A stretch of 58,122 bases of DNA, the filler included, from Jimgerdemannia flammicorona (taxonomy: Eukaryota): the NCBI GenBank assembly GCA_003990765.1. It is 3 parts of 3 records of this genome, joined end to end, with 100 filler letters (N's around TTAATTAATTAA, not from the genome) between each part and the next. Parts side by side here need not be neighbours in the genome. Positions count along the whole stretch, not along the records: positions 38,817 to 58,122 come from RBNJ01001974.1; 2 more parts are not named here. One strand, 5' to 3'. The number at the start of each line of letters is the position of its first letter. Position 1 is the stretch's first letter. The notes beneath the pieces are model-generated. The model worked only from the letters and a program-made list of their open reading frames with translations, ran no database searches and was not told the DNA's origin. Of the stretch, positions 1 through 58,122 are shown one piece after another. The translations under genes and the position numbers were made by a program.

Positions 1-439
1 AAAAAAAAAAAAAAAAGGGCAGATACTAACAAAGAGAAATATATCACTATGCAATATTACAGAAAGTAAGTTATTGAGATTATAGTTAAGTATAGAATAT
101 ATATCAAAGCAATAAATAAGATAGAAGAGACTTTATTACTCAAAGCTATAGAGAGAGGATAAGATGTGAAATTATTTACAGTTGAGCTCAGATGAATATC
201 AATACTATAAATAGAGAGAGAGTATACAATGCTAGTAGAGAAATAATAACAATTCTAAAGATATAATTAGATGGATACTACTATATAATAGTATAAAGAA
301 AGGATATATTAAGATTATAAGACTATTTACTAAGTATAGAATAGATATCAGAGTCAAGGATAAGAGAGAAAAGATACTGCTATATAATATTACAGAGAGA
401 GAGTATGTTAATATTATGAGACTGCTGAATACAAGATAG

Positions 440-1557
440 TATAATGTGCCTGGCTCAATAGAGGCAAATTACAAGGTTGGGGATTGATATAGTTTGGCTT
501 AAGCCCCTAGTTACTTTGTCAAAAAGCAATAAAATATTCTATAATTCCTAAGGTCCTTGGTGTTTAATAGTATAATAGTCAAAGCTGAATATCTACAAAT
601 GATTTGTATGTCAATTTTCTAATTGGGATGGTTCTCTGGATGTAGTAGTGATTTGTATATCTTTCCCTTCTTGGGTCAACTGGGAATGCCACAATTTTAT
701 ATAGCAAGACAATCTCCAAAAGTATGTGATTTCTGGTGTAACGATCTCTGCATAATGATCCTGTATAGTATAAGTGGATTCTGGGAATTGTGCTGGCAGT
801 GGATTCTTCTCGGGCTCACTGAGAATAACAAGTAACTTAGATATCATGGATTACTTAGACTCTCTGGGAATAATACTCAGGAGGTGCAGATTCTGGGAAT
901 GTAGATAACTCGAAAGTGGTAGATGATGTGGATTCTCCGGAATCAGCAGGCTTCTGGGAAATAACTCAGATAGTGCAGATTCTTCTGAATCAGCAGCTTC
1001 AACTGGGAAATGGTGGTGAAGTTCTTCCTTGAACTTGGGTGGCAAACTTCAGACTTATCTGATAAGCGAATCAAAAAACATAGTGGCTTATTCCTTAAGT
1101 AGCAGATTTCTCTTCAAAAGACAGCAAAGTTCTTCCTTGAACTTGGCAGCAAATCTTCAAGCTTTGTATCAGAAAGTGGACTGGAGTGGGGAAATAAGCT
1201 CACAATCTCCTAGTAGTGGCTATAGAGTTCCTCTTAAAGTATGGTAGGCAGACTTATATTTTGCTTCAATTTTGGACTGAGGTTTATTCACTCTTATCTC
1301 TGGGGTAATTTATACAAGTTGGTTGCTATCTGGTTGCTATATAGCTAACTATAGATTTGCTACTTATAGCAGGTTGTGCAGGTCCTATATAGGTGTACAG
1401 ATTCTGTATAGATATATCTTATCTGGTAGTCTGGCTATTTATACAGTTTCCACAGCAATGATTGCTGGTTACTATGCTGTATATTCATATCATCTGACTA
1501 ATTGTTTATGTCATCTAGCTAAGGTATAATTTGAGTGGTATGTCTTGGTTTGTTACA
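440..1557 (-). mobile_element. Solo LTR (Ty3/Gypsy-type), family D
   Basis: Termini TATAAT (decayed TGTAAT) ... TGTTACA with ATAG directly on both sides (4-bp TSD). Minus-strand AACTTGTATAAAT TATA motif at ~1308-1322. An inverted homolog of its left half lies at 39500-40120. Confidence 0.8.
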
Positions 1558-1900
1558 ATAGATTTCAATACTAATAATAAGAAGTAAAAGATACTACTGC
1601 ACAATACTATAAAGTTGATATTATAAAGTTATCTATAAGTAAACTTAGTACTAATGTAAGCTAAAAATAATAGTCAGATACTAATAAACCAGCTATTAAG
1701 TATAGTAGTTATAAGATAGAATTTATTACTAAAAAATATTATAAGTATATAATCTGTATAAACTTTAATTTTTAATAACTAATAATATCATAATAATATA
1801 TATAATACTTCCTAATATATATAGAAATATTACTTATAGATGAAATAGCAATTCTTAGAACTATACTTTATACAATAGCTATACTTATAAAAGTAGCTAT

Positions 1901-2383
1901 TATGACAGTTGATCTAAATTAGTAGTATAAATCAGAGGAATAAGACATTTGATCGCAGTATCTGAATCCAATTCCCAAATATAGTATAGCCCAGATAGCA
2001 GTCATTTCACAAATGTTAAAGTTTTCATAAATGTTAAACTATTCACAGATGTTAAACTCTTCAATGATTGTTAAAGATTTAATAGATATCAAGGATTTAA
2101 CACTTGTGAAAGAAATGACTCATAAAAAACATAGTCATAACTTAGCCATCTTATAGCTAGCGAAACTTGTATAAATAACCCAATATCTTAGAGTGAATAA
2201 AGCCTCAGATCGAAATAGTTTAAAAGCAAAGAGATAGCAAAGGAACTAGTAAGCCTATGGGCAGATACACTTCAAACTCATCTACCCCTACAACTCCAAA
2301 GACTCTGCAAGAGTCAGAACAGTCAAGTATTCAAGATACAGAAGTCCAACTTACTTTCAAGAGTAAGTATCCACTATATTACA
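1901..2383 (+). mobile_element. Solo LTR, family E
   Basis: Termini TATGAC (decayed TGTGAC) ... ATTACA flanked by CTAT/CTAT. Contains AACTTGTATAAATA (~2164) followed by AATAAA (~2196), as in the other LTRs. Confidence 0.7.
2004..2110. repeat. Degenerate ~18-bp tandem repeat in LTR U3
   Basis: About 5-6 units resembling TTCACAAATGTTAAAG/CT. Confidence 0.65.
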
Positions 2384-3559
2384 CTATTGAGAATAAGAAT
2401 AATCTATTATTTACTAACTAAGTAATAAAATTACTAAGACAGATACTGAGATTTCTACTTCTACAATATTAATTTTAGCCATTAAGGTATTATTATATTA
2501 TAAGCTCTATACTAACTAATATTATAACCAGCTAGATGTTAGAGTCAATTATATATAGATTAGTTTTTATATATAATAATATTAAAATATTAAAAAATAT
2601 TCTAAATAGCTCTCCAAATAATTTAAATTGAACAAACCATTGTTAGTAGTTATTTTCATTTATTTGATTCAAATCAGAAAGCTATTTCCAAATATATAAT
2701 CTGATGATTATTATCTTTCAAATAACTACAACTCACACTTAGAAGAAGTATTATATTTAACTATAAATGATATCTATCTTTGAAATCTCAGTATTCTAAT
2801 TCAAGAGACTTATAAAATACATTATTTGCTCTAAGTAGAATATAATTATATTTTAAAGTCTATTTCATAAAAACTTTCTAGTTTTTTTTTATTTTTTATT
2901 TTTTATTTTTAATTTTTTTTTTACATATTTATATTAGTTATAGTAGCTGTGAAATAAGTATAGCTAGATTACTATAGGTTGTATCATGTGAAAAAAATAT
3001 CAAGCAAAATCTATTACTTATTAGTTCAAATCTCAGATATTTTAAATAAAAGATTATATATAGAAAATATATATAAACTCTGTTTAAATAATTTATTTAA
3101 ACCTAGTATAATTCTATTCCTAATACTATAGATCCAGCAATACTATTATATAATACATATGCTCAAACTCTCTCTCAAATATAATTGAGTCTAGGGCTTA
3201 TAATATTGTCTTTACATACTATAGTATCTCATCTGTTTTACTCTTACTCAAGAGACTCATTAGTTGGTATTGAGAATAACTAAGATTTATATGAAGTTGA
3301 CTATAAAAAAGTCAGTATATATATGCTAAAGGCAGAGTTAATATATAGTAAGAAGCAATAAAAGAAAGAGAGAGAGAAAAAAGAACACTTATGTTATTAT
3401 TATTATTTCATATTAGAATAATAATAATAAAAATAAAAAAAAACTTCAAAATATATTTGCCTATCCTATACCTAAGACCCTCTTACTAGGAATAATCCAA
3501 ATACTACTTAAATGGAAATGTCATAATAGTTTGATATGTATGATAATAGTATTGATTAT

Positions 3560-3950
3560 AGGTTTATTTAATATTCAAAATAAATCAAATTAAATCAAAT
3601 TTACCCCCAATTCAATTCAATTCAAAATATTTAAATTAAATTATAAGTTAATTTGATTTAAAGTCTAATTTGAATCTAATTTTTCAAAATTTAATAACTC
3701 AACCAAAACAATATCTAAATTTAATAAAGTTTAACTTGTTTAATAAGCCTTATGATAGAGAATTTAGTATAATAAAAAATATTAAATTTGGACATATTTC
3801 TATTGAGTTATTATATTTTGAATTTGGGATAAATATTTTAAATTAAATCAAATCAGACCTCAATTTAATTTAATTTAAATTCAAAAATCTCCAATTAAAT
3901 TTAATTCAAATAACTCTCAATTTAATTCAATTTATTTGAGAATATTAGGT
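3560..3950. repeat. AT-rich array of short repeats with imperfect inverted ends (possible MITE or DNA-transposon end)
   Basis: Repeated AATTC/AAATC pentamers; 3570-3595 is roughly the reverse complement of 3919-3946. Confidence 0.3.
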
Positions 3951-3974
3951 TTATTATTCTTAGATCTTATATAT

Positions 3975-4457
3975 TGTCATATAGTGATTACTGAGTTCTT
4001 CAAATATGTCAGATTTTCTTCAAGGTGTATCTTTTAAACTAACCACAAGTTTATTATAAACAAGTTCTTATTGAAGTGCCTTCTTAAGGTCTTATAGTCC
4101 TCAAACTTATCTTTAAACTATCTTGTTATCTCTTAGATTACTTGTATAGAATTGAGTATAAGTAAACTGAAACTGACTTTATTTCAAAGGAAATAAGAGA
4201 GGTATTTATATAAAATATAATTCAATGGTTACTAAGTTATAAAGCTAAATATAAATTTCAATAACCAAATAAAATACTGAAATACAGAAAACTATAGTTA
4301 TAAGTACAAATTCAAGTATCTGTATAAATGGTTATATAAGTTCAAAATACCAGTAGATTTCAGTATTATCAAAAACTTAGGTACCAATCTTATAAAGAGT
4401 CTAGAGTTAGTAATAGATAATTTGTTACTTAGTGACAATCAAATTATTACTATTATA
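3975..4457 (-). mobile_element. Decayed LTR, short relative of the 45838-47386 LTR
   Basis: 3975-~4290 aligns to the reverse complement of ~47080-47386, starting at TGTCA. The right end TTACTATTATA resembles a decayed TCACCATTACA. No clean TSD. Confidence 0.7.
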
Positions 4458-4559
4458 TATAATAATACTAATAATAATAATACTCTGTTTGAGAATCTCT
4501 ATTATCTGCTTACTCATATATACTTTTTTTAGATATATATTAAATCTCATCATTTATAA

Positions 4560-5290
4560 TACTCTTGGTTTTATTAATGAGCTCATTGAAAAACTATGAG
4601 AATTGATAAAGAAGATCAAAAATTCAGTACAATTATAAGTACAACTGGTGAAAGTCTGTGAATCTTCTGGAATTTCTATTTTGAAGTCTCTCTTAGATAT
4701 TAAAATAAGATATATAAAATATTAGTACATTTTTTAGATAAGATTTCAAACCTATTTGTATAGATTTCAAATATAATTTAAAATATAATTCAGAAGTATT
4801 TTAGTATTAAATAAATTAATATTATATCTAAATAGAGTTTAGATATATTATGTACTATAGATAAATAACTAAGTGATATATCTGAAAATACATAGTAATA
4901 ATTTGAATTGATTTGCCAATTTCTTAAGTCTTTTATCAAGGTGATAACTATAATATTAACTTAAAAGTATCCTATAATAGTAGCTATTATTGATACATAT
5001 TGAACTGGTGAATATTTTAATTAGGTATATGTATAATTTTGAAAGTAATTTTATTTATAAATTTAGAAACTAATTTAGTAAGTAATTGAAAAGTAATATA
5101 TATATATTTTAATTTTAATTTTAATTTTTTTATAGATAATACTTAATGCTACTAAGAATATATATACCAAACTTCTAAAGTATTACTATAAGATAACACT
5201 TTATATTATAGCTTCAGCCTTAGATCTATATATAAATATATATTATTTTTGTTATAAGAAATAGAAAAAAAAAATCCTTAATTGATGAAT
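4560..5290 (+). pseudogene. hAT transposase relic (heavily mutated)
   Basis: Residual peptides IEKL*ELIKKIKNSVQ, LLDIKIR (LDVxTRW) and YIIASALDL (xxLDPRxK). Very AT-rich with many stops. Confidence 0.55.
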
Positions 5291-5309
5291 GAAAGAATCA
5301 GAAGGAAGA

Positions 5310-6600
5310 ATTTACCCAGTATTTTATATATTTCAACTTCAGTCATATACTTCAAATATCTTTAAAGAAAGAACTATACTATCTCTAGATTTAGTAATTA
5401 TTGATCAGCAACTAGAATATAAAGTATATGACATCTTGGATTACAAGGATTGCTAATTTGAATAAGCTACTAAGTCTACCTAATACTATCTTATAAAATG
5501 GAAAAAATATCCCAAGTATAATACTATCTAGAAAAAGGAAGACAATCTTTTACCAAATACAGAAGAAGTAGTAATCTAATATAGATATCTAGTATAATAA
5601 AATTCTGATAGAATTTTCAAAAGACAGTTATATCTCTAAATAACTCTAGTGAAGAAAAGTATAAATATCCAAAAAAAATTCTATATAGATAATCTACTCC
5701 CCCCAATATAAGTATCTAGTAATAATACTGAGAATAAGTTAAGAACAAAATGCTACTACTATCTTTAGAGTAATCAAATATTAATAGAACTTTACTGAAC
5801 TACTATTTATTAACATACAAATTACTAGAGACTCTGACCCAAATGAAGCTTAACTATATCTTAGAAGGATCTAATACTTCTAGACTTTTTGCTACTAATA
5901 AAAACTTAAGGAGTACTATGAGATAAGATTCCTCATTTATCAATAAGCTATCCTCAGTACCACTAAACAATGAGCTCATCTTTTCATTGATAACTATACT
6001 TATATAGTTGCTAAAAGACTCTATGTCCTTTTCTGCATTCAACCCCAAGTTCTTAATTATCTCTATAAAGTATCTCTTAAGAATATTGTCAATTTGAGTA
6101 ATTAATAATAGAGCAAAATTGTTTTCAAGTAGTCTAGTATACTGTCCTTCAATTTAATAAGTATCCAGAGTTTAGTACTGAGTCTAATAAGTAGACTCAA
6201 GCAAAGAAGAGAAAAATATAATAAATCATTACATATATCTATAAGCCTCTGAAAATTCCTATAGAAATTCCTATAGAAATTTCTACAGAATTTCTAACTA
6301 GTAGTCATAGTTACTCAAAGTAGTATAGATATATCCAGTATACTATATTTAGTCATAGTCTTCAAATATGTATAAATACTCTTTATATGAGTATATTGTA
6401 ATATTAGCTCTACTTTATCTAAATATAAGAATCAAGTAGTATTCTTATTACAAAATTCTCAGATCTAACTTATTAATAATTCTGAGTCTGATCAACTTAG
6501 AATATAAGTACAATACTTCCACTAGTACAAGAATCTGAAAGTGATACCTGAACTCTGCTATAATAAGTAATTAGAACTTTTTACTTTCTCAAAAACTTAG
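5310..6600 (+). mobile_element. Gypsy 3' relic, family C: integrase C-terminus/chromodomain plus downstream accessory ORF
   Basis: IYPVFYIFQLQ (IHPVFHVSQL), EYKVYDILDY and YLIKWKKYPKYNTI*KKE are chromodomain-region remnants. GTATAAATATCC at 5659 precedes KEYYEIRFL...VAKRLYVLFCIQPQVLNYLYKVSLKNIVNLS. Confidence 0.75.
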
Positions 6601-6699
6601 GACTTAGGGCTGATAGTTATCTTTAATTATCTGTAATATATTAATTCTATCAATATATAGTTTTATTATACTAGTTTATGAATATTATCTAGTAAAATG

Positions 6700-7170
6700 A
6701 AAAGATTATTTCAAATATAATACTATTTGAGAAAAAGAAGATATCTTCTATCAAATATAGAAAAAGTAGTAATCTAATATAAATATATAGTATAATAGAA
6801 ATATTATATTTCTAATAAGACAAATATAAAATACTCTTAAACATTATATAAATAACTTACTAATAATATAAATAACTAATAAAAACACTAAGAACAAATT
6901 GAGAATAAGATTGCTATATTATTCTTATAACTATTAAATAGTAATAAATCTCTACTAAATTGTCTTCTATCAATATATAAATTTCTGAAAGTCTGAATCC
7001 AAATGAAGCCTAATAATATCTTGGAAAAATTTAATACTTTCAAGCTTTCTACTATCAACAAGAACTGAAAGAATATTATGAAATAGAATAAATTATCTAC
7101 TAACAAACTACTCTCAGTAAGGCTAAATAGCTATCTTGCCTTTTTATCAATAACTATATCTATTGTGATA
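6700..7170 (+). mobile_element. Second truncated copy of the family C 3' region
   Basis: Colinear nucleotide similarity to ~5500-6010 (chromodomain end, TATA, start of the accessory ORF). Confidence 0.7.
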
Positions 7171-7224
7171 AGCAATAGAATTATCTCACTAAAATCATAA
7201 ATTAGTCATATACCTAGTACTCTG

Positions 7225-7481
7225 AATGAGTCAATTTAAATTACTCATCTGAACTACCTTATCTGAATTATCCCATTCAAACCACTCAATCCAAATCACT
7301 TAATCTAAATTACTCAATCCAAATCACTCAATCTGAATTACTCAATCTAAATCCTCCAATTAAAATCCTCCAATTCAAATCCTCTAATTCAAATCCTTCA
7401 ATCTGAATCCTCATCTGAATCCTTCAACCAAATCCTCCAATCTAAATTCTCTAATCTGAATCCTCCAATCCAAATCCTCCA
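7225..7481. repeat. ~15-bp tandem subterminal repeat (AATCCAAATCCTCC-like)
   Basis: About 16 degenerate units immediately upstream of the transposase. Confidence 0.85.
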
Positions 7482-7599
7482 CATAACTTATATATCAGAC
7501 ACATTTATATATACAATATATATACATACAAATATATATACAAATACACATGCATGCATATGCAAACATATATTGACAGATCAGTCTTTAATAGTTCAC

Positions 7600-10163
7600 A
7601 GTACTGATGATGCTTCAAGTCAAACATCTCCAATAGTTCCACACTTTCCATGTAATCCTTGCTCCAAAATCTGGTAACATTGTGCTAAGACAAGAGATGA
7701 TGTTATTTGTAACTATTGCAGATAAAAAATTTTTAAAAAAAAAGAAGATACATCTATGATATAACTGATACTTTGGTTTGATATATACATGATACTGTTT
7801 TATCCACCTCTATAAACTACACAGCCAGAAGTTCAAAATACTTAGTAGTTCAACTTTGAATATATATTGATACATAAAAGACAAGTACTCTGACAAAATC
7901 AAAAAGAACATAAAGATAAATAAAATTGATATCCAAGCTATAGTGGATATGTTTATCTAATTGTCTGACTATTTCTGTATCAATAACCCCATTTAATCAA
8001 AAATATTTAGCTATACTCTTTGGCAGAATTTCGAAATCAGCTCATTTACTGGATTGTGTATACAGACCAACTATTCACAACTATTGAGAGTGATCAATTA
8101 CATAGTATCTTTGGCCTTCTCAAGCATGATTTATATTTGCCAAGTACCAATACTATTTGCAAAGATATCCTGGAGGCCTATAGGAAGAAGCATGATAATC
8201 TCCACCAGATACTTTAGGTAAAATAAATAAATAAGAGCAGCACTATGACCTTTATAAGCTAAATTATATATATATATTTATAAAGAGCTCACCAATTTAA
8301 TCTCATATTTAATAAGTAGAATTTGGCAGGCAAAATTTCATTTATAATTAATACATGAATATCTCCCAATGTAATTTCATTTCTGGGCATTACTGATCAT
8401 TGGATTGACCTTGATTGGCAGCTTAAATCTCTCACCCTTGACTTCATCAAACTTACTGGCCCTCATTCTGGAGACAATATTACAGATGCTTTTATTAGTT
8501 ATATCCAGGAGCTTGGGATTACAACTAAGGTAAAAAAGAGAGGCTTACCATCAGGTCAGTATTTTGAAGGAGATCCTAAACAAAATAGATTTTATTAGTT
8601 ATTTATTTTTACATAAATCTGCTGACCAAATATTTCAAGTACAGATTTTGACCATTATGACAGATAATACTACAAATAACTCAATATTTTTCCAAGTTTT
8701 AGCAGCCAGTCTCAAACAGGAAAATGTGGCCTTCAGTATAGAAAGCTACCATATATAATGCCAGGCTCACATACTGAACCTCACTGTTCAGGACTATCTT
8801 ATATATGTAGACAAAACATCTGAGAGAAGAGAGGCCCTGAGTATAGTTTCCAAGCTGCACAAACTGGTTGTGTTGGTCTGATTGTCCCTATAACAACAAG
8901 ACAAATTCACTGTACAGTATAGAGCAATCTATTAGATGTCTATATGTGTTGGAACTCAACATTTGCAATGATCCAGTATGCTCTGGAGTTTGCTATAGTA
9001 TGCATTCTTTATTCTTTGGTCAGCTGAAGCAACTTGTTTTAGATGATTAAAGTTTTTTTTTTAAAAACAAAAAACAAAAAACAAAACAAAAAAAGCCAAT
9101 AGATTCCATGGTAGCTACCAATAAGAAAATGCAGGGTAAGGCTCTAGGTGAAAGCAAGTGGGATATACTTAGAAATATTGTCAGAGTTTTGGAAGTAAGT
9201 GGTAATTGCTCTGACCTCACAGTCATTTTGTCTACCTCAGGACAATGTAATATCTCACCACACATAACTGCCAGTATTTCAATAATTGTACAAAGGATAT
9301 AGTCTAACAAATGATCTCAACAATAAGCTCTGCAATACCAATATATAACCTTCTGATTGACTGGCTAGAGGATAAGCTTGAGGATAGGCTGGAGGGTTAC
9401 AGTGATTTATAGTTAAGCCCAGATCAGAGAGATGCCATAGAGGTTGCTCTATGCAAGCTCAGAAAATACTACTTTAAAACAGATATCACTGTATACTCAA
9501 TCAGTATAGATATGTCGGTATATGGCTATTTTCTCTTCCAAAAACAGAGAAACTTTGCAAAAACTCACTCTCTTTCTCTGAATAGTGCTGGACCTATGCT
9601 TAAAGCTAAAATACCATAAAGATCAGAGCTGAGAGCAGTACTTCATTGAGAGAACCAAGCAGACTATAATTGAAACATATCAGAAAAACTACATATCACT
9701 GCAAGGTTCTAGCCAAAGTCCAGACAAATATGCCAAGGGATCTCTCCTGTCTCACATTTACTTCAACAGAAAGAGGAAGAGGGAGTCATCAGTGAAAGAG
9801 CTGCTGTTAATAGACAAACTTACCATTTATCTCACCAGCAACTGCATGATCCTGCTGAAGGGTGCAGAGGTACTCAACTGGTAGAAGATAGGTTGTCAAA
9901 CAGGTAGTTGGTTGTGTTGGACCAATTTAATCCACCATTCTAACCACTGCTCTACCCACCAGGGTGTATAGCTATATCAAATAGACTTTTCCAGCCTATG
10001 TGATATGGCTTAGAACTATCTGGCAATTCCTGCCTCTAGTGCTCCCATCAAGCAGATGTTCTTAGGTGGAGTGGACCTCATTGCCCCTAAGAGGTATACA
10101 CTGAATACTGAGACAATCCAAATATATATGTGTCTGAAATCTTGGTGGGGCTTAGGCCACTAA
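7600..10163 (+). pseudogene. Intron-containing hAT transposase
   Basis: BED-finger remnant SKIW*HC...CNYC; SFLGITDHWID...LDFIKLTGPHSGDNI; TDNTTNN (DNAxNN); CQAHILNL (CxxH); C-terminal dimerization motif YLAIPASSAPIKQMF. GT-AG introns at 8218-8319 and 8530-8644, with more near 9195, 9510-9585 and 9890-9963. Confidence 0.9.
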
Positions 10164-10259
10164 AATTCAGTGAGTTCTGGAATTTATGGATGAGTTAAAT
10201 TGGCCTTGTAGACTATTTAATACTTCAAAAATAAAAGAGATAAAAAAAACTTAGAACTT

Positions 10260-10875
10260 GGTCCAGAGTTTGCAGCCCAAGTTGGGGCAGTGGTCAGTAG
10301 GGTTGGCAGTGGTAGAAGAAGCATGCAAAATTTGCAGCCCTTTGCCAGCAGTAGGGGCAGCCTCAAGCTATCAGTGCCTGGGTCAGTAGGCAGAGCTGGT
10401 GGGCACAGGGTTAGTAGAGAGAGTGCACAAAATTTGCAGCCCTCTGCCAGCAGCAAGGAGTAGCTTTAAGCTGTAAGTAACTGGGATGGGGGGATAGGTG
10501 GAGGGGGTGGGGTAGACAGAGGGGGCAGGGTAGGTGGAGGGGATGAGGTAGGCAGAGAGAGTACACAAAATTTGCAGCCCTCTGCCAGCAGTAAGGGGCA
10601 GCCCCAAGCTGTCAGTATCTGGGTCAGTGGGCATGGGGTTGGCAGAGAGAGTATGTAAAATTTGTGGCCCTCCACTAGTAGTAAGGGGCAACCCCAAGCT
10701 ATAGTGTTTGGGACAGAGGAATTGGCAGAGAGAGTGCACAAAATTTGCAGCCCTCTGTCAGCTGTATGGAGCACCCCCAAGTAGCCTGTGCCTGGGCCAG
10801 GGGTCAGTGGAGTTGGTGGAGAGAGTGCACAAAATTTGTAGCCCTCTGCTAGCAGTATAGGGGTAACTCCAAGCC
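10260..10875. repeat. ~90-140-bp tandem repeat array (6 units), probably the hAT 3' subterminal region
   Basis: Recurrent core GAGAGTGCACAAAATTTGCAGCCCTCTGCCAGCAG..GGGGCAGCCCCAAG at ~10320, 10420, 10557, 10647, 10731 and 10821. Confidence 0.85.
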
Positions 10876-10879
10876 ACCC

Positions 10880-12830
10880 TACAATTCCATACTCATCTTT
10901 TTGCCAGCAATATCCAGGTTCCTCTCTATTTCAAGCTTATCTGTCTCTCTCTGCTGAGTATCCAGTATTGTCAAGATTTCCTGACATTCTGTACTATCTA
11001 TAGCTTCCATCTCCATTTGATATTCCTTACATACTACCTGCTACTTTGCCAACCCTTTCCTTAGATCTAATATATAAGCAGTCCAATCATTCACAATTGC
11101 CAGAAGTACTGCCTCTCTGTTATTGTCTATTTGATATACCTTCCCTTCCAATAAGGCTGCTATTATCTCATCTTAGAGTTTCCTTGGTATCTCCTCACTA
11201 TGTAGAATTTCAGCTCAGTATCTCTCACTTAGTACCTGAAAGTCCTCCCCCCCCAGCTCCTCTGCCACTATGTTCTCAAGTATTTTCCATAGTCATTTCT
11301 CCTCATCCACTGTCTCCTCAACTCTCTGGGCCACTCTCTTCCCCCTCTCTACCTGCCCACCCTCTGTCTTCCTTTCCACTAACTCATCCCAATTCTCCTC
11401 CAGCACATCCTACAATTCATCCTTACCAGCAGCCCCACCTGACACACTATATTGAGGGTGCTCCCCCTCAACTATCTCTATATCCTTCATGATAACACTC
11501 AACCCAGAGCCACCTCCCTCCCCCTGGATCACTCCTGGAGCTGCTTCCTTCTCTCTAACCCAGGTACTTGCCCTTGATCCAGTATCTTCAGTAGTAGTCC
11601 CCCTGGCTCCCCCTCCTTCCAACTTCCCCAACAGGTCCTTCTGAATATACCTCCCCTGTGCCCTCTCCCAGGCTGTCCAGTCCAGCCTCACCTTCTTACC
11701 ATTCATGGTCTCTACTATAATCTTAGCCTCAAACTTCTTCCAGACCAGTCATCTCCTCTCAACAGCCCCAGCCAGATCTTCCAATGCCTCTAGTAAGTCC
11801 TCTTCCTCTTCCTGCATCCCTTTCACTCTAGAGACTTCACACTTCACTGATCTCTATTTGAGTACCACTGGTTAGTTCCATGCTCTCTCCATATTCTCCT
11901 TGTCTGCCAGCTGTACCCTGATATCTACATCTCCTGTCCTGAACTCCATACCTTCTCAGACCCAAAAACCAACATCTATGATATTCTCATACTTCTTGAT
12001 GGCCTCTACAATCAGTCCCCTGGCTACCTCCTGCAAATACCATAGAAATATCCATTACTATCAACTATACTACTCAGGGGTCTCAACATAAGCACCTGGC
12101 CATTGGGATTGCCACCCCCCCCACTACTACTCCCTTCTCCATCATCTCCAACAGTATATCTTCCTTCTCAAATCTAACCTCCACTCCTTCCAGCTCTTTC
12201 AAAAACTTCACCAAGGCAGCTCCCTTTACCTCCTGGGCCAGAAGCTCCAGAATCATTCTAGCAGTCACTGCTAAGCTCCAGAAATACAATGTAATGGCAA
12301 ATTCTGGCCTCAATTTCTTGAGTAATAGTGTTGCCACCAGGCCCATTATACCATCTGTCAGATCCCCAGGCCTCATGTTCACCCCCTGTTCAGATCTTCC
12401 ATCAATCATCACATCTGGATTTTTTGCCAAATTAGCAGTCTTCTTGCCATCAGCAGTCCTGCTTCCTCCAGCCACTACTTCTCTAGCTCTGCTACCCTTG
12501 CTGCTCTGAGCCACTCCCCCAGACCCAGCAGCCCTTGCCATCTCCTTACCCTTTCTCAGTCAGCCCTTCAGTCCAGACATCAGATGACCTCTCTTCACCT
12601 TATCTGTGAAGCTCATTCTCTTAGTCTCCTGTCCCCCAGTACTGCCTCCTCTCCTTCTATGTCCTCCAGCCAGCAATCCCCACATACTTCCCCCCAAGCT
12701 ATGACTCCTCCCCACATGCTGCCAGTTAAATACACTAGGGCCACCCTGCCCTGCATACACCTTGGAATATTCATCAGTCACCATGTTACTAGTACTTTTT
12801 TTTCAAAAATAAAGTCTTGAGTATTGACAG
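10880..12830 (-). mobile_element. LINE 5' fragment (ORF1 relic)
   Basis: Peptide KGVVVGGVAIPMARCL parallels KGLTVKGIRIGMARCL in the LINE ORF1 at 21914-22684. The 5' end near 12790-12828 resembles 22675-22712. Confidence 0.7.
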
Positions 12831-12889
12831 AAGTTTGTATAACCCAAATGTTATCAGAGAAAAACATATACCATAGTTTGTTGTTTTAC

Positions 12890-14900
12890 TTTCTGCTCCC
12901 ATCATTCTGACTAGGTGTCAGCTGTCTGAGTTCTCAGTGACTTTTGGGTCCATTGTTATGTCTACTCCATTTCTATCATTCATAGTCTGCTTGCCTCAGT
13001 TGAATGGTCTGTTGTTTGCTCTTCTCTTCTCTCTCCCTCTTACTCTCTCTCTCTTCACTCTCTCCCCCCTTACTCCCTCTATACTCTCTCTTCTTTCTCT
13101 CCCCCAATTCTTGTCATACTATTTAATTAAGCTCACTGGACCATACAATGCCCTGATGCTGTCCTGTGCTTTTCTCTTTTATTCAATAGACTGTCATCTC
13201 TTTCTTAGTACTCTCTTATTGCTTGTTCATATCTTTCTTCTATTTCTTCACTTATCCTTCACTTTTATTTTGCATTTTTGTCACCTTTGGATATCTCTGG
13301 CTCTGCCAGAGAGATTAAAAAACATCCTGGCCCCCTCCAGGATCTCACACTCTCTCCGGGGTCTCAGTCTTCACTCTACTCCCCTCTACTGCCTTTGGCC
13401 CCTCAGCCTTACCTTGAGCTCACTGTGGCTTACTCTGCTTGACCTCACTTCTTGTTTCTGCTCACCTCTTTAGAGTCTGTAGATGTTTTTTAATCTCAAT
13501 TTGGATTTGTTTATTTCTGATTTTTATTCTCTCTCTGGGATTAGCTTCTCCCTTATCTTTATATAACATAAGGTTCTTAATCCAGTTATCTCTATATTGG
13601 AGTATATCATTCCTTTTGAGACTTTTTATTTGTATATAAGGACTATGCTTTTGTGTAGTAATAAATAACAGATACAATTTCTGCTCTGTTCTTTGTCTAT
13701 TCTTATTTCTCACCTTTCTTATATCTCACCTCCCCTCTGTCTCCTTCTAGCCCTCTCTTGGCTCCTATTGTATCCCCTCCTATACTGCTTAGGTATTGGC
13801 TCTCTCACCAGTCCTTCTGGCTCTCTCCTGACTCTCATTGCACCCCCTCTTACTACTGCTACTGCTTCTGCCTCTAGGACTCCTACTGCTGATGCAGTCA
13901 TAAAAAATACTCTTTCTGTTTCCCCCTCTACCTGCTTCTCTCCTATCAATGTGTCTTTTAATACCTATACATCCTCTACCAATCTCTCCCTCTCTCTTGA
14001 CCTTTGCTCATCAGGCTATCCACTTATTGCTCAGTTCCATTTCATTCTAGCTCTCTCTGCTAAGAAGACTCATCTTTACTATGATGTCAATGCCATGGAA
14101 ACTTCTGTCATAACTAAGATTGCTACTGCTAATGTAGTATATGATGCTACTGTCATAGCCTTCCTCTAATTTCATATAGACTACACTACCTTTGTGGCTC
14201 TTACTGCCTATCATCTTGCTGATACTGCTCTCTTCTATAGCTTTTTAGCCAATGACATTCCTTCTGCTACCACAGATATTAATGCTGTTCACTATTTCCT
14301 TATCACTAGCTATTCCTTCTTATCTCACCTTCATGAGACTGAGGCTAGCCATACTACTGCCACTGTCTATACTGCTGCCACTACTACTTCTTCCACTTCT
14401 CCTGAGGTTTCAGTCACTGAGACTATTTAGACTGAGGCTTGGGCCACTGCCCATACTGAGGTTTAATTCTAGGCTATCACCACTACTTTCAAGGACCCTA
14501 AGTCTACTAAGACCCCTTCTGCCAAGGAGTCTTTGGCTTCTTACTCTCCTTTTCCTACTGCTAAGGCTGCCTCCCACTATGGTTACTCTCTTGATATTCA
14601 CTCTGTGGGCTCCTGGCCCTGCTCCATCTGCTCTCACCTCCTCCACTAAGTATATTAGCACTCTGCCAAGTCCACCTACCTATATAGTGGTACTCCTCTA
14701 CTGGCTGCTGCTTCTGCCACTGCTGTCTTCTCCTCTTCTAAGACATCATTATATCTCTGCTCTCTCTCTTCCTCATTTATTATCTCCTCTAAGTCCCATT
14801 CCCCCTATATCCCTGAGTACAAATATTGCATGAAGACCTGTGGCTATAAGATCTAATATTCAGATAGGGTCTGCTCATAGTCATCTATCTCACCTTACTC
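12890..14900 (-). mobile_element. Probable non-LTR retrotransposon ORF1 relic (separate family)
   Basis: Purine-rich minus strand encoding basic and Ala-rich peptides; 12895-13830 is duplicated at 16525-17455. No catalytic motif is recognisable. Confidence 0.45.
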
Positions 14901-14949
14901 AAAAAAAGTCCATGTGAAGGAAAATTTCTTCTACTTTTAAACTTCTCTT

Positions 14950-16520
14950 TAGCTTGGTTCTCCCTTGATATCTCAGTCCCTTCTCAGATTCCATCATTAC
15001 TTCTGGTATGCCCTGAGTGATTCCTCATATTGTTCCCCCTTTGTCTTTTCCAGTTATTGTCTAGAATTTTCAGGGCTATTCTTCAAGGGCTCTTTTGTCC
15101 CCTCTTTTCTCTTAGTCTGAATGCCCTCTTACCTCTCTTCAAACTTTTGCACTTTCTTTAGATCCTCACTTCATCTTTCTGGTAACTTATTCCCAATTCT
15201 TCTTTATTGATCCAGCTCATCTCAAGTACTTTAATTGTACTCTTGATCTTGCCAACTTCTTTAAAGGTTATACTAAGTTGCCCTCTTATCATTTTTTTTC
15301 TAGCAAATGGGTTCTTCCTTCTAATATCTCTTTACACTGCATATTCCATGATATGGCTTACTCACTGACTCTTCCAGATTGTACTTACTCTTGTCTAATT
15401 TCAGGCTATACTGTATATACCATACTTAAATCAGTCAAGTAATTATATTTACATTTGCTTATAGTTACTGATAAGAACTAAGGTTTTGCCCTCATTTCCC
15501 ATTCACTTTACCTTGGTGACCTTACTGCTCTCCTCTATACCACAGCCTATAAGCCATATACCCTTGGATTAGATGAGATACTCTCTCTTCTCTGGGTTGA
15601 TCTGGCTTATATTGCCTCACTTTTGGATTCTCTGTTTGCACCTCCAGTTTTTCACTTCTTCCAGGACTCTTTGTAATTGCTAGATATTCATCTTCTAGTT
15701 TTTTATACTATTTCTAAGGTTTACAAGCCTACTTTGGCTTAGCATCCCATTATAGCTGCTTTTTACTTACCTACCACTGAGATGTTGAAATAGTTGTTTT
15801 ATTTCTTCCTCTCTTAGATGCTCTTCTTTAGCATCATCTTGGGCCTGAGTATACTATTCTTTATGATACTCAGGAGCTTGCACTTCTCTATTCTACTATT
15901 GTGCCTATTCACTATTTTCCCCACTTGGCCTCTGGTGATTTCTCCTCCTTCTACAATACAATTCATTTTGATAAGATTGAAGATTGTTTTTACTTCTTGG
16001 GTTCCATTATCTTTCCTTTGGATTCTTCAGTTTTGTTGGCCTCTATTATTGAGCTCATGTTTCTCTTCTGCTGCTCTAACTACTTCAAGTCAGCCTTGGC
16101 TCTTTTCACCAGACTACTGATATTACTATGGAAATGAATTATACCCTACCCTTGCCAATCTTATTGGGCTTGGCCCATGAACTTCAGATATTGTATGATC
16201 ATTCTTTACCTCTTGCTGTTGCCTTCTGAGCTAGAGATATCTTCTTTTGCCATTACATTAATAACTTTATTGTTCTCACTATTACTGGCATCAATATTTC
16301 TAGTATATTTCATAGCATCTACCCTCTCTATCATTCTATTATATGGGTACTTAGTAGGACTGATATCTCCTTTTTGAACCTTTCAATTTCTCTTTCTCTC
16401 TTCTGAACTATTGTTTATTTCAAATTCTCTCCTTCCTAACAGTACTCTGACTATTATTTCAATTATCCTTATTATACTCTTCATGAGTATATTTGCAGTG
16501 AGATTCATCATCTTGCTTTA
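14950..16520 (-). mobile_element. LINE ORF2 3' relic
   Basis: Minus-strand remnants of the RT thumb (KY-LG-I-like, ~16290-16310) and a C-terminal CxxC...E...H knuckle (~15305-15345). Heavily mutated. Confidence 0.45.
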
Positions 16521-16524
16521 TACT

Positions 16525-17455
16525 ACTCTCATCATTCTGACTGGGTATCAGCTATCCAGATTCTCAGCAACTTCATAGTCTATCACTATGTCTACTCTAT
16601 TTCTATCATTTATGGCCTGTTTGCCTCAGTTGAATGGTCAGTTGTTTGCTCTTCTTTTCTCTCTCTATTTTATCCCCCCTCTCTTCCCTTCCACTCCCCT
16701 TATCCTTTCTGTACTCTCTCTTCTTTCTCTCTTCCAATTCTTATCATACCATTTGATCAAGCTCACTGGGCCATGCAATGTCCTGATGCTGTCCTGTACT
16801 CTTCTCTTTCATGCAATAGACTGTTATCTTTTTCTCAGCACTCTCTTATTGCTCATTTGTGTCTTTCTTCTATTTCTTCACTTATCCATTGCTCTTATTT
16901 TACATTTTCATTACCTTTGAGTACCTCTGGCTCTACCAGAGAAGATTAAAAAACATCCTGGCCCCCTCCAGAGTCTTATGCTCACTCTAGGGTCTTGGTC
17001 TTCACTCTGCTCCTCTCTACTACCTTTGGCCCCTTGGCTTTACCTCAGGCTCACTGTGGGTTACTCTGCTTGATCTCACCCCTCACTTCTGCTCACTCCT
17101 CCAGAGTCTGTAGATGTTTTTTAATCTTGATTTGGATTTATTTGTTTCTGATTTTTATACTTACTCTGAGATTGGCTCTCCTCTTATCTTTATATAACAT
17201 GAGGTTCTTAATTCAGTTATCTCTATATTATAGTATATTATTCCTTTTTAGGACTTTGTATTTATATATAAGGACTGTTCTTTTGCATAGTAATAAATAA
17301 TAGATATATTTTCTTCTCTGTTCTTTGTCTATCATCTTTCTTATATATATTTCAACTACTCTTTATCTTCTTCTTTGACTATGGCTCAGGCTTTGGCCCT
17401 CTCATCAGTCCTTTCAGCTCTCTCCTGGCTCTCATTATACTCCCTCTTACATACT
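16525..17455 (-). repeat. Second copy of the 12895-13830 segment
   Basis: Colinear direct repeat whose differences are mostly C/T and G/A transitions. Confidence 0.85.
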
Positions 17456-17459
17456 ACTT

Positions 17460-18211
17460 CTACTGAATTATATTCTGTTAATATATGAATCTCTAGAGAC
17501 TCAGATCTAAATAAAGCCCAATAATATCTTGAAAAAATTTAATATTTTCAGGTTTTTTGCTACTAATAAGAATTAAAGGAGTACTATAAGATAGAATACC
17601 TTATCTGTCAATAAGCTACTCTCAGTACTGCTAAATAACAAGTCTACCTTTTTATTAATAATTATATCTAAATAGTTGCCAAAAGACTCTATGTTTTTTC
17701 TGTACTCAATCCTAAGTTCTTGACCTCCTCTATAATGTATTCCTCAAGAATATTATTAGTTTGAGTAATGAACAATAGAGTGATATTGTTTTTTAAGTAG
17801 TTCAGTATACTGCCCTTCAGTTTAATAAGTATCTAGAGTTTAGTGCTAAGTCTAATGAGTAGGCTCTGGTAAAGAAGAGAAGAATATAATAAATTATTAT
17901 ATACTTATAAGCCTCTGGAAATTCTGTATGAAAATTTCTATAGAAATTTCTACTAGTAGTCATAGTTACTCAAAATAGTATATATATATATATATTCAGT
18001 ATATTATATTTAGTCATAGCCCCAAATATATATAAATACTCTCTATACTAAGTATATTGTAATCTCAGCTCTACATTTTCTAAATATAAGAATAAAGTAG
18101 TATTCTTATTACAGAATCTTCAGACCTAACTTTTTAATAATTCTGAGCCTAATTAACTTAAGATATAAGTATAGCTTCCATCAGTACAAGAATCTAAAAG
18201 TGATATCTAGA
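17460..18211 (+). mobile_element. Third copy of the family C 3' region (accessory ORF relic)
   Basis: Colinear with ~5790-6555; encodes KEYYKIEYL...VAKRLYV. Confidence 0.8.
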
Positions 18212-19309
18212 CAGACTTCTTTCTCTCGAACCATACCGGTCAAAAGGTCTGGGTGGAAATTGGATCCCTATGGTGCAGGGGAAGGGGGGCCATTAGTGCC
18301 CTGAGGTTGGGTGTGCCAGAAGCGGCGAGAGAAGAGGAGTCCAATGGTGTCGAGTTGCCCCAACCTCAAGGCTACAGTTTTCAAGAATTCAAGGGTTTCA
18401 TCATTTCATAGGCTAGATGGTGCAAGGCAGGCTCTGGGAGCCACTGGCAAGCACTCAAGGAGATGTAGAGTCCTACATCTGGCGACGTGGCCGGCTTCGT
18501 GGTGAGCATCCGATTCACTGGCATGCTCTGGCGGGCTGGGGGATGTGGGTCAGGCCCTTAGGCTTTCTTCACTCAGGGGGGGACTTTCACTGCATCCTCA
18601 AGGCGTAGAGGTGTACTGGGGGATTTCGGAAGGGGCTCGGAGGATTTCGGAAGATGCAGCTGATGATTGGCTAAGGTGGATAAGGTGATCTCGACACATG
18701 TAGTGATGGTGACTAGTGATTGGTAGATGCAGGATGGTGCGATTCAAGATGGCAGTGACGATTGGGCCAGGTGATTGGCTGGCAATGGTGTGATGATCAG
18801 CAGGGAAATCAGCAGGTGACTACTTCGCCGCTTTGGGGAGGGAGGAGCCGGTAGGCCAGGTGCATGCTGCAGGGGTACTCGAGGTACTGGGGTCGCGTCC
18901 AGTGGCCCTTTGGGGTAAGACCAGGTATGATGGCGGTATCACTTGAGGTGCTGGTGTCATAAGCCAGACGGTGACTTCTGACTTAGAGTTGGGCAGGGAG
19001 AGTGGCGGTCGGATGGCAGACCCATTCGTTAAGTATGTAGATTGGTGCTGGGCAGCCAAGGTGGGGTGGAGTAACTCATGGTTGGGGTTTATCAGGCCTG
19101 CATGCCGTTTCATTTCTCTTCATTGTATATATTATTTGTATGAGGGGGCCGGTTGTGGCCTTGGTGGTGCATTGTTATGGGTGGGGAGGGGGGGGTGGGA
19201 GCGGCTCAGGGCAGAGAGAACCAGGCCCTGGTCACCTTGGCTTTGCTAAGGTTAGGTATCGGGTAGCCCGAGGCTACTCTTTTCAGGGCCTGACCCCACT
19301 TACTTTCTT
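18212..19309. other. GC- and CpG-rich unclassified segment that escaped hypermutation
   Basis: Dozens of intact CpGs against near-zero in the left flank. Cluster of ATTGG (minus-strand CCAAT) at ~18666-18779. No recognisable protein motif. Confidence 0.5.
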
Positions 19310-19409
19310 NNNNNNNNNNNNNNNNNNNNNNNNNNNNNNNNNNNNNNNNNNNNTTAATTAATTAANNNNNNNNNNNNNNNNNNNNNNNNNNNNNNNNNNN
19401 NNNNNNNNN
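19310..19409. other. Assembly spacer (44 N + TTAATTAATTAA + 44 N)
   Basis: 100-bp construct with stops in all six frames, identical to 38717-38816. Confidence 0.97.
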
Positions 19410-19908
19410 GTCTCAGTTCTGGCAGAAGTTAGCTAGGTTTCTGGAGTTTAGTCAGAAACACTAGAGTCACTTAGATGTCATTACTAAGACTCAGGGGAAT
19501 GTGTGTGTGTGGGGGGGGACTTGATTCTTGTATCAAGGACTGAACTAAAACTGCTTTATTTTGGATGGAAACTGGGGGGTATTTATACAAGTTGGTCTGC
19601 GATTTCTGACTATGTATGAGTGACTAATTTGGTAACTATAATGAGGTTTGTGATTGCAACCTTTGTCAGGTGGTTTTGGATAAAGAATATCTTGTGATCA
19701 GGACCTCAATTACTAGGTAATGATCAGCAGCTGTGGCAACTGTTGCTGTGGCGCCAGTTGTCAGAGATAAGCTAAATATCGTTTTTCCGCATCGTTCGCA
19801 TTGTTTGTTATTCATATGCCATGCTCGATCATATGATGACGTCATTGCTGGGTTATGTAATTGTTCATCTCATCACATCCCATCTGTTTGCTCATTCGTT
19901 CTATTACA
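19410..19908 (-). mobile_element. Partial LTR of family A, truncated by the gap
   Basis: Reverse complement of ~29939-30431; begins TGTAATAG at 19908. Confidence 0.95.
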
Positions 19909-22715
19909 CCTCCTGTCTCACAACTGCCACAAATTGTTCCCTCTCCTTCTTCCTTCAGAGTAAGGCCACATTGAGACACCAGCACTCTCTACCACCACCT
20001 ATAGCTTGGAATCTGCCATATATCTCTACTCCCCAATGATCAGACCAAGGGCACCAATGCACCCCTGCAATATCCAGCATATTGCTCCAACACTCAGCTA
20101 CCAGCACCCAATCTATTCATGCCCTAACTAATTCTTGACTAACTGAGTGCCACTAGGTAAAAGGTCCTGACTCCTCCCCCTGACACTGATGAACGCCATC
20201 CACCAATCCCATGTTATGCTCCACCTGAAGCCATCTAGATAGTCCAGAGGATACTGTGACCTCTGCCCCACTATCAGATCTATCCAGTATTTGATCATAC
20301 ACCATATTGAAGTCCCCCCCCAGAATGTTCAAAACAACCATCTCCTAGCCTTCCCAGACCTGTCATCTCTCAACCCATTGCTTTTGCTCTCTGCTAACCA
20401 CAGGAAGGTAAACAGAGCCTACTGTCAAACTGTCACCAGCCCCTCCTTTTAGCCTGCCCTACACCAGTCTGTTGCCATAGACCTCTACCTCCGCCAGCTC
20501 ACCTTTGTCTATACCAATCAAGATACCCACCTGCTTATTCCAACCTGCTCCACCATACCATTCTTTACTCTATACCTCATAGTCTTGCTCCCCATAAGCT
20601 CGAACATTCTGAAGAAAAACAATATCATATCTCCTGACTTTGAGCTATTAGAATAGTTGCTGTCCTTAATACCATCACACAATCTATTGACATTGATCGA
20701 TAAAATATGTAAACTGTTCATCATCATCAAAGAAAATATTTAAAGCTCAGCTGGGACTGCCACTACCTTCTTAGCCCTTCCTCTAATGATCTCTCATTGG
20801 TCCTTACAAATCATCCTCCAGATATGATCACTATTCACACTACTGCAGAAAAGATCCACTCTTTCAGCTGCTATCTTCCTGATATCTGCCATTCTGCTCT
20901 CACCAACTTCATATCCTTCATCATCCAGAAGAGCCACCACCATCACTGTTACCAGCTTGGGCCCCTATATTGCAACATTGAGAAATCCTTCCCAAGCCTT
21001 CTGAGATCTATGAAACACATCCACTTTCTTGATATTCTCCTCTACAAGTCTCTCAAGCACTGCCTGATACCAGTTCTTCACCATTATTGTCAGGGGCCCA
21101 GGAGTCAATGGTCTAGGAATCCTGCTTAACTCTTGCAGCTGCTCTCTGTCTGCTGACACATTGGAGGCCACATCCACCAGCTCATCCTCCTCTACAACCT
21201 TCTCCAAATGCACCACCTCCCCAACCTCAGGGCATTCCCAATGAACATTCGCCACCCCAGCCATATGGGTATCCTCTAACTGAGTCTCTGGTACTACTTC
21301 AAAACATTCTCAAAGCCCCCCTCACCCACCTCCTCCTTATCCACCCACTTTCCTCTCATTGGCACATACTTGGAGCTTTTCACACTACCCAGCTGAGAGA
21401 AAGACACCTCTGCTACTTTGACTCCTTCCATCTGATTCTTGACCACCTCCACTCTCATCTCCTCTTCCAATGCTGCTCCCTGAAGGGCTGTTTACAGACA
21501 CTCCCAATTCTCTTTCCTCTATCTTTTCTGCTTGCCATCAGCTTGAATCCAGACCCAATCCTTGGTGAACTCTTCCTATATCCTCTTTTGCAGCTCCTTG
21601 GCAACCTCTCTCTTCTCCAGAGCAATTGTCAGCTCTTCCTCCTCCTGTTCGGCTCCTTTTCTCCTCCACACCTTGTACTCTTGCCCTCCAATCTGGATCT
21701 CCTCCAGCCAATCTCATCCCAACCCAGTCACCTCCTTGTCTTCCAGTTGCAACATCACCTCACAGTTGCTATTCCTCAATTTGGTGCCCTCCCAAAACAT
21801 GAAACTGAAATCCACCATCTCACCATAGCTCTCCAGTGCCTCACCATCTTCTTGATCTCCTGTCTACCCAGGGTTGGCAGGCCTTCCACTACCTGCCACA
21901 CAGCATACAGGTCCTACCTCAAACATCTTGCCATCCCAATCCTGATGCCCTTGACAGTCAGCCCTTTCTTCAGTACCTTTATCATCACATCCTTCTCTAC
22001 AAATCCAATCACCACTGTCTCTGCTGAAGGGATAAACTTCAAGGACTCTACGCCAGCCACTTCATCCCCCACCAGTCGCAGAACCTCTCTAGCTGACATT
22101 TCCAAACCCAGGAAGTTTGCCAAAACTGCCCATGTCAATACTGACTTATGAAAGAAGGGCCACACCACTAGCTTGCCCATTTCAGCTATCAGAGTCACCT
22201 TCTCTTTGGTCTCTGAGATACCAGCAGTCACTTCACTAGCTACAACTGTACCATCAGCAGTCCTCTCCCCAGCCACCAGTCTAGCTCCAGAAGAACCAGT
22301 CTCTGACATCACACTACCAGACCCCTGCCCCCTGCTAGACACCTGGCCCATCACCTGACCTGTCACCTGACCCCTCCCCCTGTCAACACTATGTCCCCCC
22401 TGTGTCACCTCTAAGGACTTGGCTGCAACTCTCCTACTCTCCACCACAGTATGCCAGGCCTCTATTCCACCAGACCTCCCCTGACCACCAGCCCCTCCAG
22501 CAGCCATGCCAGCCCCTGCAACAGCTGCAAAGCTCTTGAGAAGGCCCAGACCAGGTCTCCTCCTCTCCAGACACTCAGAGCTAGAGGAATCTTGACTAGC
22601 CATATTACCAAAACTTGACAGATTTTGCTGAAACTTATTGTACCTTGTAGATAGACTCCCACTGCACAATGTACACCAGTACATTCAAAATAAAAACTTG
22701 AAAATGTATTGTCTT
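19909..22715 (-). mobile_element. L1/Tx1-like LINE, 5' part (ORF1 plus APE endonuclease), cut by an LTR insertion
   Basis: ORF1 relic from 22684. ORF2 starts ~20727 with LHILSINVNRL, then VFLQDV, VGSVYLP, LGGDFN, RIDWVL and WSDH. Confidence 0.9.
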
Positions 22716-22719
22716 TTAC

Positions 22720-25700
22720 TGAAAGATATCTGTGTGACTTAGCTCACTCTGAGTAGTATGAGCAAATGAAGTCTATAGGGATTGATACCTCTATGCTGGG
22801 TATAGGAAGACCAGATACCCTTGGGGGAAAGGATGTTGGGGACCTATGGTGGATGTGTTGTATTATGCACAACTTAGCAGAAGAGGAGTTGGGTGAGGTG
22901 GACTTGAGAGTTGTCAGTGAGGAGTATTGAAAAAGGGTGCTTCAGAGCAAGAGTGTGGTAGAGGCTCTCAAGGTTGAGGTATTGGCAATCTTCATAGAAG
23001 AGGAGGGGTATGAGGTTGATGAGACAAGGAAGAAATAGTTGACAGTAACTGTGGGAGAACAGGCTGTATTCTAGTGGGAATAGAGGAGAGGACTTCAACT
23101 CTAGCAGAGTGTGTACCAGAAGTATAGAGACACAATAGAAAAGAAGGAGGATGTGGAACTGACTGACCTTCTGACTGGATTGGAGACAGATAAGCTTGCA
23201 AGGGTGGAGTCTACTGAAGAGCAAAGAATAGATCTAGCAAGAGAGGAGAGGACTGAGTTAAAAAGAGACCATACTTCTAAACATTATTCTCAATGAACAG
23301 TACAACTAACATTTTTTCTCTGAATGTGAATAGGTTATGGAGATCTGGGTAGCATAAGAATATTTTCACTTAGCTTAAGGGATTGGAGGCTGATCTCTTT
23401 CTGCTGCAGGATGTGCATTGTAAGGATAATATAGATCAAGTGGAGTAGACTAGAGAATGGGGAGGAGCTACAGCTTGGATTGGCAAAGTGGTGATTTTGG
23501 TGTAGAGGGGTAAAGGGAATTTGAGTAGAGTCAGGAGCTGGGAAGACCATTTGGTATAGGGGGAATGATATTGACTAGGGTGGGAGCCAGTGAGAGTTGG
23601 CTCTTGCTACTGCCCTATGGCTAGGGGTGAGCAGATTATATAGATGAAGGGTCTTTTAGAGAAGGGCACATCCTTGGAGGATGGAGTGGATGTTCTGAGA
23701 GATGACTTCAATATGGTACAGAATCTTCAGTTAGATAGAACTGATGAAGGGAGGAGTGCTAGTAGAAGGAGTGGTGGCCTGAATATATGGGAGGAGGTGG
23801 AGAACCTTAGCTCCTTAAGAGATATGGGCAGAATGCAGTGGAGAGAAAAGAGGATTTATACATACTGGGTAAATGGCCTAGATATAAGGATTGACTGAAT
23901 ACTGACAGCTGAATGCTGGGGCATGGATGTTTAGAGGACTCTGGGGGTAGAGTGGTGTCTATGGTCAGATTACTGGAAATTGTTAGGATAGGGGCAGTTT
24001 GGGAGGAGTGGAGATAGACCCCAACATTGGTGCCTTAGCTCAACTCTGCTGGCTGAGAAGATATTGTGGGACCCTTGGGTGGAGAACATTTAGGTGAAGA
24101 TCACTAGCTGGATACATGAGGGCTTGCCAGTAGATGTCTGGTAGATGAAGTTGAAAGAGACTATGAGGGTTTACTAGAGAGGAGCTGGTAGGGATACTGG
24201 GAGACAGAGAAGGGCAAGAGTGAGGTGTGCTTCCAATAGGTCGATTAGATTGCAGATAGAATGGACTGATTTGATAAATTCTGGAGAGATGGATAATTGG
24301 AGGTTAGTGCAAGCTAAACTGGAAGTAGTAGAGTTACAACAAGTGTTTAGAGAGGAGAAGAAGATGTGTATGAAAGGAATAGTAGCTAATTTGAGATAGT
24401 AGAGGCTTGAGGAGGGGGGGAGGTCTACTAGGTACTTATCAAGGCTCCTCCAGGCAAGAAGGGTGTAACATCAATGAGATGGGGTCCTTGATGCAGAGGG
24501 AGAAATGGTACATGGTACACAATAGATCTTCAGGTTACTAAAGGAGCAGTGGAGGGGTCTGTGGAGTGAGGAGGAAGAGAGTGCTGATGTAGAGGCAATT
24601 GGAGACACTCTGGAGAATTGAGAGCTACCACAAGTAGAGGGCCTGGGGAATTTGATCCTACTGGTTCAAGGAGAGGAGATCCAGAGAGTCCTTGTGGCAA
24701 CTAAGCTTGGAATGGCACTAGGAGAGGATAGACTACCTTGGGACTTTTGAAAGAAGATGGTGAGAGTCCCTGGAGTGTTAGGAGAAATGACAGCCCTCTG
24801 TGATCTTGTTCTTTTGAATGATCAGTAGATGGGAGGGCAGGACCTAGGGCTGGTGGCCCTGTTGTACAAGGACAAGAGAAGGAGAGAGGATTGGAAGAAC
24901 TAGAGACTAATCATACTTCTGGATATAGACAGGAAGATGGTTACTAAGGTAATTGTAGTAATATTACAGAAGGTTGCCCAATAGGTATTGGGTAAGGAGC
25001 AGCAGGGCTTTATTGAAGGTAGACTTATCAGAGATGAGATGGCCTGGGTCCATGGCATTATTGAAGGGGCACAGGCTAGTAGATTGGATGGGAGACTGGT
25101 CTTTTTGGACCAGAAGAAGGCCTATGACCATGTTTGGCAAGTGTGGCTGGGCAAGATGCTGGACAGAATATGAGTTCTCTCACTATTTTGAGCTTCTTTG
25201 TTGAATCTGTTGAAGGGTAGTAGGGCAGCACTGATGTGTAATAGCTACCAGGGTATGGCATTTCCCTTGGGGAGAGGAGTTCCTCAGGGGGATCCACTGT
25301 CTCCTATTCTATATACCCTTTCATTAGAACCTTTGATGGATAGGATTTGGTAGAAGGTGGTAGGGCTTACTATTTATAATATGGTGTGGAAGGTGGGGGC
25401 CTTTGCAGATGATATAGTGGTTGGACTTGGATCAGTGGCAGATGTTGAGGCTCTTAAGGAGATGGTAGAATAGTATGAGGCATACTCTGGAGTGCAACTC
25501 AACTGGCATAAATATGAGACAATGATATTGAGAAATAGGTTAGTGGAAAGAGATGTCATTGGAACAATTATCCCAGCAAGAGAGACAGTGAGGTATCTGG
25601 GCATCTTCCTTTCAGTATATATATCTGTCTTGCCATAAGTATAGTGGGAGAGGAGGGTGGCCATCTCAGGAGAGGCACTTAGAGGTTGGGGAGGTCACCA

Positions 25701-27023
25701 TATCTCCCTGGCAGGCTGAGTATTGATTCTGAATATCTACTGGTTCCCTAAGCTGTGGTATATTGCCTATTACTTGGACTTTCCAGCTTGGATGGTGAAG
25801 AGACTAATGAGGCTGGCTAGGGATTAAATTTGGGCTAAGAGGTGGTCCCAGATCAGTTGGGATACCCTTTCAATACCAGTAGTTCAAGGAGGGCTAGGAC
25901 TGGTGGATTTTCCTAAGAGGCTGCACTGCCTGAGAGCTTGGTGGTTGAAGCAGGCTGTAGAACTGAGGGGAGGGGGATGGGTGCTGCTGATGCAGAAGGT
26001 GTGAGAGATGAGATTCTCTCTAAGAGGGTCCTGGGAGGATTTGCTATCCCTGGTAGGCCTGGGTGGAAGCTATTGGCTACAGTATAAAGGCTTCTAGTGG
26101 GGGGGGTAGCAGATAGAGCACATCACATAGGCTTGTACTGGTATAGTAATAAAGGAGAGATGCTGTGGAGACCAGTTATGTAGAGATGGGACAGACTGCT
26201 TTTAGGGGGCACTCTACTTATTGAGTTTAATATTAGTGATAGAGTAGAGTATCAGTGGAGACTTGGTCAGAATCTTTGACCTAATAGTTGGCAAGTAGTG
26301 GAGATTGACAAGGAGTGGGATTGGGCAGGAGTCTGGGCATGGAGTGCTGAGGTGCAAAGATGGCTTTCTCCCAAGTACTGGATAGTATGGTGGAGGATGC
26401 TAAGGAGAAATGTCATATTGAATTTCCATGCTAGGCATCTGGTGGATGGTGGCCTACTAGAATGTGAAGAGTGCTACAATGTAGAACAAGTTGGGAGATT
26501 TGTGCAGATACCAGAACATTGGCTGTGAGAGTATGAGGTTCTGGGGGACTTTTGGATAGTGGTAGGGGACTAGCTGGGTGTGAAGAGGTGACCAGATGGA
26601 GAGAGAGATTGCTGGGAAGATTTGAGAACTAGGTTGGTATGAGGGGTGAGCAATGAATGGCTCACTGTAGGGTGGGATTTAGCTGTATGGGTAGGGCTGA
26701 CTAGATATTGGCTCTTTGTTTTTGAGAAGGGGCAATAGCTGAGTTTGCAGGAGAGGTTGTTAAGATGGGAGGGATTGATGGAAGATATACTGACAGAGTG
26801 GTAAGTTGGATGGGATCTCCAGGGTGGGCATTGCTATTGTCTGGTGAAAGAGATTTGTAAACAGAGTGGCAGGCAGGTGGAGGTAATTAATAATCTAGTG
26901 ATCTTTAATCAAGAGAGTGTGGGGGGGCCTCTAGGGAGATTGGATAGGGGTGGGCTCAGTGTATTATATATGGAATAGACAGATGTATTAATAAAGAAAG
27001 GAGTCCAAGAGACTATAAAAAAA
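22720..27023 (+). mobile_element. L1/Tx1-like LINE (ORF1 tail, full ORF2 pseudogene, 3' end)
   Basis: APE motifs DDFN, RID, WSDY. RT motifs QQGFIEGR, LDQKKAYDHV, RGVPQGDPLSP, AFADD, YLGI and GGLGL. C-terminal CEEC...EH. AATAAA at ~26990 and a short A tail at ~27016. Confidence 0.93.
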
Positions 27024-29938
27024 GATATGGGGTAGATTGAAAGAAGGAGCTAGAGATGGACTGGTTGTGGGCTCTGTTTACCTTCCAGTAGTTGGCAGAG
27101 AGCAAAACCAATGGGTAGAGGGCTGGCTGGCTTGGGGAGACCAAGAGGAGATTGGGCTGGACATTCTGCAGGGAGACTTTAATATAGTGCATGACAGGAC
27201 ATTGGATAGGTCCAATGGTGGAGTTGGAGTGGCTGTCTCAGCAGAGCTTTCACATTGGCTTCAGGTTGTGAGAGATATGAGATTGGTTGATGGTATCAGG
27301 TAGTATCAGAGGGAGAAGCTGGGGTACTTCACTAAGTGGCACCCAATTGGTGAAGATCTGGTGGGAATAAGGATTGATTGGATTCTGGTAGTAGAATGTT
27401 GGAGCAATATACTGAACATAGTGGAGGTATAGTAGTGTCTTTTTTTTTTTATAGTAGGTATAGTAGTGTCCTTGGTCAGATCACTGGAAGTATAGATGTA
27501 TGGAAGATTTCAGGCAGTTGATAGGGGTAGAGGTTACTGGCAATTTAATGTGGCTCTACTCAGAAGGCAGATAGAGTAGGAATAATTTGTGGCAATTGTA
27601 TGGCAGAAAGTGATACAGTGGAAGGATGATAGATAGCCAATAGAGTAGTAGTGGGATAAATTTAAACATTTGGCAGGTGCCTATTGGTATAATATTGGAG
27701 AAGTAGCTGGAATAGAGCAGAAGGATAAAGAGAGGAGAGTCAAGTGAGAGCTATGATGGTAGTTGAGGTTGTTGGAAGGAGAGAACTTATCAGAAGAGAG
27801 ATGCTTCCAGTTGGCCATAGAGATGACTGAGTTGAAGTTGGATCTAAAGGTAGCTGAGAATAGGGTGGTAGATGGTCTGCTGGTGAGGCCTATAGGCAAG
27901 GTGGTTGGAAGAAAGAGAGTGGCCTATCAAATATTTATCAAGTATATTGAAGGCTAGGAGGATGTGATACAGCTGGGTTTCAGTGCTGTGAGAGGATGGT
28001 ATTGAGGTTACTGAAATTTCTGATATGCTTAGAGAGGTCTCTGAACAATGGCAAGCTCTCTGGCAGAATGAAAGAGAGCTTATGGGGGGAGAGATCTTAC
28101 AGGAGGATAATGATAATTTGGTTAGCAGTTGACCAGTGGTAGCAGTACCCAAGATAGGTGGGGCTATGATGGATATAGTGGTTCTTGAAGAGGTGTAAGA
28201 GGTGCTGAGGAATGTGCAGGCTGGTTTATCACCTGGGGAAGATACACAAGCTACCTTGGGAATTCTGAAAGGAGTTCTGGGTTGAGTTTGGAAGATGGTT
28301 GGTAGAAATGGTAAACTTTGTTCTAAGAGAAGGCTGCTAGATTGGTAATAGTTTCTTAGGATTGGTCTCTCTACTGTATAAGGAGAAAGAGAATTAGTCT
28401 ATAGTGGAACTAGTGACCTATCATGTTACTGAATGTGGACAGGAAGTTGGTATCAAAAATTCTAGCTGGGAGAATGTAGCAGTGGATTGGCCAATTGGTA
28501 GGTGAGGACCAGTGAGGCTTCATAAAGGAGAGGCAAATTAGAGACAGTACTACTTGGGTGCAGAATATCTTAGAGGGCTGTAGGAGTTGGTGAGTTGATG
28601 GGTAGATGGTCTTCTTGGATCAAGAAAAAACATATAACAGGGTTTAGTGGAACTATTTGGAGGCAGTATTGCAGAAGGTAGGGTTTAGTGTAGTGGATGC
28701 TTGAAGATTGATAGGCCTGGTGCAAGGCTGCCAAGTAGTGGTACTGATGAATAGGTGGTGTGGCCCAGAGTTTGTCTTAGAAAGAGGTGTGCTACAGGGG
28801 GATCCTCTTTCTCCCCTGCTTTATATTTTATCCTTAGAGCCTTTGTTGGCTTGGCTGAAGGGGTAATTGACTGGATTACATATAGGAGATGTGGTCTGGA
28901 AGTTGGGAGGCTTTTGCTGATAATATAGTGGTTAGACTAGATTGTATGGAGGATATGGAAAGACTGTAGGAAGGGATTGGACAGTATGAGAGGCTGGCAG
29001 GAGTAAAGTTAAATTGGGGCAAGTGTGAGACGATGGAGCTTAGAGCTGGTTTGGAGGAGAATGGGCATTTTGGACAAATGGTGGCCATAGGAGAAGTAGT
29101 TCAATATTTGAGTATCTGGTTTTCAGTGTATGGGACAGTGCTGCCAAAGGAGTGGTGGTGTGGTATGATACAGAAGTGGGAGGGTGCTTTGATGGATTAG
29201 TCAGAGAGGAGTTTCTCCTTGGGGGAAAGAGTTGTAGTTTTGAATGTATACTGATTGCCTAAGTTGTAATATTTGAGATACCATCTGGATTTTTCAGGAT
29301 AAATAGTGTAGAGGCTGAAGAAGGTGGTGGAAGAATGGCTGTGGCAAGGAAGGTGGCTGCAGATTAGTTGGGAGATAGTGGTGCTGTAGATAGGAGATAG
29401 AGGTCAGGGGCTGGTGGACTTCAGGAGACAGTTGAAGATATTCTGGGGTTGGTGGGATTGTTGATTAGCTGAACTAGGAGTGGATGGTTTGGGCAGACTG
29501 GCTATAGACAATTGGGAGGTCAGATTCTGTCCCTGTAGTGAGGCTTGGAAGAATATATGAGATTTTCTTCAGGTGGGAAGAGTCAGCAGATTGCAGTATA
29601 ATGGGTTCTGGTGAAGCATTGTAGAGGTCTGGCTGGCAATGGGATTAAAAGGACTGGAGCTAGGAGAGGAGGAGAATCCAGAGCAGAGATGGTGGTGACT
29701 AGAGAACCTTTGTATTGGTGGGTACTAGCTAGCAGAGTACTCTCTATCTGAGGCAATGGAATGGATCAGGATAGGCCCACTTGAGAGGTGGCCAGTGGGT
29801 TGGCAGAAGGCTGGGTTCAGTAAAGATTGGGAGTGGAGTCAGGTCTAGAGTTGGGGGGCTTTCTTGCTCAAGGCTATACTGCTTAAGTATTGGGTTGTGT
29901 GGTGGCAATTCTTGAGAAAGAATGTGATGCTGGACTAC
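27024..29938 (+). mobile_element. L1/Tx1-like LINE ORF2 pseudogene (same family as 19909-22715), interrupted by the Gypsy element
   Basis: VGSVYLP, GDFN, RIDW, WSDH, LDQEKTY, GVLQGDPLSP, FADN, YLSI; many stops. Confidence 0.92.
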
Positions 29939-30731
29939 TGTAATAGAGCAAACAGATGGGACACAATGAACGACGAGCGATCACGTGACCCAGCGATGAT
30001 GTCATCATATGATCAAGCATGGCATATAAATAATGATACAAATGAATAATGCTGAAAATGATATTTAACTTATCCCTGACAACTGGTGCTGCAGCAACAG
30101 TTACCACAGCTGCTGATCATTGCCTAGTAATTGAGGTCCTGATCATAAATATATTCTTTACCAAAAACCACCTGACAAAGGTCGCGATCACAAACCTCAT
30201 TATAGTTACCAAATTAGTCACTCATACTTAGTCAGAAATTACAGACCAACTTGTATAAATACCTCCCAGTTTCTATCCGAAATAAAGCAGTTTTAGTTCA
30301 GTCCTTGATACAAGAATCAAGTCCCCCCCACACACACACATTCCCCTGAGTCTTAGTAATGACACCTAAGTGACTCTAGTGTTTCTGACTAAACTCCAGA
30401 AGTCTAGCTAACTTCTGCCAGAACTGAGACCGATATATAAATCACAAAGACTTAAGTAAACCCATTGAACCTGAATTCCAAGACGAATTCAGTCTGTGCA
30501 CAGCAAAGAACAAGACCCTCAAAATAGGGCACAAGAGAAAGATCTTTGAAAGATAAGATACATAAGAGAAAGACCTTTGAAAGATAAGGCACTGCCACTA
30601 CAACTACTTAAAGTGAGCACTTCCTCAACTGAAGGCTTCTTGGTACACATTGTGTACTAAGTCCCTAAGTAATAGTCCACTTCCCTAATTATTCAAAGGA
30701 TAAGAGAGGGGTAGAAGTGAGAGTTATTACA
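29939..30731 (+). repeat. 5' LTR (793 bp)
   Basis: TGTAAT...ATTACA termini; TATA at ~30253 and AATAAA at ~30281; matches 38293-39302. Confidence 0.97.
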
Positions 30732-30734
30732 ACT

Positions 30735-30748
30735 TGGTAGCAGCGGAT
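30735..30748 (+). promoter_or_regulatory. Primer binding site, initiator tRNA-Met-like
   Basis: TGGTAGCAGCGGAT after a 3-nt spacer downstream of the LTR; close to the complement of eukaryotic tRNAiMet 3' ends. Confidence 0.85.
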
Positions 30749-30829
30749 TACCAGCCAAGAAGGCACCAAAGAACACACTCCTGAAGTTGGAACAAGACCA
30801 ACCTTGGACAGGAGTAACCCCCAGAAACA

Positions 30830-33800
30830 ACTGTGAATCCTCAAACTAGAGCCAGAGAAGCCCTTGCCATTAGGACCAGGTGGTACCAGGAAACCACAGA
30901 TACAGAGACCCACCAGCTTATAATTGACCAGGCTTACAAGGATCTATACTAGGTCTTTAGGACATACCACCCAGGACTTAGGAATATTGTCAGCTGCCAT
31001 AGGTTCTACGAACTCCTCCGAGGATACATTGGAACCACTAGGACCCCAGAGTCTACTGCTATAGCCACCCAGGATTTTTTAGATTATATCTCACCCCCTG
31101 CTGCAAAAGAAGCAGCTGCCGAGTAGATTACCTCTGACAGATATCATCATACCCCAACCAAGACCTCCCTCTACTATAGACTAGTTGTATACTATGCCTC
31201 TGCCATAACTAGGTATGAGAACGAGTAAGCAGGCCACCCATCCCCTACTGCTGAACAAGGAGCAGGTCCATCTACCCAGCCAGAGACTGATATCCTCTTT
31301 GAAGGACCTAGTCAGTATGAGGACGTGCTATCTCATCAGGGAAGGGAGTCAGATGAAGACTCTACAGGTTACCAGTCTGACAATAGCCAACAAGGAACAG
31401 TAGGCCTAGGAATTTACCAAGGAACCACAGGTCAAGAAGATCAGACCCCAGAACCAACCCAGCCACCTATACAGAGATTTGGTTTACCCTCTCTCACAGG
31501 ACTCTTTGACTTAATATCCAGAAATCAAGTAACCCCAAGTCATACAGCACCACAACCCCACTAAGCAGAACAATCTTCAGGAGAATCTACCCCAACAGGC
31601 CCACCACCACTAGTCAATATAATGGTAGATGTCAATATTGCAGCACTAACTACCCAGCTAGCAGCACTAGCAGGGATAGTAGGAGAAATTGCTGAACAGA
31701 ACAAATCAACCAAGACCTTGTGAATCCCAACATTCAGTGGAAAAAACAGCGACATTAAAAACTTCATCAATGCAGTTGACATAGGCTACCGAGCAAACCA
31801 ATGGAATGACAACTGAGTACCTATAGGAATGCTTGCCAATAACCAGAACAGTACCCTCCAACAACTGTTTGCCACATCAGCAGCACAAGTAGAAACAGTA
31901 GCCACATTCTTCACTAGAACAGCAGCCAAATTCTGGCGAACCTTGGAACAACACCCAGTAACCTGAGAAGCCCACCCTCAAGTCAATGGACAAGTATCTG
32001 GCATCAATAGACCAGGTTGGGATGACTACGAAGCAGGCCCAGAACTCAAGGCCTTGCTACTGACCAAATTCCGAAATGTGGCCTACATATAAGAAACTTG
32101 GAACAAACTGTCCCACAAGAATGGCGAAGAAGATCTAGAGACCTTTGCCACCAGAATAGATGCCTATCTCAAAACTGTTGGACTTACTTACCAGGAGAAC
32201 AATTTGGCCATCAATGGTACCAGAGCCAACCATCTCTTTGCAGCCCTACCAGACTGGCTCACCCAGAAGATCAAGGAACAAGGTCTTCCCCAAGGATGTC
32301 CCCACTACTCATGGTGCTTTGCTCAAGTACAAAGAAGAGCCCGCAAAATCCTTGCTGCATAAGCTCCATGAAATCAAGAACACAAGAAGGATAGCCAAGA
32401 CAGGAGAAATTCCACCAGAAGAAATGATCAAAGGAATGATCAAAGATATGTATGATCAAAGGTATGATCAAAGGAACCAGTGAAATCCCAGAGGACCCAG
32501 ACCTCCCACTGAGGATGAGAAGAAGCAGCTCCATGAAAAAGGATTGTGCTTCATCTGCAAGAAGGCAGGACACATCTCAGTCAAATGTTCTGAGAAGAGA
32601 AACAGATCAGGTGAACCCAGTAACCAGAACATTACTGTCATCGGAGAAGGTCCAGGAAAGAAGAACCCTGAGAATGTCATCAAAGTACAGAAGATATGGT
32701 ACAAGGCTACTATCCCCACTAAGGCCCACCCAACTGATGCTGGTTATGACCTCTACAGCAGTCAAGACCTCACTATTCCACCAAGTACCAATGCTACAGT
32801 GTGAACAGGAATTGCAATGCAAGCTCCCAGAGGCACATACATCCGCCTTGCCAAGCGAAGCAGCCTAGCCAAAGAGTTCAACATTGGGCTAGAAGGAGGA
32901 GTAGTTGACCAAGGGTTTACTGGAGAAATCCATATCATCTTGCGAAATTTTGGAGACACATCATTTGAAGTCAAAACAGGCCAAAGGATTGCCCAAGCAA
33001 TCATTGAAGAAATCTATCAAGATCTCACCATTGAAGAAGTCCCCAAACTCTCCCAGACAGACTGCAGCAAGAAAGGGTTTGGATCAACCAACAAACCTCC
33101 CAGTCAGAAGGTCACTACTATGGAGGAAGATGATGAAAACTGGTACAAGAGAATTGCAGATGGTTATGCACCATGTGGACGATGCCCTCATTCTATTCGA
33201 ATGTACTGCATGGAATATATTAGTGAATGCCATACATGCCTCTTCAAGGTTTTCAAAATCAACTCTGAAAGAAACCAAGCTCCACAGACTGAGGAACCCA
33301 AACAAGACAACCCTCCTTGTGAAGAATGGGGAGAAACTGACTTCGAGGAGACTGACAGCAATTGGGACAACAATGAGAATGATGAGCTCAACACCATCAA
33401 GAAGGAGGACAGTTGCATCAAGTTCACAGGCCAAATCCACAGACAGAATATCAATGTCTTGCTTGATAGTGGTGATACTGGAAGCTACATCAGCACTAAG
33501 ACCACCAAGAGGATTGGAGCCCAAAGCAGACCAACTACTGAGAAAAGAAGTATTACCTTTGGTGATGGAAAGACTGCGCCATTGACTAAGATCTGTGAAG
33601 ATCTATTGCTCAAGATTGGCAAATATCAAGAGAAGTTGGACTTCAGCATTGTAGATCTTCCAGGACAGGACATCATCCTAGGAAAAGCCTGGTTGACCCA
33701 GCACAACCCAGATATCAACTGGAGGACCAATGAGGTTAACCTGACCCACGAAGGCAGAAAGATCACCCTGACACCCCAGGAAGATACCAACCACCAGGGA

Positions 33801-36800
33801 ATTGAAATCATCTCTGCCATTCAAATGAAGAGACTCTCTCAAAAAAAGGGAAACACCTACTTCATCTGTACAGTACAAGAAGTCACTGAAGCTACAAGTA
33901 GCCCAATTCCAACAGAAGCTCAAGAACTGTTTGAAGAATTCCAAGATGTATTCTAAGACCCCCAAGGACTTCCACCCAAGTGCCAAATCCAACATGGAAT
34001 TGATCTTATTCCAGGATCTAAACCCCCATACAAGAGTATCTACCAACTGGCCCAACCTGAGCTCAAGACCCTCAAGGATGAATTGACCAAACTACTGGCC
34101 CAAGGATACATTGAACCCAGCCACTCTCCATTTGGAGCCCCCATTCTATTTGTCAAGAAGAAAGATGGCTCTCTGCGAATATGTATTGACTACAGAGCTC
34201 TCAACAAGATCACTATCAAGAACCAGTATGCCTTACCTAGGATTGATGAGTTGCTACACCAAATCTTCAAGGCCAAGACCTTTTCCCTACTGGATTTGCG
34301 AAATGGCTACCACCAGATTCTCATTGATGAGAAGGACATTGAAAAGACAGCTTTCTGAACATGGTTTGGATACTACCAGTTTCGAGTCATGCCTTTTGGA
34401 TTGACCAATGCACCAGCAACATTCCAGTATCTGATGAATGACATCTTTGGACCACTCCTCAACATCTGTGTCCTTGTGTATATCGATGATATACTAATCT
34501 ACAGTGAGACAGTAGAGTTACACTACACCCACCTCAGACAAGTACTGACCCTCCTGCGAGAACACCAGCTCTATGCCAAGATGAGCAAGTGTAAGTTCTA
34601 TCAAGACCAGATTGAGTACTTAGGACACATCATCTCTGCTGAAGGTATCAATGTGGACCCCCGAAAGGTATCAGCTCTCAAGGATATCCCTATCCCTACT
34701 ACCCTCAAGCTACTCCAGCACTTTCTGGGTATTGCCAGTTATTACCAAAGGTTTATCCAAGGATACTCTGCTATTGTAGCCCCACTGACCAGCCTGGCCC
34801 ACAAAGGAGTGAACATCAAAGCTGAATGGACCCCCGAATGCACCCTGGCTATAGACCATCTCAAGAGACTTCTTACTGAGGCCCCAGTGCTGATTGCACC
34901 TGACCCTACCAGACCATTCACCCTGACCACAGATGTCTCTGATATTGCTATTGGAGCAGTACTCAGCCAAGAAGACTGCCCAGTGGCCTACCTTTCCCAG
35001 AAGCTCAAGCTAGCTGAGACCCGATATACCACCCATGAGAAGGAACTCTTGGCTATTGTCACTGCACTCCAGGAATGGTGCCATTTCCTCCTAGGACAGC
35101 CATTTATGGCCTACACTGATCACCATACACTGTGGTATATTCACACACAGCCTATGCTGACCCACAGACAAGCCTGCTAGATGAAAATCATTGCCAATTT
35201 TGATATGGAAATCAAGTATATCTCAGGCAAAACCAACTGTGTGGCTGATGGTTTCTCCAGGTACATGGAAGATGAACTTGTCTTCATAGTCGAGGTAATT
35301 GGAGATCTCACCCAGATGATCAAGGAAGGCTACCAGCAAGACAGCCCCCTGACGAAATTCCTTCAATTCTGCCAAGACCCAGAGGCCGAGGTTCCAGAAC
35401 CCATGAGGCAAATGGCCAAGAGATTCACTTACCATAATGGACTTATCTACAGAGACCATAACAGAGTAGTTGTACCCAACAATGATACTCTGTGACTCAA
35501 GATCATGCAGGAACTCCATGATACTCCTGCAGCAGGACACTTTGGTTTTGAAAAGACCTACAACCTCCTCTCAAGAGAGTTCTATTGGCCAAAGATGACC
35601 AAGGATATCAAAGACTTTGTGGCCTCATGCGAGATGTGCCAAAGGTTCAAAAGTGGTAACAAGCTACCAGCAGGACTCCTGCAACCCTTGCCTATCCCGA
35701 GTCACAATTGAGATCAGATTGCAATAGACTTCATTGTCCAACTCCCCAAGACCAAGGCAGGATGGGATGCCATTGTGGTATTCGTGGACCACCTAAGTAA
35801 ACAAGCCCATTTTGCACCAACCAAGACCACCACTACAGCACCAGAGATTGCTGAGATCTTTCTCAACCAAGTATTCAGGCTATATGGCATGCCTAGCACT
35901 ATTGTATCTGACTGAGATACCAAGTTCACAAGCAACTTCTGGAAGGCATTTTTCTCCCTCCATGGAACCAAGCTGAAGTTCTCTACTGCCTACCACCCTC
36001 AGACTGATGGTCAAACTGAACAAACCAACAGGACTCTCAAACAGATGCTTAGCATCTTCTGCTGTTACAAACAAAATGATTGGGACAAGTACCTAGCCCA
36101 CACCAAGTTTGCCTACAATAATAGTCAGCAAACCTCTACAAAGAAGACCCCATTCTTCCTGAACCACAGTCAACACCCAAGGACCCCAAGTACCACTGCG
36201 AAATCAGCAGTCCCAGCAGCCCAAGATCTGGCCGAGACTATTTCTGACCTTACCCAAATGACAAGAGATACTCTCATAGAAGCACAAGACTATCAGACCA
36301 AGTATGTGAACTTGAAGCAAAGAGAAGCCTCCTATAATATTGGTGACATGGTCATTCTTAGAACAGACCACCTCCACCCAGATACCCTAGCACAACAACC
36401 AGCCAAGAAACTCCGTGCTAGAAGAATTGGACCATACAAGATCATGGAAAAAATCAGCGAAGTCAACTACAAGTTGCAACTTCTCCACAATATCCAAGTA
36501 CACTCAGTATTCCATATTAGCCAATTGGTGGACTACCATGAAAACCCATTCCCCAAGCATACAGTTCCACCACTACCCCCAATTAGGATCAATGATCATG
36601 AGGAATTCGAAATTGAGGAAGTACTTGACCACAAGGTCCACAAATATCCCAAAACAGTCAAGCGGTTTTTCCTGATCAAGTGGAAGGGTTACCCCACCCA
36701 TGATGCCACCTGGGAAAAAGAAGAAGCCCTGAAGAATGCACGCAAAGCCCTTCAGGACTACATGAAAACACTCACTCCCCAGCAAAGGAAGGAACTACAG

Positions 36801-36806
36801 CTCTAA
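30830..36806 (+). pseudogene. Gag-dUTPase-Pol polyprotein pseudogene
   Basis: N-terminal extension, Gag core from 31622 (IPTFSG), knuckle CFICKKAGHISVKC, dUTPase, PR LLDSG, RT YIDD, RH TTDVSD, IN HDTPAAGH..CEMC plus DDE core, GPY motif, chromodomain FLIKWKGY..DATWE. One frameshift at ~32450; the internal stops are consistent with C>T/G>A transitions. Confidence 0.95.
32679..33089 (+). pseudogene. dut: Trimeric dUTPase domain within the polyprotein
   Basis: Motifs AGYDL, RSSL, GVVDQGFTGEI, GQRIAQ and KGFGST; one probable CGA>TGA stop at 32802. Confidence 0.95.
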
Positions 36807-37377
36807 GTATTGGAGTGCATAGTGAGCAGAAGGATATTATATATTTTATCCAGAAATATATAATACTGAACATTGTGAAAAAAGGAACACTATGGATACC
36901 CAATAAGAAGATACCTGAGCAAAAGAACAATCTAGTACAGTATAGCAAAATGCATTTGAACAACTCCATTTCATACCATCTGTGTCATCTCTGCTGGATG
37001 ATGACGGATACTTCATATAGAACTTAGGAAAACCAACAATGTCGAAACCAGTCTAAGCCCATCCACATGACAGATATTGTTACTAGAAATTACCTCGGAT
37101 TATAAGAAAAGTCTATTTCTGAGAGGTTCAAACCCCCAGCTGCGACAATGGGAGCCCTCACCCTAGACAAGGATGGCCAGTCCTCGCAAATGTGCCAACC
37201 AGACAAAAAAAAAGTGGACCAAGACCTGTTAACTCTGTGTAACCACAACTACAAGTGACGAGAGCTTTGAAATCAGGATTTTCTCATGTGACCAGTATAT
37301 GCCCCGCTTACAGCAACAGGTCATACATTTTGCCAGAAAGCATGACCACAGGAAGGTCACATCAGATGGGTGAATAA

Positions 37378-37389
37378 GTATAAATACCC
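37378..37389 (+). promoter_or_regulatory. Putative internal TATA promoter for the accessory ORF
   Basis: GTATAAATACCC, identical to the LTR TATA context at ~38607, about 70 nt upstream of ATG 37451. Confidence 0.65.
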
Positions 37390-37450
37390 TAGGCAAGAAT
37401 ACCCTACAACTCTCATCCCCCTCTCCTCACAAAGAAAGGACAAGATAAGA

Positions 37451-38281
37451 ATGCCTGCCACCCACCGCCAAACTGCCCACCATAGCTAGCCCCCCCCTCT
37501 CAAGCCAGGTTGACCGCCTCTTTGGACACATCTAGGTTGCTATCCAAGGAAGGAACCACCACTCAGAGGCCCTTAACCTCTCTAGCCCAGACCTAGGACA
37601 GTATATCCTTGACCACTGTGAACTTATCGAAAGAACCTACCTTGCTACCAGCCACCTAGAAATCTGGCACAAATATGAAATCGGTCACCAGCTCCTCTAA
37701 TATACAAATGGCCTACCCACAGACCAGGTCTCTGACTGGACTCACCTAGACAGGCACGAGCAAAGACTTGCCAAGAAGGTCCATCAAATCATGCGCCATG
37801 CCCCCTTCGCGATCCCCAACCTCAACTACATACAACTAAAGGACTTCCAGAACCTCTCTTTCCCTGAGGTTGATGTCTAGAAGTCAAGGTCACCCAAGAA
37901 GCCAACTCCTGGATTGCCCTCAAGTCTACTGACATCGAGTCTCACTGGAGCCCCCTCCTGAATGACAACTCTGACCAATGGCTCCAAGGCCTCTCTGACC
38001 TCTTTGAAGGACCACCCATCCGAATGGATATCCCCAGGCATGAGGACCAAGAACCCTACTTGGATGGCCCCAACTGCATCCGATGGAGAACTCCTACACC
38101 AGCACCTATCTTAATGCAAGAACCATTTGCAGACCTCATTGACTTCTCTGTCCTGGACAGCGAGCCACCAGTAACCACCCCCCCTGCCCCTGAAGAAGAT
38201 GATAACAACCCTGAGAAGAATTCCCCACCTTTCTCTCCCCTGGTTCTCAATTTTTCAATCAATGAGGATGTTGATTTCTAA
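37451..38281 (+). pseudogene. Uncharacterised accessory protein (ORF3, ~276 codons)
   Basis: MPATH...DRLFGHI...WHKYEIGHQL...LAKKVHQIMRHAPFAIPNLNYIQLKDFQNLSF...FADLIDFS...PLVLNF. Two compensating frameshifts (C run at 37490; ~37877). Full-length homology to 46080-46907. Confidence 0.85.
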
Positions 38282-38292
38282 GGGGGGAAGAA
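38280..38292 (+). promoter_or_regulatory. Polypurine tract
   Basis: AAGGGGGGAAGAA directly before the TGTAAT of the 3' LTR. Confidence 0.92.
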
Positions 38293-39302
38293 TGTAATAG
38301 AGCGAACAGATGGGACGCAATGAACGATGAGCGATCACATGACCCGGTGATGATGTCATCATATGATCGAGTGCGGCATATGAATAATGATGCAAACAAA
38401 TGACGCGGAAAATGATATTTAGCTTATCCCTGACAACCGGCGCTGCAGCAACAGTTGCCACAGCTGCTGATCATTGCCTAGTAATTGAGGTCCTGATCAC
38501 AAAGATATTCTTTACCAAAAACCACCTGACAAAGGTTGTGATTACAAATCTCATTATAGTTACCAAATTAGTTACTCATACTTAGTCAGAAATCGCAGAC
38601 CAACTTGTATAAATACCCCCCAGTTTCCATCTGAAATAAAGCAGTTTTAGTTCAGTCCTTGATACAAGAATCAAGTCCCCCCCACACACACACATTTCCC
38701 TGAGTCTTAGTTTTTTNNNNNNNNNNNNNNNNNNNNNNNNNNNNNNNNNNNNNNNNNNNNTTAATTAATTAANNNNNNNNNNNNNNNNNNNNNNNNNNNN
38801 NNNNNNNNNNNNNNNNACCAACTTGTATAAATACCCCCTAGTTTCCATCCGAAATAAAGCAGTTTTAGTTCAGTCCTTGATACAAGAATCAAGTCCCCCC
38901 CACACACACACATTCCCCTGAGTCTTAGTAATGACATCTAAGTGACTCTAGTGTTTCTGACTAAACTCCAGAAGCCTAGCTAACTTCTGCCAGAACTGAG
39001 ACCGGTATATAAATCCCCAAAGACTTAAGTAAACCCATTGAACCTGAATACCAAGGCGAATTCAGTCTGTGCACAGCAAAGAACAAGACCCTTGAAATAG
39101 GGCACAAGAGAAAGACCTTTGAAACAGAAGGCAAACCAGAAAGACCTTTGAAAGATAAGGCACTGCCACTACAACTTCTTTAAGCGAGCGCTTCCTCAAC
39201 TGAAGGCTTCTTGGTACACATTGTGTACTAAGTCCCTAAGTAATAGTCCACTTCCCTAATTATCCTAAAGATAAGAGAGGGATAGAAGTGAGAGTTATTA
39301 CA
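38293..39302 (+). repeat. 3' LTR (split by the spacer, probably two different copies)
   Basis: Matches the 5' LTR; about 110 bp is repeated on both sides of the spacer, with substitutions. Confidence 0.9.
38717..38816. other. Assembly spacer (44 N + TTAATTAATTAA + 44 N)
   Basis: Same construct as 19310-19409. Confidence 0.97.
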
Positions 39303-39499
39303 GACTGGTACAATTAAGTCACCAAGTCTCTCTACTCATAGCAGATCCCACTTTTCCAGCATATCACCAATTGCTCCTACATCTGCACCCCCTTCCTTCT
39401 CACTTCACAGACTCCTCTATTGCTCCTTCAGAACCCCCAATATCTGTTACATACCATATACTATTTCCCCCTCAGCATCTAAGACCCCATCTCAATGAT
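39303..39499 (-). mobile_element. LINE ORF2 fragment
   Basis: Its reverse complement aligns to ~24470-24665. Confidence 0.8.
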
Positions 39500-40120
39500 G
39501 TCATCTGAGTTATCTAAGCTATCTGTGCCATCTGAGTAATATTCCCAGAAGCCTACCAATTCAGAAAGAATCCATGATATCTGAGTTATTCATTGTTCTC
39601 AGTGAGCCTGGAACAGAAGAATCCACTGCCAGTACAATTTCTAGTAAAAAGAATCTGTGTCATCTTCTATTTCCAAACTACTGATTTAGAAGAATTCATA
39701 CCAAATCAAATTATCCACCAAATTGTCAGAATGTCCTACATAAGGAATCTGCTGTGCTATATAGAGATTGTTGTACTATATAAAGAAATCACCCACTACT
39801 CAAGAAGAAGAACTACTAAATTGGCAGACTGTTATATATAGAGATCATCATGCTATATATGAAATTCTACCAATTCTCAGTTGACCTAAGAAGGAAAGAT
39901 ATACAAATCACTGCTACACCCAGAGAACCATCCTAAAAAGGAAATCTGACAAAATCAATTATTGTATCCAGAACTTGACTATTATACTACTAAACACCAA
40001 TAAGGATCTCAGAAATCTTGGAACATTTTATTACTTTTTGACAAAGTAACTAGGGGCTAAAGCTAAACTACATCAATCCTCAATCTTGTAATTTGCCTCC
40101 ATTGAGTCAGGTATATTACA
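39500..40120 (+). mobile_element. Partial LTR of family D
   Basis: Inverted homolog of ~440-980, ending ATTACA at 40120. Confidence 0.8.
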
Positions 40121-40229
40121 GTATAGATGGTATAACTATTACTGCCTAATTAGAAATTAAAAGTATTTCTAACACCCTTACTTACTGAACTATAAGATAG
40201 ATGATAGAGTGGGCTAGAGAGCAGATGAG

Positions 40230-40495
40230 CCAGAAATCAAGATATTGAATAGCTATAAGTCAAAAGCAGGTGGCCTTATTTAAGAGACAGAAGACAGTCT
40301 TAATTATGAGGCTAATAGGTAATTTTAAATTGAAATGCCAGGCAGTCTTAAGTTAAGGACAAGTGATCTTAAATTGAGAGGCTGGATAGCTATAAATTAA
40401 GAGACCAGATGGCCTTAGATCAAGACACTAGATAGTCTATTAATATAAAATTATCTGCTAATTTAAGCTGTTCAGTCTCTCAATTTAAGGCCACC
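40230..40495. repeat. Degenerate direct and inverted short-repeat array
   Basis: Units like GGCCTTAAATTGAGAGRCTGRAYAGCT, with an inverted copy at ~40460-40496; possibly a DNA-transposon end. Confidence 0.45.
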
Positions 40496-40890
40496 TCCTC
40501 TAGATACTTACAATAATCTAAGATATGATAATTTCATATCATAACTATAACTAAGTATTATATTGAAAATATCTACTAGTATATTTATAATTAATTTCAT
40601 ATCATAATCTAACTTATAATTATTTATTTATTTATATTAAGTATTATATAAATTATAATTAAAATATTAAATATTAGTACTATATATTATATATATTAAA
40701 TTTTATAAATAGATATACATATATAAATTAGGTTTAGAGTTAGAATTTAGAGCTAGGTAGATTTAGAGTAGAGTTATATTAAGTTATATAAATAAAATAA
40801 TATATAATTGAATAAATATTACTTATATTCTATTAAAGTCATCATTGAGATAATTAGTCTCCAAACTGCTTTGATCCTTATAGCTTACCA

Positions 40891-40921
<31 letters not shown>

Positions 40922-41029
40922 GTTAAAGTTATTTATAATAATGAAAATCTACTAAAATAGTTTGCTTATTAGATACATAACTAATTAATATAAAAAACAG
41001 TAAAAAACATTATTCAATCTATTATTTCA

Positions 41030-42450
41030 ACTATGCTATCTGGGTATCTTCTTGTTGATATATGGGCCAGTTTTGCTGAAAACCTGGTAGGAGAAAAAGG
41101 GGGTCACCTAAGGAGAGACTCTTTAGAGCTGAGGAGGATGCTACATCACTCTTATAAGGTAGGTAATAATTCTTAGTTTTTACTGGTTACCAAAGATATA
41201 GTATCTGGTATATTAATTATACTTTTCAGCTTGGGTGATAGAGAGGTTATTGAAAATGGCTAAAGACTAGAACTGGGCGAGAAAGCAGAGTCAGATAAGT
41301 TGGGAGGTCTTGGTGATACCAGTAAAGAGAGGAGATCTGGGTCTAGTAGACCTTCTGCAGAGGTTACACTATCTTAGAGCTTAGTGGCTGAAGAGAGCTA
41401 GAGAGCTGTGGGGTGGTGAGTAGATACTACTAATACAGAGGGTCTGGAAGGTGGGGTTCTCCCCCAGAGGATTCTCAGGTAATATATTGTCAATAGTTAA
41501 ACTGAGAGACAGTAGACACCTGTGGTACATATAAAGGATTTTGGTAAAGGTTAGAAGATGGAGCTAATTGTATTAACTTATACTGACAGGAGGATAAAAG
41601 AGAGATATACTGGGGTTCATCAATGTAGTGATTGGATAGACTACTACTGGGTGGCTCCTCACTGTTAGACTTTGATATTAGTAAGTATATAGAGTACCAA
41701 TACAGTCTGGGTGAGGATTTGTAGCCTATCAGCTAGCAGATAGTAGATATTGGTAAGGCATAAGATTGGGCTGATGTCTGGTCATAGTATGCTGTAATAT
41801 AGTAGTAGCTACCTCCAAAGTTCTGAGTAGTATAGTGGTATATACATTATGTTGAACTTTACTCTGGATATCAGGTTGTTGGAGAGATCTTCAATTGTAA
41901 AGAGTGCTTTAATGTTGGGCAGGAGAGTGACTTTATACAGATACTAGAACATTGGCTAGAGGAGTACAAGATCCTTCGGGACTTCTGGATATTGATTGGT
42001 GATCATTTGGGGGTAGTGAGAAGTGTGATTGGGGAGGGGAGTCATTGGGAGAACTTGTGAATTTATTTGGTTAGATATAGTAAGAATGAGTGGCTCACTA
42101 TTGGGTGAGCCATAGCAGTGTAGGTGGGTTGGCCAGATATTGACTATATGTATTTGAGGAGGGGAGATGGATGAGCTTAGAGTATATAGTGAGGTAGAAG
42201 AGATTGATGATGGATGTTTTATCTGGGTGGTGAAAGAGGTGGGGCCCCCAGAGTGATCACCACTATCACTTAGTAGAATCAATCTATATGTAAAGTAGGG
42301 AAGAGATTGTAATGATTAATGGACTGGTGATATTTAAAAGAGAGAGAGTTGGAGGTAGGTTTCTTAGCAGAATCGGGTAGCATAACTGGGTAAGAATTGG
42401 GATTTATATTATTTAGTATAGACTGATAATAAAGTAGGAGACCAAGTAAC

Positions 42451-42512
<62 letters not shown>
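41030..42512 (+). mobile_element. LINE 3' relic with 59-nt poly(A) tail
   Basis: Colinear with ~25590-27020 (YLGIF onward); AATAAA at 42428 and an A run at 42454-42512. Confidence 0.88.
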
Positions 42513-42517
<5 letters not shown>

Positions 42518-44155
42518 GTATTCAGAAGTTCTGTTTGTTCAGATTGTTCAAGTCTGAGTTTCTGAGGTCTGGGGGAGGGAATATTTATACTAATGAGAGG
42601 CTATCTAGACTATGTATGCTAAATATGGATGTAGTACTTAGTATCTTACTGAGTCAGAATGCAGTCATGTAGTACAAGTGGGAACTGATATGTCAAGAGA
42701 TTGTCTGACTGATAAGTCAGTATATGGTTATATTATATAAGACTAATTTAACTGTACTAATGACTATTAAGCTATCTATAGATTTAGATACTATCTGAGT
42801 AGTCTTTGATGATATTACTATTGATGACATTATCTCTGATGAAGTAGTTATCTAAGAAGAGTAGTTCTTGAATTACTTCTCCCTATTTGCTCAGGTAATA
42901 ATACATTGGAATCATATCACTATTCTACAGAATAGTATTATCTGTTTCATATATTGGATATAGAGTTGGTAGGTGAAGGAGAAATACATCATCTTTACTT
43001 TCATTGGATTCACTATCTGTGTATCTTCTATAGGTTACAGTACTATGTATTACTAGGTTGTAGTAAGCTGGCAGCTATTCTTTATATCACTTATACTTAG
43101 GTAGTAAAGTTGTTAGTTTGATCTCAAGGGTTATCTGAAGGTACAGGTTGTATTCTCTGATCTCTTCATTGTAGTTAAAGTAGTCAGGTGTAAATGTGGA
43201 TTAGTACTTATACTAGTGGTCATTATCTCAATAGGTCTCATAGATGATTATGAACTGTTGTAAGTTTATCAGCAAGATTGGTAGGGTGATCTAGGCTAGT
43301 AGAGATCCTTAGCTGAAGGTTCTATCAGTGTCAGAGGGATTGTTATCTTCTGCTTCATTATTATTGAACTGGATTATATTATAGATATTCTTTATGGTAT
43401 ATCCAACTTGAGATATTTACAGAATGTGATCATTGAGATGCAGAAAGGTTCTATCTATGATTTGGATATATTTGATATACTTGTGGTTGAGTTCTTATAT
43501 CATATTATCGATTTGGCCATAGGACAGAGTGACAATCATTTCCACAGTAGTAACTCAGAGGTGGGGAATAAAGGTGCTATATGTATTTATTAAAGAGCTC
43601 TTGGTGCTTATGGGCAATGAGTTTCTGGTGTTGAGACATCTGAGTAATGTCTGTATTATAGTGGTGTTCAACTATATCTTCTAGAAGATGGCTGATATAG
43701 TAGTAGCTTGAGATTTGTCTAATTCAGTAGGCTTCACTGAGTATGTTCAGAGCATTCTATTAGACTTTCACAAAGTAGAGAGATATTAGACTATAGATAT
43801 TTATAAGGAGCAGGAGAGGTATAACTCATTTGATAATAGTATTCCAAATGTCAGCATGGATGTGGTTGTAGATCTCAGTAGTTGTAGTTGTATATACATA
43901 TGTTCAAGAGTTGTGGTTATTTGTTTGATTTGTTTGGTTCTCTATTTTGATATATCTGAGTACTTGGTATATATATATTTGGTCCTAATTAGTAAGATTC
44001 TATTTATGTAAATCTTGTGTTCTGTGACTTTTATTTGACTCAGCTTTGTACTCTATGACTTCAGTTTGACTTAGCTTTATGATCTTATATATAATTTTCA
44101 GATTTGTTCTGAAGGTGATATGTGATTTCAGTGGCTTAGAGGTTGTGTACTTATA
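42513..44155 (-). repeat. Long 3' LTR of family B (at least 1.6 kb, truncated at the poly(A))
   Basis: Starts TATAAG (decayed TGTAAG) just after PPT AAGAAGGGGAGAG (44157-44169) and the GGATGTC pre-PPT motif. TATA motifs at ~43800 and ~42585. Confidence 0.72.
43300..43755 (-). pseudogene. Accessory ORF3 homolog inside the family B LTR (3' end undefined)
   Basis: SYYYISHLL...LIAHKHQELF...(frameshift)IPHL*VTTVEMIVTLSYGQID, downstream of TATAAATATC. Confidence 0.65.
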
Positions 44156-46079
44156 ACTCTCCCCTTCTTAGCTTTTGACATCCTTGTTGAGGTCTTATAA
44201 TTTGGTCTAGTGTTGTTATATCATTTGGATGATCAAAAGTCTAGTAATATCCATTTTTCTCAGAAAGTGGTATACTTGTAATATAGTTGCCTAATGTATT
44301 AGATTTATATATTAAAGGGTCATATATTTGATATGTATCATATACTGGAAGTGATTCTGATGTCATTCACTGCTAAAGAATTTTCTCTAAGAAATCTTCT
44401 TAAATATCTATACCTTATTTCTCACCAGTGGTATGGGGAGAATAGGCTGGCTTTCAGTTTTGTTATTTTTCTAGAGAGTTGGTATTCTTTTGTCTTATCT
44501 TGCTGAGTTCTTGATTTGTTCATAATAATTATAAGAGTACTTAATGTTTGGAAGGTGTAGTATATAGTATAGACTGACAGATATTAGAGTGTTCAGGTTT
44601 CAGTTGTTCAAAGAATCATATTCTTGAACTAGATTAGTAGTATTCTAGAGGTTGGTCTTGGGTTTCCATGTTGTATCATAGATTTAACCTTTTCATTTAA
44701 CAAGGTATTCTGGATGATTCTTGTGGCTATATTTGTTGAGGATTTGTTCAACTTTATATTCTCCTTGGTCATTAATAATAATAGGTACAGATGGGTTTGC
44801 ATTTTGGTTCAAGAATAGCCTATCATCATTTTTATTACATTACTTGAGATATTGGATATTGAAGACTGAGTGAATCTTAATGGTATCTGGTAGTATCAAT
44901 TTATAGGAAGTTAGAGAGACTTATATAATAACTTTGAATAGTCTAATGAATTTACTATTCAGCTTCATAAATAGTCTGTACTTAAGGTTATCAACTCAGT
45001 ATTCTTGGATATCTAGTAGAACTTTTTCTCTAATGTCAAAAGTTTCTTCTCAGCAGTACTGGTTAATATACTGTGACTGTTGTTCTTGAGCTCAGGATAA
45101 ATTCTCAATTGCAATCTAACTTAAATTATATATTTGGAGCACAAATTCTTCAATAGCTGGATTCATCAGTAGTTCTGATAAGTATCAGAGGGGTGTTTGG
45201 GTTTTGTTCTGTATTGGTAAAAAATGGGGTCATTCTAATAGAGGCTTACTTGCTGTTATTGTAGGTAAACTCAACTGTAGTAAAGTATTCATGCCAATTA
45301 TCTTGCCTATAGAAAACATAGTTCTTTAGCATTTATTCTAGAGTTTGGTTCATCATTTTAGTTTAACTGTCATTTTAAAGTAAAAAGCTATAGATAGCAA
45401 GTTTTGTTCCAAGATATACATATAGGGCTTTCTAAAAGTAGCTGGTGAATTTTGGGTCTTGATTACTAATAATGATCTTGAGAAGACCATGATAGTAGAA
45501 GATGTTGTTAAACAAGAGTGTAGCTCTGTCTAGTGCTGTTGCAGTAGTAATAGTTAGTACTAAATAGGCTTGTTTGCTGAGATAGTCTACAAAGATAACA
45601 ATTGCATCTTTTCCATTCTTAGTTCAGGGTAGTTGTATAATAAAGTCTATAGAGATTTATTCCTAATTGGCAGATAGTACAGAGATAGAGTGAAGTAGGT
45701 CAGGTTTTGCTAGGATTGAGGACTTATTGTATTGGTAGATATTACAGAAGGAAATATAGATCTTTAGCTAATCAGTCATATAAGGCCAATAGAAGTTTTG
45801 GAAAATAGCTTCATAGTATTTATCAAATTCTAAATATTGTAATGGTGACCCCAGAATGATGACATCAGTACAGAAGACAGCCTTTCCTTGTAAGCCACCA
45901 GATTGGAGCACAAGAAGATTATACGGCATATGAGATGAATAATAATAACCAACTGTGAGTCATTGTGATCACGGTACAAGCATCCTGAAGAATATAAAAG
46001 AAGGATCAAGGAACTGCAGTAGCAGCAACCAATAAGAACCACCAATCCCAAAATAGCTCAAAGACTTACTACAAATGAA

Positions 46080-46907
46080 ATACCTGCTGCCCACCAAACC
46101 TCAAGGTCAAGGAACCACCAAGGCACCTTGGTTGAAGAAAGGATGTTCTAAGACATCAGAAGAGCCATGGAGACCTGCTCAAGAAGGACTCCCAGTATCT
46201 ACCTGGGTACTGCAGACCCTTATCACTTCATTCTCTACCGCCGTGAAATGGAAACAAGGATCACTATTGCTACCGAATGCCTCCAAATGTGGCAGGAGTA
46301 TGAAATAGGAAACCTCCTCTGCCAGGAGTTCTCACAGGCCAGCACCCAAGAGCTACAAGATGCTACTCCCATGGACATACGTGAAACAAGGACAGCTAAG
46401 AAGATCCATTAGATCTTCAGACATGTACCATGGTCAATCCCCAACTTGGAGTATGTTAGAGTCTCAGATTTCAGAGACCTGTCATTCCACCATATCAATG
46501 CACTAGAAGCCAGGGTGGCTACAGAAGCCCAGTCCACTATCACCCTCAATAGTGAAGAAGTAGAAGACTTCTAGTACCCTATCCTCCAGGACAACCCAGA
46601 TCAATTCCTGCAAGGATTTATCTCAGTATTCCAAGGCCCAAGCATCTAGGTTAGACCTCTCCAAGACCCCACATTTATTCCCTATTTTGTGGAAGAAAAC
46701 CTCATAGACTGGAGAGCTCCAGATCTTATTCCCAATTTCCCCACCACAGCCGAACGTGATGACGTCATCGATGATGTCATCCTGTGCGACATACCCGAAG
46801 CATGTGAAGTATGTGAAATGCGTAACCTGCATGACGAATTCGCGGATCTCATCTCCTTCAGTGATGATGATGATAAAGCCCCCATGATCCTGAACTTTCT
46901 GCTCTAA
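46080..46907 (+). pseudogene. Uncharacterised accessory protein (ORF3, 275 codons) within the LTR
   Basis: Single frame with no frameshifts; start ATA (from ATG) and four transition-type stops. (M)PAAH...ERMF*DI...WQEYEIGNLL...TAKKIH*IFRHVPWSIPNLEYVRVSDFRDLSF...FADLISFS...PMILNF. Confidence 0.88.
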
Positions 46908-46917
46908 GTTCTTTGTT

Positions 46918-47041
46918 ACACTGGATAATGCCAACACTGGTATTCTCATATAACACTGGATAATGCCAGCACTGGTATTCTGAGGTGATGCAAAATTGTT
47001 CCAGCACCTGCATTTTGATGTGACACTGGATAATGCCAGCA
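46918..47041 (+). repeat. Triple direct repeat ACACTGGATAATGCCA(G/A)CA in U3
   Basis: Copies at 46918, 46954 and 47023, upstream of the main LTR TATA. Confidence 0.85.
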
Positions 47042-48489
47042 TCCTGAATCTGTACAACCATCAGTACTGACCCTGGAACTTAGTAGTTTTAGTTATTGGA
47101 GTTTATATTTAGCTTTATATCTTAGCAACCATTGAATTATATTTTGTATAAATATCCCTCTTATTTCCTCTGAAATAAAGTCAGTTCTTCTCAGTACAAT
47201 ACATTCAATTCCTTGCAAGCAATCTAAGAGATAACAAGACAGTTAAAGATAAGAAGTTTGAGGACTATAAGACTTTGGGAAGGCACTCCAATAAGAACTT
47301 GCTTATAACAAACTTGAGTTAGTCTAAGAGATATACCTTGAAGAGAATCTGGTGTATTTGAAGAACTCAGTGACCACTACATGACAATATCTAGCTATAG
47401 GGACATCATGACTTTAAATAGGATAGTCCTTCAGAGATCTCAATTGCTAAGAATATACAATCTGTCCTTATAGTAGATAGCATTGTTCTTCAGTTGATAT
47501 TGATGATACTGGGAGTGCTTGTCAATATTATCACTGCTCAGGATTTCTCAGAGTACTTGGACTTCATTATCATAAGTGTATGCTACAATAATTTATTCTA
47601 TGATAGAGTTGGTAACCAAGGTGAGGGTTTGAATAACCTCTTCAATTGGTGGTCTAGAAATTACATTAGTAAAGATATTCTCCTTGTCAGAATAATACTA
47701 GATTTCATAGTTAATGTAACAGTTCTAGTTTCTTTAGAAGTTCTAATTGACCTAAAGTAGCTTAAAGAGATACTTAAAGGTTCAAGTGTTCTTGAAGGAT
47801 TTCTGGGAGAAAATATTCTGAGCTTTATTTAGACAGAGAACAAGGATATTTATACATAATTTAAAAGAAGATCTGGAATGATCTTAGAAAGAAAGAAAAA
47901 TACCAAGAAATAGGTTCTCAGCAAAGCTGACTAATACTATTCTACAATGTTCCAAAAGGTTCTATGACTATCTAAGACAAGACACTTACATAGTACTAAG
48001 AAAGGACAAGAATGTTCTAGTGGTGTCTGGGTACTGAGAGAAGGTTTCTAAGTAAGTAGAAGGTGGCAGAACATAGTAGAATGTTCAAGAAATGACAAGA
48101 AAAGAATAACTAAAAGATGCAAAAATATACTAAAACTAAATATGACTGTGAAATTGTTACATCTTTCTCTCCTTAAGAACCAATATCCTCATTGAGTTCT
48201 TAGGTAATATAAGACTAGATATACTTAACCAAAATTTCTCAAACTTGTATTAGCATATTAGTGGAATTGGTCATCCTCATATAGGACAGAGGGCCTATTA
48301 CCAGACTAACCAACTGGGAGGGGTTCGAACCCAGCTAGTAGCTTCATTTCAGTGGACTTCTTGTTCATTAAATGTTCTGCTAGTTCCAGGGTCCCAAAGT
48401 AAACTTCCAATACATAAGACACTGGTCATTGCCATAGGTCATTGACAATCCAAGAAAGTCACTATAGGGGTTGAGTAATGTATTTTATC

Positions 48490-51400
48490 TTAAAGTCTTG
48501 AACTAGATCTTGAGAGTTCTTGAAGTTGACCAGTGGTTCTCAGGTAGTATCATATTCAGAGTAATCCATCCACTTGACTAGGTATTTAGGATAGCAGTAG
48601 CAGATTCATTTGTCAAGGATTTTCTCAGCTTCATACTCAATATAGTCTTTAATAATCACAGGGGCAGAAGGCTTAGGAATTTGACCAGAGTATGATGGTG
48701 ACTGGTTCCAGGCCTTAAGGTGTGACACATAAAAGGCTAGGTATACTCTCATGATTTCAGATAGCTTGAGACAGTAGGAGGATGTAGAGACTTGTTCAGT
48801 AATCTCAAAAGGTCCAATATACTTAGGTTGGAACTTATTCAAATAGTGGTTAACTTGAGATTATATCTTGAGGTTCTTGGTAGACAGTAGGACTTGATCT
48901 CCAACAGTATAAGTAATATCATTATATTTCTTATCAGCATATTCTGAAGATTTATAGTAGCAATCTTGAGTTTGTCCATTTTAACTGTAAGGTTCTTAGC
49001 AGTTAAGACTTATATTTGACTACTTTTCTTGAGAGAGAATAGACTTGCAGGGGTCTCAGGATCTTTACCATAGAGTAACTAGAAAGAGAAAGACCAGTAG
49101 ATGATTGGATGGCATTGTTGAATACAAACTCCATATAAATCAGGTAGTGGTCTCAATTATCTTGCTCATAAGAAATACAGTTTCTAAGCATTTGTTCTAG
49201 AGTTCTGTTCATGCACTCAGTTTGTCCATCAGTTTGTGGTTGAAAGGTGGTAAACATAGCTAATTGGATTCTCAGAGTCTTGAAGAGAGTTTTCCAGAAG
49301 TGACTGGTGAACCTGGGGTCACAATTACTGATAATTACTTGTAGTAGGGCATAGTGATGGAAGATAGACTTGAAGAAGATTCATGCAATCTCAGATACAG
49401 TAGCATTGGTAGTAGTTGGTTCAGCAACCATAGTCTTGGTCAGGCAGTCAACAAATATGATAATAGCATCAGCATCAGATTGAGTTCATGATAGTTGAGT
49501 TATAAAGTCCATGGTAACTTGCTTAAATTTCTTAGTGGAAATTGGCAGTGGTTGTAGCAAACTGGCTAGCGCTTGGTTGGTAGACTTGTTGTGCTGACAT
49601 AGATCACAGCTGGCAATATAGTTCTTGATTTCCTTGACCATGCTTGGCCAATAGTAGCAGCATTGAATGTTCTTGACAGTCTTCTCAATTTCCAGATGAC
49701 TGGCAAGAGGGGAGTCATAGTGTTCTTATAAAACCTTGTAGTATAGATTCATGTTTTCAGGTAGATAGACTTGATCTTGATGATAGATCAGGTTGTTCTT
49801 GACAGTATATATATCCTTGAGCTTGTTCAAGAAAACTCTAGTAGTAACTGTATCTTCTTTATAAGCTTGTATAATTTGGTCTAAGAATTCTGATACTAAT
49901 GATTGTAGTGAGGTCTGGGTATCTTGATAAGGTATCTGGTACTACAAGTATCTTGCCAGGCTTATAGATGATCATTGGGTTGAAGGTTTGAAGCTTGAGG
50001 CTACATATGGCTTATAGACATAACAGGGTAGATAGGGTGTTGATGTACTTGAGAGATTGTTGATCAGTAATGATATCAAACTTAACACCTTCTAGATAGT
50101 ATTGTCAGTAGTATAGTGCATGTATTATTGCCAGTAGTTCCTTCTCATGAGTGGCTAGCTTTTGTTCAGCTGGGGCTAACTTATAGGACTCAAAAGCAAT
50201 AGGATGATGTCCTTTGTCATTATCTTATAACAGGACTGCTCAAATGGCAAAATTCAACACATCAGTAGTGACCATGAGTTTTAGGCCTTGATCTGCATTA
50301 TACAGGCCTGGAGCATGGGTCAGGTGGTTCTTGAGCTCTTGAAAGACTTATTGACAGAAGAGGTCCCAGGTATAGGGTACATAGTAGTCTGAGTGCAGGG
50401 CCTTCCTCATGAGATTATCAGTGGCTCAGTAATACCAGAGAAGTTTCTGACAAAGCAGTGGTAGTAACTGGCTAGACCAAGGAAGGATCAGAGTTCTGTG
50501 AGGTTCAATGGAATGGGCTATTCTTCAATTGCTTCTATCTTGTTTGGGTCTACTTGAATTTCTTGTATAGAGACAATGTGGACAAGGTATTCAACTTGTT
50601 CTTTGAAGAATTCACACTTCTTGAGCTTGGCATAAAGCTTGTGTTTTCACAGGATCTCCAGGACTATTCAAATATATTTGAGATGTTTTTTTTTAGTTGC
50701 ACTAAAGATCAGGATGTCATCAAGATATACCAATAGGAAAATAAATAGTTGGTCCTTGAATATCTCATTCATAAGGGTCTGGAATGTAGCAGATGCATTG
50801 GTGAGACCAAATACTAAGACCAGAAATTTGTAGAGTCTAAAGGAAGTCATGAATGCAGTCTTGGAAATGTCTTCTGGCTTGATTTCGATCTGGTGGTATC
50901 CTGACATGAGGTCTAACTTAGTGAAGTACTTGGCATTCTTGAGAGTATCAAAGATTTGATTAATTAAGGGTAGCAGATAACAGTTCTTAACAGTGAGTTT
51001 ATTGAGTGCATGATAGTCTATATACATTTACAGGGTACCATTCTTCTTCTTGATGAATAAGACTGGTGAGCCATAAGGAGATTTGCTTGACTGGATGGCT
51101 CCTTGTGTAAGTAGTTCTTCTAGTTCCTTCTTAACTACTTCAATTTCAAGTGGCAACATACAGTATATTTTCTTGGGTGATATAGCTCCTGGGGTCAGTT
51201 TGATTTCGTGATCAACCTCTAGTGTAGCCAGTAGACCAGATAGTTTGTCTGGAAAGATATCCTGGAATTCTTCTAGCAGTAACTTGATGCTTTCATTGAC
51301 TGACAGTCTCTTGTCTTGTTTCTTGGGGCAGACCATTATAATAAAGGTATGTATTATCTTCTTAAGTGCTCTCTTGTACTGTATAGCTGACAGTGTTGCA

Positions 51401-53209
51401 ATCTGGGTCTTGCTCATGGTCTTGTCTGTCTTGTTAGTGATATTGGCTCTATCTTGAAGTAGGGTGACTTTATTCTTGCACCAATCAATATCTGGGTTGT
51501 GTTTCATAAGTCAGAGTTTTCCTAAGATCAGATTATGATCTCCTGGTGGTGCAACCTCAAAGTCTACTCATTCCCAATATTTCTGGATCTTGATGGGTAG
51601 TTTGGTGGCAATTGACTTGATGGGGTACAGAGTACTATCTGCAGTAACCATACTATTGTTCTTGGGTGCAGACTTGGTAAGAATCTTGAGGCTTTGATGA
51701 GATTCTGATTGATGAAGTTCTTTACAGCTCTACTGTCTATGAGTACTTAAACTTCTTTTCCTTTGACTAGGTCTTTGAAAATGAGCATAGCTTGAGCTCA
51801 ATTTTCACTAAGACTTGCTGCTTGATCAGTGCTGCCAAAATCTTTTTGATCTTGTTTAGTCTCAGAGAGTTCTTGGACTTCTGTAATCTTGAGTTGACTG
51901 GCTTTTTCTAGAATCATTTACATGACTCAGTCCCCTTCCTTGACTGTGTAGTCTTGATCATTCTGGTTGATAAGTAGAACTTGAACTTGTCCTTGAAAGT
52001 CTGAGTCAATGATACTAGTATCTATATCTAAATGATGTTTAATACTAAGTTCTGATCACAGTGCAATTCTGGTATAATGTCCTTCAGGGCATTAACTGTA
52101 ATTTCAGTAGGCATCAGAGTTCAGCTCTTAGCTATAATAGTGACTTGTTTAACTGAGTGTAGGTCAAGACCAATGGCTCCTTCTGTTTGATATTGCAGGA
52201 CCTATGCCTTCAGATGAAGCTTCTTGACCTTGAGCTTAGGTTGACTGATAGTGGAGTTGATAGATGTATCTTTGGACAACATAGTGACTGATCTTGAGGG
52301 TTCATTAGTCTTCTTAGAACATTTTGTTGCAATGTGTCCTATTTGGTGACAGAAGAAACAGCCTCTGGATTTCTTCAGATAGTACTTTTCTTCAGGGGTA
52401 AGCTGGTGTTCTTTTTGTTTATGGTGTCTAGGTCCATTGATGCTGGGCCAACTATCCTTGGTTAGTTCTTGTAGTAGTTCTTGAAGTGATTCTTCTTGTA
52501 GTATTCTGGTTTGAAGTGGTTACTAAAGGTAATGACATCAAATCTATTGGTAATTCTTATGGCTTCATTAAGATTTTTGGGCTCTTCTAGCTCAACCTTG
52601 ACTCATATGTTTCCCTTTAGGCCTCAGATATAGCAGTCTATCTTTTTATTCTTAGATATTACTGGTAGCTTGAGTAGGATTGATAAGAATTGTACATTAT
52701 AACTTTTCACAGACTTGAGTTGCTTGATGTTTGCTAGCTTGTCTCTGGCTAGTTTCATAATATTAGCAGGCTTAAACTATTTGTGAAGGGCTCTCTTGAA
52801 GGCTTTCCAGTCTCTGATTCATATATGAGTATATAGAGATAATTATGATATAATTGTACCACCAGATAGCTGTATTTTCTCAGAGAAGTATGGTGGCAAA
52901 TTGGACTTATATGTCTTCTTTCATTTTTGTGAGCTTAAACTATTGGTCCAACTGGAAGGTCCATGTATCTGTAGATAGCCCTCCTCAATGGCTGTCAAAG
53001 GTATCTGGATTGAGTGGCTTGAAAGTGACTGATGCTATAGCAGAATATGATATACTTGCAGTTCTTGTTTTCTGCTGTTCTAGTTGTGCTTGAAGTTCTT
53101 GGATTTGGTGGGCCATTGCATTGATCATGTCCTCTATGCCAAGTTGCTGTCCTCCTGCTGCTTCTGTAGCAAAGGGGTCTAGCTGGTAGGCTGATTCTTC
53201 ACAGCTCAT
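48490..53209 (-). pseudogene. Gag-dUTPase-Pol pseudogene of family G
   Basis: PDTFD, YGSPVLFIKKK, LDLMSGYHQI, VYLDDILI and YIGPFEI; many stops and some frameshifts. Confidence 0.93.
51828..52238 (-). pseudogene. dut: dUTPase domain, family G
   Basis: AIGLDLHS, RIAL*SEL (RIAPRSGL), IIDSDFQGQV, GD*V and KDFGST. Confidence 0.85.
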
Positions 53210-55775
53210 TTCAGGTTCATGTGACTATTTGTGTTGGTTTCTGAATTCATGTGATATTTCTTAATAAGGCAAGGTGTAATGACACCACTGCTACCAAGTG
53301 TAATGGTTCCAGTTTCTTTAAGAGGAAGCAGCTAAATCTGGAAGTTCTAGTTGGCTTAAAGTAGCTCAATGAGATACTTAAAGGTTCAAGTATTCTTGAA
53401 GGATTTCTAGGAGAAAATATTCTAAGGATATTTATACATGATCTGAAAGAAAGATCCAGAAGGATCTTGAAAAGAAAGAGAAATGTCAAGAAATAGGTTC
53501 TCAGCAAAGCTGACTAATACTATTCTACAATATTCCAAAAGGTTCCATGACTAGCTAAGATAAGAGACTTAGAACCAAGGAAAGACAAGTATGTTCTAGT
53601 AGTGTCTAGGTGCCAAGAGAAGGTTTCTAAGTAAGTAGAAGGTGGCAGAACATAGTAGAATGTTTAAGAAATAACAAGAAAAGACTAACTAAAAGATGCA
53701 AAAATATACTAAGACTAAATATGACTGTGAAATTGTTATAGTCAAAGTTGGTGAGGAATTTCATCCATCTGGCTTACTTTCAAGAAAGAGTAGCCTGGGT
53801 CTTAATGTTGACTAATGATTTGTAGTCTGTTAAAACAGTAAAGTGTGCTCCTTCAAGATATCATCACTATTTGATCAGAGTATCTACAATGGCTAACATT
53901 TCCTTCTCATGGATTGTGTAGTTGATTTCAGCATCATTGAACTGTAAGAATAATAGGCCACAGGGTGTCCTTCTTTTATAAGCACTGCTCTAAGAGCTAG
54001 ATCAGAGGCATCAGTAGTAACTTTATAAGATAGGACAGAGTTTGCTACTTGAAGTACTGGAGTGGTTATCATGGTATCTTTTAGTACTTAAAAGGCTGTA
54101 TCTTGTTCAGGTCTCTAATTTGTAAGATTTTGAAGTCTTTTGCTTACTTTATAGTCCAGGGCTTTTCTTCTTTCTTACTGTACTTGGTCATCTGAGTAAG
54201 GGTAGTAGTAATCTTAGTGAAGTTGGTAACAAATTGCCAGTAATAGTTTACTAATCCAAGAAACAACTAGAGGTCTTTCAACTTCTTGGATCTGGGCTAT
54301 TTCATGATTGCAGATATTTTGCTAGAGTCTACTTTGATTTTATTGAGAGTAACAATGTGTCCAAGGAATTGAATTTCCTTTAGGAGGAATTCATATTTAC
54401 TAAGTTTCACAAAGAGTTGGTTTTCTCAGAGTTTCAGTAGTACTAGTTCAAGATATTCAAGATATTTCTTCAGGGTTTTGCTGAAGACTAGGATTTCATC
54501 AATATAAATAATAACAAATTTAGGTATGAGTATAGAATTGTATTTATCAGTATCTGGAAGGTTGTAGGAGTATTAGTTAAGTTAAAGGGTATAACCAAGA
54601 ACTTAAAATGTCCATATTAAGTTCAGAAGACTGTCTTGTAGATGTCTTCTTCTTTTATGGCAATTTGCTAGTAACCATTTTACAGGAAAAGAGCTCATGA
54701 ATTGTAGATTAGTAAGCCTATCAAATATTTTATTGATTCAGGATAGTGGGTGGTCTGTTTATTGAGATCACAGTAATCAATACACATTCATAGGTCTCCT
54801 CCTTTCTTGACAACAAAGAGGACTAGTTTACCATATAGTAATATACTAGGTCTAATGAATCCTTATTCTAGAAGTTCATCAATTTCTCTTAGAGACATGT
54901 AGTTGATTGACTTGAAGATAGGCTTGGCATCTGGGATAGTCTTGATGGCATGGTCTACTGCTTATTTAGGTGTTAGGTCTTTTGGAAGTTTCTTTAAGAA
55001 TATATCTCAAAATTTCTAGAGTAAGGATCTGATATAGCTGTTAACTTTGGAAAAGTCTTCTTCAAGATTTTCAGATTCTCCTTTAGATGGTCAGATAGAG
55101 ATAGTGAAGAGGGGGTATTTCTTGGCCAATTTCTTGAGTTATAGCTTATTGATATAGATAATCTTTAGGTCAGAGTCACTAGAACTGAGTGGTCTTTTTT
55201 ACCTTGTAGTTTGAAATTATAGCATTCCTTCTTAATGATCAGAGAATAGTTTACCCAATCAATCATAGAGTTCTCTTATTTTAACCAAGGATGATTTCAT
55301 TATCAAAAATTGGTATAATCTGAAGTATAATATATACTTAGTAGTCACTAATTCAGAAGAGTAGGTTGCTGACTTCCTTGCTAATAACATGGGGGGTTCT
55401 ATTAGCTATAATAATTGCTTGAGTCTATTATACTGGAGAGGTCAGGACCTTGAGTCTGTTGGCTGTTTCTTTATTGATGAAGTTGCCTGAGATACTACTG
55501 TCTATCATAATCTTGACTAGTACTCTATTGACAAAAGCTTGGATTGTAAGCAGTTTGACTGATCCAATGGTAGTGATTTCAGTTATAGGAGCTTTTCTTC
55601 TATTGATTCTCCTTTGGACCAGTTCATTGATACAAGAGAAACAATTGTCAATTATTTGGAAAGAGTACATTCCATTATCATGAGAGCATCAGCTACTTAA
55701 TATATATCTATCTTTGATTTTTTTGTAGAATTGTTCTTTCTTATTTATGATTGGTTGGGCTGGAGCCTTGTTTAA

Positions 55776-56181
55776 TGAACCAAATCCTCTGGAACCTCAG
55801 ATAGTAGGCAGTAGTTCAGAAACTTCCTTAACTATTAAAGTTGATTCAATTTTCTCAAATAGTATCTGGGCAATACAAAAACTGATAGAGATCTTGAATG
55901 GTATCCAGCTATGGTTTCAGATGAGGACAATGATTTCACCTGTGTAATCTTCATCAATAATTCCTCCTTCTACTGCTAGTTCTTTCAATGCTAGGCTACT
56001 ATGGCAGCACATTCTTTCAATATATCTTTTAGGAATTTGAATGCTAATCTCTATATAGACTTACTTGACTTCTCAGTTGGAGACTGTAGCTTCTTCAGCT
56101 ATGTATAGGTCATATCTGGCTGCTTTTTGACTTTCTTTGATTGGGGCTGTAGCAGTAGGCCTTAACTTGACAAAGTTTAAT
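55776..56181 (-). pseudogene. dut: dUTPase domain, family B
   Basis: AARYDLY, HSSLA, GGIIDEDYTGEI and *GSRGFGS. Confidence 0.88.
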
Positions 56182-58122
56182 ATCTTGATAGTCAGATTGT
56201 TGAGATGATATAGAGTAGTAACAGTTGCTTATATTGCTGTTTATAGTTTTCAGTTGGGACAGACACTGGCTATATGTCCTGTCTTTCAGCAATAGAAGCA
56301 TGCTTTGTTTCTTCAGAGTTCATTTCTCTCTCCTTCAGTGAGTTTCTTGAAGTTACTTAGCTGGGTAGGTTCAGGATTTTGGAGTATTTAGGAGAAAGAT
56401 ATAGAGAGAGCTCAGGATGCTTTATGCTTAAGTTCTTCTTTCTTAGTCTAAGTTTTTTTCTTGTTATTGAATTGTCTTTGAGACAGAATTGGTCCAGCTG
56501 TTAGGATTCACTTGACTATAGTCTTGATTCTTACCAGACACCATTGTTGGTGATTACAACTAACTGGAAATCCTTGTTTTTGGATCTTTCTTATAAGTTA
56601 TTCAGATAGTGTATTGAATAAATGATCTACTTTTGTACCATTTCATGCTTCATCATTAGTAATATATCCTAGGCCAATAGTGTTCAGAAGTAACTCAAGT
56701 TTTGTACAAAAGGTTTTGAATTTCTCCTTGCCATATATATCAAATTTGAGATTGGGGAGTTTTACTTGAGATTCAACAATCAGAGTTTTGCTGTGGTATT
56801 GAGCAATCATAAGATGTTTGAGTCCAGGAACTACTAGATGGTCTCCATATTCTGAGGTATTATTTTCTGCATTTTGGGCAATGACTGCAGATCAGATATC
56901 CCATATAAGAGATTTTCCAAAAAGGGTTCACCACTATTCTTCAGCAGGTTCTCAGAAGAATATAATAACTCAATAGACATAAGCTGTAGTGGTAGCAAAG
57001 AGTTGTTCCAGAGTGTGGTCTTGATTGTTTGTCAGAAGGCAGTTAGCAACTCATTCATTGGTCCATTGGTTGGCTTTGAAGTTGATATCAACTATACTAA
57101 TAAAGCTTTGGACTTCCTGTGCAGTACCATTGAAGGTAGGTAGACTTAGACTTTTTGTTGGTTGGGTCTGTTTGGCTAAGGCAGTAGTAGTTGCTACCAT
57201 TAAGGCTACTTAGGCTGTAAGATCCAGAATCTGTTAGTTTGTCATATTGTTTACTAGAGGTAATTAGACAACTAGTTGTAGTATTACTGGTATGACTTGA
57301 GATACTGATGCTGAGTATGATGGTATTCTTTGAGTCTGTATAAGTTACTAGAGTAACTATTGTAGGTCTGGAGTAAGGACTTGATAGATAACTATCTGTT
57401 GCTATATAGGTGTGTTTTGTCCTGATAGAGATATATCTCCTTTGATAGTATATCTAAGATCAAATTTACTGAGATACTCCTCCTTCTCTTCACTTTGGTC
57501 TCTATGTAGTTGGGTTTGTTCAGTGTCAAAGTAGATAGTATCAGTTATATATCACATTTCAGATAAGCTTAATTCAAAAGCTGGTTCTGATTTAATATTA
57601 GTTTCAGTTTTATATAGGGCTATAGCTGAGCCTGCTTCTGATTCAGGATCAAGTTATTGATAAAGGATTTCACTTACTTCTTCTTTAAGAATATAGTGGG
57701 TCTTGCAATTCTGAAAGTGATAGGATAAGGTGGTCTTGGTCCTGATATAGTGAAAGTCAGTAGAGTTGAGCCACTTGGCTACTGAGACTTGGGCTTTATG
57801 AGGAACTAAGGCTGAAAAGACAGCTACAAGTTCTCCTAGATTACTTGGATTTATAGAGCTGACAAAACTCTTATTGAGAAGAGTAAAGAAGACTTCTATA
57901 AGACCTTCTTCATCTTGACTTGTGGGGTATAGAGCAAGGAGTTCAGTATATAGGTTTTCATCTATCTGTTGGTTTAATGAGAGTACTTCTTTTATAGAAG
58001 AAGTCTGTCCCACTTGTTGTAGATATGGAGGTCAAATTGTTCTTATACATCAGGTTCAATTCTCTCCAGATTGTCAGATAGTTTGAAATTAATTCCAGTT
58101 CAGTTTTTTTTTTTTTTTTTTA

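Follow-up and report, generated by a model that had tools for sequence, protein, structure and literature searches.

The window, the whole stretch of 58,122 nucleotides of Jimgerdemannia flammicorona DNA that was analyzed, contains at 29939-39302 a single LTR retrotransposon of ~9.4 kb (element 1), which carries the first of two good copies of an additional open reading frame, ORF3 (Table 1). Element 1 is a chromovirus, a Ty3/Gypsy LTR retrotransposon with a chromodomain, because its pol carries dUTPase, protease, RT/RNase H, integrase, SH3_Tf2-1 and chromodomain. These domains are encoded in the polyprotein frame together with a CCHC knuckle, and the Pfam E-values are 4.6e-17 for dUTPase, 9.3e-10 for RVP_2, 6e-18 for SH3_Tf2-1 and 9.5e-13 for Chromo. 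In addition to the Pfam domains, element 1 has a pair of LTRs (direct repeats, 90-96% alike), a primer binding site and a polypurine tract (PPT), and the RT, RNase H and integrase domains are seen in its relatives. The 3′ LTR contains an assembly gap at 38718-38817.

Gag and pol are commonly considered sufficient for an LTR retrotransposon. In element 1, the pol stop is followed by a spacer that is partly alignable with the region upstream of ORF3 in a metagenome locus, L001 (see below), and then by ORF3 copy 1. A first-pass annotation of this DNA had described here a frame of ~276 codons with a stop overlapping the PPT. This description holds: the frame opens with an ATG at 37451 and closes, 277 codons later with the stop included, at a TAA (38279-38281) that overlaps the purine run AAGGGGGGAAGAA. 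Copy 1 is damaged by two frameshifts (near 37490 and 37873) and several in-frame stops; its start and end share a frame, and the middle, ~37485-37871, is shifted to another. Length differences are also found at these two frameshift sites in other copies of the element, present in contigs from four public runs.

Table 1. Positions of element 1, the ORF3 copies and related features in the window
Feature	Position	Strand	Remarks
5′ LTR, element 1	29939..30732	+	TG...CA ends; direct repeat with 3′ LTR
Primer binding site, element 1	30736-30748	+	tRNA-type, TGGTAGCAGCGGA; read from sequence 3′ of the 5′ LTR
Polyprotein frame, element 1	32544..36806	+	Pfam matches and translation; several in-frame stops
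Spacer, pol stop to ORF3 ATG	36807..37450	+	~645 nt; stops in 3/3 frames; 13 ATGs
TATA box, copy 1	37379..37386	+	TATAAATA; ~72-73 nt upstream of ORF3 ATG
ORF3 copy 1	37451..38281	+	277 codons including stop; pseudogene
Polypurine tract, element 1	38280..38292	+	AAGGGGGGAAGAA; overlaps ORF3 stop; same layout in L001
3′ LTR, element 1	38293..39302	+	starts TGTAATA; TATA at 38608, AATAAA ~26 nt later
TATA box, copy 2	45993..45999	+	87 nt upstream of ORF3 copy 2
ORF3 copy 2	46080..46907	+	one frame; ATA replaces ATG; 4 in-frame stops
Degenerate relic of ORF3 core	5907..6105	+	AT-rich chromovirus family; found with family HMM
Partial DNA copy of 5482-5998	6681..7158	+	AT-rich family; 68% over 520 nt, E 4.7e-45
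DNA copy of 5789-6549	17456..18208	+	AT-rich family; 80% identity over 772 nt

ORF3 copies and element decay in the window

The homologue that had been noticed at 46080-46907 is a clear paralogue and the second good copy. In tblastn, the N half of copy 1 matched 46137-46487 (E 2.5e-23, 37% over 117 aa) and the C half matched 46503-46733 (E 4.8e-12, 40% over 77 aa). Beyond copy 2, the halves of copy 1 gave no match below E 1 across the window, and nhmmer with a DNA profile built from four ORF3 sequences matched the two good copies only. The core peptide strings quoted in the first-pass annotation are all present. Copy 2 is followed directly by its own LTR, with the core TGTATAAATATCCC and AATAAA near 47140-47180; a clear purine tract between the copy and this LTR was not found. 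There is no pol upstream of copy 2: the region 45836-44618 is the minus-strand integrase and chromodomain of another element, which abuts it. Both good window copies of ORF3 are dead.

An AT-rich chromovirus family contains a degenerate relic of the ORF3 core, which follows a chromodomain (5307-5549) at a distance of ~360 nt. When scored with a family HMM, a profile built from 18 family sequences, the relic reached 16.0 bits vs. at most 3.3 in 500 dinucleotide shuffles. Three further stretches of homology had been proposed in such sequence, at 5750-6240, 6900-7170 and 17460-17930. The first of these stands, as it contains the relic, and the others are DNA copies of the one AT-rich family and do not count separately. 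A minus-strand candidate at 43755-43300 was rejected as an ORF3 copy, since it scored 0.3 bits vs. up to 5.8 in 500 shuffles. Around it, 43200-44620 on the minus strand gave no match to the AT-rich family below E 0.08 in blastn and tblastx, and the family HMM pieces scored near or below zero. As judged from these comparisons, the families with ORF3 in the window are three and not the four initially counted.

Another chromovirus in the window, on the minus strand with LTRs at 47737-48159 and 53341-53738, leaves only ~300 nt from its pol stop to its LTR and carries no ORF3; ORF3 is therefore dispensable for chromoviruses in general. Among 65 stop-free segments located outside the elements, none matched a Pfam family at E≤0.001, with one sub-threshold row at E 0.006.

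Repeat-induced point mutation (RIP) was considered as the origin of the stops in ORF3. In all eight segments analyzed, the CpG observed/expected ratio was 0.0-0.23 and the second RIP index, (CpA+TpG)/(ApC+GpT), was 1.04-1.45. Of the 20 C/T differences in a young LTR pair, 9 are followed by G, and variation between copies of the element in soil runs consists nearly entirely of transitions (560 vs. 42 transversions in run X1). With CpG depleted and no index of the CpA type, classical, CpA-biased RIP was rejected as the source of the stops, and the decay of the elements looks like methylation-linked CpG decay.

ORF3 relatives in environmental DNA and purifying selection

Word-indexed protein searches recovered 6 homologues among 634 candidates with copy 2 as the query and 8 among 3404 candidates with a profile. 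A HMMER search of 1.84 billion cluster representatives gave nine matches at E≤0.001, eight of them true members and one a false positive with ankyrin repeats. ORF3 matched no named protein, from whatever organism, in the word-indexed searches or among the 1.84 billion cluster representatives, and the resemblance to proteins of mycorrhizal fungi that had been suggested was thus not borne out. True members are 86-342 aa in length, the intact ORFs (200-342 aa) come from environmental data, and no form fused to pol is found among them. For the nine clusters, 22 members are listed, each of which is from an environmental contig (JGI/IMG or ENA, 540-4848 nt) and is either unnamed or labelled "hypothetical protein". 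Among the members that are intact over their full length are P0002, with 271 aa and 70% identity to copy 2, P0010, with 342 aa, P0021 and P0023 (323 aa); P0001 (247 aa) is 85% identical to copy 2 and lacks the N-terminal 23 residues. The motifs shared by the family are the start MPA, W-x-x-YEIG, AKK(I/V)HQIFRHAPW-IPNL, SD-x-x-LS, DNPDQ(F/W)LQGL and F(Q/E)GP, followed in the tail by DLIxF and by LNF, which forms the conserved end.

A metagenome locus search with a smaller alignment provided two loci with DNA, L001 and L002; in the same search, 0 of 57 candidate stretches in genome contigs and 0 of 34 in viral contigs were ORF3 loci. In L001, ORF3 and its stop are followed by the tract AGGAGGGAGGA and an LTR start, TGTAATAAG, an order that matches the layout of copy 1. 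Outside the window, the linkage of ORF3 to pol is that of copy 1 only. Copies of element 1 that are at least 85% alike fill 30 of 30 bins of 31000-38700 in each of the four public runs, two of which are labelled soil metagenome and two of which have a coded organism label. Among the best 120 relatives of the pol protein, the closest are environmental contigs (58% identity, several with dUTPase). The named ones among these 120, of which the nearest are streptophyte algae and plants, come from Chara, Closterium, Nannochloris, seed plants and two fishes and include no fungus, in a listing that is biased to projects annotating transposon proteins, as many genome projects mask such genes.

Selection was assessed by Nei-Gojobori counts on codon alignments. 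The N half of copy 1 compared with L001 gave pN 0.237, pS 0.612 and dN/dS 0.225; the C half gave 0.227, 0.622 and 0.204; copy 2 compared with L002 gave 0.286, 0.675 and 0.209; and L001 compared with L002, both of which are intact, gave 0.398, 0.750 and 0.094. With dS near saturation these dN/dS ratios are rough, and pN is far below pS in all four pairs. Intact frames persist in the ORF3 clusters down to 22-28% identity. Because pN is far below pS and frames remain intact at such low identity, ORF3 is a protein-coding gene under constraint. This settles in the affirmative the selection postulated at the outset: intact homologues exist and dN/dS is ~0.2, not near 1, even if dS is near saturation. 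We have high confidence that ORF3 is a gene of the element.

The ORF3 protein and its expression

ORF3 had been described as not env-like, and the homologues agree. The maximum Kyte-Doolittle mean over 19 residues is 0.46-1.05 in all eight members, their N-termini are not hydrophobic, and by hydropathy none of the eight has a transmembrane segment or a signal peptide. An env-like third ORF of the errantivirus, Athila or Bagy2 type was rejected on these grounds. The C-terminal third has a net charge of -13 to -27 in all eight members. AlphaFold2 models of P0002 and P0010, run with an 18-row alignment, have mean pLDDT values of 67.5 and 62.6, respectively. The order of helices is the same in both models, and a confident core spans residues ~15-160 (pLDDT mostly 75-95); beyond it, a helix and a hairpin are modelled at lower confidence and are followed by a disordered tail (pLDDT <50). 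The models and the charge profile are consistent with the helical core and acidic tail predicted in the first-pass annotation. At 260-340 aa, the ORF3 product would be soluble and would consist of a short basic N-terminal segment, ~150 residues of helical core without a recognized fold, a small beta hairpin and a long disordered acidic-hydrophobic tail that carries the DLIxF and LNF motifs.

The family had not been recognized from the sequence, and domain searches gave the same answer: no Pfam-A family matched the three window pieces at E≤1, and the best match for the eight intact homologues had an E-value of 0.089, with all matches far below the cut-off. A profile search of PDB sequences returned one row (E 0.2), and Foldseek gave no match at E≤0.001 against PDB and BFVD. 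In a wide structure search (VIA), the core reached a Z score of at best 4.1 and the low-confidence tail one of 4.5, which is below chance level for helical models. The ParB-type rows in that search, also below chance level for helical models, were VirB (3vwb_A, Z 4.1, rmsd 7.0, 90 aligned; 3.8 with the second model), SopB (3mkw_B, 3.7), ParB (1zx4_A, 3.5) and KorB (1r71_A, 2.9). Atlas gave scores of 0.83 and 0.89, under its lead level of 0.9, and the HTH and partition families that it listed were below that level. We treat the possible likeness of the modelled core to ParB/VirB/KorB-type helical DNA-binding domains as a lead only. Taken with the basic N-terminus and the acidic-hydrophobic tail, this weak likeness suggests that the protein may be nuclear or regulatory.

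Scanning ribosomes would not reach ORF3 on the genomic RNA, and the gene would need an mRNA of its own; reinitiation from genomic RNA is unlikely because of the 13 ATGs in the spacer. Such a message could begin at an internal TATA promoter, in which case it would be ~1.2 kb long and end at the poly(A) signal of the 3′ LTR, or it could be a spliced message that starts in the LTR. It had been observed that the TATA motif of the LTR is repeated after pol. We find the 11-mer TATAAATACCC at 37379 and again in the LTR at 38608 and 38826. This extended LTR motif is shared by copy 1 only, and the two TATA regions are not alike in copy 2 and in L002. A TATAWAW motif is located at -73, -87, -80 and -65 from the start in copy 1, copy 2, L001 and L002, respectively, that is, in all four lineages with DNA, and it occurs by chance within -90 to -55 in 0.6-3% of shuffles per lineage. 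Because the upstream flanks of ORF3 are only 47% alike between lineages, the TATA box looks conserved. The last 20 nt 5′ of the ATG are alike in three of the four lineages (AAGACTYACYACAAA).

From these sequence features, we lean slightly towards transcription of ORF3 from an internal TATA promoter 65-87 nt 5′ of its ATG. The separate promotion proposed in the first-pass annotation is thus plausible, given the TATA box at -65 to -87 in four of four lineages and the 13 ATGs in the spacer, with splicing as its rival. Of 14 public runs listed for this DNA, none is recorded as RNA. ORF3 may instead be expressed like retroviral env, with a subgenomic mRNA that starts at the LTR promoter and is spliced, and the TATA box would then be incidental or otherwise used. 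Immediately before its ATG, at 37410-37440, copy 1 has a pyrimidine-rich run followed by AG; all four DNA sequences have pyrimidine-rich stretches as well as AG dinucleotides just 5′ of the ORF3 ATG, and an AG precedes the ATG in the other three lineages. Splicing is also a documented route for some sense aORFs, such as that of barley Bagy2, and for one class of Oikopleura Tor env, according to the portions available of two reports (PMC7264820; PMC4402516). However, a spliced message does not account for a TATA box held at a fixed distance in four of four lineages despite diverged flanks. In addition, the position of an acceptor is not conserved, and in L002 the 15 nt that precede the ATG contain no AG. 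We regard splicing as a real, if unlikely, alternative to the internal promoter.

Comparison with known systems and proposed function

The sense ORFs that lie 3′ of pol and 5′ of the 3′ LTR form a recognized class, aORF-3S, and the described ones are mostly env-like, according to the available part of a review (Vicient and Casacuberta 2020, PMC7264820). ORF3, at 37451-38281 between the pol stop (36806) and the PPT (38280), has the same place and orientation; it is found across copies and is conserved in three families and eight clusters, and it has no cellular homologue. The plant and insect examples in that part of the review are mostly env-like with transmembrane segments, which ORF3 does not have. 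For fungal chromoviruses, the available text of Novikova et al. 2010 (PMC2864245) notes an "additional ORF with unknown function" in some elements and dUTPase in several. By description, which is the level of this comparison, these elements resemble element 1 in being chromodomain Gypsy elements, some with dUTPase, that carry an extra ORF. The Boty Gypsy elements of Botrytis and Sclerotinia have, in the same part of PMC7264820, a conserved antisense aORF between pol and the 3′ LTR. Again by description, these fungal elements are like element 1 in being Gypsy elements that have conserved an extra ORF at this place, and differ in that ORF3 is in sense orientation. A description of the ORF3 protein was not found in the literature covered, which for PMC2864245 is its text. 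We class ORF3 as a new family of proteins that belongs to an already known type of feature.

In foamy viruses, an internal promoter in env drives the 3′ accessory genes tas and bet. By analogy, ORF3 would be a 3′ accessory gene with its own promoter, and a trans-regulator with an acidic activation region is the logic proposed for it. No sequence or fold similarity between the two was found at E≤0.001 (1.84 billion cluster representatives; BFVD and PDB). Oikopleura Tor, some classes of which use an additional internal promoter to transcribe the third gene, env, is a further case (Henriet et al. 2015, PMC4402516, available part). Tor is Ty3/Gypsy-like, and its third gene is read from a promoter inside the element and not from the 5′ LTR, as may be the case for ORF3. 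The Tor product is a membrane glycoprotein and the Tor promoter was mapped experimentally in that work, whereas the ORF3 product is soluble and its putative promoter is deduced from a conserved TATA box.

In our overall reading, ORF3 is probably a genuine, selected third gene of a dUTPase-bearing chromovirus clade, with its own mRNA and a regulatory product. As a sense additional ORF between pol and the polypurine tract, it would be passed on with the elements and maintained by purifying selection. Its product would be nuclear, a regulatory or adaptor protein with effects in trans on expression of the element itself, for example as a transactivator or a counter-silencing factor. That it is a transactivator in the strict sense appears doubtful. 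A more specific version, which we think unlikely, is that ORF3 encodes a regulator with a new fold, made from the internal promoter, that binds element DNA and switches on or shields the LTR and internal promoters. If true, this would be a retrotransposon counterpart of the foamy virus Tas/internal-promoter circuit that arose independently outside vertebrate retroviruses.

There are other ways in which a small soluble protein of this kind could serve the element. ORF3 may counter host silencing, that is, a small-RNA or chromatin defense, and not activate transcription directly. CpG-type decay is heavy in every element of the window (CpG o/e 0.0-0.23; 560 transitions vs. 42 transversions in X1), and the host therefore appears to target them strongly. 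A disordered acidic tail with short hydrophobic motifs, as predicted from the sequence, would also suit an adaptor that binds host proteins. However, ORF3 has no similarity to any known suppressor, no domain was found in it, and the elements have been silenced and have decayed anyway, so that we consider a purely anti-silencing role improbable.

A self-restricting role was considered less probable still. The Ty1 protein p22, which is made from an internal start and is a piece of Gag, provides copy-number control. ORF3 could likewise be an inhibitor produced from an internal start, given the promoter-like signal inside the element and the small, soluble protein, and such a factor could persist by selection at the level of host-element coexistence. 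The family HMM, however, has no second match in the rest of element 1, gag included, whereas p22 is a piece of Gag, and ORF3 has no likeness to a capsid fold in PDB or BFVD.

Finally, the reading of ORF3 as a piece of a transduced host gene or as a frame open by chance, without a role for the element in either case, which could draw on the absence of pol from copy 2 and on the gene capture by LTR retrotransposons documented in the available part of PMC7264820, is close to refuted by the three diverged families in the window and eight clusters elsewhere with dN/dS ~0.2, by the start and end kept across members, by the PPT-adjacent position in copy 1 and L001, and by the lack of a match to any named cellular protein among 1.84 billion representatives.

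Extra ORFs recur in LTR retrotransposons, and almost none has a known function. ORF3 offers a clean case for study: it is a compact, selected family with intact natural members, a conserved position next to the PPT and a promoter-like signal, and its core is confidently modelled and matches nothing solved. If ORF3 is a trans-acting regulator as we propose, regulatory accessory genes, a hallmark of complex retroviruses, would have arisen in retrotransposons as well; should it counteract silencing, ORF3 would add a new tool to the conflict between element and host. Either way, ORF3 is a marker of a chromovirus lineage that is widespread in soil data.

Chromoviral units with and without ORF3

The window contains a full chromovirus in addition to element 1, the chromodomain-bearing Ty3/Gypsy element that carries copy 1 of ORF3, the extra sense gene between pol and the 3' LTR. 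In this additional element, on the minus strand, only ~300 nt separate the pol stop from the LTR; at least one relative of element 1 in this genome therefore lacks ORF3. At 45836-47400, ORF3 copy 2, a paralogue of copy 1, is present with its promoter region and LTR and without gag-pol. This unit directly abuts the minus-strand integrase of a different chromovirus, and the arrangement could be the result of truncation, nested insertion or rearrangement. The LTR downstream of copy 2 appears to have left a stray, decayed fragment at 3968-4269, which forms an inverted pair with 47088-47393 (85% alike).

Features located in the window
Feature	Position	Strand	Details
Full chromovirus	47737-53738	minus	LTRs 88-91% alike
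dUTPase domain	32544-33100		element 1 polyprotein, between CCHC knuckle and protease; Pfam E 4.6e-17
Two open frames	12086-12559; 21917-22684	minus (both)	32% identical, E 6e-16; shared end ...MARCL

Decay and the DNA outside the elements

CpG depletion is extreme throughout the window (o/e 0.0-0.23 in every segment), transitions dominate the differences between copies, and GC content falls to 22-35% in the older, decayed elements. The computed indices are incompatible with repeat-induced point mutation of the CpA type.

Outside the elements, none of 65 stop-free segments (7-30 kb and 39.4-45.9 kb) matched a Pfam domain at E<=0.001. The two related open frames, for which no Pfam family was found, are probably parts of an unclassified repeat that occupies much of 8-30 kb. 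Strand asymmetry is strong over several kilobases, with a GC skew of -0.43 at 12000-18000 and +0.52 at 24000-30000. A 92-nt unit recurs four times at 10394-10796 in a tandem-like array, with 63-80% similarity between the copies.

Polyprotein, 3' LTR and spacer of element 1

The dUTPase domain of element 1 is also found in several of its closest environmental pol relatives. Within the 3' LTR lies an assembly gap (38718-38817), in which N runs flank a TTAATTAATTAA linker. Because 38599-38711 of this LTR recurs at 38817-38929, its length is an assembly artefact. In the pol-ORF3 spacer of copy 1, a block at 37140-37200 (CCCTA-A-AGGATGGCCA...CAAATG) is kept at positions 1-60 of L001, a metagenome contig with an intact ORF3 homologue. 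The block might act in cis, either in replication or in the proposed promoter, a putative internal TATA box upstream of the ORF3 ATG.

Follow-up and report, generated by a model that had tools for sequence, protein, structure and literature searches.

Introduction

The LTRs of retrotransposons are usually regarded as modules that supply promoter and terminator but no coding sequence; a solo LTR counts as an inert scar or a regulatory element. Two genes, nef and bet, overlap U3. The sag gene of mouse mammary tumour virus (MMTV) is a superantigen ORF in the U3 of the LTR (e.g., PMC3026287). Here we analyse a stretch of 58,122 nt from Jimgerdemannia flammicorona (the window), in which a solo LTR at 45838-47386 contains a reading frame, ORF3. 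Like MMTV sag, nef and bet, this is a protein-coding frame in U3, so that it is doubled in both LTRs; those genes belong to vertebrate retroviruses with env, whereas the host of ORF3 is a chromovirus-type retrotransposon lineage. ORF3 is unrelated to them by sequence, with no Pfam match to Sag, Nef or Bet, and in its lineage the whole ORF and a candidate promoter lie inside the LTR, whereas genes of the sag/nef/bet type overlap the LTR edge.

Accessory ORFs (aORFs) of LTR retrotransposons lie 3' of pol and are of unknown function; diagrams of chromoviruses from fungi and plants place an ‘add. ORF’ between pol and the 3' LTR (PMC2864245). The window contains exactly such an element (F), and its aORF is the homolog of the ORF3 studied here. 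The position usual for aORFs, upstream of the PPT and outside the LTR, is that of the frame in F but not of the one in the solo LTR. None of the phrases for an ORF in or within an LTR that were searched for occurs in the aORF review PMC7264820.

Genes inside LTRs are also known from the non-autonomous elements Cassandra, Helenus and Ajax, which carry 5S or other small-RNA genes there (10.1101/2023.07.14.548913 and PMC10886601). As in the present case, the gene is carried inside the LTR and hence occurs in every solo LTR; those are, however, pol III RNA genes of plants with their own promoter, whereas ORF3 encodes a protein and its candidate promoter is a TATA of the pol II type. CERV, an accessory protein of the Caenorhabditis elegans LTR retrotransposon Cer1 that acts on the element's own RNA (PMC10309623), is a precedent for a trans-acting accessory factor; any parallel with ORF3 would be speculative. 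In the literature searched, which left most subscription journals outside, protein genes inside an LTR were found for retroviruses but for no retrotransposon. U3-encoded genes as such are already known; the present case is an LTR-borne accessory gene in a chromovirus-type lineage.

Boundaries and target site of the solo LTR

The solo LTR (45838-47386, plus strand, 1549 bp) belongs to an ORF3-bearing, chromovirus-like Ty3/gypsy lineage and was delimited by its termini, its TSD and PPT and PBS junctions found elsewhere. Its 5' terminal heptamer TGTAATG (45838-45844, plus strand) forms a short inverted repeat with the 3' terminal CATGACA, six of the seven positions being complementary, and resembles the TGTAATA of the F element, with which it shares a TGTAAT terminus, a motif of only 6 nt. 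The 4-bp sequence ATAT, which has no strand of its own, stands on both flanks (45834-45837 and 47387-47390). A contig from the public run X2 represents an empty site: it passes from the sequence ending at 45833 directly into 25 nt like 47387-47411, identical at 20 of the 25 positions and differing at the other five by transitions throughout. This contig is a paralogous host sequence and has ATAT once; the duplication at the solo LTR is therefore more than chance. That 45838-47386 inserted as one piece and made a 4-bp duplication is shown by comparison of sequences, and the 1549-bp, TSD-bounded solo LTR of the original prediction was recovered with its ends unchanged. The ORFs of 45838-47386 contain no Pfam domain, of gag, pol or otherwise, and no Rfam RNA family was found in 45400-47800.

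Organisation of the LTR

All internal features lie on the plus strand. The unit contains exactly two TATAAA motifs (45993 and 47147) and one AATAAA (47174); the window as a whole has about one TATAAA per kb. The upstream motif, TATAAAAG at 45993-46000, was found where it had been noted; it precedes the position of the ORF3 start by 80 nt and is a candidate internal promoter. The downstream pair, predicted as the usual TATA and poly(A) signal of an LTR, was likewise located: a core promoter TATAAA and an AATAAA span 47147-47179 and are conserved in a second copy of the LTR end in the window (copy B). The part that follows (47180-47386), which ends in CATGACA and is 85% identical to copy B, would be R-U5, judging from the positions of TATA and AATAAA.

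The array of repeats that had been noted in the LTR consists of 3.7 copies of a 35-bp unit (46914-47041; TRF score 123; family D17), placed directly 3' of the ORF3 stop. Its copy number differs among family members: contigs of X2 and X7 show joints and back-joints inside it. Two tandem 12-mers, GATGACGTCATC, with TGACGTCA palindromes (46758-46781) lie inside the variable acidic part of ORF3, and other copies have indels there (joints 46739>46783 and 46769>46833). Contig cover is thin over 46777-46857, which coincides with the indel joints of this variable region and was not accepted as a boundary. The TATA-AATAAA stretch is the sole segment of the LTR also recognisable in the F element; between the remaining non-coding parts of the LTR and the LTR or ORF3 leader of F, likeness was not significant (z <= 2.5).

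ORF3 is a pseudogene in this copy

ORF3 (46080-46907, plus strand; 275 codons and a TAA stop) had been described as an unbroken frame, which it is not: the first codon of 46080-46904 is ATA rather than ATG, and in-frame stops occur at 46149 (TAA), 46410 (TAG), 46572 (TAG) and 46647 (TAG). The longest open stretches comprise 86 codons (46152-46409) and 85 codons (46650-46904), and an ORF3 HMM matches over 46152-46904 with 392 bits. The start loss and the four nonsense codons are all transitions; the genome background is one of extreme CpG depletion.

Contigs of other copies read differently at these sites. Position 46082 is G, giving ATG, in nearly all aligned contigs (29 X1 contigs); position 46410 is C, giving CAG, in 27 of 27 X1 contigs, and position 46573 is G, giving TGG, in 27 X1 contigs. 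The residue of relatives at 46149 is Q, and at 46647 it is Q or R. With sense codons in relatives at all four stops, the defects are private to this copy. An alternative code with TAG as a sense codon was rejected: one of the stops is TAA, and relatives have CAG or TGG at TAG sites; the pol of the F element, broken mostly by TGA (six of eight), also opposes it. A frameshift near 46140 was likewise discarded, the family start being 46080 in the same frame.

The ORF3 of 45838-47386 is a pseudogene, and this solo LTR is therefore no working cassette. Of the complete gene cassette that had been proposed, the placement of the ORF inside the LTR holds, but the gene is dead in this copy.

ORF3 as a protein family

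A profile search with ORF3 against 1.84 billion representatives returned five proteins. The metagenome relatives, with 56-86% identity (14-44% amino acid divergence), are stop-free in six of six cases; two are full length (247 and 271 aa) and the rest partial, and the 271-aa protein (P0003) begins at the position equivalent to 46080. Against the ORF3 of F, tblastx gave 35% identity over 126 aa and 48% over 48 aa, and identity at codon positions 1, 2 and 3 was 50.6, 67.1 and 39.4%, respectively (170 codons, p = 5e-5). The alignments show ORF3 as a real protein family that has evolved as a protein-coding gene.

The protein has a basic, Arg-rich N-terminus, a helical core and an acidic tail that bears the conserved motifs FADLISF and LNFLL; it has no membrane segment. 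No Pfam family matched ORF3 at E <= 1 and no PDB chain in a profile search at E <= 10; the ESM Atlas gave a best feature score of 0.83 with TM <= 0.33, which is noise level, and a ‘longer’ protein search with ORF3 found none. An AlphaFold2 model built from 11 sequences was poor (pLDDT 44.5). Pattern searches with the ORF3 alignment produced 330 matches in metagenome contigs and 84 in viral contigs, none of them confirmed. A single metagenome match to a 20-nt LTR pattern (locus L001) was dismissed as chance, since its GC content is 56% and BLAST finds nothing in it that resembles the LTR.

The sister element F and copy B

The full-length chromovirus F (29940-39303, plus strand) has a 5' LTR at 29940-30732 and a 3' LTR at 38284-39303 with an N gap. 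It contains a PBS at 30736, a gag zinc knuckle, dUTPase, PR, RT, RNase H, IN, a chromodomain and ORF3; Pfam matches in pol are PF00078, PF17919, PF24626 and PF00385. Its RT, RNase H, integrase and C-terminal chromodomain identify F as a chromovirus; env was not found in it. For the lineage studied here, a fungal label would fit only through the literature on dUTPase-bearing chromoviruses (PMC2864245).

The ORF3 homolog of F (37452-38283, plus strand) sits between pol and the PPT GGGGGGAAGAA (38273-38283) and ends 8 nt before the PPT/LTR; it is internal and lies outside the LTR. It too has decayed: stops interrupt the frame, which is also shifted once, near 37877. A TATAAA at 37379 precedes its ATG (37452) by 73 nt.

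Copy B (3968-4316, minus strand) repeats the final ~350 bp of the LTR (perhaps ~470 bp of it are shared) in a strongly AT-enriched form. ORF3 is not detectable there: the sequence upstream of copy B gave no significant likeness to ORF3 or the LTR start, an HMM reaching only E = 5.8. Copy B may be a short-LTR relative.

Junctions in other members of the family

Evidence on the junctions comes from contigs of other family copies in the public runs X1, X2, X7 and X11. The contigs aligned to the LTR are mostly 110-400 nt long, and their depth is not usable as copy number. That X11 is RNA is only a guess, and its cover of the LTR was not counted as expression.

A PPT-like tract ...TTATTCAGGAGGAAGA precedes the position of 45838 in 12 contigs from three runs (eight in X1, one in X2, three in X7), and the conserved sequence ...CAGGAGGAAGA adjoins the LTR 5' end in other copies, in short contigs only. 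The counterpart in F is GGGGGGAAGAA followed directly by TGTAATAG. At the other end, a PBS-like CTTGGTGCCCATTGG... (TGG...) stands behind 47387 in four contigs from two runs (three in X1, one in X2); what follows 47386 has the form CT-TGGTGCCCATTGG, in which a tRNA-type primer-binding site starts 2 nt beyond 47386, and the F counterpart is ACTTGGTAGCAGCGG. The PPT-side and PBS-side junction motifs had no match when searched across the window (0 each), which does not contain the internal part of this lineage. With a PPT before 45838 and a PBS after 47386 in other copies, everything between them, ORF3 included, is therefore LTR. The ORF3 start position comes 242 nt after the PPT junction.

The interior is covered by contigs of other copies at 45845-46005 and 46044-46166 (X11), 45951-46068 (X7) and 46856-47041 (X2), which bridge the LTR start to the ORF3 leader and the ORF3 stop to the repeats. 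Among contigs of the public runs, no full-length element of the lineage appeared, and no single molecule runs from the PPT junction through ORF3 to the PBS junction. A 1897-nt X11 contig loses likeness at 45845, and its upstream sequence is unlike the PPT consensus; this contig is a second copy with its left boundary at that point. Read across copies, the alignments show the order LTR start, ORF3, repeats, TATA/AATAAA, LTR end as common to other copies.

ORF3 was predicted to lie within the LTR, and at 46080-46907 it stands between the LTR start (45838) and TATA/AATAAA (47147/47174), i.e., in U3. The original prediction had itself considered that the true LTR might comprise just the final ~450 bp and follow a PPT located upstream of ~46920; this was not borne out: no purine run occurs in the 33 nt before 46914. 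None of the six joints listed connects ~45990 to ~46914, and none of the six skips ORF3. The position of ORF3 inside the LTR is supported, on these contigs, as a property of the whole family rather than a private deletion. Outside the listed contigs stand a further 178 loose-end rows and 3001 contig pieces, and the family may also include a minority LTR form without the ORF.

Alternative explanations

Could the unit be an internal-deletion derivative, with a 5' LTR stub fused to an internal ORF3 region and a ~470-bp 3' LTR, the true LTR being short? The internal position of ORF3 in F, 8 nt before PPT and LTR, speaks for this, as do the vaguely LTR-start-like TGTTAC... after the ORF3 stop and the restriction of copy B to the 3' ~350-470 bp. 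Two precise deletions would, however, be required; both junctions recur in copies from other runs (45951-46068 in X7, 46856-47041 in X2), so that a private deletion does not account for the arrangement; neither a PPT nor a repeat of 45838-45990 is present between ORF3 and the 3' part, and the ~45990/~46914 link is missing from all six listed joints. We regard such an origin as scarcely plausible. A short family LTR with an internal ORF3 is also assumed if the unit is an aberrant partial cDNA, integrated as a fragment from an internal (central) PPT at 45838 to the 3' end. An internal PPT would give the same conserved sequence before 45838, and contig depth is no guide to copy number. Against it, a short LTR requires a PPT before ~46914, where there is none, and the 45838 end has the same type of terminal heptamer as the 3' end and the LTR of F, produced a regular 4-bp TSD and recurs as the left boundary of a second copy, the 1897-nt X11 contig. 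A partial cDNA is thus very unlikely.

A different objection concerns the gene and not the boundaries: ORF3 might be dead cargo, what is left of an internal gene that the expanding LTR took in and that no longer serves as a protein; the TATA at 45993 would then be a chance motif. The frame is indeed broken in five places in this copy, lacks a recognisable domain, and follows a TATAAA, a motif present about once per kb in the window. Yet all six metagenome relatives have stayed open despite 14-44% amino acid divergence, nearly all aligned contigs lack the defects of this copy, conservation by codon position is of the coding type, and a TATAAA likewise stands in F, 73 nt ahead of the ORF3 start codon, all of which makes dead cargo quite improbable.

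Discussion

In the known replication scheme of LTR retroelements, the whole stretch from the PPT to R counts as U3, and both ends receive a copy of it. We consider that 45838-47386 is probably the LTR-LTR recombination product, a solo LTR, of a chromovirus-type Ty3/gypsy lineage with a complete ORF3 accessory gene in its U3. It follows from this scheme that a new insertion would have ORF3 twice and a solo LTR would retain one. Transcription of ORF3 could start from its own TATA (45993) and be polyadenylated at the AATAAA of the LTR (47174); this signal lies upstream of the start of the genomic RNA and would therefore be missing from its 5' end. An independent cassette, with its own TATA at 45993 and a shared poly(A) signal, is what we infer from these motifs. 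The ORF3 protein may serve the element in trans.

More tentatively, and with considerable doubt, one may suppose that the LTR boundary moved upstream of ORF3, making it an autonomous transcription unit that is copied to both LTRs and left in every solo LTR. With its own promoter and the LTR poly(A) signal, ORF3 would build up as many independent cassettes of a trans-acting factor that outlive removal of the element. As candidate roles, the protein might handle RNA in the manner of Rev or CERV or counteract host silencing, the sole hint being the Arg-rich N-terminus together with the acidic, motif-bearing tail. An older, shorter LTR could then have left its traces in copy B, itself short, and in the TGTTAC that directly follows the ORF3 stop.

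The reading of the unit as a solo LTR with ORF3 in U3 bears on annotation, in that solo LTRs of this family would be called as orphan genes; the metagenome ‘hypothetical proteins’ matching ORF3 are probably such calls. As F has ORF3 outside its LTR and the present lineage has it within, the two offer a natural comparison for moving LTR boundaries (PPT, att sites). With a protein gene in U3, gene dosage tracks the number of LTRs and not that of elements, and LTR-LTR recombination removes the element but keeps the gene. In this way, thousands of loci could go on providing a transposable element family with a protein that helps it or counters host defence.

Structure and insertion site of the LTR unit

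The unit at 45838-47386 (1549 bp) begins with TGTAATG and ends with CATGACA, an inverted repeat at six of seven positions, and is directly adjoined by ATAT on its left and right. The anatomy described in the original prediction was right: inside lie TATAAAAG at 45993, the leftmost listed part, the ORF3 reading frame from 46080 to TAA at 46905 (275 codons), a 35-bp repeat in 3.7 copies (46914-47041), TATAAA at 47147, the second of two in the unit, and the sole AATAAA at 47174.

Other copies of the family were found as contigs of four public sequencing runs (X1, X2, X7 and X11), aligned to 45400-47800 at a threshold of at least 85% likeness; contig depth in this alignment is not readable as copy number. 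One X2 contig matches the left flank to 45833, and its next 25 nt correspond to 47387-47411 at 20 of 25 positions, all five differences being transitions. This contig represents a related version of the host sequence in which the insertion is missing and the 4-mer occurs once. The inserted unit is thus 45838-47386 with a 4-bp target-site duplication (TSD), in support of the predicted TSD-bounded insertion.

In other copies, a conserved sequence ending ...TTATTCAGGAGGAAGA directly precedes 45838 (eight contigs in X1, one in X2, three in X7) and CTTGGTGCCCATTGG... follows 47386 (three in X1, one in X2); these look like a polypurine tract (PPT) and a primer-binding site (PBS). Both edges are closely paralleled in F, a full-length chromovirus of the same window (29940-39303, plus strand), where GGGGGGAAGAA abuts TGTAATAG at the 3′ LTR junction and the 5′ LTR is followed by ...TTACA-ACT-TGGTAGCAGCGG. 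In LTR retroelement replication, U3 is the stretch from the PPT edge to R, and both ends receive a copy of it. Searches of the window for the two motifs and of Pfam for domains gave no PBS, PPT or gag/pol domain for this copy, which is a solo LTR, as had been proposed.

Position of ORF3 across the LTR family

The contigs listed indicate that ORF3 is inside the LTR across the whole family, with the same order of parts in other copies. The LTR start is linked to the ORF3 leader by contigs covering 45845-46005 (X11) and 45951-46068 (X7), the start codon is spanned by an X11 contig (46044-46166), and an X2 contig (46856-47041) runs from the stop into the repeats. The contigs of the runs are short, and among them was no full-length element of this lineage. 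The competing possibility raised with the original prediction was that the true LTR is short, with a PPT near 46920, and the window copy a deletion derivative. The data do not agree with it, because none of the six contig joints listed skips ORF3, no purine run occurs in the 33 nt before 46914, and no resemblance to 45838-45990 was found downstream of ORF3.

Element F encodes a gag zinc knuckle, dUTPase (upstream of the protease), protease, RT, RNase H, integrase and chromodomain. It is full-length but decayed, with eight in-frame stops in gag-pol, of which six are TGA. Its LTRs are 92-94% identical, and the element lacks a matching TSD. In F, ORF3 (37452-38283, PPT included) is located outside the LTR, after pol and before the PPT, and does not recur ahead of the 5′ LTR. 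Plant and fungal elements are known to have additional ORFs in this position, between pol and the 3′ LTR (PMC2864245; PMC7264820). An assembly gap (Ns at 38718-38817) in the 3′ LTR of F produces an apparent 218-bp duplication, and 19410-19869 (minus orientation) is an inverted F-family LTR fragment, 94-99% complementary to 30055-30430 and 38409-39002.

Either the ORF3-in-LTR or the F-type lineage could represent the ancestral state. TGTTAC directly follows the ORF3 stop, at the place where F has the PPT and TGTAAT, and a second copy of the LTR (3968-4316, minus strand) has its last ~350-470 bp only. Both observations could reflect an older, short LTR whose upstream boundary moved beyond ORF3, but neither is statistically solid.

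ORF3 as a protein family

The window frame, predicted to be unbroken, is not open: its first codon is ATA, and stops occur at 46149 (TAA) and at 46410, 46572 and 46647 (all TAG). In the run contigs, 46082 is nearly always G, which restores ATG, 46410 is C (CAG) and 46573 is G (TGG); in ORF3 relatives, the 46149 site encodes Q and the 46647 site Q or R. The window copy is therefore read as dead, a pseudogene with damage private to it. The damage consists entirely of transitions toward A or T, which fits the transition-dominated contig differences and the extreme CpG depletion of the window (observed/expected 0.00-0.28 per 2-kb bin, with 18001-20000 the sole exception at 0.43). Blocks of 20-24% GC occur at 2-7 kb. 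A genetic code with TAG as sense is rejected, as one ORF3 stop is TAA and F pol is broken mainly by TGA.

By tblastx, 46137-46646 matches 37512-38020 of F with identities of 35% and 48%. Codon positions 1, 2 and 3 are 50.6, 67.1 and 39.4% identical between the two lineages (170 codons, p = 5e-5), a pattern that reads as the signature of coding constraint; likeness of the surrounding non-coding DNA to F was not significant. Database matches were small metagenome proteins only, six in number, 56-86% identical and all stop-free; one of 271 aa (P0003) starts exactly at the 46080 position. On these comparisons ORF3 is a real gene family. Its representatives number only five among 1.84 billion, F-type forms included, and no fused longer form was found in the database search.

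The protein has no membrane segment. The N-terminus is basic (10 K/R among residues 1-40 of P0003), the middle is predicted to be helical, and the tail is acidic, with 21 D/E among the 70 C-terminal residues and the conserved motifs FADLISF and LNFLL. Pfam, PDB profile and structure-model searches returned no family, fold or solved relative. At 5905-6108 (plus strand), the ORF3 profile is matched marginally (E = 0.0077, positions 46-114 of the profile) within an AT-rich repeat with further copies at 6953-7191 and 17461-17699; this could be a third ORF3-bearing element in a very decayed state.

Genomic surroundings and occurrence

Among window ORFs of at least 70 aa, Pfam matches were to retroelement domains only. 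Another Ty3/gypsy element (47737-53738, minus strand), whose edge is 350 bp from the solo LTR, has LTR-like repeats (47737-48159 and 53341-53738, 88-91% identical) and remnants of RT (50671-51027), integrase zinc-binding (49489-49725) and SH3 (48609-48860) domains. Very strong strand asymmetry marks 11000-17000 and 20000-30000 (GC skew ~-0.4 to -0.5, then +0.45 to +0.52), blocks with many ORFs of 100-340 aa without a Pfam family. Further repeats comprise an internal pair (12893-13700 and 16523-17332, 81-86% identical), six diverged units of ~58-92 nt at 10297-10858 (spacing 83-138 nt, common core CACAAAATTTGCAGCCCTCTGCCAGCAG), and inverted repeats at 436-852 and 39569-40124 (74-88% complementarity), 39 kb apart and enclosing most of the TE cluster. 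At 42454-42512 there is a poly(A) run of ~60 nt.

The LTR family, including ORF3, occurs mainly in soil-metagenome runs (X1-X12) from several studies. Of the 2240 contigs of X1 that were aligned, 274 were at least 99% alike; the share of sampled words is at most 0.19 in every run among X1-X12.

Proposed working of the LTR

The AATAAA follows the TATA box by ~20 nt and would consequently fall shortly before the start of the genomic RNA, so that it would be missing from the 5′ end of the genomic RNA and present at the 3′ end. Transcription starting at the 45993 TATA, the upstream one, would in any LTR yield an RNA with ORF3 and the AATAAA signal, a self-contained unit of ~1.2 kb. In F, too, a TATAAA precedes the ORF3 ATG by 73 nt, suggesting an internal promoter of long standing.

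Among retroviruses, U3 is known to carry protein genes, e.g., MMTV sag, and LTRs with small-RNA genes are known from Cassandra and its kin. A literature search of incomplete coverage, which leaves absence unproven, returned no retrotransposon LTR that contains a protein gene. The architecture with ORF3 inside the LTR is well supported and unusual, and our best guess is that the ORF3 protein is a trans factor serving the element.
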